DNA of 64,000 nt from Macrostomum hystrix (taxonomy: Eukaryota > Animalia > Platyhelminthes), in NCBI GenBank assembly GCA_950097015.1, contig CATNEN010000034.1, forward strand, positions 7,254,001-7,318,000, in the 5' to 3' direction. How positions within the stretch are numbered: the first letter of the stretch is position 1; the number at the start of each line of letters is the position of its first letter. Of this stretch, positions 1-64,000 are shown one piece after another. The translations under genes were made by a program, and so were the position numbers. A model generated the notes under the pieces. That model was not told where the DNA came from and searched no databases. It saw only the letters and a list, made by a program, of their open reading frames with translations.

Positions 1-844
1 CTGCGGCAGCGAAGGGCATTGCCAGCAGGGCGGGCTGACCGGCTGCGGCAGCGGCAGGCAATGGGCCAACCAGCAGTTTATCGGGCTGCTGCACCAGCTG
101 CACGGGATAAATCTGCTGCCAAAGCAGCTGCAGGTGATAATTATGAGCCTCGGCAACGTGACGACTTAATTCGCGACGCAGACGACTGGCGGCCGGACAG
201 CCGAACTTGTTGAACGGACAGAGCAGCAGAGACAGCGGGCAGGCCTTCTCCAGATGGTCCTGGAGGCGCTGCGGACCGGCCAGGACGAGGCCGCAACGAT
301 TCGGACAGGGCAGGGGAAAGGCAGGACAGCCGAATAGCAGGTGAAAATTCAGCTGCCTGTAGGCGGTGCTGTGCTGGCAGAATGGGCAGGCTACGGCGGC
401 TGATGAATCGGCGCACTGGCAGGCGGCTGCGGCGGTGTTGGCGGCCTTCTCAGCATTCGCCTTGTCTGCGGCGGCACTGGCGCCGTCCTGCAGGTGACTA
501 GCCAGGTGGTTAGCCAGGCTGCCGAGCTCGCAGGGCGACCGACACCGAGGGCAATGCACTAGAAGCTGTTGAACCTCGCGATCGGTGGCCAGATCGCTGA
601 ATACTCCGGCGCCCTGAATGGAAGGATTCGATTGGGCGCCTTCGCCAATGGGCGATCGGCACAGAGGGCAGGCCGGCCTATAGGGCCCGGGCCCGCCGCC
701 TGCGGTGGCCGAATAGAAACAGCTGTGACAAAAACGATGCCCGCAACAGGTCTGCAGGGCCGAGCGCAGGTGGCCCAGACAGACGGGACACTTTAGCCGA
801 TCTGGCACCGGCTGGGCAAACTCTAGGTCTTCGTGTTCACACAT
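1..844 (-). CDS. TRAF: TRAF-family RING + TRAF zinc-finger E3 ligase/adaptor (TRAF6/TRAF4-like), 3' end beyond the window
   Basis: Manual translation from ATG at 844 stays open to base 1 (281 codons): MCEHEDLEFAQPVPDRLKCPVCLGHLRSALQTCCGHRFCHSC...CPLC (TRAF-type RING), VFSDLATDREVQQLLVHCP, CPFC...H..GC, CPNRCG...LQDHLEKACP, CPFNKFGCP...RELSRHV (TRAF zinc fingers). The ORF track misses it because it has no stop inside the window. No MATH domain is visible here. Confidence 0.88.
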   Translation of the reverse strand, partial: MCEHEDLEFAQPVPDRLKCPVCLGHLRSALQTCCGHRFCHSCFYSATAGGGPGPYRPACPLCRSPIGEGAQSNPSIQGAGVFSDLATDREVQQLLVHCPRCRSPCELGSLANHLASHLQDGASAAADKANAEKAANTAAAACQCADSSAAVACPFCQHSTAYRQLNFHLLFGCPAFPLPCPNRCGLVLAGPQRLQDHLEKACPLSLLLCPFNKFGCPAASRLRRELSRHVAEAHNYHLQLLWQQIYPVQLVQQPDKLLVGPLPAAAAAGQPALLAMPFAAA

Positions 845-1008
845 TTGCTGACTGCACTAGGCTAGCGTAGTTGCTGAATTCAAGAATCTTTGTAGATCAA
901 GTTCGGATAGGAGATCAGACGGCTCTTTGCGCTGCAATTGGGAATATTAAACAATAGGCAATTTTTTCCAAGGTAAACGTTGTCTGTTGACATGGATATG
1001 GTGTATAC

Positions 1009-1850
1009 CCGCCTCACCCCGCTTACCCCCCTCACTCCGTTTGCCCACCTCACTCCGCTTACCCACCTCACTCCGTTTGCCCACCTCACTCCGTTTGCCC
1101 ACCTCACTCCGCTTACCCACCTCACTCCGTTTGCCCACCTCACTCCGTTTGCCCACCTCACTCCGTTTGCCCACCTCACTCCGTTTGCCCACCTCACTCC
1201 GTTTGCCCACCTCACTCCGTTTGCCCACCTCACTCCGTTTGCCCACCTCACTCCGCTTACCCCCCTCACTCCGCTTACCCACCTCACTCCGTTTGCCCAC
1301 CTCACTCCGTTTGCCCACCTCACTCCGTTTGCCCACCTCACTCCGTTTGCCCACCTCACTCCGTTTGCCCACCTCACTCCGTTTGCCCACCTCACTCCGT
1401 TTGCCCACCTCACCCCGCTTACCCCCCTCACTCCGTTTGCCCACCTCACTCCGTTTGCCCCCCTCACTCCGTTTGCCCACCTCACTCCGTTTGCCCACCT
1501 CACTCCGTTTGCCCACCTCACTCCGTTTGCCCACCTCACTCCGTTTGCCCACCTCACTCCGCTTACCCCCCTCACTCCGTTTGCCCACCTTACTCCGTTT
1601 GCCCACCTCACTCCGCTAACCCCCCTCACTCCGCTTGCACACCTCACTCCGTTTGCCCACCTCACTCCGTTTGCCCACCTCACTCCGCTTACCCCCTCAC
1701 TCCGCTTGCACACCTCACCCCGCTTACCCACCTCACTCCGCTTACCCCCTCACTCCGCTTGCACACCTCACCCCGCTTACCCACCTCACTCCGTTTGCCC
1801 ACCTCACTCCGCTTACCCCCCTCACTCCGTTTGCCCACCTCACCCCGCTT
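1009..1850. repeat. 18-bp minisatellite (CACTCCGTTTGCCCACCT)n, about 45 copies
   Basis: Direct 18-bp periodicity; explains the repetitive ORFs (LTPFAH, GKRSEV, RWANGV). Confidence 0.97.
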
Positions 1851-2419
1851 AAACACCTTACAGAGGTGAATTTAGTTCTTCGGTTTGACGAGAATTAGTC
1901 AATATTATATCATGATTTTCCGGGCGAATTAAGGTAGGAAAAAGCGAAAAACCTGAAAAATCGTTAACAAAAATAAACAAATAGTTTTCTTTGCTAACTG
2001 TTAGTATTTAAAAAGCACATTGCTAACGACAATGCTAGACTTAATGACTGCATTCTGGAAGCCTCTATGCGAGAGAATAAAAAGGGAAACTAGAGGCTTA
2101 AAGAATCCAGCCACACAAATTCTTTTGTTAGGCAAAGGTGGCAGCAAATTGAAAAATCTGCAAAAATCTGCTAATAATCAGCAACTATTATACTCTGACT
2201 TAAGCATATAATCGATATGCTTTGAAAATTTTGAGGTAAAATAGCATTTCGAAAATAAGCTCCACATATGTGCATGTCGAAAAAAACGTGTGACGCATGT
2301 ATAAACTATCTACGAGTATGTAGCATTGAGTTGGGATATTAAAAAGAATCAGCATATGCGCTTTTCATTTTGCTAAATCTGGACTCTACTCAACTTGAGG
2401 ATATCTCCTCAATATCTCA

Positions 2420-4481
2420 ACTTGAGCATACCTGCAGGGAGGATGGGAGACTCAAGTGGAGCATACCTACTGGGAGGATGGTAGACTCAACTTGAGCATA
2501 CCTACTGGGAGGATGGTAGACTCAACTTGAGCATACCTACTGGGAGGATGGGAGACTCAACTGGAGCATACCTACTGGGAGGATGGGAGAATCAACTGGA
2601 GCATACCTACTGGGAGGATGGTAGACTCAACTGGAGCATACCTACTGGGACGATGGGAGACTCAACTGGAGCATACCTACTGGGAGGATGGGAGACTCAA
2701 CTGGAGCATACCTACTGGGAGGATGGGAGACTCAACTGGAGCATACCTACTGGGAGGATGGGAGACTCAACTGGAGCATACCTACTGGGACGATGGTAGA
2801 CTCAACTTGAGCATACCTGCAGAGAGGATGGGAGACTCAACTTGAGCATACCTACTGGGAGGATGGGAGACTCAACTGGAGCATACCTACTGGGAGGATG
2901 AGAGACTCAACTGGAGCATACCTACTGGGAGGATGGTAGACTCAACTGGAGCATACCTACTGGGACGATGGGAGACTCAACTGGAGCATACCTACTGGGA
3001 GGATGGGAGAATCAACTGGAGCATACCTACTGGGAGGATGGGAGACTCAACTTGAGCATATCTACTGGGAGGATGGGAGACTCTCAACTTGAGCATACCT
3101 ACTGGGAGGATGGGAGACTCAACTGGAGCATACCTACTGGGACGATGGTAGACTCAACTTGAGCATACCTGCAGAGAGGATGGGAGACTCAACTTGAGCA
3201 TACCTACTGGGAGGATGGTAGACTCAACTGGAGCATACCTACTGGGACGATGGGAGACTCAACTGGAGCATACCTACTGGGAGGATGGGAGACTCAACTG
3301 GAGCATACCTACTGGGAGGATGGGAGACTCAACTGGAGCATACCTACTGGGACGATGGTAGACTCAACTTGAGCATACCTGCAGGGAGGATGGGAGACTC
3401 AACTGGAGCATACCTACTGGGAGGATGGGAGACTCAACTGGAGCATACCTACTGGGAGGATGGGAGACTCAACTGGAGCATACCTACTGGGAGGATGGGA
3501 GACTCAACTGGAGCATACCTACTGGGACGATGGTAGACTCAACTTGAGCATACCTGCAGAGAGGATGGGAGACTCAACTTGAGCATACCTACTGGGAGGA
3601 TGGTAGACTCAACTGGAGCATACCTACTGGGACGATGGTAGACTCAACTTGAGCATACCTGCAGAGAGGATGGGAGACTCAACTTGAGCATACCTACTGG
3701 GAGGATGGGAGACTCAACTTGAGCATACCTACTGGGACGATGGGAGACTCAACTGGAGCATACCTGCAGGGAGGATGGGAGACTCAACTGGAGCATACCT
3801 ACTGGGAGGATGGGAGACTCAACTGGAGCATACCTACTGGGACGATGGGAGACTCAACTGGAGCATACCTGCAGGGAGGATGGGAGACTCAACTGGAGCA
3901 TACCTACTGGGAGGATGGGAGACTCAACTGGAGCATACCTACTGGGACGATGGGAGACTCAACTGGAGCATACCTACTGGGACGATGGGAGACTCAACTG
4001 GAGCATACCTGCAGGGAGGATGGGAGACTCAACTGGAGCATACCTACTGGGAGGATGGGAGACTCAACTGGAGCATACCTACTGGGACGATGGGAGACTC
4101 AACTGGAGCATACCTGCAGGGAGGATGGGAGACTCAACTGGAGCATACCTACTGGGAGGATGGGAGACTCAACTGGAGCATACCTACTGGGAGGATGGGA
4201 GACTCAACTGGAGCATACCTACTGGGAGGATGGGAGACTCAACTGGAGCATACCTACTGGGACGATGGTAGACTCAACTTGAGCATACCTGCAGAGAGGA
4301 TGGGAGACTCAACTTGAGCATACCTACTGGGAGGATGGTAGACTCAACTGGAGCATACCTACTGGGACGATGGGAGACTCAACTGGAGCATACCTGCAGG
4401 GAGGATGGGAGACTCAACTGGAGCATACCTACTGGGAGGATGGGAGACTCAACTTGAGCATACCTACTGGGAGGATGGTAG
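2420..4481. repeat. 35-bp minisatellite (GACTCAACTGGAGCATACCTACTGGGAGGATGGGA)n, about 59 copies
   Basis: Highly homogeneous 35-bp period with a few recurrent variants (ctgcag/ctactg, ggga/ggta, aactg/aactt). Confidence 0.97.
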
Positions 4482-5149
4482 ACCCAACCCAAGTAAGGTG
4501 AGTTATTGATAAATAAATGTATATCCAAACTCAATGCCAATGCCTATAATTACACTGGCTTCATCACAACTAGCTCATAGATTAGCAATTGCTACAATAA
4601 TCTACAGAGGATTAGTAATAACTTCTTTAGGACACAATGACGATAAAATGACATCGAGCTGCGACGGTCAAACAAAAAAACGTAGCAAACTCACGAGATA
4701 GTTAAACAGTTCAGCTGTTCAAACTCATGAAAGACACGGTCAGCCAATGAAGACAACAAACAAGACAACAAGACAACAAAAAATGTTGACTGGCTTCTAA
4801 ATGAGAAGATCTTGCGATTGAAAAACCAAAACTTAAGGTAGAATAACAAAAATAGTATATAAATAGACAGAGCTACACAACAGTGAACGTTAGCAAGGTA
4901 AAATTATATTATCGCATTAAATACACAGTTAGCTAGTAAAAAACCGGATTGTCTCCAACTGTAGGCATTGGTGCTAGTGAAAGTAGGAAAAACACGAGTA
5001 CAATAAGCAAAGATATAAAATTCAATAAAAATGCCGACAAATAGAAACCAATCATACTGATCGCTACTCGCTACTTCATAAACGAAATGTGTTAGTAATA
5101 ACGTGTGAATATAAAAACTGAAAAACAACAAAACGATTGCGACTTTCAA

Positions 5150-5370
5150 ATTGCAGCCCAATGATTAAAGCTCGGACTTCTAATCAAGAGGTCGGGAGTT
5201 CGATTCTCAGCCTATGGAAAATTTTGTGGCCTTGAGCAAGACACTTTATTACCCATTGCTTCAGCCTACCTAGTTGAGAAACGGGTGCCGGAAAAGCTGA
5301 GATAGCTTACCAGCTTACCAGGGTTGGAGTAATTAGATAAGCCGATATGTATCGAAATAGTTATAATTGC
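5150..5370 (+). mobile_element. tRNA-head SINE with a CORE-like central domain
   Basis: Pol III B-box-like GGAGTTCGATTC followed by GTGGCCTTGAGCAAGACACTTTATTACCCATTGCTTCAG, resembling the CORE/MIR motif GTGACCTTGGGCAAGTCACTTAACC. It lies antisense just 3' of the RNF217 stop. Confidence 0.65.
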
Positions 5371-5384
5371 ACTCAGGCACACAG

Positions 5385-7029
5385 CTAGGCAAAGAGCCAT
5401 TCAGGCACAATAACATGTTCAACACAATTGTCACTGTCGTGCAGTAGCACAGCCGTGGTGACGCAATAGCTCCTAATGACATTGTCGGGCAGACCCACTT
5501 CAATTGTCCGCTCCGCTATTGTTTGATGAGAATCAATTGAATTGCCCGAAGTTGCTGCCGCAGCCACCGACGCTGACGCGGCCGCTCGAACGCAGAAGGC
5601 TTCGCGTGACAGTTGCGCCTTACGTCGCAGGGCCCGACGTAGGCGACGCCTACGAAGGGCGGTGAAAGCGGCGTAGGCGGCCAGAACGCCGGAGCCAACG
5701 AGGGCCGTTCCGAGGCCGAGGACTAGCAGGGCCGGCGCGGCGACGAGTTGGACTGCCAGCACGCAGCCGCGGACCAGGCGTCGAAGGTGCGGCCTGTCGG
5801 GCAGCAGGTTGTATCGACAGCCCATGACAGACATGCGCGATTTATGCGAGCCCAGCAGGGGGCAGCGGGCGTAGCGCTTGCCGCACATGTAGCAGAATCT
5901 GGTGCCGCACTGTGAGCACGTCATTGAGTCGCAGCCCTGGCTCTTCTGAATGTAGGCGCCGCAGCCGGGGCACTGTCGGGCATTGCGTTGGGTGCCCTGG
6001 GCGGCGTCACAGCGGCGCGACCAGGCTAGAAGTTCTTGATCGCTGGCACGAAATTGGCGACAGGTGACGCCACGGTGCATCGGCGCGTGACAGGGGAAGC
6101 ACCAGACTAGGCCGCAGGAGGCGCACTCCACCTTGGAGAAACGGACGAGTTGGAGCGACAACAGGTGAGACTTGATAGTGGGATGAGACTAGACAGTGGG
6201 ATGAGACTAGACAGTGGGATGAGACTAGACAGTGGGATGGCACTAGACAGTGGGATGAGACTAGACAGTGGGATGAGACTAGACAGTGGGATGAGACTAG
6301 ACAGTAGGATGAGACTAGACAGTAGGATGAGACTAGACAGTGGGATGAGACTGGACAGGGGATGAGACTAGACATGGAGATGAGACTAGACATGGAGATG
6401 AGTCAGAGACATACCTGCAGAGGCCTACGCCAGGCTTTAACGGACAGCTCAGTGTGACAACCGCATCCAGGGCAGGTCTTGCGCAGCGGCCCATTAATTC
6501 GCGAGTTGTCTAGAAAGCGCTGATAACGCCAGCGCTCCTCGTAGGGCAGTCGGCACATGACCTCGGCCTGGGGCATGACCTTGTCGCAGAGCAGATTCGG
6601 ACAGCCGACAGTGGTCTGGGCCTGTCGCATTGTCTCCAGTGCATAGGCTGTTAGGCATCTGGCGCAATAGATCTTGGCGCAGCACGGCCTGGCGAAGGTG
6701 CTGACGCAGGCTAGGCAGATATCGCACACCAGGCCAATGCACAGCTCACCAAGCGGCACGATGGCATTGTGAGCGTCTGTCTTAAAGTCTTCATTGTTCT
6801 CAGTGTTGACCAGGTGGGCGGCGATGGCCCGGTAGGGGGCCGGGTAGTCGCCCAGGTTAGCAGGGCTGGGCGGACCGCAGCGGACGCCGCGGAGGCTGCG
6901 CAACGACTTGGCTAGCCAGCGTTGAAGACTCTGACGCGGCACTGAGGCTAATTCGTGCGGATCCAGGTCGTCTAGGGGCTCCGACTGGGCTGCAGCCGCC
7001 ACCGCCGCCGCCGTCACCAGCTCGACCGA
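5385..7029 (-). CDS. RNF217: RBR (RING1-IBR-RING2) E3 ubiquitin ligase with C-terminal TM segment, RNF217-like; exons 7029-6415 and 6131-5385
   Basis: RING1 CDICL...CCAKIYCARC...CPNLLC; IBR KTCPGC...|VECASCGLVWCFPCHAPMH; RING2 CPGC..YIQKSQGCDSMTCSQCGTRFCYMCG; GCRYNLLPDRPHLRRLVRG followed by a hydrophobic helix matches the RNF217 signature. The phase-0 GT-AG intron 6414-6132 joins LQ|VEC in frame. About 454 aa. There is no ATG at the start of the exon. Confidence 0.9.
6175..6400. repeat. 18-bp minisatellite (GATGAGACTAGACAGTGG)n filling most of the RNF217 intron
   Basis: Direct periodicity; gives the MRLDSG/SSHCLV repeat ORFs. Confidence 0.92.
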
Positions 7030-7142
7030 CTGAAGAGAATGAAGCGAAACCAATTAGGTAGATTATACGAGTCATTTACTTGTAATGGATTACTGGGGTC
7101 TGTGCTGAGAAAATTATTTATAAGCCTAGCAGGGAGAGAGAA

Positions 7143-7186
7143 AGACAGACAGACAGATAGACAGAAAGGCAGACAGACAGACAGCC

Positions 7187-7227
<41 letters not shown>

Positions 7228-7326
7228 GGCAGACAGAAAGACGGGCAGACAGCCAGACAGAAAGACAGACGGACAGGCGAGACAGACAGACAGGCAAGGC
7301 AGACAGACAGGCAAGACAGACAGACA

Positions 7327-7375
<49 letters not shown>

Positions 7376-7405
7376 GGCAGACAGACAGACAGACAGGCAG
7401 ACAGA
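7143..7405. repeat. (GACA)n microsatellite between the TPR 3' end and the RNF217 acceptor
   Basis: Imperfect tetranucleotide repeat. Confidence 0.95.
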
Positions 7406-7528
7406 CAGGTCAAGAACTTCTAGCCTAGTTTGGCTAGCTAGACTAGTGTAAGCACTGAAATGGAGGAAACTTAAAAGGCAGACTGGTACAATGAGATTCA
7501 ATTCCGAAGATGACAATTTCGATTGCCA

Positions 7529-7534
7529 TTTATT
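7529..7534 (-). promoter_or_regulatory. Candidate TPR polyadenylation signal (AATAAA)
   Basis: TTTATT on the plus strand, about 300 bp downstream of the TPR stop codon. Confidence 0.4.
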
Positions 7535-7829
7535 AAAAAATAGCATTATGCCTCTTTACACATTCAATGAGTCAGAATTTCGCGAATTTTCCCAACCAGT
7601 ATTAAGTGAATCAATTGCACACAGAATTTCACTAGCCTACAATGCACTGCTACATATGGCTACCCGAAATCAGTATATATAAATAATAAAATAAAAGCCT
7701 ATTCAGCAAATTAAAGATCATGTCAGTTTAAAACACAAACAGGGAGAAATTTCAGGCAGGGAAGTGAAACAAATGCGTTGGGATATTGTTTTAATGTGTT
7801 AACAAATAACAAAATTGGAGTATTAAGGT

Positions 7830-10800
7830 TCAGGGCGACTCGTTTCTTTGTATGGTGAATTTGGTGCCAGAACTGGCGGGCCTGGTGCCTAGCTGCTGCT
7901 GCTGCTGCTGCTGCCGAGACGCCTGGCCCCAGAGCGCACCTCGCCTGACGGAGGACGAAGGCCCAACGTCGCCACCCTGTTGCTCGCCGGTACTTGCAGA
8001 AGAGGAAGTTGACGAGGGAAAAGTGGCAGGTCGCAGGATGCTCGATCGCGGACCGGACTGCTGCTGCTGCTGCTGCTGAGTTGAGGACGCCGCGCCGAAC
8101 AGACTGGCGCCGCTGCTTGGCCCGGCAACAGAGCCAAATAAGCCAGAGGGTGCGGACACAGCCTGCCGGAAACTGAAAGGAGCTCCAGCCGAAGTGGCCG
8201 CGCTGGCAAATGTCGACGACTGTTTCGAAGTGGCGGCATCTTCGCCTAGCTCGGCTTCGTCCTGCTGACCGGCGTCCATCTCCTCCTCTTCTTCGGCGTC
8301 TTCATCTTCAATCTGCTCTTCATCTTCTTCTCCAGCTTCGTCTTCGCCGCTCTCACCTTCGGCCTCCTGATCTTCCTCATCGTCGTCATCTGCCTCGTCC
8401 TGGCCGTCGTCGCCTTCGTCTTCCATTGGGGCGTCAGCAACGGCAGCCGGAGCCGCAGACTCGGCCTCCTCAGTGGCCTCCTCATCCTCGGAATCGCTGC
8501 TCAGAGTTATAGTTTCGCCAGGCGCAATGGGAGGCGGCGCCGATGATCTCATCGACGTTGGCGCCAGACGATGAAACTGGGCGAAATGAGCGCCGCCACG
8601 ATGAGCGCTGAAGCCGGCGGCCGAAGCCGAGTAGGTGGCTCCACCTTCGTCGTAGTCTTCTTCTTCCTCGTCACCCTCATCGTCTTCCTCCTCGTCGTCG
8701 TCTTCGCATTCGTCCTCTTCCTCCTGAGAGATGCCCTCAGCTTCTGTTTCACCTTCGCATTCGGCGGCCTCTTCTTCGTCGCCTTCCTCCCCCTCTTCCT
8801 CCTGGTCGGCCGCTGACGCCTCCTCAAGGGCGTGCTCCTCCACACTCATCGGCTGCAGACGCGCTCGTTTCGGTTGGGATGCCACGGTGTCCTGGAAGCC
8901 ATACGAACCCTGACTGGCCTCGCCGCCGCCTCCGCCACTGCCAGCACCTTCGTCATCGTCGGCTGCGGAAGCCGATGCAGACGCGGACGCATCGCGACGC
9001 CGTTCCAAGGCGACAAAAGCTGCGGCGATATCGGCGGCGGCGGATGAGGAAGTGGCCGCGACGGCAGTTGATTCGGATTCTTCAAGCAGCTGGCGCGAAC
9101 GCTTTAAGCCGCTGGTGGCGCCGCCAATCGAAGCCGCCGCAGCTGAAGTGGTCGATGATGCGGACGGCATGGCGGAGACCTCAGCCGGTGGCATAGGTGT
9201 CACCAGTGCCTGTGGCGGCTGCAGCTGATGCAGCAGGGTTGGAGCTGTCTCGTCAACTGTCGTTACAGACGACGAGGACGATGGAAGGGTCGGCGGCGGT
9301 GGCGGAGGCGATCGGGACGGAATCGGCTGCTGCGGCGAATGAGCCTGCTGGCTAGACACCGAAGTTGCTTCGTGCTGCGGCGTCGGATGCACAGCGACAA
9401 TCACCGGCTGCGGCAGTGGCAGCGAAGGCCTCAACAGCGGAGTAATTTCAGCTGTCTGTTTAGCCTCTCTGGCTGCGACCGGATGCTGGGGCGTCGGCTT
9501 CACCGTCATCGTGTGCTTCAGCGCTTCAATGTCCGGACTGCTCTTCATCACAGTGGACGGCGCCGACTGTTGCGATGAAGTCTGAGGCTGCTGCTGCTGC
9601 GACTGAAGCTGCTGAACAGGGGGCTGCGAACGGGGGCGCTGTTGATGCTCTAACTGAGCCTCGAGCTCGCCTAGTTTAGCACGAAGACTAGCATTATCAG
9701 TGCTTAGCATTCTGTTGTGCCGCTCAATTACTCCGATGCGCATCCGAGCCTCGGACACTTCATCATTGAGGCGGCTTTTCTCCGACTGTAGCTGTTCTGC
9801 TCGACGAGCCGCGGCTTCAGCTTCCTGCTGCTGCTGCTGTGACGGCAACTGCTGCTGTTGCTGCTGCTGCGCTCGCAGTTCCTGCGTCTCTTGTTTGTAC
9901 TTGCGTGCAACATCCTGAATCTTTTTAAAGCGTTCCTTTAACTCTTCGTGTGTGCGCAGCACTCGTTCGCGTTCAACAGATGCTTCGCTAGCCTCACGTC
10001 TGGCTGCGGTAGCGGAGGTCTCAGTGGCACGCTGCGTCTCCTCCAGATCGGAGATTCTACTGGCTGCATCTGCCAGCCGCTGAGCCAGTCTCTGTCTGTC
10101 AGCAGAAGACTCCTCAAGTTCCCTGCGCAGACGGTCCCGCTCCGCTGTGGCCTGACGTAGAGCCTCGGGATCGGCCAGCTGCTGCTGCTGCTGCTGGTGC
10201 ACGCGCTCCTGACGCTCGGCTCGTTGAACCAGTTCAGCTGAGCGCTGTCGCCATCGCGCGCACTCATCTCTAGCCAGGCTGAGATCAGATTCAAACCTGC
10301 GACGCTCCTCGCGCAGTCCGTTTAATTCTGAGCGAAGCGGCTCCAGTCGATTGTTGGCAGCAGCAGCAGCTGATTCGAGTTCGGCTAGGCGAGAGCGCAA
10401 CTCGGTCTGCTCGCGTCTGAGCAGCCGGTTGCTTTCGGTAACTAAGCTCAACTGTTCGACTCGCTCCAGTAGACCGGCGTGGGCGGCGTCCGTAGCAACC
10501 GTCGCACGCTGCTTCTCCTGCTCAGCTTGAAGCTCGGATTTGGCTCGATCAGCCGCCGCCTTTGGCGTCCTCGGCTAGTCGGCGCAGCCGAGCGGTCTCC
10601 TCGCGCAGCTGAGCAGCCTGACTCTCGGCCAGGTCGCGTTCACGTCGCAAATAGCGCAACAGTTGGAGCATCTGCTCAGCTGATTTGGCCGCCTCCGGCG
10701 TCGGCAAATTGGATGACGATTCGTTGGCGACGTCCGCTGGAGCATCGGTTTCTTCAGCAGATACAGGCCGACGCATCGCCAGCATCTGGGTGACGGTCAG

Positions 10801-13800
10801 CTCGGCCTGGTCCTGCAGATTGGCGCACAGCTCCCTTGCCTCGGCTAGGCGAGCCTCCAGCGCCGTCTTCTCCTCGGTCAACGCGTCGTAAGCCGCCTGA
10901 CGCTCAGCTAGACGCTCGTCTAATGAAGCCTTCGAAGAAGCCAGCTCGTGCTTGAGATTGTGCAACTCAGTGCGCAGGCCAGCCAAGCAGTGCTTGGTCT
11001 CTGAGTGAGCTCGAACATCTCCGGCGTGCAGCACCAGCTCCTGCTGGTACTTGGCCTCGGCCTCCGTTGCCCGATCCGCAGCTGCTTTGCCGTCCTCCGC
11101 GCCGCGCTCGTAAGCCGCCAGAGCCGTGTCGCGCGCTTCCTCGGCATCGCGCGCCCGACTCTCTAACTCGGCTAGGCGACGCATCAAATCGGCCCGCTCG
11201 GCATCGAATTCGGCGCCGAGGCGCTCCGATCTGGTGCGCCAATCGGCAGCCTGACGCTCGGCCGCCTCGGCTGCAGCCCGGAAACTGCGGGGTTTTTTTG
11301 GTAATCGGAAGATCAGTAAGGATCTGAATTTAGGGGATTTTTAATAAATATAAGGATTTAAAAAATAAAATATTGGGATCATATAGAAAGTTAGGAACTT
11401 GTCTGATCCCATAGTTTTATGAACCTTGAAGAGTGTAAATGTTAAGGCTTGGTGATAGGACAATGGTTACCCTGACCAATAACACGGCTCACCGATCCGA
11501 CTCCTCCTGCTCATTGCGCAGTCTGTCTTCAACATCAGCCAGCAGCCTCTCGTGCACGATGGCCTGCTCAGCCAGGCGCTCTTCGACGCCGGCCGACACT
11601 CCGCGATATTCAGCTGCCTCGACGCGCAGCCGGTCAACTTCGCGTCGGGCCGACTGCAGCTCGGCTTCGAGCTCGGCGCAGCGCAGCTTAGCCAGACGGA
11701 CTTCGTCGTTTTCAACGCCATCCTGCTGCTGCTGAGTGGTCGGCGTCTCGGTGATGGCCGACGACGCAGCGTTCTGCGCTATGCGAAGCTCAACCCGGGC
11801 GCGTTCTAGTTCGGCCTCTCGAGAGCTCAAGGCCTCGGCTAGTCTTGCTCGCTCGGCTTCGACACTGACCAGCCGTTCGCTCAACCGACGCGAGTCCCGC
11901 TCCAACTCGGTTCGCTCATCCGCTAGGCGCCCAGTTTCGCTGGCCAAGCGGGCTCCAAGATTGTCAACTTCGCGTTGAAGCGCTTCGATGCGCGTCTCGG
12001 CGGCTTCGTGCGATTCGCGATCGCGTCTATCTAGACTGCGGCGCATCTCCTCTAGGCTGGCCAGTAGAGCGCGCTGTTGCCCGCCGGCCTCGGCGCGCAG
12101 TCGCTCGTTTTCAGCGCGCAGGCGACACTCGCTTGGCCGCAGCGAGTCCAGCTGGGAGCGGGCCTCGGCTATCTGAGCCTCCAGCTTGGCTGCCACGTCT
12201 GCGCTGGCTGCCGCCGCCGACCTGGCCTGGCTGGCCTCCTGCTCGCTGCGGGCGCGAGCTTCGACAGCGCGCTCCGCCGCCTGACGCAGTGCGGCTATCT
12301 CGCGACGCTGCTCGGCCGCGTTGGACTCCTGCGCGATTCATTAAATTGATACTTTGATTACAAAACTGATTGATAGTATCTATTAATAGATTGATTGATA
12401 GTACCGATTGATTGATAGTATCGATTGATTGATTGATAGTACCGATTGATTGATTGATAGTATCGATTGATTGATTGATAGTACCGATTGATTGATTGAT
12501 AGTACGGATTGATTGCTTGACAGTATCGATTGATTAATTGATAGTATCGACTGATTGATTGATTGATTGATTGATAGTACCGATTTATTGATTGATAGTA
12601 TCGATTGATTGATTGATAGTATCGATTGATTGCTTGATAGTATCGATTGATTAATTGGTAGAGTATTGGAGAAATGTCTGTTAGAAAAGAGAAAAAATGA
12701 GGATATTTAAAATACCCACGTGGCCTCTCTACTGTTGATAAATTAATTGGCCTATTTAAAGTTCCTACCTGCAGCCTGGCCTTCTCGTGATTCGACTCCA
12801 GCTGAGCAGACAGGCGCGCGCTGAGTTGTCTCAGCCTATCCAGGTCGCCTCTAGTCGATTCCATTTCGGCATCGCGAGCCGCGTCCCGCTGCGCCCGATC
12901 GGCTTTGTAGGCGGCGAACTGATCGCCTAGTTCGCTCAGGAGTCGCTTGAGTTCGTCGGCGCTATTGGACGATTGTTGCTCCTCGTTGGCATCGGCCAGC
13001 GGAGGCCGGATGGAGGCCGCGCCAGACGCAGGCGACAAAGACGGATGGCGAGGCTGGCGGTGGAGCTGCGACTTGTCCGGCGATGGCAAGTGGGAATGCG
13101 CGGATGCTTCGGCCAGTGCCGCCTGTGGGGTACGAGAGAAATTTGGGATCAGACAAAACTATGGGATCCATCCAAAACAATGGGATCTGACTAAAATATG
13201 GGAACAGACAGGCCTGTGGAAAATTAAAAAGACACTAGGATCCAAGAAAAATTCAGCCCACCTGTTCCGCTTCGCTCAGACCGAACAGGTTGGCCACCTG
13301 CGGTCCGGCGTGGCACAGCAGGACGGCGCGCATGGCATCCCTCTGCCTCGCCGCGGCGCTAAGCAGCATTCTGTGCTGCGCCTCTGCGCTACGCAATCGA
13401 TCCAACTCGCTTGCCAGGCCGGCCAGCTGAGCACGCAGCTCCGACTCTGATTGACAGGCGTCAGTTGGTGACGAAACCGCAGCAGCCTCCATCTCCTCTA
13501 GTTTGTTGGCCAGCTCCCTGCTCACCTGAACAGTTGACGGTTGGGGATAATCCGCTATGGGGTGATTGACAGCTGGGGATAATAATCCGCAATGGAGTGA
13601 TTGACAGTTGGGGATAATAATCCGCAATGGATAATAATCCGCAATGGAGTGGTTGATAGTTGGGGATAATAATCCGCAATGGAGTGATTGACAGTTGGGG
13701 ATAATAATCCGCAATGGAGTGGTTGACAGTTGGGGATAATAATCCGCAATGGAGTGGTTGACAGTTGGGGATAATAATCCGCAATGGAGTGATTGACAGT

Positions 13801-16800
13801 TGGGGATAATAATCCGCAATGGAGTGATTGACAGCTGGGGATAATAATCCGCAATGGAGTGATTGACAGCTGGGGATAATAATCCGCAATGGAGTGATTG
13901 ACAGTTGGGGATAATAATCCGCAATGGAGTGGTTGACAGTTGGGAATAATAATCTGCCATGGAGTGATTGACAGTTGGGGATAATAATCCGCAATGGAAT
14001 GATTGATAGTTGGGGATAATAATCCGCAATGGAGTGGTTGACAGTTGGGGATAATCCGCAATGGAGTGGTTGACAGTTGTGGATAATAATCCGCAATGGA
14101 GTGGTTGACAGTTGGGGATAATAATCCGCAATGGAGTGGTTGACAGTTGGGGATAATAATCCGCAATGGAGTGATTGACAGCTGGGGATAATAATCTGCC
14201 ATGGAGTGGTTGACAGTTGGGGATAATAATCCGCAATGGAGTGGTTGACAGTTGGGGATAATAATCCGCAATGGAGTGATTGACAGCTGGGGATAATAAT
14301 CTGCCATGGAGTGATTGACAGCTTGGGGATAATAATCCGCAATGGAGTGATTGACAGCTGGGGATAATAATCCTGCAATGGAGTGATTGACAGCTTGGGG
14401 ATAATAATCCGCAATGGAGTGGTTGACAGTTGGGGATAATAATCCTGCAATGGAGTGATTGACAGCTGGGGATAATAATCTGCCATGGAGTGATTGACAG
14501 TTGGGGATAATAATCCGCAATGGAGTGATTGATAGTTGGGGATAATAATCTGCCATGGAGTGATTGACAGCTGGGGATAATAATCTGCCATGGAGTGATT
14601 GACAGTTAGGGATAATAATCCGCCATGGAGTGATTACAGGGAAGGGAACTTTTTAAAAGCCGCCAATGGTGAGTTCTAATTTGAGCCCAAATTGAGAGCT
14701 CTCTCACCTGCAGTAGCCGCCTATTCTGTTCCTGCAGCTGTTCCACATCGGCATAGGTTAGCAGTCTCTCTGTAATGACGTCACCAGCCCGCCTGACCTG
14801 ACCAGCAGATTCAATAACGGACGCTGATTGACGATAAAGCATCGATGACTGGGAGGGCGGTTCGCCAGTTTTGACTAGGTGCAGCTCCCAGAGCAGTTTA
14901 GTCAGCTGGCGAGACTGGTCCGAGCACTCGTCTGCTAAGCGGCGATTCTCACGCTCCAGGTGTCGCAGGCCGCGCAGCCGGTCCTGACTATCGGCCTTGT
15001 AGTCGGCCAATTCGGCCAGAGCCGAGTCCAACTGTCGGCTGAGCTGCGCGGTGGCCGCCGTCAGCCTGGCGTTGTCTTCACGCAGTCTGCGCACAGCGGG
15101 AGCACCGGCTTCAACTTCGCGCATAACGGCTTGTATTGATTGGCGCAGAGCGGCTGCCTCCTGACGCTCAAGTTGAAGACGACGCTGGGCATCGGCATAT
15201 TCGGCGCACAGCTCGCTGATTGGCTTTCCGCGCTTCAGCAGGTCGCGCACAACAGCCGCCGCCGGCGTCATGTCGGCAACCTGGTCAGTGGTTTCTGATT
15301 CACCGCGCAGAGATTCGATTTGTGAGTTGGCCAGCTGTAGGGGGGTGTTTTTTAATGCCGGTTTGTGTTCTTTTTATTATGGCCTCTGAGAGATATGGGT
15401 GACAATGGAGAATAGACATCAGCTGAAGGAAGTGTGTCAGATGGGTGACAATGGAGAATAGACATCAGCTGAAGGAAGTGTGTCAGATGGGTGACAATGG
15501 AGAATAGACATCAGCTGAAGGAAGTGTGTCAGATGGGTGACAATGGAGAATAGACATCAGCTGAAGGAAGTGTGTCAGATGGGTGACAATGGAGAATAGA
15601 CATCAGCTGAAGGAAGTGTGTCAGATGGGTGACAATGGAGAATAGACATCAGCTGAAGGAAGTGTGTCAGATGGGTGACAATGGAGAATAGACATCAGCT
15701 GAAGGAAGCGTGTCAGATGGGTGACAATGGAGAATAGACATCAGCTGAAGGAAGTGTGTCAGATGGGTGACAATGGAGAATAGACATCAGCTGAAGGAAC
15801 TGTGCCAGATGGGTGACAATGGAGAATAGACATCAGCTGAAGGAAGTGTGTCAGATGGGTGACAATGGAGAATAGACATCAGCTGAAGGAAGTGTGTCAG
15901 ATGGGTGACAATGGAGAATAGACATCAGCTGAAGGAACTGTGCTAGATGGGTGACATCAGCTGAAGGAACTGTGCCAGATGGGTGACATCAGCTGAAGGA
16001 ACTGTGCTAGATGGGTGACATCAGCTGAAGGAACTGTGCCAGATGGGTGACATCAGCTGAAGGAACTGTGCCAGATGAGTGACATCAGCTGAAGGAACTG
16101 TGCCAGATGAGTGACATCAGCTGAAGGAAGTGTGCTAGATGGGTGACATCAGCTGAAGGAACTGTGCTAGATGGGTGACATCAGCTGAAGGAAGTGTGCC
16201 AGATGAGTGACATCAGCTGAAGGAACTGTGCTAGATGGGTGACATCAGCTGAAGGAACTGTGCTAGATGGGTGACATCAGCTGAAGGAAGTGTGCCAGAT
16301 GGGTGACATCAGCTGAAGGAACTGTGCCAGATGGGGGACATCAGCTGAAGGAACTGTGCCAGATGGGGGACATCAGCTGAAGGAACTGTGCCAGATGGGG
16401 GACATCAGCTGAAGGAACTGTGCCAGATGGGTGACATCAGCTGAAGAAAGTGTGCCAGATGGGGGACATCAGCTGAAGGAACTGTGCCAGATGGGTGACA
16501 ATGGAGAATAGACATCAGCTGAAGGAAGTGTGCCAGATGGGTGACATCAGCTGAAGGAACTGTGCCAGATGGGGGACATCAGCTGAAGGAAGTGTGTCAG
16601 ATGGGAGACATCAGCTGAAGGAAGTGTGCCAGATGGGAGACATCAGCTGAAGGAAGTGTGTCAGATGGGGGACATCAGCTGAAGGAAGTGTGTCAGATGG
16701 GAGACATCAGCTGAAGGAAGTGTGTCAGATGGGGGACATCAGCTGAAGGAAGTGTGTCAGATGGGAGACATCAGCTGAAGGAAGTGTGTCAGATGGGAGA

Positions 16801-19800
16801 CATCAGCTGAAGGAAGTGTGTCAGATGGGAGACATCAGCTGAAGGAAGTGTGCCAGATGGGGGACATCAGCTGAAGGAAGTGTGTCCAGATGGGGGACAT
16901 CAGCTGAAGGAACGTGTGTCAGATGGGTGACATCAGCTGAAGGAAGTGTGTCAGATGGGAGTGACATCAGCTGAAGGAACTGTGTCAGATGGGAGACATC
17001 AGCTGAAGGAAGTGTGTCCAGATGGGGAGACATCAGCTGAAGGAAGTGTGTCAGATGGGAGACATCAGCTGAAGGACGTGTGTCAGATGGGGGACATCAG
17101 CTGAAGGAACTGTGCCAGATGGGAGACATCAGCTGAAGGACGTGTGTCAGATGGGAGACATCAGCTGAAGGACGTGTGTCAGATGGGAGACATCAGCTGA
17201 AGGAAGTGTGTCAGATGGGTGACATCAGCTGAAGGAACTGTGCCAGATGGGAGACATCAGCTGAAGGACGTGTGTCAGATGGGAGACATCAGCTGAAGGA
17301 AGTGTGTCAGATGGGAGACATAAGCTGAAGGAAGTGTGCCAGATGGGAGACATCAGCTGAAGGAAGTGTGCCAGATGGGAGACATCAGCTGAAGGAAGTG
17401 TGCCAGATGGGAGACATCAGCTGAAGGAACTGTGCCAGATGGGAGACAATGGCGATTAGACATCAGCTGAAGGAACTGTGCCAAAAGAACACGAACAACG
17501 AACCTGCAACTCGTCATTCTTCTTGTCCAGCATTGCCCTGGTGTTAGCCAGGCTCGGTCTCCAGCCTGCGGATGATGGCATTGCGTTCAACTTCGGCTCT
17601 GCTGAACTCCTCGGCGCTGCGTTTCAAATCTGACTGCAGTTCGCTAACGGCCTCCAGGAGTTGAGCGCACCGACGCTCATGCTCCTCGGCGCCAGACTGA
17701 AACACCGCTGCTAAACGGCGCTGCGATTCTAGCTCACCGCCGAGTGTCTCCTCCAGGCTGGCTCGTTCGTCGCGCGCCTCACGCAAGGCGTTCCAGCAGG
17801 CGCGAGTGCTGCTCTCGCAGCGTGGCCTGGGCGTCGCGCGCCGACGCCAACTGTGCGTTGGTTGATTCTAGTTCGCCAGCCAGACGATCCAGTTCTAGCT
17901 GGTGCTGACGGTCGCTCTCCCTAGCCGATTGGCGCAGTGTAAGAAGCTCGTCAGTTTTAACAGCCAACTGGCGCTCTAGCCAGGCCAGGTGGCCGCTTCG
18001 CTCAGTGTCGGATTGCTCAACTGAGGCCAGGCGCACGCTGGCCGATGCTGCGCTGATTCGGGCCTGATAACATTTGATAAAATTAGCAAAAACATGCGGA
18101 CTGTGCTACTGTGAGTAGGATACAAAAGTAACTTACTTCTTGCTGAGTACCCAAGTTACTCACCATCAGCATATCGACTGTCACTCTTCCCTAGTCTATC
18201 GACATGTCACTCTCCCCAGTCTATCGACTGTCAAACTCCTCCAGTCTATTGAACTGTACACTCTCCCCAGTCTATCAACTGTCAATCTCCCCAGTCTATC
18301 GACTATCACACCCCAGTCTATCGACTGTCACTCTCCCGAGTCAATCGACTGTCACTCTCCCCAGTCAATCGACTGTCACTCCCCCAGTCTATCGACTGAC
18401 ACTCCCCCAGTCTATCGACTGACACTCCCCCAGTCTATCGACTGTCACTCCCCCAGTCTATCAACTGTCACACCCCAGTCTATCAACTGTCACTCTCCCC
18501 AGTCAATCGACTGTCACTCTCCCCAGTCTATCGACTGTCACTCTCCCCAGTCTATCGACTGTCACTCTCCCCAGTCTATCAACTGTAACTCTCCCCAGTC
18601 TATCGACTGTCACACCCCAGTCTATCAACTGTCACTCTCCCCAGTCAATCGACTGTCACTCTCCCCAGTCAATCGACTGTCACTCTCCCCAGTCTATCGA
18701 CTGTCACTCTCCTCCAGTCTATCATCGACTGTCACACTCGCGCAGTCTATCATCGACTGTCAACACCCCTGCAGTCTATCCACTACTGTCACTCCCCTGC
18801 AGTCTATCCACTACTGTCACTCCCCTGCAGTCTATCCACTACTGTCACTCCCCTGCAGTCTATCCACTGACTGTCACTCCCCTGCAGTCTATCCACTGAC
18901 TGTCACTCCCCCTTCCCAGTCTGACGATTGTCACTCAGTCCGTCGCCAATAATCCTCCCTGTCTGAAGACATTACTAGACCCTGGAAAAGATCAGTTCTT
19001 CCATGCGGAATCCAAGAGTCTATTATCACAATCGTGAGAAAAAAATAGTACAGAAAAAAATGAAAGTCATCAAACAGATGACCCAGCTGCGCATAAGCAT
19101 AAGCCAATCGCACACCAATCAAGAAATCTGCTACAGCTGCAACGGAAAGAGAAGATTTCCAAACGATATTTTTTCTAACGATTGCAAGAACTGCGAATCA
19201 ATTTTCTCTTGCACACCTGCGTTCGTTCGGATATTTAGGATCCAACATCCTGCATATCCATCCAACATCCTAAATGTCGAACCAACATCCTTAATATCGA
19301 ACCAACATCCTTAATTTCGAACCAACATCCTAAATATCGAACCAACATCCAGAATACCGATTGCTCATAGTGAATATCGTTCCAAATATCCCAGCTAATA
19401 TCGATCTAACATCCCCAATATCCCTACGTATGTCAGTTCAACATCCTCTAAATGAAGCCTATAGCCGAACAGTATTATTAATCCACCATCTTCAACATCT
19501 AACCTAGCTAATATCGATCCTACATTCTCTAAATCAATCCACAATCTTAATATCGACCCAGCATCTCTAATATCGTACGTACCTGATCTAGGAGCACCTG
19601 CTTCTCAACAGCCTCCCGTTCAGCCCGCTGCAATTGGCCGCGCAGTCGTTCAGCCTCAGCGCCTAGACGTTCTACCTCGTCGGCTAGCCGCCTAGTGGAG
19701 TCGGCCAGATTGTCGCGCTCGACGCGCAACTCGCCAAACTGCAGCCGCAGCTGCTCCTTGGCGTCGTGCATGGAATCCAGTTGAGCACGCAGCTCAGATT

Positions 19801-20098
19801 TTGTGCGCTCGGCTTTGCCTAGCTCGTCGGTTAGGCGAATTCGTTCGGCTTCCGCCGACTCTAATCTAGCCCGAGTTTGAGCAGACTCATTTGACAGACT
19901 ATCGCATCTAACTGTCAGGTCAAACACTCGCTGTTCATTGTCAACTCGCTGCACTTCGCATCTCTCTTTAGCGCTGGTTAATGCAGCCTGTAGGCTGTCA
20001 ATCGCCTCTAATAGATTCTGGCGCTGCCAGTCGGCTAGGCTGGACCAAACTGATTGGTCAACGCCGCAGGCCTGCACCAGATGGTAGTCGGTTGTGGC
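7830..20098 (-). CDS. TPR: Nucleoporin TPR/Megator/Mlp1; exons 20098-19583, 18063-17504, 15334-14708, 13525-13262, 13122-12769, 12328-11493, 11284-7830; three +1 frameshifts
   Basis: Long coiled coil with TPR signature segments ITERLLTYADVEQLQEQNRRLLQ|VSREL, EQMLQLLRYLRRERDLAE and EQLSLVTESNRLLRRE, plus an acidic/low-complexity C-terminus. All junctions are GT-AG with consistent phases once the three single-base insertions are removed; about 2,200 aa. Confidence 0.9.
12345..12660. repeat. (ATTG)n/GATAGTATCG degenerate satellite in a TPR intron
   Basis: Visible periodicity; gives the NRYYQSI repeat ORF. Confidence 0.9.
13535..14635. repeat. 35-bp minisatellite (GATTGACAGTTGGGGATAATAATCCGCAATGGAGT)n filling TPR intron 14707-13526
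   Basis: Direct periodicity that runs to about 10 bp from the acceptor. Confidence 0.96.
15395..17485. repeat. Compound 46-bp then 32-bp minisatellite (core GACATCAGCTGAAGGAAGTGTGTCAGATGGGT) filling TPR intron 17503-15335
   Basis: 46-bp units (core plus GACAATGGAGAATA) to about 15950, then 32-bp units; about 60 copies in total. Confidence 0.96.
18170..18930. repeat. ~24-bp minisatellite (CAGTCTATCGACTGTCACTCTCCC)n in TPR intron 19582-18064
   Basis: Direct periodicity; a second degenerate array (AATATCGAACCAACATCC) occupies about 19245-19560 of the same intron. Confidence 0.92.
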
Positions 20099-23000
20099 CT
20101 GGAAAGCATTGACAGCATTGACAAAAACTCTTAAAAAATGACAGCATTTCTGCTTTTATGTACTTAATAGTTAATTAAACAGTTCTGAAATTAGCATTAA
20201 GCTTCTTCAATCGAAAATGAATTTATCTAGCTAGTTAATAATGGAGCAATATATGCAGAACATCAGTGTGCACTTTCTCAAAATCTATTTATTTGGTAAA
20301 CTATTCAAGCAGCTAAATATATGAATTTTTATATGAATACCATACCAGTTTTGGATAAAATTTAAAGTAAATATAATAACAAAGTTTTATGTGTATTAGG
20401 CTATACAAAGTATATTAAAATTGGTATCCTTTACAATGTACATAGATATATGGTATTGGGCCCTATTGGCATGACATTGATTTTATATTAAAAAACAAGG
20501 TACTAAATTCTATATACACATATTTTGCAAATTATTTCAATCAAAAAAATATGCTTTGCTTTGTTGACTTATAATTATTCAGATAAATTTAAATTGTTTA
20601 ATAAATTTTGAGTGTTTGGAGAACATAGAAATAGCTCTAAATTAGAACCAATTATTTTTTATATAAAAGTCAGGTTCTTTCCAGTTTACTTGTCTTAGAG
20701 AAAAAGAAATATCATATCATACCAACACTGACCAAAATAATTAATAAGCAAGATGAAAAATATAACATGACAATAAAAGTAAATTATTACATTATCTAAA
20801 GCTTACAATATATTACTCACTACTGAAAATTTAATGACATGACTTAATTTGTTATTTACTTACTTATTTACAAAATGACAAAATGTAAAATTGACTATAG
20901 TGCAAGATTTCTATAGACAGAACCTATAAAAAATATTTTTTGACAATATAATAAAAACTAATTTCAGTTGTAGGAGGGTTGTGGGAATTGGCTCACCATT
21001 TGGTGACAGTAGACCCACTATCAGTGAAGAAGCCATTTGGCCCATTTTGCTGATTTGTAAGCACTAGGCATACAGATACTATATGCAGGCATATGCTCAC
21101 AGAGATGTGTAGATCTAGACCCAGACTTTCTTATCCTTGGGCAGTGTACACAGGCTGTTATTCTTTGAAAATTTGACCCTAATGGGTATAATTTGCATGA
21201 TAAGCCTCCAAAACCTCTAAACCTCTGTGGCTACACCAGAAATTAGTGTGGCCCCATCATGGAATCAAGCTTAGGGACCTTGGTACAAGAGATAAACCAC
21301 TTTATCACTCACTCACAATACACAAAATTTTTATTTAATTGTGATGATTGATGGCAATAGTATGTAAGAAAAAATACTTGATATTAGTCTGTATTTAAAT
21401 TACTTGAAAATTGTTGACATGAGACTCAATCAAAATGTCAAACAGAACAAACTAAATGTTGATGTCAATCAGAATGCCAATGGTCATTGAATACATAATA
21501 ATTAATATAGCTTTTTTATTTTTATAAATTCAAATTAAAATACAAAAAAGTGGAATATTTATTGCTAAACAAACCTATTAAACAAATATAATATAAATAT
21601 TTGTGGCATAAATTTACTTTCATTAGCAAAATATTTTTTTTAAAATTCAAAATGGTGCTAAACGCACGGAAATGATGTGGCATGAAATTTTCCTTGTTTT
21701 CTATGGCCATAACCAGCTTGGCAGCATCTGAATAGCATAAAGAACTATAGCAACATTTCTAACCTTATTAGTGACTTCAATAAGACAATATTTCCACGCT
21801 TCCAACTGAGAATGGCTAGATGGCCACCTAGACCTTCATAGATTGTGCCTCCCAACAAAGCACTGACAGAGCTCAACCTCAACTCAAGGGACATAATGTC
21901 AGTAACGCCAAATGTGGATGAGACCATGCGTTGGCTTGCGCAGCATGGACTGCTCAGCAATCAGCGGATTCTTCATTTTGTACTAGATTCGTCACTACTA
22001 TCCTGTATAAAATCTAAGTAAACTAAACCAAACTGAATTAAACTGACTAAATTGTTACAACTACTATAAACTGAATTGTTTCTGCACTGAACTGTTTGCC
22101 CGCTGTTTTGTTCTGTTTCCATGCATTTTGCCCTAATGGAGGGAATTTAAATAAGCTGCAGACACTCCTGCTAGGTGCGCAGGTGCGCAGTTGTTTTCAA
22201 GAAAAAGAGTGCAAATCCGCAATTGGTATATATCTTCAGGCTGACTCAATGTAGTAATTGATTTCAATAAAAAATGTCAAAAGACCTTTTTTGATCTCCG
22301 TAGTGTATTTCTAAAAATAGAACAGGTACTTGGTGATTTTTCAAAAATATGGACACATATACCAAATGACCTTTTTTGATCTCCGTAGTGTATTTCTATA
22401 ATTAGAACAGCTAAGGTTGTCTTTTCGCACTTGGGCACTGCAGAGCATGTATTCGTGTAAGGACACAAGGGCATACTGTTTGTTATACATCTACATACTT
22501 ATGACAACTTTACACACACAAGGCGCAGCCACGTGGATAGGAATTTCTTTCTGCGCAGCCGCGCAGGCCAGTGTCAGGATTGTGTACTGGTGTACGCCGG
22601 AATGAAATTTGATTCCCTAGCTCCTGTACGCCAATGTACGCCAGCAGATTTATGTCGCTCACGAAAATACGCCAAGCAAAATTTGCACTTACATTATGTT
22701 CTCACTCCTACAGAAATCAATTTCAATTTCAACGGTGACAGAGTAACGGAATTATAAAGTCTATTAAGTTTACGACCGACAGACCGAAAACTGATTTTGA
22801 AAAAATGATGTTGATTAACAATATTAAACAAAGTGTTGACGGTAAAAATTTAATTTACCAAAGAAGACTTTTGTCTTTCAAACATTGTAGGGCCTATATT
22901 TAAATAATAAATAAAAGGCTTAAAGAAAAATTTTAAGCAATTGCTAGTACTGCACTTTTGAAAATTGACGTGATGTTGTTTGCAGAGTGCGAATGGTGGA

Positions 23001-23439
23001 ATTTTGAGAAATATTACGCTGTTTGCTGTTAATGTTATGCCATAAACGCCTTACACCATATTACGCCATTAATGCCATACGCCAAGTTACGTCGTTATGC
23101 CAGAGATGGGTATACGCCAAGGCGGGTGTACGCCAACGGGGTACGCCAGACCCCTCTGTACGCCGGAATTTTCCGGCGTACATGTGTACCATCCGGAGTC
23201 TGGCGCGCAGGTAATTTTTCACAAGTGCGCCGGACACTGTCCACAGAAACCCCTGTTTACTCTAAATAGGGTACATTTTGCACCATTTTTTATTTAAAAA
23301 ATAATTTTGCGAATGGAAGTAAAGCCATGCCATATTTGTAAGTTATTTTTAGGTTTTGTAAAAAACATTAATTAAAGAAGCAAATAGGGGCCTACTACTA
23401 GTACTAGTAAAAAGAAGTGCTAGTAGTACTAGCACTTAG

Positions 23440-23632
23440 GGGTAGGCTACTGCAGCCAGACAAGTAATTTCTCACTTATGTGTTAAATGTGTATAGCAGC
23501 CATGTCAAAAATGAACTAGGCCTATTAAAATAAAAATATTCATGCCTGTGTTATAACCACAGTCTGCGAGCATCAATGAAACTGCTGCCATATACATAAG
23601 TGAGAAATTACTTTTCCAGCTGCCATACCCCT
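23440..23632. mobile_element. MITE-like element with inverted repeats
   Basis: AAGTAATTTCTCACTTATGT (about 23462) is the reverse complement of ACATAAGTGAGAAATTACTT (about 23595); the outer ends GGGGTA...TACCCC are also inverted. Confidence 0.5.
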
Positions 23633-25805
23633 AGGCCTAAGTATGGCATTACAATTACAAATTAGTTAACAATGATAAAGAAGTTTTGTAGAAACATTGC
23701 TTTTTCTAGCACATAAAGAATATATATCTTCCATATATATGTGATTGTACCATAGATAAGTAGGGCCTATTGGCATGATTCACAAGTAAAATAAAAAGCG
23801 ACTTAAGTTTTACTCTTAGTACTTAGTGAGTCAATTATTTATATACCCATGACTATAGTACGTCTTTTAGGTCTGTAGTATAACTACTGTGTGAAATGTA
23901 TCTTTCTGATAATTTACATTTTATTAGGTAGTCACATATATACAAAGATACCAATGATCTAAAGTGCCTTTACGAATAAGGCCGAAAAAATACATTGTAC
24001 GGAATTCGTTGAACGAATATCTTGTCTAGAAAAAATATTATTGCTCAACAAACAAATTTAAATATTTCCTCACAAATATGATCTGAAAATTTAAAAGGTT
24101 GAATTAGGTTTTAGTTATCTGAGGTAAAAATACGATACTTGCAATCAAATGTTTTAGGTACATATACTGTAAAAACGTTATATATATTGTTTGAGTGCGT
24201 CATAGCAGTTTTTGCGATTCCGTTACAAAGGACAAAGCACAAGTGTGCTCTTCGAAGGACGTTCGATAAGATTTTTTGAATTATTTTCTGATATCTATAA
24301 CTATTTCTATTTTAGTAAACTATCGGCAAATTTGTCAATAAATGAGAACCCACCAAGTTCTCACCAATTTTAATGTATGGCCCAGCTGAATTCTCAAAGC
24401 CTATCAAATGCTCCAAATTGTCATGCGCTAGGTCTAGCTGTTTTGCCAAGAATTCGCCGAGTACATTGAGAATACTTTTGTCATTGAGTTTAAATTGTTC
24501 TTAAATACATAAAAGCTTCTTTATTATATCTATGTATAAATGTGCTAGAATCACAATATATTCTCACACGTATAAATACTCTATTTTTTCGAGTCGTTAT
24601 AAATGGTCGCGACTGAGGATTTCGCAGCTGCTTTTTAGGTTTTTGTATCCTTATTCCACAAGAAAAAACGTTTTAGTTAACAAAAGTGTACATGTAGTAC
24701 ACTTCACTTAGCGACCAAATATTCTAAATGAAGGGAGGGAGAGAATTAGAGAATTAGCCAGTTGTTTTCTTTTTAAAAATGCGGTTCTAAAACACATGTA
24801 CATTTTTGAAGTACTTTTGCATGTACATCTGCTTGCTGAGCAAACAAACGGAGATTATAGCTCTGCAGCTTGCCACACTCGTCAGGCATGGGTACATTCT
24901 TACTGTACATTGGGGCCCTGTAAAGCCCCCACGGATGTAAATTGCACGGCAACGCCTCCAAAGAAAATGTGGCCTAGAATCCTCGGCGCGGATTCGAGCT
25001 CAGGGATGCTGTTTCAAAAGTCGGAAGCGATCTTTCGCAAGATATACACCGCTCCGGCCCCTTGACTAACGTCACTCGACACGTAAGCAAAATAATGAAC
25101 CTGGAATTTCCTGTTCATAAATTAATGTCAAATCCCACGTGAGCGTGTGTTCGCATTGGCCCACTGATAACAGCTCATAAACAATCTGAGCTTGTTCGAG
25201 CTACTCCTTTCTTTCAGCCCTAAAATGCGCTCCTGATTCACTGCAACCAATGCAGTTCGTGATTCCTCAATTCTTCGGGTAAAGGGTATTCCTTCCGGTA
25301 AAGGGTTTGCATTTTTAAGTGAAGCTCCCAATCCCTCTGCCACGGTTGTCACCGTTCTAACGAACTCGGCTGCCTCTGACAGTATCTGTGCGAGTCTATT
25401 GTGATCTAGAAATACACCAGAGCTTGCATCAACCGGAGTAGCGATTTTGTAAGTTTCTCATTTTAGCACCACTTTCAGTGGCTAGTTTTAGGATTTCAAT
25501 GAGAAATCTCTCCCGTCCAATCTCTCTACCGTCTTATCTCTACCATCTCATATCAGCTGTCTCATCTCTACCGTCTCATCTCTACCGTTTCATATCTACT
25601 GCCTCATCTCATCTCTCTATGCATAATATATTGTGCATTGGAAAACTCAAGACGAAAAAATCTGATTTAAATTAAATTTGTGTTTCTTTTTGTACAAATA
25701 CCAAATTCTTAGAATATGACTAGTAGCTATGATACTGTCAATGTGACACTGACTGAAAACATAGATATCCGAGGTCAAGATTTGTGTTAAAGGCTTCTTA
25801 AATCA

Positions 25806-27226
25806 ATGACTTCGCACAGGCCATTGTCTACTGGAGTCACTGGGCAATCGAGTATGACTCCTGGCGCGCTAGTCTTCTGCTTAGTTCTCCTAGCAACAGC
25901 GACTACGCGATCGGCCTATTCAAGCAGCGCCGAAGTCTCTAAAGACGAGTCCACTGGCGAGCTGATAATCTCCGTGGTGTCCAGTCGGCCGGAAACGACC
26001 TTCTCTGGTCGGATTGGTCAAAGAAACAATTTCGGTTACGCTTCTAATTTTCGAATGAATTTCGCTGCCGGAGAAGAGTTCTGCGTCTACATGCCAGTTC
26101 TTGGAATGCGCAACTTTAGCTGCGCTATATTGGTGAGCTGTGCTGCATTCCACACCTTGGGTAGATGGCAGTAGAGACCGTGGATAGATTAGTGTTGACA
26201 ACGGGTATAGATTGCAGTAGAACCCGTAGGCAGATTACAGTAGAGTCCATGGGTAGATTTTAGTAGATGCCGTGGATAGATTACAGTAGAGGCTGTGGGT
26301 AGATTGCAATAGACACCGTTGGTAGATTACAGTACAAACGGTGCATGCAAGTACTATTAATTAGTGGAATTCAATAAAAACGATGGTAGATTCGCAGAGG
26401 AACTTTTATACATAAAAATAAAAACTATTTATAAGAAAGCAGCAAATTTTCAGATTTAATACCAAGTCGAAAGTGATATCAGCAAATATTTATTAATTTG
26501 AATGTTTCTGAAATAAAAAAACATACTGACTGTTGGAGGAGACAACATTTCAGGCTTTAAAATACTGGGACATGGACGCGGAGATTGAGTTGAGCAATTC
26601 GGAGGGCGACATAATTGGAACTAGCAAGCTAGTCGCCGCAGGAAGGAGGCCGCCAGTTGCAGCAGTTCATTTCTATGAAATACCCAGGCCTGGCAAGCAG
26701 ACAACAATCTGTACAATTTTTTAAATACCCACACCTTATGAATCTTAATACCACAGTTGCTATTTTTTCCAGACATCGTTCAACTGTGCGTTCGTAACAC
26801 CGGCTCAACCAAAAATATCGCATTAGTTATGCATTTAACAAATCAGAAGGATCTCATGGAATTCCTGACTTTGCACACAGCGCTGGGCGAGAGTCACAAC
26901 ATTTCTGCCGTGAGTTAAAACTTAAATGATTTTCTAAAAACTGCGATATTTTTGTAACGTCAAAACTCAGCACAACGAAGCTAGGAAACGCTCCATGCAA
27001 CACGCTTCAGGAATCCATCATTCGAATGGACAATCTACTACTCCAGAGCGTCGAGCACTGCAAGGCCTCAATGTCGCTTGTCGTTCAAGACTATTTTCGT
27101 CTATCAAACATTCAAAACTGGGTTGACGGTCGAGGCATTGCAGGCTCGCTGGCAATGCTATTGTGCAGCGGAATGTCGACGCTGGTTATTCGTCGTTGGT
27201 TTGGCTCGCCAAGATCCACTGTTTAA
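25806..27226 (+). CDS. TMED: Divergent p24/TMED (emp24/gp25L) protein, paralogue A; exons 25806(or 25854)-26132, 26554-26692, 26773-26909, 27011-27226
   Basis: Signal peptide, GOLD-like domain (NFAAGEEFCVY...DAEIELSNSEG...QLCVRNTGSTKNI), helical region, TM helix and tail RRWFGSPRSTV. Exons 2-4 (139/137/216 nt) have the same lengths as in paralogue B. Intron 2 has a GC donor. Confidence 0.78.
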
Positions 27227-28255
27227 TGGCTGCAGCTCGGGTGGCAAAGGAACTATGTGAATTCTGAACAATATGGATAAGTGTGGTGTCAGGGTTATAG
27301 GCTCGTGTCTGACACTCCTAAATCAGTTTTTCTTCTCCTTTGTGTTTTTGTAATGAGTGATGTCGAATGAATTTTGCGATAAACGCGGATCCTTTTGCTC
27401 GCAAATGAACGGAAAACTGACTTTTAATAAATTTCAAATAAAATAGTCTTACAATTATTCATAGAAATTAGAGCTACAATTCGCTTAGCAGTAGGAAGAC
27501 CGTGGGGCATTTCAAATATCAACATTCTTCTTTTTCTCAAATCTCCTAAAATATTCAACTCAAGCTAAATTTTCCACTCTATCGGATGAAACAACTTTCA
27601 TAATTACGAAACATTGGCATCATTGAGATATTCAACTCAACGATTCTCGCCGGGGTGTCTGGTGCCGAAAACCACCAATAAAAGCGTAGTTTTTGCTCAC
27701 AAAACTACTCAATAGCTCGTACTCGGGATGGGAAAACGGTCGATTCTTGCAGAAAAATTTGAGTCCGATTTTAAAGTTTCCTTCTGGTCTCAAATTTGGT
27801 CAAAGTAAATCAAAATTGAGTAGTCCCTGATGTAACCATGTCGGCCATTGGTTTTGATCATATTGTATTGATTATATTGTTAACTATTTTGCTATTGAAT
27901 CGTAAAGGGCGGAGAATTTTGATCTACAACGTGGGCTTTCACGAAAATCGGTTATTCAGTTTGGTGGCTAACGTGAAGTAGTCTGGACTTTTAATACCCA
28001 TGGTCTTTCCCCATGGGGAAGTATCGCGTTGTCTCACTACTTTTCTACCATTTAATTTATCTGAAACTCGATGCTGATTAGTTTAAACTGATAAAAAGAG
28101 TCACATACGAGTACAAGTCACAACTAAGTCGATATAAAGTAAAGTAAAAAGATCAATTAGGTCAAAAATGCGACCTACTTTTTAGTAAGAAGTGCTTATT
28201 TACTTATTCACGGTTGAGTGGATTGCACCCAGGTGCGATTGCGACAGTTTAAATC

Positions 28256-29266
28256 TCAGCTATTCGAGTTTTGAGCTCGACAAGTCAGCAAAGCAGTGAG
28301 CAGTTGGGACACTGGCCAATGCACATAATACAGCAAGCCAAACAGTCGCTCTAAAGCTCTTAACTGCCAGCCGGTGTCCGTCTGACGCCGTTCATCTGGC
28401 AGCACAAGGTCGGCGCAGCATCTCAGATAGATCAGCGGTCCGGCCAGAGCAACATAAGCCAGAGACAAGAGACCAAAATTTTTTGCAGCCACGCTGTTAT
28501 TGTCGCTGTCAAACGCTTCATTCTCTTGCTGTCTGCGGTCGCAGAAGGCTAACAGCATCAGCAGGGGCAGAAACGCAACTAAAGGACCGACGAATCCAAC
28601 TACTGCCCTGACAACTTGATAGAATGTCGAAGACGGCAGCTGGGTGATGGTAAATATGCCGGAGTTATCTGAGCTGCCAGGTGGCGTAATTGAGGCCGTT
28701 GTCCAGCTCTGTGGCAGAGTCAGCGCCAAGGATGCACATCCAACTGCGACAGTGGCAGCCGCAAGACCAGCCGGGCGTCGGCTGCCCAACTGCCAGGCCG
28801 GGAGCAGCAGAGCCAAGAGTAGAGTCCAGCCGAAGCCGCAGCAAGCCCAGTCATGAAGAGCAGTTGCTATTGGCAACCGATTGCAACCGACGCCTCCGCC
28901 GCCTTCAACATAGGCAGATGCGTGCAGGAAGCCAGCTGAAAGCGCCACTGTAATGGCGTAAAAAGTCTGGGCGAGCAGCGGAATTCGACAACCTTCGAGT
29001 CGATGCACCGGAATCAGCAGCAGACGGACCAGCTGCCAGAGTGACCACACAATGGTGACACTGAGCAGTGATGGCAGAGAGTAGAAGTAGGCCTCTGTTA
29101 GTGCACCAGACAGTCGCGTCACCATGACGCTGGTGACTTTCGTTGAGATACTCGCTGCATCGACGTCCGCAGAGAGGAAATCTTTATTTGGAAAGTGTCT
29201 GTCGATCAGCACAAGCATTGTGCCGTTCTGGCTGTATACATCACAGTGCAAACAGAAGGTTGCCAT
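28256..29266 (-). CDS. Intronless orphan seven-transmembrane (GPCR-like) protein, 336 aa
   Basis: Seven hydrophobic segments visible, an N-terminal NGT glycosylation sequon, a Cys before TM3 and a Pro in TM5 (FVGPL) and TM6 (LAGPL). No DRY or NPxxY motif. Confidence 0.65.
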   Translation of the reverse strand: MATFCLHCDVYSQNGTMLVLIDRHFPNKDFLSADVDAASISTKVTSVMVTRLSGALTEAYFYSLPSLLSVTIVWSLWQLVRLLLIPVHRLEGCRIPLLAQTFYAITVALSAGFLHASAYVEGGGGVGCNRLPIATALHDWACCGFGWTLLLALLLPAWQLGSRRPAGLAAATVAVGCASLALTLPQSWTTASITPPGSSDNSGIFTITQLPSSTFYQVVRAVVGFVGPLVAFLPLLMLLAFCDRRQQENEAFDSDNNSVAAKNFGLLSLAYVALAGPLIYLRCCADLVLPDERRQTDTGWQLRALERLFGLLYYVHWPVSQLLTALLTCRAQNSNS

Positions 29267-30854
29267 GCTCTTTGTGGTACTTAGTTTAAGCCCCAGAGTA
29301 ATGTTCTGTCGACTGTCTTGCCTCCGATTTTACCACGCAGTGCGATCAAAGTCACAGTCACTGGCCATTAAAGCGGATATTTTAGCTAATCATAGAAGAG
29401 ATCTGCATGCGATAATGACAGGACTAGCAGGAGCATTGGCTATGGAATTGGCTTGTGGATCATTAAACTGTGGGCGATGGGGTCAGGATGCGCGATGAAA
29501 GAGAGTTCCTGACGTCTGCTGATTAATGATCGCCGGTTGAGTTAAACGGGCCGATTATTGTGCAATCGAGTGGAGCAAAGCTTTTTACAGAGGCAGCAGC
29601 GAAAGCAAAAAAAGTTTTTATCGCGGTCTGTTGACACTGCATCCCTGAATGTGTGACTTCATTTTACGCTGCTTTGGCTAAAAGCCAAATGACAATATCA
29701 AGCTGATCTGTCATTCATTTATAATTGGATAATTTCCGATGTCATTACTGAAATCTCTTTAGGCGATTTAGGAGATGCCATTAGGCGAAACTGTGAAGTC
29801 GAAAAGCGCTGCTCAAGGCATGGTTGGTTAATATGAAGCGAGAATATAATTTAGCGGTCAATGTCAGGATTTCACGTAGCTAATACGCATAGACTGAATT
29901 GTCTATGTCCGAAACTGCTGGAAAGAAAATGATTATGCGTGCGCAACTCATGTCAATGTCAAGAAAATGATTTATAGATTGATAGATAGATTGATTGAGT
30001 TGACCTTGCACTGCATACTTTTGAGATATCTAACTTTTTTTCCAGATGTAAACACAGATATAGAATATAGAATACACTAGTATCTGTAGATCTAACAAAC
30101 GTGCTCTGCGATGGCCGTAATGAATTCAATTGATTGGGGGCAACTTACCCTGTAAGGATTTTCGGCAAAATAAAAGGTTTGTTTTACAGCAAAGTTTTTT
30201 TATTCATTCACATTTACACCAAAGGCAAAAAATTGGCCCTTTTTAAAGTGTATCTTACAGTGACACGTCATCGTTTAGATTTTGTTCAACGGATCTTTGA
30301 CTGGAACACATGAGCAGGAAGCAAAGGTTATTACTGCCACTAGGGCAGTTGGTAATAAAATAGCCGATTTGCCTAACAGAGCAAGAGAGAAGCTTCCGTT
30401 TGAAAAAATTTCTTTAGTTTAGTATTAACAAAATTTTGCTTTCATAATGCCCCTCTATATATCTAGCGCGATCTCTCCCCTGAAACAAAATTCGTGTTTA
30501 AAAAGAATTGCTTTCAGAATCGAATCTAAGCACGAGTTTAACATTCTTACTAGCAGGTTAGTACATCGCTTTCATTGAGTGCGAGTTGAGTATCTTGTCA
30601 TTTTTATTTCAAGATTAAAATTTATTTTCACTGTCATTTGCACGCTGACGCTAACCCATAGATTGGATTGGACCATAAACTATTATTCTCCTGCACCATT
30701 AAATACTGAATGAATAAGTACACAATTTTTAGCAAACGATACCGAATCCAGATTGTTGTCTATGGCAAATATGCCTGCAAAATTATAATTTACGTCGGGA
30801 TTAGTGTTAGTGCGTCTCATTCATTAAGGACTTCGAGCTTGGCGACTTTCTTAT

Positions 30855-31348
30855 CCATCTTTGCGACTTTCATATTCGTCCACGTAGACCTTCGGCTACG
30901 TGGTGATAACGTCGGGACTGCACCACCACTCGCAGTAGGCGCGCTGAAGCTGCATGTTCTCAGGTGAGTTGCGTTCCACGGGTAAATCTCTCACCAACTT
31001 GGTAGTGTACAACAGACCGTCGAGATGTCGACTTATGGTAGCGATTGAAACTTCCTGCTTCTCGGGGAAGCGGGCGTGCAGTGCCGTCTTCAACTCGGCC
31101 AGAGTGATGCTCGGGTCCACGGTGATGGCATCCCCAAGAAACGCCTTCATCTCATCGTTCTCTCGGCTAAACGTGTGCTCTCCCCTCGGCAGCTTTGCAG
31201 GTCTCCCAGTATGCACTATCGTGTAGGCCGTCGTGCGCTTGACGCCCAATGTGCGCGCAAGGGCCATGAAGTCATCGCCGTTGGCCTGGGCTTGAATAAG
31301 ACGGTGACGGTCTCGTCTCTGACCCTGACGTAGTTGCGATGGGGCCAT
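30855..31348 (-). mobile_element. Truncated Tc1/IS630-family transposase relic
   Basis: Paired HTH-type N-terminus (LARTLGVKRTTAYTIV; PSITLAELK...VSIATISRHL...YTTK...RNS). After an in-frame TAG the frame continues PKVYVDE (first catalytic Asp region) and then breaks off. Confidence 0.75.
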
Positions 31349-32227
31349 CAGGGCGCTTGAGAAGAGACAGTGAAATTTTAAACAGTCTCTTACAGTAGCA
31401 GAGTAAACAGATCGCAGAATTAGAAAGACTGGGCGCTCATGGACACCAAGGGAGGAGAGGAGGTGGTGGAGAACTAAGCAGGGGAGTCCATATTTTGGCT
31501 ATAGACGTCAGATTTACACACAACCACAAGCTGAAATTGTCAAACATGTCAGCAATCTGTCGGAATTGAACTTATGGAGCTAGCTTTCATGCCATAGACA
31601 GCAAGGCAAAGGAGGGGTAAGCCATCCCCCATGACGGAAATGAATTGACAAGTGTCGAAACGCATACAAGCTTTCTGAACTCTTGCTATGTGTCAGAATA
31701 GACTGCGAGACTGTCGGAATCGGATGAAAACCTAGTAGGGACTGACCATAAACTTTCGGATTTGGATGCAAGTTGAACATAATGGACTGCAGCTGTACCA
31801 AAACTGAGCGAGAAAAGGTATTGATCATACCAATAATATCTATAATAATATCTGATAGCTTTTGTCCTACAAGCATATTTCTGCGATGTACCAAATTGAA
31901 TTGCTCGCACTATTTTCCTTCCTCGTTCTAACTAACCTCATTGCTTGCAGAGAACATGTATGTATAAAAAGAGGGCCTTGGATTGTGGGTAGACAGACAA
32001 CGCCCTAGACGTAGAAGCCTACGTTTTGTCTTTGTGTAGCATTTCCGTATTTATTCTCTTTGTGGTTTTGTCAGATTTTTTCTATCGCTTAAAGATAGAG
32101 TTTTTGTCTGTGGTTGAAACAGTTGAATAAAACAATTTGTAGGTTTAACTTACCTCAATCTTTAACTTTTAATTCTCTATCTTTCTACGCCATACAGAAA
32201 TTTTGAAGCAAAGCCTATAGCTATCCT

Positions 32228-33386
32228 ATGACTGTCCAGTCTTCAGTTGTCATTTTACTAGTCGTCCTGTTGCTGTGCAGCTGTTATCCAGCCAGCTCGA
32301 GCACCTCGGATGTTTTCGAGGACGAGACAACTGGCGAGACGATTGTCACAGTTGTGTCCGGCCGGCCAGAGACCACATTCCAAGGCGGCATCGGAGTCAA
32401 CAGGAACAGGGGATTGGGAATAATGAGTGGAATCAGGTACCAATTTGCCTCGGGCGAACAGTTCTGCATCTACACCCCCGTGCTAGGAACGCAAAACTTT
32501 AGAAGTTTTATTCACGTGAGTTTGGCTTTTTTGTACTTCTTTTGCAGTCAGCGATTCGCAATACTCTGTATTACGTTAGGATTGCCTACTGAATCTCTGA
32601 TGCTTCACATGAGTGTCGCGCTAAATGTTGTTCATCGTGCAGGTTTAAAGATTCTGTCTCGAATGGCAATGTAACAACGTCAGAGCGAACGAATATCTAG
32701 GGTATTATTTCTTCTCTTTGAATGTTTCAGGCCTCCAAATACTGGGACTCCGATGCTGAGTTTGAGATGCACGACTCGGAGGGCGTCCTAATTCAGTCCC
32801 AGAAACTGCAAGCTATAGGAAAGCGAGCGCCGTTTGCTAGATTGGAGTACACTAACATTTCTAGGACCGGTGAGTTACCATTTGATGCATGCAGGCAGAC
32901 TCGAGCAGTTGATTAACCTTTTTTGCATTATAGACGTGTTACAGATATGCATTCGCAACACGGGCTCTACAAAGACTATTTCAATTGCTATTCAACTGGC
33001 CCAGAGGAATGTCCTTGATGAGTACGTCACGCTGTTGTCGAATCTGAGCGCTACTCACAGTATCTCTGTTGTAAGTTTTTTGCAAAAAATTTTCGTTTGA
33101 GAGTTAACGTGTCGTCTTTATATCTGAAGACGCTTAGAACTCAACATAATTCTTACCTTCGCGCACACAGGAAGCCCTCAACCTGGTCGAATCTAAGGTG
33201 GCTAACATGGCGTCTTACACCAAGATCGACAGAGATACCGCTCTTCAGGATTACTACCGGCTTGTTAACATAGCGAACTGGGTACATTATCGAGGCGTTC
33301 TAGGCGCCTTGGCCTTGCTGTTCTGCACTTCTATGTCGACGTTGGTCATTCGGCGGTGGTTTGGCTCTCCGAGGTCGTCAGTTTAG
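32228..33386 (+). CDS. TMED: Divergent p24/TMED protein, paralogue B; exons 32228-32515, 32731-32869, 32934-33070, 33171-33386 (259 aa)
   Basis: Signal peptide MTVQSSVVILLVVLLLCSC, GOLD-like QFASGEQFCIY...QICIRNTGSTKTISI, KIDRDTALQDYYRLVN (similar to the p24 RDR...RVN motif), TM helix and tail RRWFGSPRSSV. All introns are GT-AG and in phase. Confidence 0.8.
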
Positions 33387-33551
33387 TACTTACTGCTACA
33401 AAAGTTACAGGCTCTGAGAATGAGAAGGCTCGAACAGCTTGTTGCAAACTTGCAAATTACGTTTATAACGTGGGATGGAAGCGTCCTTTATTTGAAAACT
33501 AGTCGCCGGCCTATTTAATGACACTAGAACTCCCGTTATGTTATGACGTTA

Positions 33552-33624
33552 GGTCTGGTGGTGTAGTGTTTATCACATCTGTCTCACACACAGAAGGTCC
33601 CCGGTTCGAGCCCGGGCCAGACCA
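33552..33624 (+). tRNA. trnV: tRNA-Val (anticodon CAC)
   Basis: 73 nt: acceptor stem GGTCTGG/CCAGACC, anticodon stem TCTGT/ACAGA around CT-CAC-AC, T-arm CCCGG-TTCGAGC-CCGGG, discriminator A and a downstream TTTT. The D-loop reads GT instead of GG. Confidence 0.9.
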
Positions 33625-34157
33625 CTCGTTTTGAAAAAAATAAAAAGAGTAATAAATCATAAAACTTTTATCGCTTGAAATTTATCCTTTTATAACCATG
33701 CGATTCATTTTTTTCAAGAGCTGACAATATTAAAGACCGAATTCTAAAAAATTGGGTGCCATTAGCATGACGATATTTAAAGAAAAACTTAAGTCCTAAA
33801 AATAAAATTACTTTTGCGTAAATTGATGAGCGAGAGAAATTATTTAGGATAAAGATGACGAGCCTTTACCTAACTGAAGCACTAGTCCGCTTTTATTGGC
33901 GGAGCTCTCATTGGCTAGTGCATAATTTTCATCAGTCGGTTCTTCCATTCCCTTAGTTCTAATTTACATTTGACATATAACAAGTAAAATATCTAGTTGA
34001 CAGTCTCAGTTACACAACAGGTTAGACGTGTCAGGTTAGACCAAAAAAAGTTAGTACAACAAAACAAACTGCCACGATTGATGAAATTTGTGAAAAACTA
34101 TATTTACACAATTTATTTTTATAGTTCTTCTGAACTTTGAGTCAAAACTCGGATAGT

Positions 34158-37100
34158 ATGGCTTCAGCACCATCTTCCGTAAGCAGAAGGCCACCTGTGC
34201 GACAGTACAGCCAGTGAGTGACTTTTAGTGTCTTTTAGTTCTGTGCAGCACAAAGCGGGCCCTGTGACGCTGCACTAGGCGAAAACCGATGCTATCATTC
34301 GGTTTCAATTCACTTACCTGACCAACAGGAACGTGAGCCTTCGTCGGGCTGCCCGTCAAGCGCTGACAACCGACGAGTGCCGCACTTTCAAGGCGGCTCT
34401 GCGAGCCTTCCGGGAAACCAGCACAACCGAGCAGCTGGTTAACGACCTGCAGAAGCTGCTAGACGCACCAAAAAAGCTTGACCTGCTCCGCGAGATTGCC
34501 CTCCTCATACCAGCCGGTCAGCGGCGCGAATTCCTGCGCTTGGCGAAGCGGCGCTTCAAAGGCGCCTCTCTGCTGCTCGACGAAGCATTCATCGCGGCAG
34601 AATTCGAATACCGTTTCGGTCGCGAATGGTACGGTGGAGTCGGGGTCGAAGACAACGACAACAGCGGCGAGGTTGATAGTGACGACAACGGCGATTGGTG
34701 GAGACCGGCCGGACGTCGTCGCGGTACGTCGCTATCGACGTCGTCCTCTTCTACAGCAGCGGCAGCTGAGGCTGCCGTATCCGATGAGGCTGAACAAATC
34801 ATTACACTGGAGCGCAGCGCCACAATACGTCGATTAAACGACGACTCGCCCGCTGGACGCCTCATTAAGCTGGGCTCAGCGACTTTTCAGGTGCTTTTGG
34901 GGACTTTCGTATTCGTAACTTTTAGGTATGGGTGGATTGGCAGATAAATACTGGTGAATAAAGCTTAGTCGATTGCTTTGCTAACTATTAAGTTAATGTT
35001 CCAATCTTAAATTGCGCTCGATCTTATGCTAAACAGACACGTTGCATCCGAAGTGTAGCTTCAATAAAATGGGTTTTCTTGAATTTGGAATTTCGATTCC
35101 CAACTTTAAATAAACATACAGGTCCGCTACAAATCAAGGCTGCCACTTAGTTTGGTGAACGGTGACAGCTTGGAAGACGCTACAGACGTGTCTACCGACT
35201 CAGAAGCGCTGCAACTTCAAAAGCCATCGCCACCCTCGCCGTCGATGCCTCCGCCAGCGCCCCTTCCGAGGGCGCTAAATTATCAAATGCCTAAATTATC
35301 GCGGCTTTCATCCCCATCTTCCTCGGCTTCATCCACCCCAACGGCAACCGCAGAGGCGACTCCGGAGGAAGATCATGAAGAGACCGACAATTTGGAGGAA
35401 GATGACGAAGCCGACCTGGTGGAACAGATGCGGCAGCGCTTTCTGAACAGCAACAGCAGTTTCTGGCACCGACCTGCACGGCAGCCGCCGATACGACAGC
35501 GTGGGCTGGACGAGACGGGCAACGATGCTAGCGTCAGGAACAGGGATGATGATTTGGGGCGTTGCGAGGAGAATAGACGCATCGGTCATCGGCAAGAGCG
35601 CTACCTTCTGAATCAGTCTCCTAAAAGGTATGTTTAATAAAAATCTACTCCAAAATCTGCTCGATATGTGTCAGCCATATTGACTATTAATCGTTGATTG
35701 ACGTCAACCGCAGCTGTCCCACCGGCTTGGCTTCGTTCATTGCAACAAATTCTCAGAGACGCCGGCATCGTCAGCCAGAGGGAGCTAGCCGAGAGTCGTG
35801 TCGACTTGATGGTGGTGAGACTATTTGCTATGCGCATCTGTGCTGCTCGTTTGATTGACAGGGCATGCTAGGCAGCTGAATGAGGAAGGTACAGTTAATT
35901 TGTATTTATTAGCGCAATTTATCACGCTAGTCATTTACCTTTAATATTTTCCTTTAATTTGTGTTGGGAAATTTTTGTCCTTCTAATTGAGAAGAGGGTC
36001 AGAAAAATGTCTATTAGCAAATGTTCTGTGATACTTTTGCCATACAAAACTACAGCTCATTTGAAGTGTATCGCATCAGTACCAACTGATTAAAGAGCTC
36101 ATTTAGATTGACGAGCAATAAACAAATTTGGCGTGAAATGTGGAAAAGACCGAGACATATGAGTGGGATAGGTAATTCCACAATGACTTTAAACAATTGT
36201 TAAACCCACTCAGTCAATGTGTTTTATCCTTCACCGATACGCCTTTAAACAAGGTTTCGATTTGTTCTGAAGAACGGCTGGGCTATAATGCATCATCATC
36301 ATAGCCAATGCACGATTCACTGATTCCTTGATGGGGAAGGACTTTCTCCATTGTCGTTGGACACGAATCTCACAGATAAATCAGATATATGCCACTTATT
36401 TTTCAACAGGCCAATTTATCTCCAGCTTAAGATTTCGGTTTATTGATTTCAAATTTCCGGAATGCTGTCCGATTAAAGACAGGTTTTTTACTATATTCGA
36501 TTCTATTTTTTCTAAAAATACGGCTCGTAGTTTCTGGCTCGATTAAATTCCCCTTTAGTCGCAACACCATCGATAGGACGCAGCCCGACCGATCGAGTAA
36601 GTCAACTGCATCGACGTCTTCTGTACACACCTGAGAGTGGGCCTCAACAGCAACCGAAACCGACGCGCAGTCAGACACACGCAGCTAGGGGGGCATCGGC
36701 CGTTGCCAATGAAGAACCGTCAGCCTCATCGTCAAACACTCTGGACGGTGTGTACTTTTCTAGCCCTGGCCGTCTGCGCAACAGAATCGCAAAACTCAGT
36801 GACGACTTTGAGGCTAGATTTCTGTCATCTGGGCTAGTTGAATCAGTTGAAGATGCTAGAAGCAGCAGCAGCAGGATCAGCACTGTCAGCAGCGGCGGCA
36901 GCTGTGGTCGCAATTTAGAAGTCATCCGACGACAACTAACGAAGTCGAAGTCAAAGGAACAGGGTGTCCAGTGCGACTTTACTGGTATGGTGCCCAAATA
37001 TGTTTTAAACCCTTTATTTCAAATTGCGCTTTAAAACACAAATTCTGAGCGTAAGAATCCAATGGGTTGCACATACTTTCGTTCGCATGTTCAAATAATT

Positions 37101-39460
37101 AGTTTAGGACTCCAAGACTCCTGAAAGATATTGGCTAAACTATACTCTGCGATTTTTAGAATCATGCTTCTAACGTACTCTTATGAGCAATCTTTATTGC
37201 ACTCACGATTAAATTGAAGCTGTGAGTCCAGCGAGATCTGGCCAAAGGTTTGTTTCATATCCGATGACCACCAATGCAGTCCACATCAGCAGAAAATGAA
37301 ATTGGGCCATTAATCTTTTACCGCTGGCCGGGCTCGCCACGGCTGCCCCTCACCCTCACCCTGGCAAGTCCTTCCGTGAAGCCGTAAACCGATTTGCTTG
37401 CGCTGGTTGGGAGAGGCCTAAATTATGATTACTTCTATTACATGCTCCTGTCCTCAGGCCTAAGCTGCAGTTACTGACTCCATCTCTTTCAGGAGAGATC
37501 CCAGGCCAACCAGCTGACAATAGTCTCCGGGAAGAGAGGGGCGCAGGAAACCGTAGAATTGTCTGGCGCGATGACAGACTAAACTTCTAATAAGCTCAAT
37601 GATCGATATTTGGATATTGTTGTCCAGCGTTGAGTAGGATTTTTGCACAGTGATAAAGCGAGAGGCTGTGTGCACTTTTGCACTCCAATACTTGAGCAAT
37701 GGATGAAAAAAATGAGTTTGCCTGGCCCATTGCCCATGGTACAATCGACTTCCAAACAGTTATGAATATGGCGCCAAATTAGAGCAGATAAGAATTTCAG
37801 CTAGGGACAGGGCCGGAGAGACAACCGAGACAAATCGATCAGATCAGCAGCCATATCTTTCGTACTTGTCATGTCTGATGTTCACCAATCTATCATTGCC
37901 GCTACTCAATTTTTGTAACTAAAATATATCCCCAACTAGGCTCACAAGGCCATTTTCTCTGTTGTCGCCACTGAAAGGTTAGGAATCGATGACTACTTAA
38001 TAAGCGTTATGTTTTTATGAGTTTTTATGCTAATAAAATAATTAGACATATCAGGTCTAGTTTTTTGTCGGAAAATAAAAAGTTCATCAAGCTCTTCCCA
38101 TCTGATTCAATCTGTTTTAGCATGTCAGCAAAACTCTAACAGCTCCGTACCAGCCCACAGCCAGTACCAACAAGTGCTGCCTGAACTGACTCAATTACCG
38201 CTGCAGCACCGTCATCATCATCATCAGCAGCAGCAGCGTCATCATCAGCAGCATCATCAACAGCAGCATCATCATCAACAGCAGCAGCAGCAGCATCAAG
38301 AAAAGCAGCAGCAGCAGCAGCAGCCCGTGACATTCTACATCATCCCATTACCAACTCCATGGATCTCTGGGTCGACTGCGCAGCAACTGCCTCCGCGACA
38401 GTCGCCAGCGAGCCAGTCAGACACTGAGCGCTTCGTTGTTGACCAACAACCTGTGCGGTCAACGCCAACCACAACAAAGGTAATTGTTATAGCTTTCCAA
38501 GTCTATGATTCGAAGCACTCATTTCACAAAAGTTTTGTTTAATCCATTCGCACGCACGTCAGTACCGGACGCAGCAGTCACCGATGCCGAAGTCACTGCC
38601 GCCTGGCCTGTCAGCGCTAACCTCGGGCAGCATGTTCCCCTGGAGTGGCGGCAGCGGCTTGTATTGGCCTGGCCTTCTTCAGTCGTCCAAGTCGGCTGCC
38701 TCAGCGGATCATCATCGCCTGCGTCGTGTGACCCTCCATCGTGTTAATGGTGCCTTCGGCCTGTCTCTGGTTGCTCGCACCGACGATTTGAGTCAAGACA
38801 ATCCAGGCAGGCCGTCCAGATTCTTTGTTTCAGCCGTGGCGACAGGTAGCGCTGCTCACAGTCAGGTGACACCCGCTGCTGGGGCTGCTGTTTCTCAAAT
38901 GGGCACCGAAATTAAAATATAACGAGACTCAAAATATAGCAATAGTGTACAGCCTCGCTTAGGATTCGAATCGAGAACCTTTTATGCGGAAGTCACACTA
39001 GCTGATTGAGCAGGCAAAAAAGCTTTTGACATGTAAATACAGGACAAAATTTCTTACGAGCATTACGATTATTTTGAGGAGATGTATACTGTGCGAGTAC
39101 CAGTAAAGATCAAGAAATGTTTACTTGGTTGTGTTGCGAGAGTGCATTGGGATACATTATGAAGATAGTGAATTATTAATTAAATTAGCTACTGCCCCTC
39201 TGTTGTTTACGAGTATATTCTCAACAGGTTCCGATGCCGTCCCACTTGCAACAGGTCTACTTTCAGTGAAATAAACAAAAATAATTATTCGCCTTTCTTT
39301 TAAGGATGTTCAACCGGGCGACGAGTTGGTTACGCTGGACGGCGGCCCTGTCGACGGCATGTCGCTGCACGAACTTGGCCTGGCCATTCGCAGCCGCAAC
39401 CGGATGCAGTTGAGTCTGAGAACTGCTAGGCAAAGTGACGACACCGAACAGCCAGAATGA
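34158..39460 (+). CDS. Harmonin-homology (HHD/HN-like) + C-terminal PDZ scaffold protein (whirlin/PDZD7/delphilin-like); supported exons 34158-34213, 34329-34890, 35122-35627, ~38129-38479, 38563-38865, 39305-39460; middle exons (36.5-37.9 kb) unresolved
   Basis: LTTDECRTFKAALRAF...LVNDLQKLLDAPKKLDLLREIALLIP is HHD-like. The PDZ domain is split by a phase-0 intron: RRVTLHRVNGAFGLSLV...FFVSAVATGSAAHSQ|DVQPGDELVTLDGGPVDGMSLHELGLAIR. A polyQ/H exon lies between them. Confidence 0.68.
38952..39015 (-). pseudogene. tRNA-like fragment / SINE head
   Basis: The reverse complement has a B-box-like GATTCGAATCC and partially paired ends GCCTGC...GCGAGGC, but no intact cloverleaf. Confidence 0.35.
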
Positions 39461-39539
39461 CACCGTAGAATCGATGTCAAAAATTGAGATAAAAACTGGA
39501 GCTACGACAGAACAACACAAGTAGACAACTGCGATCGGG

Positions 39540-39920
39540 GGGGTTGGTGGCATGTCGGATAACGTGTTTGCCTATCGCACCAATTGGTCCATGAGTTCGA
39601 TTCCGCAGCGAGGCCACTTTTATTTGGGGCGCAGCAGTGGAGAGAAGGCTTTCGAGGCAATTCGTGCAATTCACGCCCATGAGGGCCAACCTTCAAGGCT
39701 CATTGAGAGTGTAGACTGCATGACGATGAGAAAGTTACGGCAGATGTACACACCATTTGAGCGTGTGCCTGCGTACGGTATCTGTGGGCGTGTGTGCTCA
39801 GGAGTCAGCGCGATAGGCAGAATTGCCTCCTCGCTGGCTGCGGGTCTAGTGTCACCAAATGATGTACCATTGCCCGCAGCCCACCTGGCACCTACAATTA
39901 GGAGCTATTATTATAGTTTT
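39540..39920 (+). mobile_element. tRNA-head SINE, copy A
   Basis: A-box-like TGGCATGTCGG and B-box-like GAGTTCGATTCC, a short TTA-rich tail, and clear homology to the reverse complement of 53330-53680 (shared AGAATTGCCTCCTCGCTGGCTGCGG, GTGTGCTCAGGAGTCAGCG, GTGTCACCAAATGATGT). Confidence 0.72.
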
Positions 39921-40309
39921 TATTAAACTATGGCAATCCATATCTAGCAAAAACTATACGGTATGTATTATTAAAAGTAGCAATGTTTTTATGATTTTGT
40001 TGGATCTAACGTAGCTAATATCATTAAAGTGCGAGTAATTTATAACCAGTAATTTATAAATATTTTAGAATTATAGACTCGTAATATACTTAGAACACTT
40101 TTTTCTGACAACAATCTTCTACGACCCTTTCTGACAAAAACGTTTCTTCAGTATTTTACGAGATGGCCCCATTATTGCTTTGGTACATCGAATCAAATGG
40201 AGAAATTGATTTGTATCGCTTAAAAAAAATATACGAGTCGGTTGTTACTCGAATATTGAAGATATGTTTGTCATGTTTAAAAATCTTTTGAAACAATTCT
40301 GGAATCCAC

Positions 40310-40560
40310 TTCGATATCCTCTACAGAATCCGCTTCGATATCTTCTATGAAATCTGCTTAGATATTCTGCGGAATCTGCTTCGATAACGTCTACAGAATC
40401 TGCTTCGATATCGTCTACAGAATCCGCTTCGAAATCGTCTACAGAATCTGCTTCGATATCGTCTACAGAATCTGCTTCGATATCTTCTACAGAATCCGCT
40501 TCGAAATCTTCTACAGAATCCGCTTCGAAATCTTCTATGGAATCTGCTTCGATGTGCTCA
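40310..40560. repeat. 24-bp minisatellite (AATCTGCTTCGATATCGTCTACAG)n
   Basis: Direct periodicity. Confidence 0.9.
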
Positions 40561-40757
40561 AGAGAATCTGCTTGTACTATAGTAAATGCTTTCAGCGCAA
40601 AAGCATTTCATCGTTTACCATAGACAAAGCCATCTATTACTAAAATAGATTTCTGTATTCGGGTGATTTCTATAATAAATAAAAAAGTCTCGATAACGTG
40701 CGTATGCAGAATAATCCACGACACAGAACGCGCGCAGACGATTACTAACAGTAGCCA

Positions 40758-41114
40758 ATGGTATATTCGCAGCATGAGTACGCCATTGCTGGCCGATTGC
40801 CAACCAGTTTGGAGCTGGCCAGCCTCATTCGTGTACACGTGCTCTTCCGCGGCGCCGGCAGTTTCGCCTGCTACGACAGGCTGCAGTGCGCCTTGTCAAA
40901 GGGTCATCCCGACGTCCTGCTGCTTGGACGCATCGCCCAGCACGAATGCTTCAGCGTGTTCATCAATGGCATCCTGGTGTTGGATCGGCCAAAGTCGGAT
41001 AGCAGTTTGCCGGAGAGCTACGTTGAACGGCTGGTGGCCCTGGTTGTCAAGCAGATCAACAATGCCAGGAACGGCATTCCGTGCACGCAGAAAAATATCA
41101 CCTCCGTTGTCTGA
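40758..41114 (+). CDS. Rdx-family (MIEN1/SelW-like) thioredoxin-fold protein lacking CxxC/CxxU, 118 aa
   Basis: IRVHVLFRGAGSF..YDRLQCAL...PDVLL...FSVFINGILVLDR...LVALV..QINNARNG aligns by eye with MIEN1 (VRIVVEYCEPCGF..YLELASAV...FEIEINGQLVFSK...RRASNG). No database search was run. Confidence 0.55.
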   Translation: MVYSQHEYAIAGRLPTSLELASLIRVHVLFRGAGSFACYDRLQCALSKGHPDVLLLGRIAQHECFSVFINGILVLDRPKSDSSLPESYVERLVALVVKQINNARNGIPCTQKNITSVV

Positions 41115-41169
41115 CGACTGCCAACTGATGGCTTCACCGTTTATGCCTACGAGTACAATTTTCTAGACC

Positions 41170-41365
41170 AACCTCTCTGACCCCTTCTTCTAACAACGAT
41201 TTCACTGACCCTCTTCCTGACCCAACCTGTCTGACCCCTCTTGCTGACCCCAACCTGTCTGACCCCTCTTGCTGACCCCAACCTGTCTGACCCCTCTTCC
41301 TGACCCCAACCTGTCTGACCCCTCTTCCTGACCCCAACCTGTCTGACCCCTAGTCCTGACCCCTC
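41170..41365. repeat. 28-bp minisatellite (CCCCAACCTGTCTGACCCCTCTTCCTGA)n
   Basis: Direct periodicity. Confidence 0.9.
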
Positions 41366-41984
41366 CTCAGAGCCGTTGTGCATTTATATCGTATTTTAGA
41401 ACGTAACTGGCTGCTGTCGCCTCGCTGTTGACTCCATTACCAGATTGTACTTTTGCCAATTAAAATTTGCCGATTCATTGATGCCGTTGCTTAGCAACTT
41501 CTAACTGCTTTCCTAAATTTATTTTGACAGCAGATAACATGGAATATGCTGTAACACGCGCATTCTAGCTGCCTCTTTTAAATTTCATCAATTCAAATAA
41601 GGCTTTGATGCCCTACTGACGCAGCTAACTAGTCACTAGACAAGAACAAGCCAGGAAAATATCGATTTCGCTATCAATAATCTAAATTAGATAGTGGAAG
41701 TAAAAATTTAAAGCGAGGAAATGTAAAAAATATGCATCAGGGAGAGAGTAGGAAGCAGGAGAGCAGAGGGCAGGAGAATAAGCTGTGAGAGAGGTAGTAT
41801 GAACTATGCAGAATGGCACAATGGAGGGAGGTGAAGAGACGGGCAGAGACAGATTGAGGAAGGAGAGACACATGCACCCCGTAAGGAGGTTCCCGTATCC
41901 ATTCTATTCGCCGATATTTTATTTTAATAATAGTCCTACTTACTTTTCGTCAGGGCACAAGGAACAGGGATGGGGTGAGAGAGG

Positions 41985-42395
41985 GAGAGGGAGAGAGGGA
42001 GAGACGGAGAGAGGGAGAGAGGGAGAGAGGGAGAGACGGAGAGATGGAGAGAGGGAGAGAGGGAGAGAGGGAGAGACGGAGAGAGGGAGAGAATGAGAGA
42101 GTGAGAGAGGGAGAGAGGGAGAGACGGAGAGAGGGAGAGAGTGAGAGAGGGAGAGAGGGAGAGACGGAGAGGGGGAGAGAGGGAGAGAGGGAAAGATGGA
42201 GGGTGAGAGATATCGCTAAAAGTAGGGAGGGATGGAGGAAGAGAGACAGGGGTAGATAGGAAGAAACGAAGAGAGGAGAGAGGTAGAGAGAGCGAGGGGT
42301 GAGAAATAGGAATAAATGGAGAGAGGTAGAGGGAGGGAGAGATAGTGAGAGAAGGAGATAGGGAGAGGGGGAGAGAGGGAGAAATCTAGAACAAA
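41985..42395. repeat. GA-rich low-complexity repeat (GGAGAGAG)n
   Basis: Purine-rich simple repeat; explains the RE/GE-rich ORFs. Confidence 0.9.
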
Positions 42396-42911
42396 CTGAT
42401 GAAGCGGTTTCATCGGTTTTTAATTCTTCACTGCTTCAGCGAATCAATACTTTCGCACCGTTAGTCACAGCCATAAACCGGTCCATACAATTCTGTCGAG
42501 GTTTACGGGACTAATAAAAATAAAATCTCTCGCCTCGTGGCCAGATGCTCCGGATTTTCTCACAGACGCATTCGAGTGGCTATTAAGAAGAAAAAGCATC
42601 GAGCAACGAGCGCAAAAGAGTGCAGAGATCTGAAGGAGCTACTCGGAGCAGAAGGGGGAGGTTGAGAGGCCTAAGGCTCGGGGACTCTCAGGTAGCGGAA
42701 GAAAATATGGGGAGTGGCCTCCGCTCCACTCGATTTTGTGTCGGAAAAAATTGCTCAGATTCAGGTTAGGCTGGCTTTTAAAAAACGCCATTGTTTTCCT
42801 TTCCTTCTTCTAACATCCGTCCGTTCGCTCCCAACGAAGGCGCCGATTTTTCCAAGAAATACGAGCTACATTTTCAATTGCAAATCAAATCAAACCAAAG
42901 CAGGCAAATTT

Positions 42912-43612
42912 GCCTCGCCCTCTCCGGTCGGCACGAAGGTTGCCTCGCCCTCTCCGGTCAGGAGGAAGGTTGCCTTCCTCTCTACAGTCAGCAGGAAGGT
43001 TGCCTCGCCCTCTCCGGTCAGGAGGAAGGCTGCCTTCCTCTCTACAGTCAGCAGGAAGGTTGCCTCGCCCTCTCCGGTCAGGAGGAAGGCTGCCTTCCTC
43101 TCTACAGTCAGCAGGAAGGTTGCCTCGCCCTCTCCGGTCAGGAGGAAGGTTGCCTTCCTCTCTACAGTCAGCAGGAAGGTTGCCTCGCCCTCTCCGGTCA
43201 GGAGGAAGGCTGCCTTCCTCTCTACAGTCAGCAGGAAGGTTGCCTCGCCCTCTCCGGTCAGGAGGAAGGTTGCCTTCCTCTCTACAGTCAGCAGGAAGGT
43301 TGCCTCGCCCTCTCCGGTCAGGAGGAAGGCTGCCTTCCTCTCTACAGTCAGCAGGAAGGTTGCCTCGCCCTCTCCGGTCAGGAGGAAGGTTGCCTTCCTC
43401 TCTACAGTCAGCAGGAAGTTTGCCTCGCCCTCTCCGGTCAGGAGGAAGGTTGCCTCGCCCTCTCCGGTCAGGAGGAAGGCTGCCTTCCTCTCTACAGTCA
43501 GCAGGAAGGTTGCCTCGCCCTCTCCGGTCAGGAGAAAGGTTGTCTCTCTTCCCCGTTCGGCAGGAAGGTTGCCTTGCCCTCTCCGGTCAGGAGGAAGGTT
43601 GCCTCTCCCTTC
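42912..43612. repeat. Higher-order satellite: two related 30-bp monomers alternating as a 60-bp dimer
   Basis: A=TGCCTCGCCCTCTCCGGTCAGGAGGAAGG(T/C), B=TGCCTTCCTCTCTACAGTCAGCAGGAAGGT; an exact 60-bp period is visible line by line. Confidence 0.95.
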
Positions 43613-45825
43613 CGGGCCTATCCCTTCTGTTTTCTGGAAACAGAAACTATTTTGCTAACTGTTCGATTCGAATTACAAGAAAGTGATTCTTTGCCTTTTG
43701 GATTAGAAATTTGAAGCTTTAATCCTGCAGGGCTAATTTAGATCTGGTAATTTCGCGAAATTATCATTGCCAGGCATTTGAGCTCACATAGATTGTATTT
43801 TTTAGCAATGCTAAGTGCAAGGATTTTTATTTTTAATAGACCCCATTCTACCAAATCTGTAGTCTTCGAAATCCCAATTCTTCGAAATCCCATTTTTACG
43901 AAATCCGATTTCTACGAAATTTCAATTCAACTGTATCGCTACTTTAAAAAATTACTCTTTCACAGAATCCATTGTTTTCAAAATACCGAGTCTTCAGGGA
44001 TCTGAAGATCCCTTCTTCTGAAGTCCGATTTCATGCAATGGCAGTCTAAGAAATCCGCAAATCCATTTCTTAGATATATATTTTTTTTAAAGAAATCCTC
44101 TTTTAAACTATCCATTGTTCAAAGAAACCATTTTTCAAGGAAATCTAGTTTCAAAGTCAGCCGCATTGCAGGAAATCCAAATTCAATGAACCCATTCTCA
44201 GTAAAGAAAAAAAATATTAAATAAATCCTATTTAAACATTCGTCTTTTTTCAAGAAAATCAAATAAATCCGTTTAAAAAAATGCTTCAGTTCAGGGAAAT
44301 CGCAACTCAATTCTGTTTTAGAAAAATAAGTAATTTCTAATAAATTCGGATTTGAAAGCAGTCAGTTTTTTTAATTCGTTTTTGGCTTCAAAGATTGAAA
44401 GCGAAATTCTAGACAGGCTGCAGCCATGAGTAGATGATGATCTTCGAGTTGTGCTTCCTCGAGGCGAGCCGACAGCATCGACTCTCGCAGCCGCTTCAGC
44501 GTCGACTTGGCTCACTGAATGCTGCTGTGGTGTCGAGTTCATTCTATGTCAGATGCCAGAGCAGCTAGTATGAAACCCGAGCAAAGGGGCCTCATAATGA
44601 ATAGAATGCTGCTGCTGCTGCTGCTGCTGCTGCTGGCACTCCCCGGCGAGAATCTGAGACCTTCATCCGGCCTTCTGATCTTGTCCAACCCCTTCCTCAG
44701 ACAAAGAGAGCTGAGATTAACAGGCAAAATGAGGATTCGACATCTGAGTTGAGGAAAATGGAAAAATTTGTCGGATAAACTAGACGAGGAGGATAATTCC
44801 TAGAAGCGACACATCCCTGGATGCATTTACACGATTTTTTAAAACAAAAATCACGAATTGCCCCCACTGGAAATCGTTTTCTAAATTAAAATAATAATAA
44901 TGGAATTTTGCGCCCTGAAAAAAACCTGCCCGAGCAGCTTCTGCAGCCAATGTGAGTAGCTTTTGTTCTCAATTCGCATCTCTCTCCTAGCGATTCGCAT
45001 AGGATTGGGCGGGACAAACCCCACTCACCCACCCTGGAAATGACCGAGGTAAAACTGTTATTTCTCCTGCACGCTCCACTCTCCACTCTCCCTGTCCTTA
45101 CGTACTCCAGACTCAAATTTGAGCACTCCAGAGAGATCGCCGGGTAAGTTTTATGTTGACCAGTTTGCCCAAGCCAAATTCGCAATGCAATCAGTTCTTA
45201 ATAATTCCAGCAATGCACCCTTATCGGAGAGACTTTGAGTTAGCTTAATGACTTTTTGAGCTCCTCTGTCTCGCTCATACAACATTCAATTTTCGTATCC
45301 CACCATTTGGGAAAGGAAGTGGGGAAGAGATTTTGCCTGGCAGCGGGATAGATGGGAAACGCCTTTTGTCTAAAAATTCGTCACTGCAGTATACAAGGTT
45401 TAATAAAGGCCCCAGTAACTGTGGGGTGACTTGGGCTGTGGATTCAGCAGAGGGCTCTGTGCTTGTGCATTACGTTGATTGCATCCTCCTTGACTTCGTT
45501 AAATTTATTTTTTAACAAACGAAAAAATCATTCGCTCTTTCCAGCTTTCCCCTTCCCTCTCTCCCCCGGGCAGATCCCAAGGCTGGCCTGCCTCAAAAGA
45601 GGGAGGCAGCAACCGTGCTCTCGGCAGAGATCCGGAACAGCTTCCGACAGCGTTCCCAGCTCACCCACCCCTTAGCCCCGCAGATAAGGCAGCGAAGCAC
45701 TAGCAAGGCCGCTCGGGTTCCCGCTGGGGTTAATTACAATCTTACGACTGGCCTAGTCTAGATTTCTCTTTCAAATTTCTCTTTTACATCCAGGGTAAGT
45801 ACCGCTAGGGAAGTCGTCATCGAAG

Positions 45826-48800
45826 ATGCAGAAAACTATCAGAGTGAGCGACTCCCAGTTTCTGCTTCTGTCGAGCAAGGCTCGCGAGCCGGGCAGCGCC
45901 AGTCTCGCCGGCAATCTCTACAAGAGGAGCCTGGACACCGGCAAGTGGCAGCTGCGCTACTTTGTGCTGTACCAAAATCTGCTGTTCTATTATGATAGCG
46001 ACAAATGCGAGCGACCGTCTGGAGTAGCTCTGCTGGAGGGATCCTATTGCGACAAGCAGAGCTCGCTAAAGCTGACCGAGAGGGGCGAGAACACGCGAGC
46101 TCAACAGTGGACGGTGAGCTCGCTGATTTTTGTTGACAGTCGGGGGTTTGAGTCCCTGTGTTGGCAGGCCTCCATCAGAAAAAACAATTGCTTGTGTTAG
46201 AGGTCAGTGGTTCGAGTCGCAGAAACGTAAGATATTTGTTTCGACTGCAGTTGAGGGTCGCGGGTTCAAATTCGAGAATTCGATGCGTCAGTAGTTAAGA
46301 GATTCTCGGCTCCTAATAGAACATGGCTCCCGCTATAAAAGCCTTTAAAGGGCTTGAAATATTCGCAAATCATAGTTCTTCTTACCATATTTTCATTCCC
46401 TGTGCGAAATGTACCAGAGGAATGTCTGATCTGAGATCAAAGTCTTTCATAGGTCAAAGGGGACAAGGACCAGAGGCAGAAGGGGAACCGTTTGCCGCTG
46501 TCAGTTAGTAAATTGAATGCTTGAGCTCCCAGTTTAAAGACCAAACAGGACATGGCGAGTCTGAGCTCTGAGACCCCAGCCATTCCGCTTGGATAGGCGA
46601 CAAAGCCTGAGGCCCCCTGCTTTCGGGAGGACATGGAAGCTGAGCAGAAAGAAGGAGAAATGCAGAGATGAAGAACAGGCCAAGCAAAGATCTTTGGCTT
46701 AGCTGGGGGCCGTGCTTTCTCAGTTTTTTCTGGCTCACACTCGAAATGCCCTCCGGGCGGTTTGGTCGGCAAGCAGCAGCATGCAGTTTTGATTTGCACT
46801 AAACTGGGACTTCTTGAAATCCTTGTGGCCCCAACCCCCACCGTGTCCTGTGAGCTCGGCTTTTGTTTTTTACTAGAGAGAATTTAAACACCATGTTAAC
46901 CCAAATGTACAACGGAGTGTACACTCCAGTGTAAAATGGAATGTACACTCCGGTGTACAATTCAATGTACACTACAGTGTACAATTCAATGTACACTACA
47001 GTGTACAATTCAATGTACACTACAGTGTACAATCGACTTTTTAATGTTTACAATGGACATTAAAATTTCAATCGATTTCTTTGGGTTTTGTTGTTGTTGC
47101 TATTTTTAGAACAGCTTTGTGTACCCCTAATTTTCTGTACCCCTTCACCCTAGTCACGTGATCGACCTTGAAGTTAGGAGTGCTGCGTCCCCATAACTTA
47201 AGGCTCTTGAGCAATCATCATTGTAAACTAATTGAAGCTGGAATGAAGCTGAGATTCGGCACGCGCTTGAAAGTGCACATCTATTTTGTTTAGCCAATTC
47301 GGACTCAGAGACTATTGTTGATTGGTTTGAGTACCGAGTCTTCAATCTGATTCCCCAGACGGCGAAGGATAAATTTGTTGGACGTGTACTTTTTACACTC
47401 TCCCTTTCCTGATTTGTTTTCTACAGTTATTTTTTCTGTCCCAGATAATCCATTTGATGATCCGATCCATCGGGAACAGAATGACTGTTAAAGCCACTGT
47501 TTTACTAAAACTGATTTATATTGGCATTTTAAAACTCGAACCAAAATTAACAAATCGAACATATTTGAGCAGCACGGCTTCAATATATTCTACAAGAAGG
47601 ACGGGCAAAGGCATTACGATCTTCGGGCCGAGACAGACGCTGACTGCTGTGCATGGGTTGAAGCGATCAGAAATGCCAGGTACCGACGCTCATGCTCAGC
47701 TCACTAATGTGTAATAGATAATGAAGCTTGCTGATTGTATCCATTATTTCAGCTATAGCCGCGTACAGGGCATCAAGGAGGAGCTAGAGCAGAAGAATTT
47801 GCACCTGCTGCAGATCATGGAGAGCGAGCGCCTGTCCAAGTGGCATTACGTCAAGCAGACCGAAGAGCTCATGGCCGAGGTTGGCCAGCTCAGGAAAGAA
47901 GTACGGGAGGTGAGACAAGAACTCTTGTCACTTCAGCTTGCACTAGTACTAATTCTAGTTCTAGTTCTAGTACTAGTTCTAGTTCTATTTCTAGTTCTAT
48001 TTCTTGTTTTAGTTCTAGTTCTAGCTATAGTTATATTTCTATTTTTAGTTCGAGTTCTATTTCTAGTTCTAGTTCTAGTTCTAGTTCTATTTCTAGTTCT
48101 AGTTCTAGTTCTAGTTCTAGTTCTATTTCTAGTTCTAGTTCTAGTTCTATTTCTAGTTCTAGTTCTATTTATAGTTCTAGCTCTAGTTCTATTTCTATTT
48201 CTAGTTCTAGTTCTAGCTCTAGTTATATTTCTATTTCTAGTTCTAGTTCTAGTTCTAGTTCTAGCTCTAGTTATATTTCTATTTCTAGTTCTAGCTCTAG
48301 TTCTAGTTCTAGCTCTAGTTATATTTCTATTTTTAGTTCTAGTTCTATTTTTAGTTCTATTTCTATTTTTAGTTCTAGTTCCAATTCTAGTTCTAGTTTT
48401 AGTTGTAAAAATATATTTTGCCCCATAAAACTAGCACAAGCACCTAACAACCAACCAATTGTGGACAATGAATCATTATCTGTACGCACCCATTGGAATG
48501 AGGCATAAAAAATATTTTTTCCTGCTTATTTTTGCCTTCACTCGCAACCCTTTAGCGTAGAATTTGTACACAGAACCCTGGCCTTCTCTGTAAGAAATTT
48601 TTATTATTGTTTTTACGAGGGTTGTTCCCAAAGTTCGTGGACAAACATGAACTAGACAAGCAACAAAACTGAAAACCTTAGTCATCGACCTTCTCAATGT
48701 ACTGAAGTAGTTGCCCTTGAGGCACACACACTTGTGCCAGCGCTCTGGTAGCTTCTCAATCCCTGCAGCAAAGAATTCTTTGTGGGTACTTCTGACACAC

Positions 48801-51800
48801 TGGCTGACGGCAGAGGCCAGGGCCTGTACGCTGCCATAATGGTGACCTCGGAGTGACTCCTTCATCCGCCCGAACAGTCAGTAGTCGCTCGGTGCTTGGT
48901 CTGGCGAGTAGGGTGGGTGCGGCTGCAGCTCGAAGCCCAGGCTGGAGATGGCAGCCATTGTTGCTAGGCTGGGGCCTGGCGTTGTCCTGCTGCAGCAGGA
49001 TCCCCTGGTCAGCTTGCCCCGGCGCTCAGTCTTGATGGCTTCACGCAATTTCTCCAGCACTTGGATGTATTAAGCACTGGTAATGGTAGTGCCACGTGGA
49101 AGCCAGTCGATGAGCAGGATGCCCTCCTTGTCCCAGAAGACGGTGGCCATCTCCAGCTCTCCAGCTGCCTTCCAGACGCTGCTCTGCATCTTGGACTCTG
49201 GCTCACGGTAATGAATCCACGACTTATCCCCAGTCACAATTCGATCCAAAAAGTTCGTGTCGTTGTGGTAGGCCAGGAGGAGCTGCTGGCATGCACGGAC
49301 CCGCTCGCGCTGCTGATCATCTGTCAGAAGCTTCGGGACCCAAAGAGCAACAACTCGCGACATCCCAAGCTTGGCCGTGAGAATTTCGCGCGGTGATCCG
49401 GCGGTCGACATCAAGTGCCTGACGCAAGCGCTCGATGTTGAACATGTTGACTGTGGTGGCTGGCCTTCCACTGCGTGGCAGATCTTCGACTGTCTCCCAG
49501 CCGTCCTCAAAGCGCCGCACCATCGACTTCGAGGGAGCATCTTCACATTTTGCTGCATGCAACTCGCGAACAATGTCGGCCTGTCGATTCCCCTCTTTCC
49601 ACAAGAACCAAATTATGCTTCGCTTCGCTTCTTCGTTTTTTCCATAGTGCCAAAAACAGTAGGAAAACCTAAATGACTGCTGTAAAAATAAGTGACTTTA
49701 CTGCCTTTCGTTTGAAAAAAAAATGGTTTGTCCACGAACTTTTGGAATAGCCCTCGTAAAAGCTGATTGGTTTTGTCTAAATCTCGAGATTTCAATGCAA
49801 CTTAGACAACGAGACACACAAATGTGATTGATTAACTTACAGTTTGAGTACAGCTGACATCTGACGTGTGGGCTGCCTGAGTTATTTTTTTCTATCATGT
49901 TACGACTCTGCATATTTGACTTTCCTATTTCAGATTTTCAACTGGAAAATTGGCTTGCTGTCTGTGTGACTCGTGTTAATTCTTCCTCACCGAACTATTC
50001 CTACGCACGGTTTACGCGTCTGCGTCTCCATCACCTGTCTATTTTGTCTCTCTTTTGTCTTTTGTGTGCACGTTTTTTATACTTAACAGATTTCCACGGA
50101 AGGATCTCAGTCTTTCACTCTCTCACTTTCTCACTCTCTCACGCTCTCACTCTCTCTGACTCTTTCTCAATCTCAGACTATCTAAAGTACAGGCATCTGC
50201 GCACTTGTTTCTTATTCGTTTGACCTAGCACTAGTGTTCATTGTCTGCAGCAGAGCACAGCCTTTAATTGCACATGTATTTAGAGTTGCACGAATTGCAT
50301 ACAGAGGTCTCACGTAAATTTTACTAAATCCAAGAAATATTAAAAGAAAAAACTTTGTAAAATTGAATTATTTAACTCGAAACTATTATAAAACTAGAAT
50401 GCGTCGGTTATTCTTCTGACGAAAATTTTTTCCCACAGCTGAAGGAGCTGCATCACAAGGAATCTGCTCTGTCCAGGACTAACTCTGAGGAGACTGAGGA
50501 GCTCAGGAAGATTAAAAAGGTAATTACTGCTCCAATGAGCCGATCTCCTGGGGGGAGAGAATGGGCAAGTCTGCAGCTGACACTTCTCCCGTACGATAAG
50601 ACAGATTTTGGGCGATTCGGCGGGGGGGAGAATAAATGGACAATCTTTTATCCCTTTCCCCAAGCTTTCTCAATTTTTCCCCGCCATTCAAACACGTCAT
50701 GTCCCCCCGGCAACAAGCACCTCTGCTCCCATTGCTCCCCTCCAAATTTCAGGTCAGTCAATCCTTCTAGAGAACAGAATTGCTTGTCGTAAGAATTTAT
50801 TTTATATCTACGCATATGTACTTTTGCAAAGCAAATCATATTTAACTCGCTAACGTGCGCAAACTTCGCTCACTTGCACTTTCGTATTTAGACTGCTTCA
50901 GCAGGTCAAGCTTATTCTCAATATTCTATTAATAAGCAAAGCTTATACTAAATTTAGTTCTTGCCCACAATTTCTGTACTAATTCGATTTTCAAACAAAA
51001 ATTTCAAGCTTATTCTGAATAAGTTAGTCTCATTTGCTAGAACTCCAAGCTATTCAGCCACAACAGAAATCTAAGAATTCTATAAATAATGAACTTATTT
51101 TCTACAGTCCTCACGGCTGTTAATTAAATTGCCTATAGGGGCAGCCTTTCCCTGAGCCTAGTCTGGTCCTAGCTCGTTGTCAACATCCGCGATGCTGCTA
51201 ACTGATGCTGCCAATTTTTTCTCTTCTGTCGCTTCTTATCTGATTCTGCTTTGATTGAAATTTATGGATGGCAATTGAGCCTAATTTCTGTTTGTGAAGA
51301 TCGCCCTGCGTAACAAAATTATCTATTCTAGTCATTTTCAAGCATTATTCACGTCCTTAAAATGACAATTAAGAGCAGAAGTTTTCGGATGCTTGAGAGT
51401 GCCAAGTTGTCACTCAGAATTTCGTTTCTTAATTAGAAAACATAATACCAGAGAAGACTGCTGTAACGATAAGAAAAATAAGAAACGACATCAGCGATGA
51501 ATTTGCTAAAAATAACTTCCCAACGATGTCAAATTTCTGACTATGACGTCGCTGACTAAGAAGCTAAAAATAGGTTCCGATTAAATGACGTCATTGATAA
51601 GAAAAGCTAAAAATAGAAAAATCGCTGCCCAAGCCTGGCATCCGATTAGATGACGTTATCAATAATTAGAGCTAAAAATAGAAAAATCGCTGCCCAAGCC
51701 TGGCATCCGATTAGATGACGTTATCAATAATTAGAGCTAAAAGTAGAACAATCGCTGCCCAAGCCGGGCATCCCGCCGGAACTATTTGTATTCTGGTAAA

Positions 51801-54800
51801 GTGCAGATTTCACAGGTTCAATCCTTCTTCCGCGGCTGGCTCTGCCGGCGGCGGTGGAAGAACATTGTGGAAGAGTACATCAAATCCGAGCACGCTGAGC
51901 ACATGCGCAAACGGAATAACATCGTGTTCGGCCTAGTCGAATGCGAGGAGGAATACGTTCAGCAGATCACCATCCTGGTGTCCTGCTTCCTGCGCCCCTG
52001 TCGGATGGCTGCCTCAGCCAAGAAGCCAATCATCACTCACGAGGATGTGAACTCAATTTTCCTCAACGCGTGAGTTGGAATTCGGAAGCAAATTTTATAC
52101 AACCCCTATTAAAAGTATGCAATCGCACTCAATATATATATTTCTAACTCTGTCTCTCTCTGGCCGCCGTATCTTCACTGAGTGCAGATAATCACGAGAA
52201 TGGTGTTTTCGCCAGAAAAACTCATTTTTGAGAAAAGTCCCAGCTTAATATACTTGAGTTATGTGGCTTAATATGCTTCCATTGGCATAAGGTTATTACC
52301 TACTGAACGGACTACAGTCATCACGGAACACTTACCATTCCCAAAAGTGCGACAGCATTTCATATGGGCTCGACAGCTCAAATATTGAGTAAATAGGAAG
52401 TTTGGAGGGAAAATCTCTCACCAGCTTGGGCTTGCAGCGATTTCCAGTACTGAAAGCCTTCGAGACAAACATTAATCTCGGAATCTGCCGTGCCTGACTC
52501 TGGTGTCACTCACTCTTGGATAGTAGAAGCTTATGCATACGGTTTGGCAAACACTATTTTCAATGTAAAGAATAATATATCTGGTCAAGAGAAACATTGT
52601 ATTAGCTCGTACATTCTTGGAATTCTCACCGGCTTTAGCTTTTTTAAGACAATTTTAGCCCATTGGTTAGAGCTTTGGACTTGCATCTAAAAGGTCGTCG
52701 GGAGAAAGGTGATTCTGGGGCTTTGGACCACTGGAAAAGCTCACCAACTCCAGTGCCAATGAGGCAGTACTGTTTCATCTTCTACTATAATTAGTCAGGA
52801 TTCCATCCGACTGATTTTAAAATTCTGGATCCGCTTCTGCTGAGAAATTCCATGAAGAAACTTTGCATCGTCGTCCCGCAGAGAGACGCTGCTGTTTTTG
52901 CACCAGATCTTTCTGCAGGGCCTGAACAGCAAGATGGACAACTGGCCGACGCTGCAGCTTGGCGACCTGTTCGACATGCTGCTACCGATGCTGGGAATCT
53001 ACCAGGAGTACGTGCGCAACCACCACTACAGCCTGCAGGTGCTGGCCGAGTACAAGCAGAAGCCGGAGTTCACCGGCCTCCTCAAGCGCTACGAGGATAA
53101 GTCGGTGTGCGAGGGTCGCAGCATGGAGACCTTCTTAACTTACCCGATGCACCAGATCCCGAGGTACATCGTGACGCTACACGAACTGTTGGCCCACACA
53201 CCACACGATCACGTAGACAGGCAGCAGTTGGAGTTTGCCAAGAGCAAGCTTGAGGATCTGTCCCATGTGAGTGGCGAAAGGTTGCAAAAATATTTCAAAC
53301 ACAGGTCCTGAGAATGCAAGGAGTTATTAGTACAGGGGATAATAGTAATTGCACGAGGGCTGCTGGCAATGGCACATCATTTGGTGACACTCGATCCGCA
53401 GCCAGCGAGGAGGCAATTCTGCTCATTTCGCTGACTCCTGAGCACACAAGCACACAGAAACCATACGCATTCATACGCTCACACAGGTGTGTACATCTGC
53501 CCTGGCTTTCTCATCTTCAGGCAGTGTACACTCTCACTGTGCCTTGAAGGTTTGCCCTCAAGGACGTAAATTGTGCGACAAGAGTCCAAGCCTTCTTTCC
53601 GCGGCTACACTGCAAATAAATGTGACCTCGCCGCAGGTGCGAGAGGCAAACGCGTTAACCGCTCTGGCACGGACCCCCTTGAACAGGGGGTATTACTCTC
53701 ACAATACGAAGGGACTTATTTGAAGTCGTCTTATGTAAAAATATTATGTTGTGCCACCTGAATTATTGCGTAATATCAAATCAATGAACAAAGTAGGGAC
53801 GTCATCGAGTAGAATGTGCTACAGAGCTACATTTATAAAATACAACATTGACAAATACGAGGGTATCATCTCAAGCATGCAAAAATATAACGGCAGGAGT
53901 CTTATTTATTCATTCAAATTATCTGTCATCCAGGCAATGCACGACGAAGTCTCCGAGACTGAGAACATTCGCAAAAACCTGGCCATCGAGCGCATGATAG
54001 TCGAAGGCTGCGACATCCTACTCGACGTCAACCAGATCTTCGTTCGCCAGGGCTGCTTGACCCAGGTGCCGGCGAGCTCCGAGAAGGGTCGCCACGGCAG
54101 CAGGCCCCGGTTGGGCTCGTTCAGCTCCACGTTCAACAAGGAGTCACGCAAGGAAGCTGTACGCCAAGTGTTTCTGTTCACAAATCACCTAATACTGACC
54201 ACTCGGGCGACAAATGGTCGGTTGCACCTTGTCAAGGTTGGTTGGCTCCCTGATTGGCTCATCTATCGACTTGATACCAGAAATTAATCAGAGTGAAGAG
54301 GTTACCCAGCCGAGGTGCTAGACAAGGGATGCCATACAGAGGTGTCAGACTAGGATACATTGCAGAGGTGTCAGACTAGGATACCATGCAGAGGTGTCAG
54401 ACTAGGATACCATGCAGAGGTGTCAGACTAGGATACCATGCAGATGTATCAGACTAGGGATACCATGCAGAGGTGTCAGACTAGGATACCATGCAGAGGT
54501 GTCAGACTAGGATACCATGCAGAGGTGTCAGACTAGGGATACCATGCAGATGTGTCAGACTAGGATACCATGCAGAGGTGTCAGACTAGGGATACCATGC
54601 AGATGTGTCAGACTAGGGATACCATTTAGAGGTGTCAGACTAGGCATACCATCTAGTCTAGGGATACGAGTACCAGAGGAGTCAGATTTCGAAGTCAGAG
54701 GTGATGTACAAAGGAAATATTTTGTGCAGCCCTAGTGACAAACTTTCACATGAATGTTTTTATTAACTTTTCTATTCAAACTTTGTGAGACTTCTCGCAA

Positions 54801-57795
54801 TGGCTTGATTGTAAAATAAGTTAGTCAAATATTTAATCTGGCGCCTGTCGGGCTAGACTGCTGAGGCGGGTCTCTAGGAGGGCTGTGTTGACTAACTAAC
54901 CTCGACGGGCCTAGATATCACTGGTAATATTGCTATAGTTTATACACAATCATTACAAACACGCACTTGCTTTCTTTACATCGCTTTGTCATCAGAATTA
55001 TGGCAAGATTTCTTTGGCCGACTGCACACTTGCCGAGGACGCCTCGTCGGACTTTTTCTACTACGAAGATGACGGTGAGAAAAAATTAAACAATTTTATG
55101 CGGCCGGTATTAGTCCAGAAGAAACAGGTTAAAGATTGAACATTTTAGGTAATAGATCAGATACCAGAGCTCGCTTGTTGAGAACCACTCAACCCTATGC
55201 AAAGTGTCAGTGTAGTCCACTGGATGTGTCAAAGTAGTCCACTGGATCATGTGTCAGAGTAGACACTGGATCGTGTGTCAGAGTAGACACTGGATCATGT
55301 GTCAGAGTAGACACTGGATCATGTGTCAGAGTAGACACTGGATCATGTGTCAGAGTAGACACTGGATCATGTGTCAGAGTAGACACTGGATCGTGTGTCA
55401 GAGTAGACACTGGATCATGTGTCAGAGTAGACACTGGATCGTGTGTCAGAGTAGACACTGGATCATGTGTCAGAGTAGACACTGGATCATGTGTCAGAGT
55501 AGTTACTGTTTTCGAGTTCAGAGTTGTCACGTTGATGGTTGATGTACGAGCTATCAGAGCAGTCACTAGCAGAATCTAGTAATGTATTAGCCATGGGGTC
55601 GGAGGTTCGAGTTCCACAGTGAATTCACACAGAAGTCCCTGCCCGCAATCCAGACCAGAGCGCCCAGGTGAACCTACTCAGCGTTGAGGCTGGCCAGACG
55701 AGACCAGACCAAAGGATGCCGGACTACAGCGGCTTGGATTTTCGCCTCATCCTTGACGTGAAGTCGGGACCACCCGTCACGGTGATTCTGGTAGCGAATT
55801 CGGCGCAGGAGAAGGCCGCGTGGTGCTCGGACATCAACCAGGTGAGTTGACCTCACTGCTGCTCGTAAAAATATTCATTGGGGCTGAGGATATCGAGTAG
55901 CTGGGATATCGCCGAAAACAAAGTTTTGAGAAAGTTTTCGAAGTTGATCGGCTCTCGAAGACGCAATTTTTGTTTAGACTGACTGGTAATAGGAATTCTC
56001 AGATAGATTAATAATCGTTCTTGGGATATAACTCCCTCCCTATGCAGCATAAGCATAGCTCGAGTGTTTCTGCTGAGCTGTCTTTTGAGTTAATTGGGAC
56101 AGAATTACAAGGAGATGTCAAAGCTACATTAGGGAGGCCCGGCCTGTTTGTCTTTAATAGTGCGTCAATGTTTCATATAGCGAAGAATTGTAATTAAGAA
56201 GGATAATATGTATGGCAACAGACAGACCGCCTGTGTTGATAGTCCCTTATCAAATGCGAGCTGCACTGTAGCTAAATTTCAAAGAGGCTGTCCCACGTCT
56301 GTTCTTTCTTGAAAGAGTAGCACTGACAGTACAAAGCACTAAGAGCACCAACGACAGATTCGACAATTCATTTTTTCACCATCTCTCTCTCTAGTGCATC
56401 GAGCAGATTCACTATAGCGACTTGTTGAATAGCTCACTGGCAGAGACCAGCCTGGTGTCAATGCCGCATACCATTCGGTGAGTTAAAACTATTTAACTGC
56501 TTTGTTGGAAGACAACTACTTTTAGTAGCATTACATTGTGTGTATGACTTTCAATGCTTCATTATTCTGAATTCCATCAATGACGACTTGTGTGAATGAA
56601 ATAGAGATGAAATGAAATGATATTGGAGATGAGATTGAGTGGTAAGACTGAAGAGGGCCAGATCCAGGGATAAGATTGAGGGTTGAAATTAAGAAGTTGA
56701 GACTGAGGGGATAATATTGAGGTTTGAGATTGAGGGTATGTAGTTAAGAGTTGAGATTAAGTGGGATGAGATTTAGGGTTGAGATTAACAAATGTGTCAT
56801 TATTGATGAATTAGAGTGTGCATGCATGAAATCCGTCAATAGCTAACAGATCTAGTAAAAAATTGCAGTAATAAAGTTCAAATGAAGTACTACAGACGTA
56901 AACGTGGATTCGTGTTTTTTGGCTTTATTACTTTTTTGTCAGTTCATTTTAAAAGCGATGATTTTCAGATCCAAAAGTACATTTCCTCGAGTAAAGTAAG
57001 AAAGCCCGTGTGTTTTATTGCGTTCCGTAAGCATTGAAAACAATATGCAAAACTGAGCACAGCAAATTCGCAATAAAGCTTTGTGAAAGCGATTCTACAA
57101 ATTTGTAATTCAGAAAGCTTTATTCTGACATTGTATGCTCGAAAAGCAATCACAGCTAACAAACAAGGCCATAAATATGTGCACCGCTTACTTATTTATT
57201 GAAAAGAAGTAGTCTGCATCGTTTTTTAATAACAATTTGATTTCCATGCTTTTTTAACTGAGGTATGCAACTCAAACAAACGCCTACAAACAAACTGACA
57301 ATTTTTTTCGAAATTCAACAGGTCTGACCCAAAACTATTTCGAGACGATGTCGACATTAAATTTAGCCGGACGCTAAACTCCTGCAAGGTGCCGCAGGTG
57401 AGAATGAGGCAGCTATTCCCGGAATCCCGATCCCAGAATCCCTAAGCAGAAATCCCCATCCCGGAATCCGTATCCTGAAATCCCAATCCTGATATCCGTA
57501 TCCCGAAATCACCATCCCGGAATGCCTATCCTGAAATCTTCGACATGGAAACCCTTCCCAGAATCCCAATCGCGGAAACCCTTTTTAGAATATCTATCCA
57601 GCAAACATTATCCCGCAACTAGTAAGTAAGAAGACTGCAGTCTTTTACGTGGGGGCGAACAGCCTAGAACTCGTGGGGGTAGAGGCAAGGTAATGGTGCA
57701 GCCTAAATTTAGAATAGTTTTGTATTGACTTTGGGGGGTGTGGTTCCCGCCCCGCGTTGCCGCTTTCCTGCTTCGCTCTCCCAGCTCCCGCTCCG

Positions 57796-57826
<31 letters not shown>

Positions 57827-60800
57827 TTAAAGAACAAAGAGCAGACAATAAACTTGCTTACATTGTTATCTATTTATTATAAGCTTTGGCAATTGGTACA
57901 ACCAAAGATAAAATATAGAAAAACGATGTTGCAAAGGCAAGTTGCAACATAAATGCAATGCTCCAGCAAAATACAAAACACACAGACAAACACATTAAAC
58001 AGTCAAAGAAGCAGTAAGTAAAATGCAACACTTACAAGTAACATGGATGCCATTGATCAGCATACATTAAGATGCAGAAAAAAATAATTGGAAACATACA
58101 TTACTTTGAAAACTTAAAACATTGAGGCAAAAAGTTGAACACTTTATTTATATGATACAAACATGTAGAAATCAGAATATGTTTATATATTTATATCATA
58201 ACTTTATAGATATAGTCGGCTTGCATGATGCATCTCTCATGGTGTTGCAGGCTGCCATTATAAGAATGGAATGGGTGGAATTAATGAATGGAATGGGTGG
58301 ATTTTTCCACTTTTCACTTGTCATTTATCTGAGTGAACATATTTCGCCAATGTAAAAGTGATCTTGTTTAATGCAGTTAAGCATTACCCTAATTAAATGT
58401 GTACAGGATCAAATATGGGTAATAAGCAAAGATACAATTAGCAGATATGAAAAAGTAACTAAATAAAAATAATTGCACCGCGAGATTGGATTTTGAGTTC
58501 GAGGCGACCGCGTTCCAGCAACAATGTAGATATAATACGTTTAATCAACAAATACTCGTGCGCTAAAAGCGAATACAACATAAAGGGATTTCTACTCACT
58601 GCTATATTCTTTCCTGCATTTAGATGCACAAAAATGCACAAACTGAATATGCACTTGTTTTAATAAAAGCTATTCAAAAATCTCGACGCAAGCATTTTCT
58701 GCAAGGCGGTCGGTTTATCAATGAAAAAACTAAAAAAGTAGCAATCATTTAGGATTTAATCATCAAAATGAAAACCGTTTGCCAAACAGGAAGCAACCAC
58801 AAAAAGTTTAACTACCACAGATACTGTTTATCATCATCGGAACTTGCAAAATCTTTCAATAGAAAATAACGGATGCTTCAAAAATGATAGTGTCCAAAAT
58901 TTGTACCCCTTACCTTCATGTACTCAATAGGATCCAGACACGACACACGTTAACCAATCTAGCCGTGTGACATGTCGTTGGAATTTAGACAACATTCCGC
59001 GTCGATTGAAGCCATCCGCGCTCAAATCCATCAGGAATTCGCAGACTTATACACAAAAGTACACACAAATATGCACAATGTACACGCTGTGCATAATTAC
59101 ATTTTCAGGTACTAATCCTAAAAGGTAATACGTGTAGCGACGGCAGTATTTTTCCCATATACCCACATGGGATGTGCATCTTTCAATACCAAGCTCAAGG
59201 AGTATTACGCCATTTTCGCCTCCAGCCGTAGGTTTGAGCACAGCAAGGTCTGCACCGGTCCCGAACCCGACCTTTCCCCAGTCTGGGTGGACTTTCTCAG
59301 CCCGGGTAGGGCCGAAAGGTGCGCGCAATATCTTGTTAGACGCAAAACAATATTTCCAGTAGATGGACGCATCATTCGACAAATTAGGAGCCGGATTTCG
59401 CAAAATGCGCGCGTCAAAAGGAGAAAAATACCAATTTTTCACTAAAGTGCATGTGCACTATTATGTAATTTTAGTACACTTGCGATGTACTTTTATCAAC
59501 GCCGACTCAGTATGTCATGTGCCCTAATGTTGTGCACACTACATTGCTTGCGGCTAAGCTGTCCGACTGTTTGTCTTCGAAAAAAAATTTTTGACTCCAC
59601 CAAGGTCGGCATGCATTTTCGAGAAAACGGCAAAAATGCACGTTTTGCACTGCATTTCCAAGTACTGCTTGATAACCGTGCATCGCATAGAGTCGCCTTG
59701 CATAGCGTCGTGTAGCAGGCATTCGTGCCGAATTTTTGACACCACTTGCGCAGTGCAACTACCTGCCATTCAGCTGCAGTATCGTGCAGCACGCAAGTGT
59801 AAAATCTGGCTGCGCCAGATTTTACACTTGCTTCATCAGATATCAGGCGCGCGGTACACTCGCAGTCCGTTGAGTCACACCTCGCTGGAAAGAACTCACC
59901 GAGTAGAAAAAAACGACACCACCCGCGTGACAATCGATTCAGCCCTTGGGGAGCTGCGCTGGAAAATGTAACCCAAAAAGCAGTACCAAAAAGTATGTTT
60001 TTTGCATTTTTACCATAAACTATGAGGAAATTGAAAAATCGCTTTCCTGCCTCGCCTGGGCCAGGCCTGCCCGCAACTTTTGTGTCTCAACTTTTCTCCG
60101 TGCCAGAAAAAATGTGCGCTGGAAATTAGTTTGCGTAAAATGAAAAATGGGCAGTTTCCCAAAAAATGGGTAGTTTTCCGTGACGGGTTGCCATGACAAC
60201 CAACCGCCATAAATCGGATAACCCTATAAGTTACCTACCCAACGACACCACCCGCGAGGCAAACGGTTGAGGCAGTTTCAAATGGCGCCCAATATACCTT
60301 GAAAATGCGTGATTTTCGAGGTGTTTTCTATCTCACTACGTACGCTGGATCTTAGGTGGGGCTCACTCCGATTTCGCCCCTCGGCCCCTGCCGGGGCCTC
60401 GGTGCTCGGCGCTTCGCGCCTCGCGGCTCAATACTACGTTCGCCCCCAATAACTATCCGGGAATTACATTCCCGGAAACTTTATACTCGAATCCTTATCC
60501 CCAAACCAATGTGCTCGAATACCGATCCTAAAATCCTCACATCCTGTGACCCTAAGATGTATTCTGAGATTACTTCTGTAGTTTTTACTACTAGATTGCA
60601 GATCTCTTGATTTAAGTAATAGGACAACAATTAGTAGATCTCAGTCTCTTGATCCAGATCCTCAGATGGCAGTCTTTAGATCAACAATGTCAGGATTTCT
60701 GTCTCCCAAAAACCTGACAAAAGGATCACGCTCCGCAGATCCGCCACGCATCGGTTGAGCGACTTCTCGACCGCCTAACTGATCTCCGCTTTCTCAGCAT

Positions 60801-63800
60801 CGACTTTCTTAACACCTTCCTGCTCACCTATCGAGTGTTTACGGAGCCCAAGACGGTCATCAACGCTTTGAAGCGCATTCTCAGCAACCCAGAATATGGC
60901 AATTTAGATCCTAGGCCCAGCATCTGCGTCCAAAGGTGAGTGATAATCGGATTGAAATAGATGATTCAGAGCAATGCGACTACTTGTACCAACCATCCAT
61001 CATCTCGCAGCTCCCTGGAGTCGGACGCTCCCGGCGGCAATTTCCAGGGCACAGCTGGCGGCTTTCTGCACGTGAATCCTCAGCTAGACAAGCTGCGCAG
61101 AATCAGCACCGGCATGATGCGCCTCGAGACCGGCGACAACCCCGAGCTCGCCCGAGGATCTGGCAGCGGCAGCGCCATTGGCGGTGGCGTAGCAGGCGGA
61201 GGCAGCGGCGCAACTGGCGCAGGTGGCGGCGCCGGAGTCAGCGGCATCAGCGGTGGCGCCGTCGGCAGTGTCGGTGATCCGTGCGCCGCGCCCCACCGAA
61301 CTGGCAGCCTGGACGCCGGCGCCTGCGAGAGGCTCGCATCCCATCACCACCATCTGCCCACCTATAACGTTCAGGGCGGCCGGTTGCTGCCGCCGATGAC
61401 TGGAACTCCGGGCTACTCAGGCGCTACGGCCGGCGATCCGGCCGCTGATCCGCCAGAGATTCTGCGCGAATTGTCGGAGATTACCGCGGTGGCCAAGGCG
61501 GCGGCTAAGGCAGCTGCTAAGGTAAAAGTAAAAACTCAGTGCGCTAGCGCAGTGAAGCCCGAGACTCCGTCGTCGCCACCGAAAACTCCTCCGATTCGAA
61601 TGGCGCCGATAGCGTCCTGCGAGACCATTCTGGACGAATTCACAAGAAGCAGCGTCAGCGATGACAGCGACAGTGAAACGGCTGCCTCTGTTAGCAAGCC
61701 AGCCGCTGCTGTCACAATTCGACGCGTTCGAATCTCTGGCGTTACGGAGACCGAGGTGCGTGACTCAAGCCCGCCACGGTCGCTTTCTCCGCAGCCTCCA
61801 CTTCTGCCGCCATCGCCTCAGCGTCAGTCAATGACGCCGTCGGCTTCTCCGACTCTACGCAGGCCGACGAAATTCGACGTGCCGTCGATGCGCATCCCGG
61901 AGAGCCAGCTGCTGGACCATACTTCGCTGTCGCCTGGCGGTTCGCCACAGCCAAAGCACCGACTGGCCAGTCCGTGTCACAGTCCCAGCCACGCCAGGCG
62001 GGCCACCTCGCCGACGGTGACAGAGCGTGGCGGTGGCGTCGGGGCGGCGACAACCAGTACTCCATCGAGGCTAGGCGGCGCAGCGTCACCGATCTCGCAC
62101 AGCGCCAGCTCGCCCACTGTGAATCAGTCGCCATTTCGAGGCTCAGTTGTTTCCGGTGAGTTTCGTCTTTTCGGTCCGAAGACCTAGAGAATTTTGTGAA
62201 AGCGAAGCCGTTGCGTCCCTGAGGTAACCAATCTCCCAATCTATGGAAACGAACACAGGTTCCCTTAGAATAAAAATAAAACTTTCCCCACAAAATGTAT
62301 CACCAACAAAGGTTCAACTGGTCCACTGAAACGGACTTCCTGCGCTGCCGACTCAACGGCTGGCGACAACGGAGCTGGCGGTGCTATGAGCAGTGGACGG
62401 CCGAGCTTGGCCCGCTCCTCTGATGTAGACTCGCCGCCCTGCCGCGCCAAGGCTGGCGCTGTCGTCACATCGTCTAGGGCGTCCAAGAGACGGTAAAGCT
62501 AATAGAGACGGCATTTATCTTTCAGTAAGTTTCCATTTGAAGTGCAAGCTTAGAGTAAGTCGCACAAAAACTTATCCTTCAGGTCCAGCAACACGGCAGC
62601 CGCCTTGGCGTTCGCAGCCGCCACCGCGGGAGCATCCAGCCTGCCAAAGTCCAGCGTTCGAATCGCTGTGCAAGAACAGGACCAGGATCTGCCACAGCAG
62701 CAGCCGATGATGCAGCACAGGCCGAGTGAAAGCAGCAGCATCCTCGTGAAGCGGCTGAGCATCATTTGCACCGCAGCCACCATGCGAGTGCTGAACGTTG
62801 TGCGTCACTGGGTGTACAAGTTCGGCGAAGACATCGAGTCGGATCCTGCCCTGAGAGCGGACATGATCGACCTGCTAGAGGATCTGGTCTGCAACCAGAA
62901 CCTCTTTCCGCCTGATCACAAGGCCGCCCTGCAGATTCTGCTGCGATTGCGCAACGAGACGCTAACAGAGGACAGCACTGATCTGAGCAGATTTCTCACA
63001 CCCGCCTGGCAGCCATCGTTTGAGTCCTTTGAAACTCTCTCGGCTTTGGATATCGCCGAGCAGATCACTCTGATTGATCACAAGATTTTTAAGGCAATGA
63101 AAAGCGCGTAAGTTTAAAAAGCTGTTTAATTTGTTGGTTGGCTAATATAGGCGTACCGGTATCACTTTGATTGAGATCTGCCTAGTTGTATATAAACAAG
63201 CAACCAAGCCTTCTCTTGGTTGCTAAGAGAAAGCAACCAAACATAAATGTGACTTTGCCGCAGATTCGAGCTGAGGAATCTGGAATCGTGGTGCGAGAGT
63301 TGGACCCGCAGTTGCTCCACCACTACCACCCCCACGTCTCATAAATTGTTGTTCGCAGACACGTTAATTTTTTGAGCCAAGTGAGGCCTTGAATCGTACT
63401 CATATTTCTTCTCTCCTACCTGCTCAAAGCGAGCTGATCACCCAGACCTGGATGAAGAAGAACCCAGCTGACAGGGCCTCCTCGACTGTGCTGCTAATCA
63501 GCAAGCGATTCAACGAAGTCAGCTGCCTCGTGATATCAGAGATCGTCTCAAACAAGGATATCGACAAGCGAGTGGCCTGCATCGAGAAGTGGGCAGCCAT
63601 CGCAGACATCTGTCGCTGTCTGCACAACTACAATGGCGTACTGCAGATATGCGCCGCCTTTGTCAACTCGTCTGTGTTCCGTCTAAAGAAGACCTGGGAG
63701 CGGCTGTCGAAGTCCACCAGACAGATGATTGACAGGCTGCAGCAGTTGGTATCGTCCGATGGTCGTTTCAAGAACATGCGCGCTGCGTTGCACAAGTGAG

Positions 63801-64000
63801 GCGAAACATGACGTCACTTTCTGTATATCACCAAAAATCTGATTTTAGCACACTATATCTCTATTATCTCTATCGCAAATTGCTATCTGCTAATCTTTGC
63901 AGCTGCGATCCGCCCTGCATCCCATATCTGGGCATGTACCTCACCGACCTGTCCTTCATCGAGGAGGGCACCTCTAATGTGACGGAAGGCGGGCTGATTA
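45826..64000 (+). CDS. RASGRF: Ras-specific guanine nucleotide-releasing factor (PH-CC-IQ-DH-PH-REM-CDC25), truncated by the window end; exons 45826-46113, 47573-47679, 47753-47909, 50439-50519, 51816-52069, 52882-53266, 53934-54236, 54996-55074, 55654-55841, 56395-56477, 57322-57397, 60739-60935, ~60972-62155, 62312-62492, 62583-63107, 63430-63795, 63903->64000
   Basis: MQKTIRVSD...[17 protein letters not shown] (PH1), KIKK|[14 protein letters not shown] (IQ), [39 protein letters not shown]|[28 protein letters not shown] (REM) and [22 protein letters not shown] (CDC25) closely match RasGRF1/2. GT-AG junctions keep phase. Confidence 0.95.
46905..47030. repeat. 24-bp minisatellite (TACACTACAGTGTACAATTCAATG)n
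   Basis: Direct periodicity in RasGRF intron 1. Confidence 0.85.
47945..48405. repeat. (TTCTAG)n-type hexamer satellite in RasGRF intron 3
   Basis: Explains the poly-LV and poly-S ORFs. Confidence 0.95.
48616..49756 (-). mobile_element. Mariner (DD34D) transposon, TIR-bounded but decayed, 1141 bp, TA target-site duplication
   Basis: TIRs CGAGGGTTGTTCCCAAAGTTCGTGGACAAAC and its near reverse complement at 49726-49756, flanked by TA at 48614-15 and 49757-58. Transposase motifs [23 protein letters not shown] and [13 protein letters not shown] are spread over several frames. Confidence 0.93.
51560..51780. repeat. Tandem duplication of a ~66-bp unit containing GATGACGT
   Basis: TTAGATGACGTTATCAATAATTAGAGCTAAAAATAGAAAAATCGCTGCCCAAGCCTGGCATCCGA is repeated 2-3 times just upstream of the IQ exon. 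Confidence 0.8.
53330..53680 (-). mobile_element. tRNA-head SINE, copy B (B-box segment missing), in a RasGRF intron
   Basis: The reverse complement aligns with 39540-39920 along the body, but the AATTGGTCCATGAGTTCGATT segment of copy A is absent. Confidence 0.68.
54325..54655. repeat. 26-27-bp minisatellite (GGATACCATGCAGAGGTGTCAGACTA)n
   Basis: Direct periodicity in a RasGRF intron. Confidence 0.92.
55215..55505. repeat. 24-bp minisatellite (GTGTCAGAGTAGACACTGGATCAT)n
   Basis: Direct periodicity; each unit contains an imperfect GTGTC/GACAC inverted repeat. Confidence 0.95.
58950..60270. mobile_element. Possible degenerate non-autonomous DNA transposon with piggyBac-like ends
   Basis: Left end TTAACC...TGTCGTTGG; right end CCAACGACA...GGTTGA, with the shared motifs at equal spacing. 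No transposase is recognisable. Confidence 0.3.

What the first reader, a model, noticed from the sequence alone, without database searches (positions are those of the whole stretch)
5385..20098. Candidate TPR-RNF217 operon in which a trans-spliced leader may donate the start codons
Seen: RNF217 exon 1 begins after a clean acceptor (TTCATTCTCTTCAG|TCG GTC GAG, 7029) in phase 0, and the next in-frame ATG lies inside RING1. I found no convincing ATG-bearing upstream exon in the ~800 bp up to the TPR stop. TPR's first recognisable exon also begins in phase 0 (TTTCCAG|GCC ACA ACC, 20098) and needs only a Met to give a normal-length N-terminus. The two genes are on one strand, 0.8 kb apart, with an AATAAA between them. 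Known: flatworm spliced leaders end in AUG, which can act as initiator Met, and SL trans-splicing resolves polycistronic transcripts. Inference: both proteins start with a leader-encoded Met (M-SVELV..., M-ATTDY...) and are co-transcribed.
Basis: partly seen in the sequence, partly recalled or inferred. Interest (0 to 1): 0.75.

Follow-up and report, generated by a model that had tools for sequence, protein, structure and literature searches.

The report
Spliced-leader start codons, TPR-RNF217 pair
In this Macrostomum flatworm the ubiquitin-ligase gene RNF217, and probably its upstream neighbour TPR, have no start codon of their own and most likely borrow the AUG that ends the trans-spliced leader, which is a known flatworm habit; that the two genes form one operon is plausible but unproven.

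Summary
The sequence observations are all confirmed. Both acceptors are where stated (7029 and 20098, minus strand) and in phase 0. Each has an in-frame stop and no ATG upstream. The TPR stop lies 0.8 kb before the RNF217 acceptor, with an AATAAA between them.

The genome (Macrostomum hystrix according to earlier scan notes) carries many SL RNA genes whose 35-nt leader ends in ATG|GTAAG.

For RNF217 the reading is well supported:
- The acceptor and its phase are conserved in M. lignano.
- All three M. lignano copies are annotated without a Met.
- Those copies are 99% identical, yet the three bases just before codon 1 read CATG, GCAG and GATG. This is most simply a footprint of leader-bearing RNA reads used to polish that assembly.

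For TPR the evidence is thinner. Similarity to M. lignano TPR starts exactly at the acceptor. A chance-level ATG|GTGAG inside a SINE 0.9 kb upstream cannot be excluded.

The pair meets the published Macrostomum operon criterion and the gene order is conserved, but no RNA spanning the two genes could be reached.

The mechanism is known (Cheng et al. 2006; about 15% of M. lignano genes lie in operons), and this scan has already found it at several other loci of this genome. I rate it a new member of a known kind, of modest interest.

The parts
7830..20098 (-). TPR (nuclear-basket nucleoprotein) gene, from its first recognisable coding base to its stop codon
   Evidence: Pfam TPR families on three exons. 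tblastn of M. lignano TPR (P0003) gives collinear exons from 20098 down to 8088. Stop TGA at 7832-7830.
19583..20098 (-). TPR first coding exon: 172 codons, phase 0 at both ends, no in-frame ATG before codon ~128
   Evidence: Translation. Donor CAG|GTACGT at 19582. 69% identical to M. lignano TPR from its first residue on.
20099..20120 (-). Candidate trans-splice acceptor of TPR (ttccag, 65% pyrimidine tract)
   Evidence: fits [T/C]TNCAG.
20948..21297 (-). tRNA-derived SINE copy holding ATG|GTGAGC at 20999-20994. This is the only good candidate for a cis exon that could give TPR its ATG.
   Evidence: candidate. (more than 1000 candidate copies in the genome). (other copies read ATGATGTG, so the donor is particular to this copy). 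About 0.17 such sites are expected by chance in 5.8 kb (own calculation).
7529..7534 (-). AATAAA in the TPR 3' UTR, about 300 nt after the stop
7135..7408 (-). Pyrimidine-rich (GTCT/CTGT)n microsatellite between the two genes. M. lignano has a related 16-bp-unit array at the same place.
7030..7051 (-). Trans-splice acceptor of RNF217 (cttcag, 80% pyrimidine tract)
   Evidence: It aligns with the acceptor ccctgcag of M. lignano copy L016.
6415..7029 (-). RNF217 exon 1: 205 codons, phase 0, with RING1 and the start of the IBR; first in-frame ATG at codon 134
   Evidence: 77% nucleotide identity to M. lignano exon 1.
6132..6414 (-). RNF217 intron (GTATGT...CCAAG), mostly an 18-bp tandem repeat (6166-6402)
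   Evidence: The exon junction agrees with M. lignano proteins P0001 and P0006 (...RRPLQ|VEC...).
5385..6131 (-). RNF217 exon 2: rest of the IBR, RING2, hydrophobic C-terminal segment, stop TAG at 5387-5385
   Evidence: Pfam IBR and IBR_1
5245..5250 (-). AATAAA about 135 nt after the RNF217 stop

Best explanation
Shown:
- The RNF217-like gene begins at a splice acceptor (7029) in phase 0 and has no start codon of its own.
- The genome encodes SL RNAs whose leader ends in AUG directly before the GU donor.

Inferred:
- The leader is trans-spliced to 7029, so its last three bases become the initiator codon (M-SVELV...).
- The same most likely holds for TPR at 20098 (M-ATTDY...), with less support.
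- The two genes lie head to tail with about 0.5 kb of non-repeat spacer. This fits the operon definition used for Macrostomum, so RNF217 may be cut out of a TPR-RNF217 precursor by 3' end formation plus trans-splicing. That step is not shown.

My odds: RNF217 uses the leader AUG, about 0.8; TPR does, about 0.55; the two are co-transcribed, about 0.45.
For: (1) The leader. The exact 35-nt M. lignano SL (PMC8629364) occurs at least 23 times without mismatch in this genome, in tandem arrays. It is followed by GTAAG, and the about 105-nt RNA folds into three hairpins with z = -3.5.

(2) No genomic ATG. In-frame stops lie upstream of both acceptors, with no ATG between stop and acceptor. For RNF217 no ATG-plus-donor candidate of quality exists up to the TPR stop.

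(3) Conservation of the RNF217 acceptor. The M. hystrix acceptor aligns base for base with ccctgcag|TTG GCC GAA in M. lignano copy L016. Both are in phase 0, and an in-frame 24-nt indel lies just downstream, so the stretch is coding up to the acceptor in both species.

(4) M. lignano annotation. All three RNF217 proteins are '5' partial' with no Met. One of them (P0006) starts at exactly the first codon after the junction.

(5) Footprint at the junction. The three M. lignano copies are 99% identical, but the 3 nt before codon 1 read CAT, GCA and GAT, each followed by G. This is the only run of 3 or more adjacent variable columns in about 8550 aligned columns. The changed bases equal the leader's last 4 and 3 bases. 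That assembly was polished with Pilon using RNA-seq reads (PMC5730564), whereas M. hystrix was polished with DNA reads only.

(6) TPR. Similarity to M. lignano TPR starts at residue 1 of the exon (window 20098) and nowhere upstream of it. A weak alignment to the human TPR N-terminal crystal fragment puts exon residue 27 opposite human residue 21, so a Met at the acceptor gives a normal-length N-terminus (E = 2.7, only suggestive).

(7) Operon.
- The two genes are on the same strand with no gene between them.
- Stop to acceptor is 800 bp, or 526 bp without the microsatellite.
- The M. lignano rule is less than 1 kb after removing repeats, with the downstream gene trans-spliced (PMC8629364).
- The TPR-RNF217 order is kept in all three M. 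lignano copies, with 689-700 bp of non-repeat spacer in the two I measured.
Against: No M. hystrix transcript, SL-bearing read or read-through RNA could be reached. Word searches with both first exons were blank, and records near this genome appear to be withheld from the contig look-up.

The footprint argument is an inference about an assembly artefact in another species.

For TPR, the M. lignano 5' genomic sequence could not be fetched. An ATG|GTGAG 0.9 kb upstream would give the same protein by cis-splicing.

For the operon:
- The spacer is longer than the about 100-bp mode of M. lignano operons.
- It exceeds the 300-bp rule used for parasitic flatworms (PMC12582326).
- A TATAAATA lies about 90 bp before the RNF217 acceptor, so an independent promoter with a short outron is possible.
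- Conserved gene order within one genus is weak evidence.
Confidence: 0.62

Rival explanations
1. RNF217 is trans-spliced and uses the leader AUG, but from its own promoter in the spacer. It would be a monocistronic gene with a short outron, so TPR and RNF217 would be neighbours and not an operon.
For: - About 60% of trans-spliced M. lignano genes are not in operons (PMC8629364).
- The spacer from the likely poly(A) site to the acceptor is about 480 bp, well above the about 100-bp mode.
- A TATAAATA lies about 90 bp upstream of the acceptor.
Against: - The TATA-like motif is not conserved in M. lignano.
- The non-repeat part of the spacer is short in both species and hardly alignable.
- The pair meets the published operon rule.
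Confidence: 0.4
2. TPR gets its ATG from a cis-spliced 5' exon, for instance the ATG|GTGAGC at 20999-20994 inside the SINE copy. Such an exon could be used alone or alongside trans-splicing at the same acceptor.
For: - The site has a perfect GTGAG donor in phase 0, 898 nt upstream of 20098.
- The two substitutions that create the donor are particular to this SINE copy.
- Shared use of one acceptor for cis- and trans-splicing is common at first genes in parasitic flatworms (PMC12582326).
Against: - About 0.17 such sites are expected by chance in the 5.8 kb upstream (own calculation from base composition).
- It lies in a repeat with more than 1000 copies.
- The SINE carries several upstream ATGs that would burden a 5' UTR.
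- No conservation could be tested.
Confidence: 0.22
3. RNF217 has a missed, ATG-bearing cis exon further upstream, or translation starts at a non-AUG codon or at the internal ATG of codon 134.
For: Small 5' exons are easy to miss. An earlier case in this genome turned out that way (scan note s1-316733).
Against: - No acceptable ATG-plus-donor exists in the 800 bp up to the TPR stop.
- The acceptor and its phase are conserved, and the M. lignano models are all Met-less.
- Starting at codon 134 would delete half of RING1.
Confidence: 0.08

Closest known systems
Use of the flatworm spliced leader's 3'-terminal AUG as initiator methionine (Schistosoma mansoni; Cheng, Cohen, Ndegwa and Davis, J Biol Chem 2006, as cited in PMC12582326)
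   Same: The leader ends in AUG directly before the donor. The recipient exon starts in phase 0, and the mRNA has no ATG of its own.
   Different: The species is a free-living macrostomid and the genes are different. Here translation from the leader AUG is inferred, not assayed.
SL trans-splicing and operons of Macrostomum lignano (Wudarski et al. 2017, PMC5730564; Ustyantsev and Berezikov 2021, PMC8629364) and SL annotation of M. hystrix (Wiberg et al. 2023, PMC10468722)
   Same: - The leader is the identical 35-nt sequence.
- The acceptor motif is the same, [T/C]TNCAG.
- The operon rule (same strand, less than 1 kb after removing repeats) is met.
- Repeats fill the intercistronic spacer, as those authors describe.
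   Different: This particular gene pair has not been described to my knowledge. Its spacer is at the long end of the reported range.
Caenorhabditis elegans SL2-type operons
   Same: The downstream gene would be released by 3' end formation of the upstream gene coupled to trans-splicing. There is a pyrimidine-rich spacer.
   Different: - No specialised SL2 is known in Macrostomum.
- The C. elegans spacer is about 100 nt with a defined U-rich element.
- The nematode leader supplies no start codon.

Membership tests
mRNA that takes its start codon from the flatworm spliced leader | The species has an SL RNA whose leader ends in AUG directly before a GU donor | tested here: met
   Exact 35-nt leader followed by GTAAG in many tandem copies; canonical three-hairpin fold. 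A second variant, also ending AUG|GUAAG, is present.
mRNA that takes its start codon from the flatworm spliced leader | [quoted passage not shown] | tested here: met
   Both genes. For RNF217 the position and phase are conserved in M. lignano.
mRNA that takes its start codon from the flatworm spliced leader | No genomic in-frame ATG available before the conserved part of the protein | tested here: met
   A stop and no ATG upstream in frame. The first ATG is codon 134 (RNF217) or about codon 128 (TPR). For RNF217 there is no good cis exon. For TPR one chance-level candidate remains.
mRNA that takes its start codon from the flatworm spliced leader | RNA molecules with the leader joined at that acceptor | tested here: inconclusive
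   No M. hystrix RNA was reachable. There is indirect evidence for the RNF217 orthologue in M. lignano: Met-less transcript-based models and leader-like bases written over the acceptor in two of three copies of an RNA-polished assembly.
mRNA that takes its start codon from the flatworm spliced leader | Protein N-terminus begins with the leader-encoded Met | not testable with these tools
   Needs N-terminal proteomics or ribosome profiling.
Spliced-leader operon (Macrostomum definition, PMC8629364) | Adjacent genes on the same strand, less than 1 kb apart after subtracting repeats | tested here: met
   800 bp from stop to acceptor, 526 bp without the 274-bp microsatellite. No ORF of note lies between the genes.
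Spliced-leader operon (Macrostomum definition, PMC8629364) | Downstream gene is SL trans-spliced | tested here: inconclusive
   Strongly suggested but indirect; see the rows above.
Spliced-leader operon (Macrostomum definition, PMC8629364) | A polycistronic precursor exists and there is no promoter between the genes | not testable with these tools
   Needs RNA-seq or long reads and cap mapping.
Spliced-leader operon (strict rule for parasitic flatworms, PMC12582326) | Intergenic distance of 300 bp or less | tested here: not met
   About 480 bp from the likely poly(A) site (AATAAA at 7534-7529) to the acceptor, and 800 bp from the stop. The authors themselves call the rule conservative.
Nucleoprotein TPR | TPR/MLP1-type coiled-coil domains | tested here: met
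   PF25785 (1.4e-17), PF07926 (3.6e-12) and PF25481 (5.7e-5, below its cut-off) on separate exons. Best library hit is M. lignano 'Nucleoprotein TPR'.
RBR E3 ligase of RNF217 type | RING1-IBR-RING2 followed by a membrane-spanning C-terminal segment | tested here: met
   IBR and IBR_1 above cut-off on exon 2. The cysteine pattern of RING1 in exon 1 and the hydrophobic stretch after RING2 are read from the translations. Orthology to human RNF217 in particular rests on my recollection of the human sequence and was not tested with a tool.

The most novel reading that the evidence does not exclude
The CATG, GCAG and GATG variants at the RNF217 junction of the three M. lignano copies could be real rather than a polishing artefact. 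In that case, very young paralogues would alternate between a leader-donated and a genome-encoded start codon at the very same codon. That would be a direct snapshot of how genes enter and leave dependence on the spliced leader.

A weaker variant of this reading is that the pyrimidine-rich microsatellite, kept between TPR and RNF217 in both species, is a functional intercistronic element.
Probability: 0.15. Interest if true: 0.6.

Novelty: new member of a known kind. Interest (0 to 1): 0.3.

Why it matters
For annotation, both genes would be called '5' partial' or given false internal starts unless the leader AUG is taken into account. The M. lignano RNF217 models are indeed all Met-less.

The pair adds a conserved candidate operon (nuclear-basket TPR plus a membrane RBR ubiquitin ligase) to the Macrostomum list.

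The side observation may be more useful. An assembly polished with RNA-seq reads seems to have had leader bases written over a trans-splice acceptor. That creates a false genomic ATG and destroys the AG. If this is general, it would mislead gene models and evolutionary comparisons across the M. lignano reference.

Tried and rejected
**Transcript evidence**
- Word-index protein searches with RNF217 exon 1 and TPR exon 1, meant to reach RNA-derived contigs, were both blank.
- The search with RNF217 exon 2 gave only the M. lignano genome models.

**M. lignano TPR 5' end**
- The only library hit, P0003, is a chimeric UniProt model that is not on record in the contig index.
- The three fetched loci stop inside the TPR gene.
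- The genome search does not take M. lignano loci as handles.
- The other two hits of the exhaustive search were unrelated coiled-coil proteins.

**Literature**
- Looking up the M. lignano gene name found nothing.

**Analysis that had to be redone**
- A first count of clustered mismatches between M. lignano copies was swamped by tandem repeats. I redid it on repeat-free segments.

**Rejected readings**
- Start at the internal ATG, because it would cut RING1.
- A non-AUG start at the TTG right after the upstream stop, because nothing supports it.
- A second gene copy with its own ATG, because both genes are single-copy.

- The spliced (joined) protein models were never searched as joined sequences. 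Exons were searched one by one by reference.


Full report
**What is there**

The window is G000:C34:7254001-7318000 of a 220-Mb, 42-contig genome. Earlier notes of this scan name it Macrostomum hystrix. That fits the 76-92% protein identity to M. lignano found here. Nothing suggests a human contig.

Four genes lie head to tail on the minus strand:
- a multi-pass membrane protein (pieces at 40963..25919)
- TPR (20098..7830)
- an RNF217-like RBR ubiquitin ligase (7029..5385)
- a TRAF-like RING protein (856..2)

These are supported. TPR is identified by Pfam PF25785, PF07926 and PF25481 on separate exons. The RBR ligase is identified by IBR and IBR_1 on exon 2. Both genes are single-copy.

**Check of the observation**

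- The acceptors read cttcag|TCGGTCGAG (exon base 7029) and ttccag|GCCACAACC (exon base 20098).
- Both are in phase 0.
- In frame upstream of each lies a stop and no ATG.
- The first in-frame ATG of the ligase is codon 134, inside RING1.
- The TPR stop is at 7832-7830, AATAAA at 7534-7529, and the spacer is 800 bp.
- 274 bp of the spacer is a (GTCT)n microsatellite.
- An enumeration of every ATG followed in phase 0 by a GT found no acceptable donor in the 800 bp before 7029.

RNF217 has two coding exons:
- Exon 1 is 7029-6415, with donor CAG|GTATGT.
- Exon 2 is 6131-5385, with acceptor ccaag|GTG.

This structure rests and agrees with the M. lignano proteins. TPR exon 1 is 20098-19583.

**Does the species have the required leader?**

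Yes. The published 35-nt M. lignano leader (PMC8629364) is present without mismatch at 23 or more places, mostly in tandem arrays. It is followed by GTAAG. The roughly 105-nt RNA folds into the canonical three hairpins with z = -3.5. Wiberg et al. (PMC10468722) also report that the M. hystrix leader likely contains the final ATG as a start codon, and that 10-20% of its genes are trans-spliced.

**RNF217: comparative and indirect RNA evidence**

M. lignano has three copies (P0001, P0002, P0006). Each has TPR directly upstream and the TRAF-like gene downstream. All three proteins are annotated as partial, without a Met. P0006 begins at exactly the first codon after the junction.

In a DNA alignment the M. 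hystrix acceptor falls on ccctgcag|TTGGCCGAA of copy L016, again in phase 0. A 24-nt in-frame indel lies just downstream, so the stretch is coding right up to the acceptor in both species.

The most telling detail concerns the three M. lignano copies.
- They are 99% identical over 775 nt, yet the three bases before codon 1 read CAT, GCA and GAT, each followed by G.
- In about 8550 repeat-free aligned columns this is the only run of three adjacent variable columns.
- The altered bases are the last four (CATG) and last three (ATG) bases of the leader.
- The Mlig_3_7 assembly was polished with Pilon using RNA-seq reads mapped by STAR (PMC5730564). The M. hystrix assembly was polished with DNA reads only, and it shows the intact CAG.

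My inference is that leader-bearing reads were written over the acceptor in two copies. If so, abundant M. lignano RNA carries ...CATG joined to TTGGCC. If the variants are instead real, they still place a start codon at exactly this codon. Either way the initiator Met sits at the junction.

**TPR: thinner evidence**

The exhaustive protein search returned one true relative, UniProt A0A1I8I885 of M. lignano. This is a 3169-residue chimeric model whose first 1188 residues belong to the upstream membrane-protein gene. Similarity to the M. hystrix exon starts at its very first residue (ATADY against ATTDY), and nothing upstream is alike.

A weak alignment to the human TPR N-terminal crystal fragment puts exon residue 27 opposite human residue 21. 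A Met at the acceptor would therefore give a normal N-terminus. That alignment is not significant on its own.

Against this stands one good cis candidate 898 nt upstream: ATG|GTGAGC at 20999-20994.
- It lies in a tRNA-derived SINE with more than 1000 candidate copies.
- Other copies read ATGATGTG at that spot.
- From base composition I expect about 0.17 such sites by chance in the 5.8 kb upstream, so it is no more than chance would give. It cannot be dismissed.

I could not fetch the M. lignano TPR 5' end.

**Operon**

The pair meets the rule used for M. lignano: same strand, less than 1 kb after subtracting repeats, and a trans-spliced downstream gene (PMC8629364).
- The non-repeat spacer is 526 bp in M. 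hystrix, and 689 and 700 bp in the two M. lignano copies I measured.
- Those authors noted that repeats inflate operon spacers. Here a related pyrimidine-rich array sits at the same place in both species.

Points against:
- The spacer exceeds the roughly 100-bp mode and the 300-bp rule used for parasitic flatworms.
- A TATAAATA lies about 90 bp before the acceptor, though it is not conserved.
- Gene order within one genus is weak evidence.
- No RNA was available.

I put co-transcription at about 0.45.

**Comparison with what is known**

Use of the leader AUG as initiator was shown in Schistosoma (Cheng et al. 2006, cited in PMC12582326). Trans-splicing and operons are described for M. lignano and M. 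hystrix. This scan has already reported the same mechanism at several other loci of this genome. The finding is therefore a new member of a known kind.

**Limits**

All statements about RNA are indirect. Orthology to human RNF217 in particular rests on my memory of the human sequence.

Noticed in passing
L015:9991-9994, L016:9988-9991, L019:9997-10000 (M. lignano GCA_002269645.1): The three near-identical M. lignano copies differ only in the 3 nt at the RNF217 trans-splice acceptor (CATG, GCAG, GATG). This is likely leader bases written into the assembly by Pilon polishing with RNA-seq reads. If it is general, the reference holds false ATGs and destroyed acceptors at trans-splice sites.
   Followed up: partly
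G000:C39:12667800-12668900 (L023); array C39:12.667-12.686 Mb: There is a second class of SL RNA gene, with a 3-nt variant leader (..GACTCTCTTTTTTGCATG|GTAAG). It sits in a 927-bp tandem unit together with a 5S-rRNA-like gene, in at least 20 copies. Its expression is unknown. Only one leader is described for M. lignano.
   Followed up: partly
G000 contigs C15, C17, C42 (for example L013:1838-2000): The canonical SL RNA genes lie in tandem units of about 11.6 kb, next to a U1 snRNA gene (Rfam RF00003, 151.7 bits).
   Followed up: partly
window 20948-21297: A tRNA-derived SINE with more than 1000 candidate copies at about 73% identity lies 0.85 kb upstream of TPR, in the same orientation.
   Followed up: partly
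window 2-856 (minus): A TRAF-like RING gene (zf-TRAF and RING Pfam hits) lies downstream of RNF217. It has its own ATG (..gcaaATGtgtgaa) 7 nt after a possible acceptor. The M. lignano models of it are also Met-less although the ATG is in the genome, so the 5' ends of that annotation are sometimes cut short.
   Followed up: partly
window 12361-14652 and 16824-17586 (minus): TPR introns are filled with long tandem repeats that stay open in several frames, giving false ORFs of up to 450 codons.
   Followed up: no
window 25919-40963 (minus): The upstream multi-pass membrane-protein gene is fused to TPR in the UniProt M. lignano model A0A1I8I885. The fusion may only be a prediction error, or it may be a hint of read-through transcription into TPR.
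   Followed up: no
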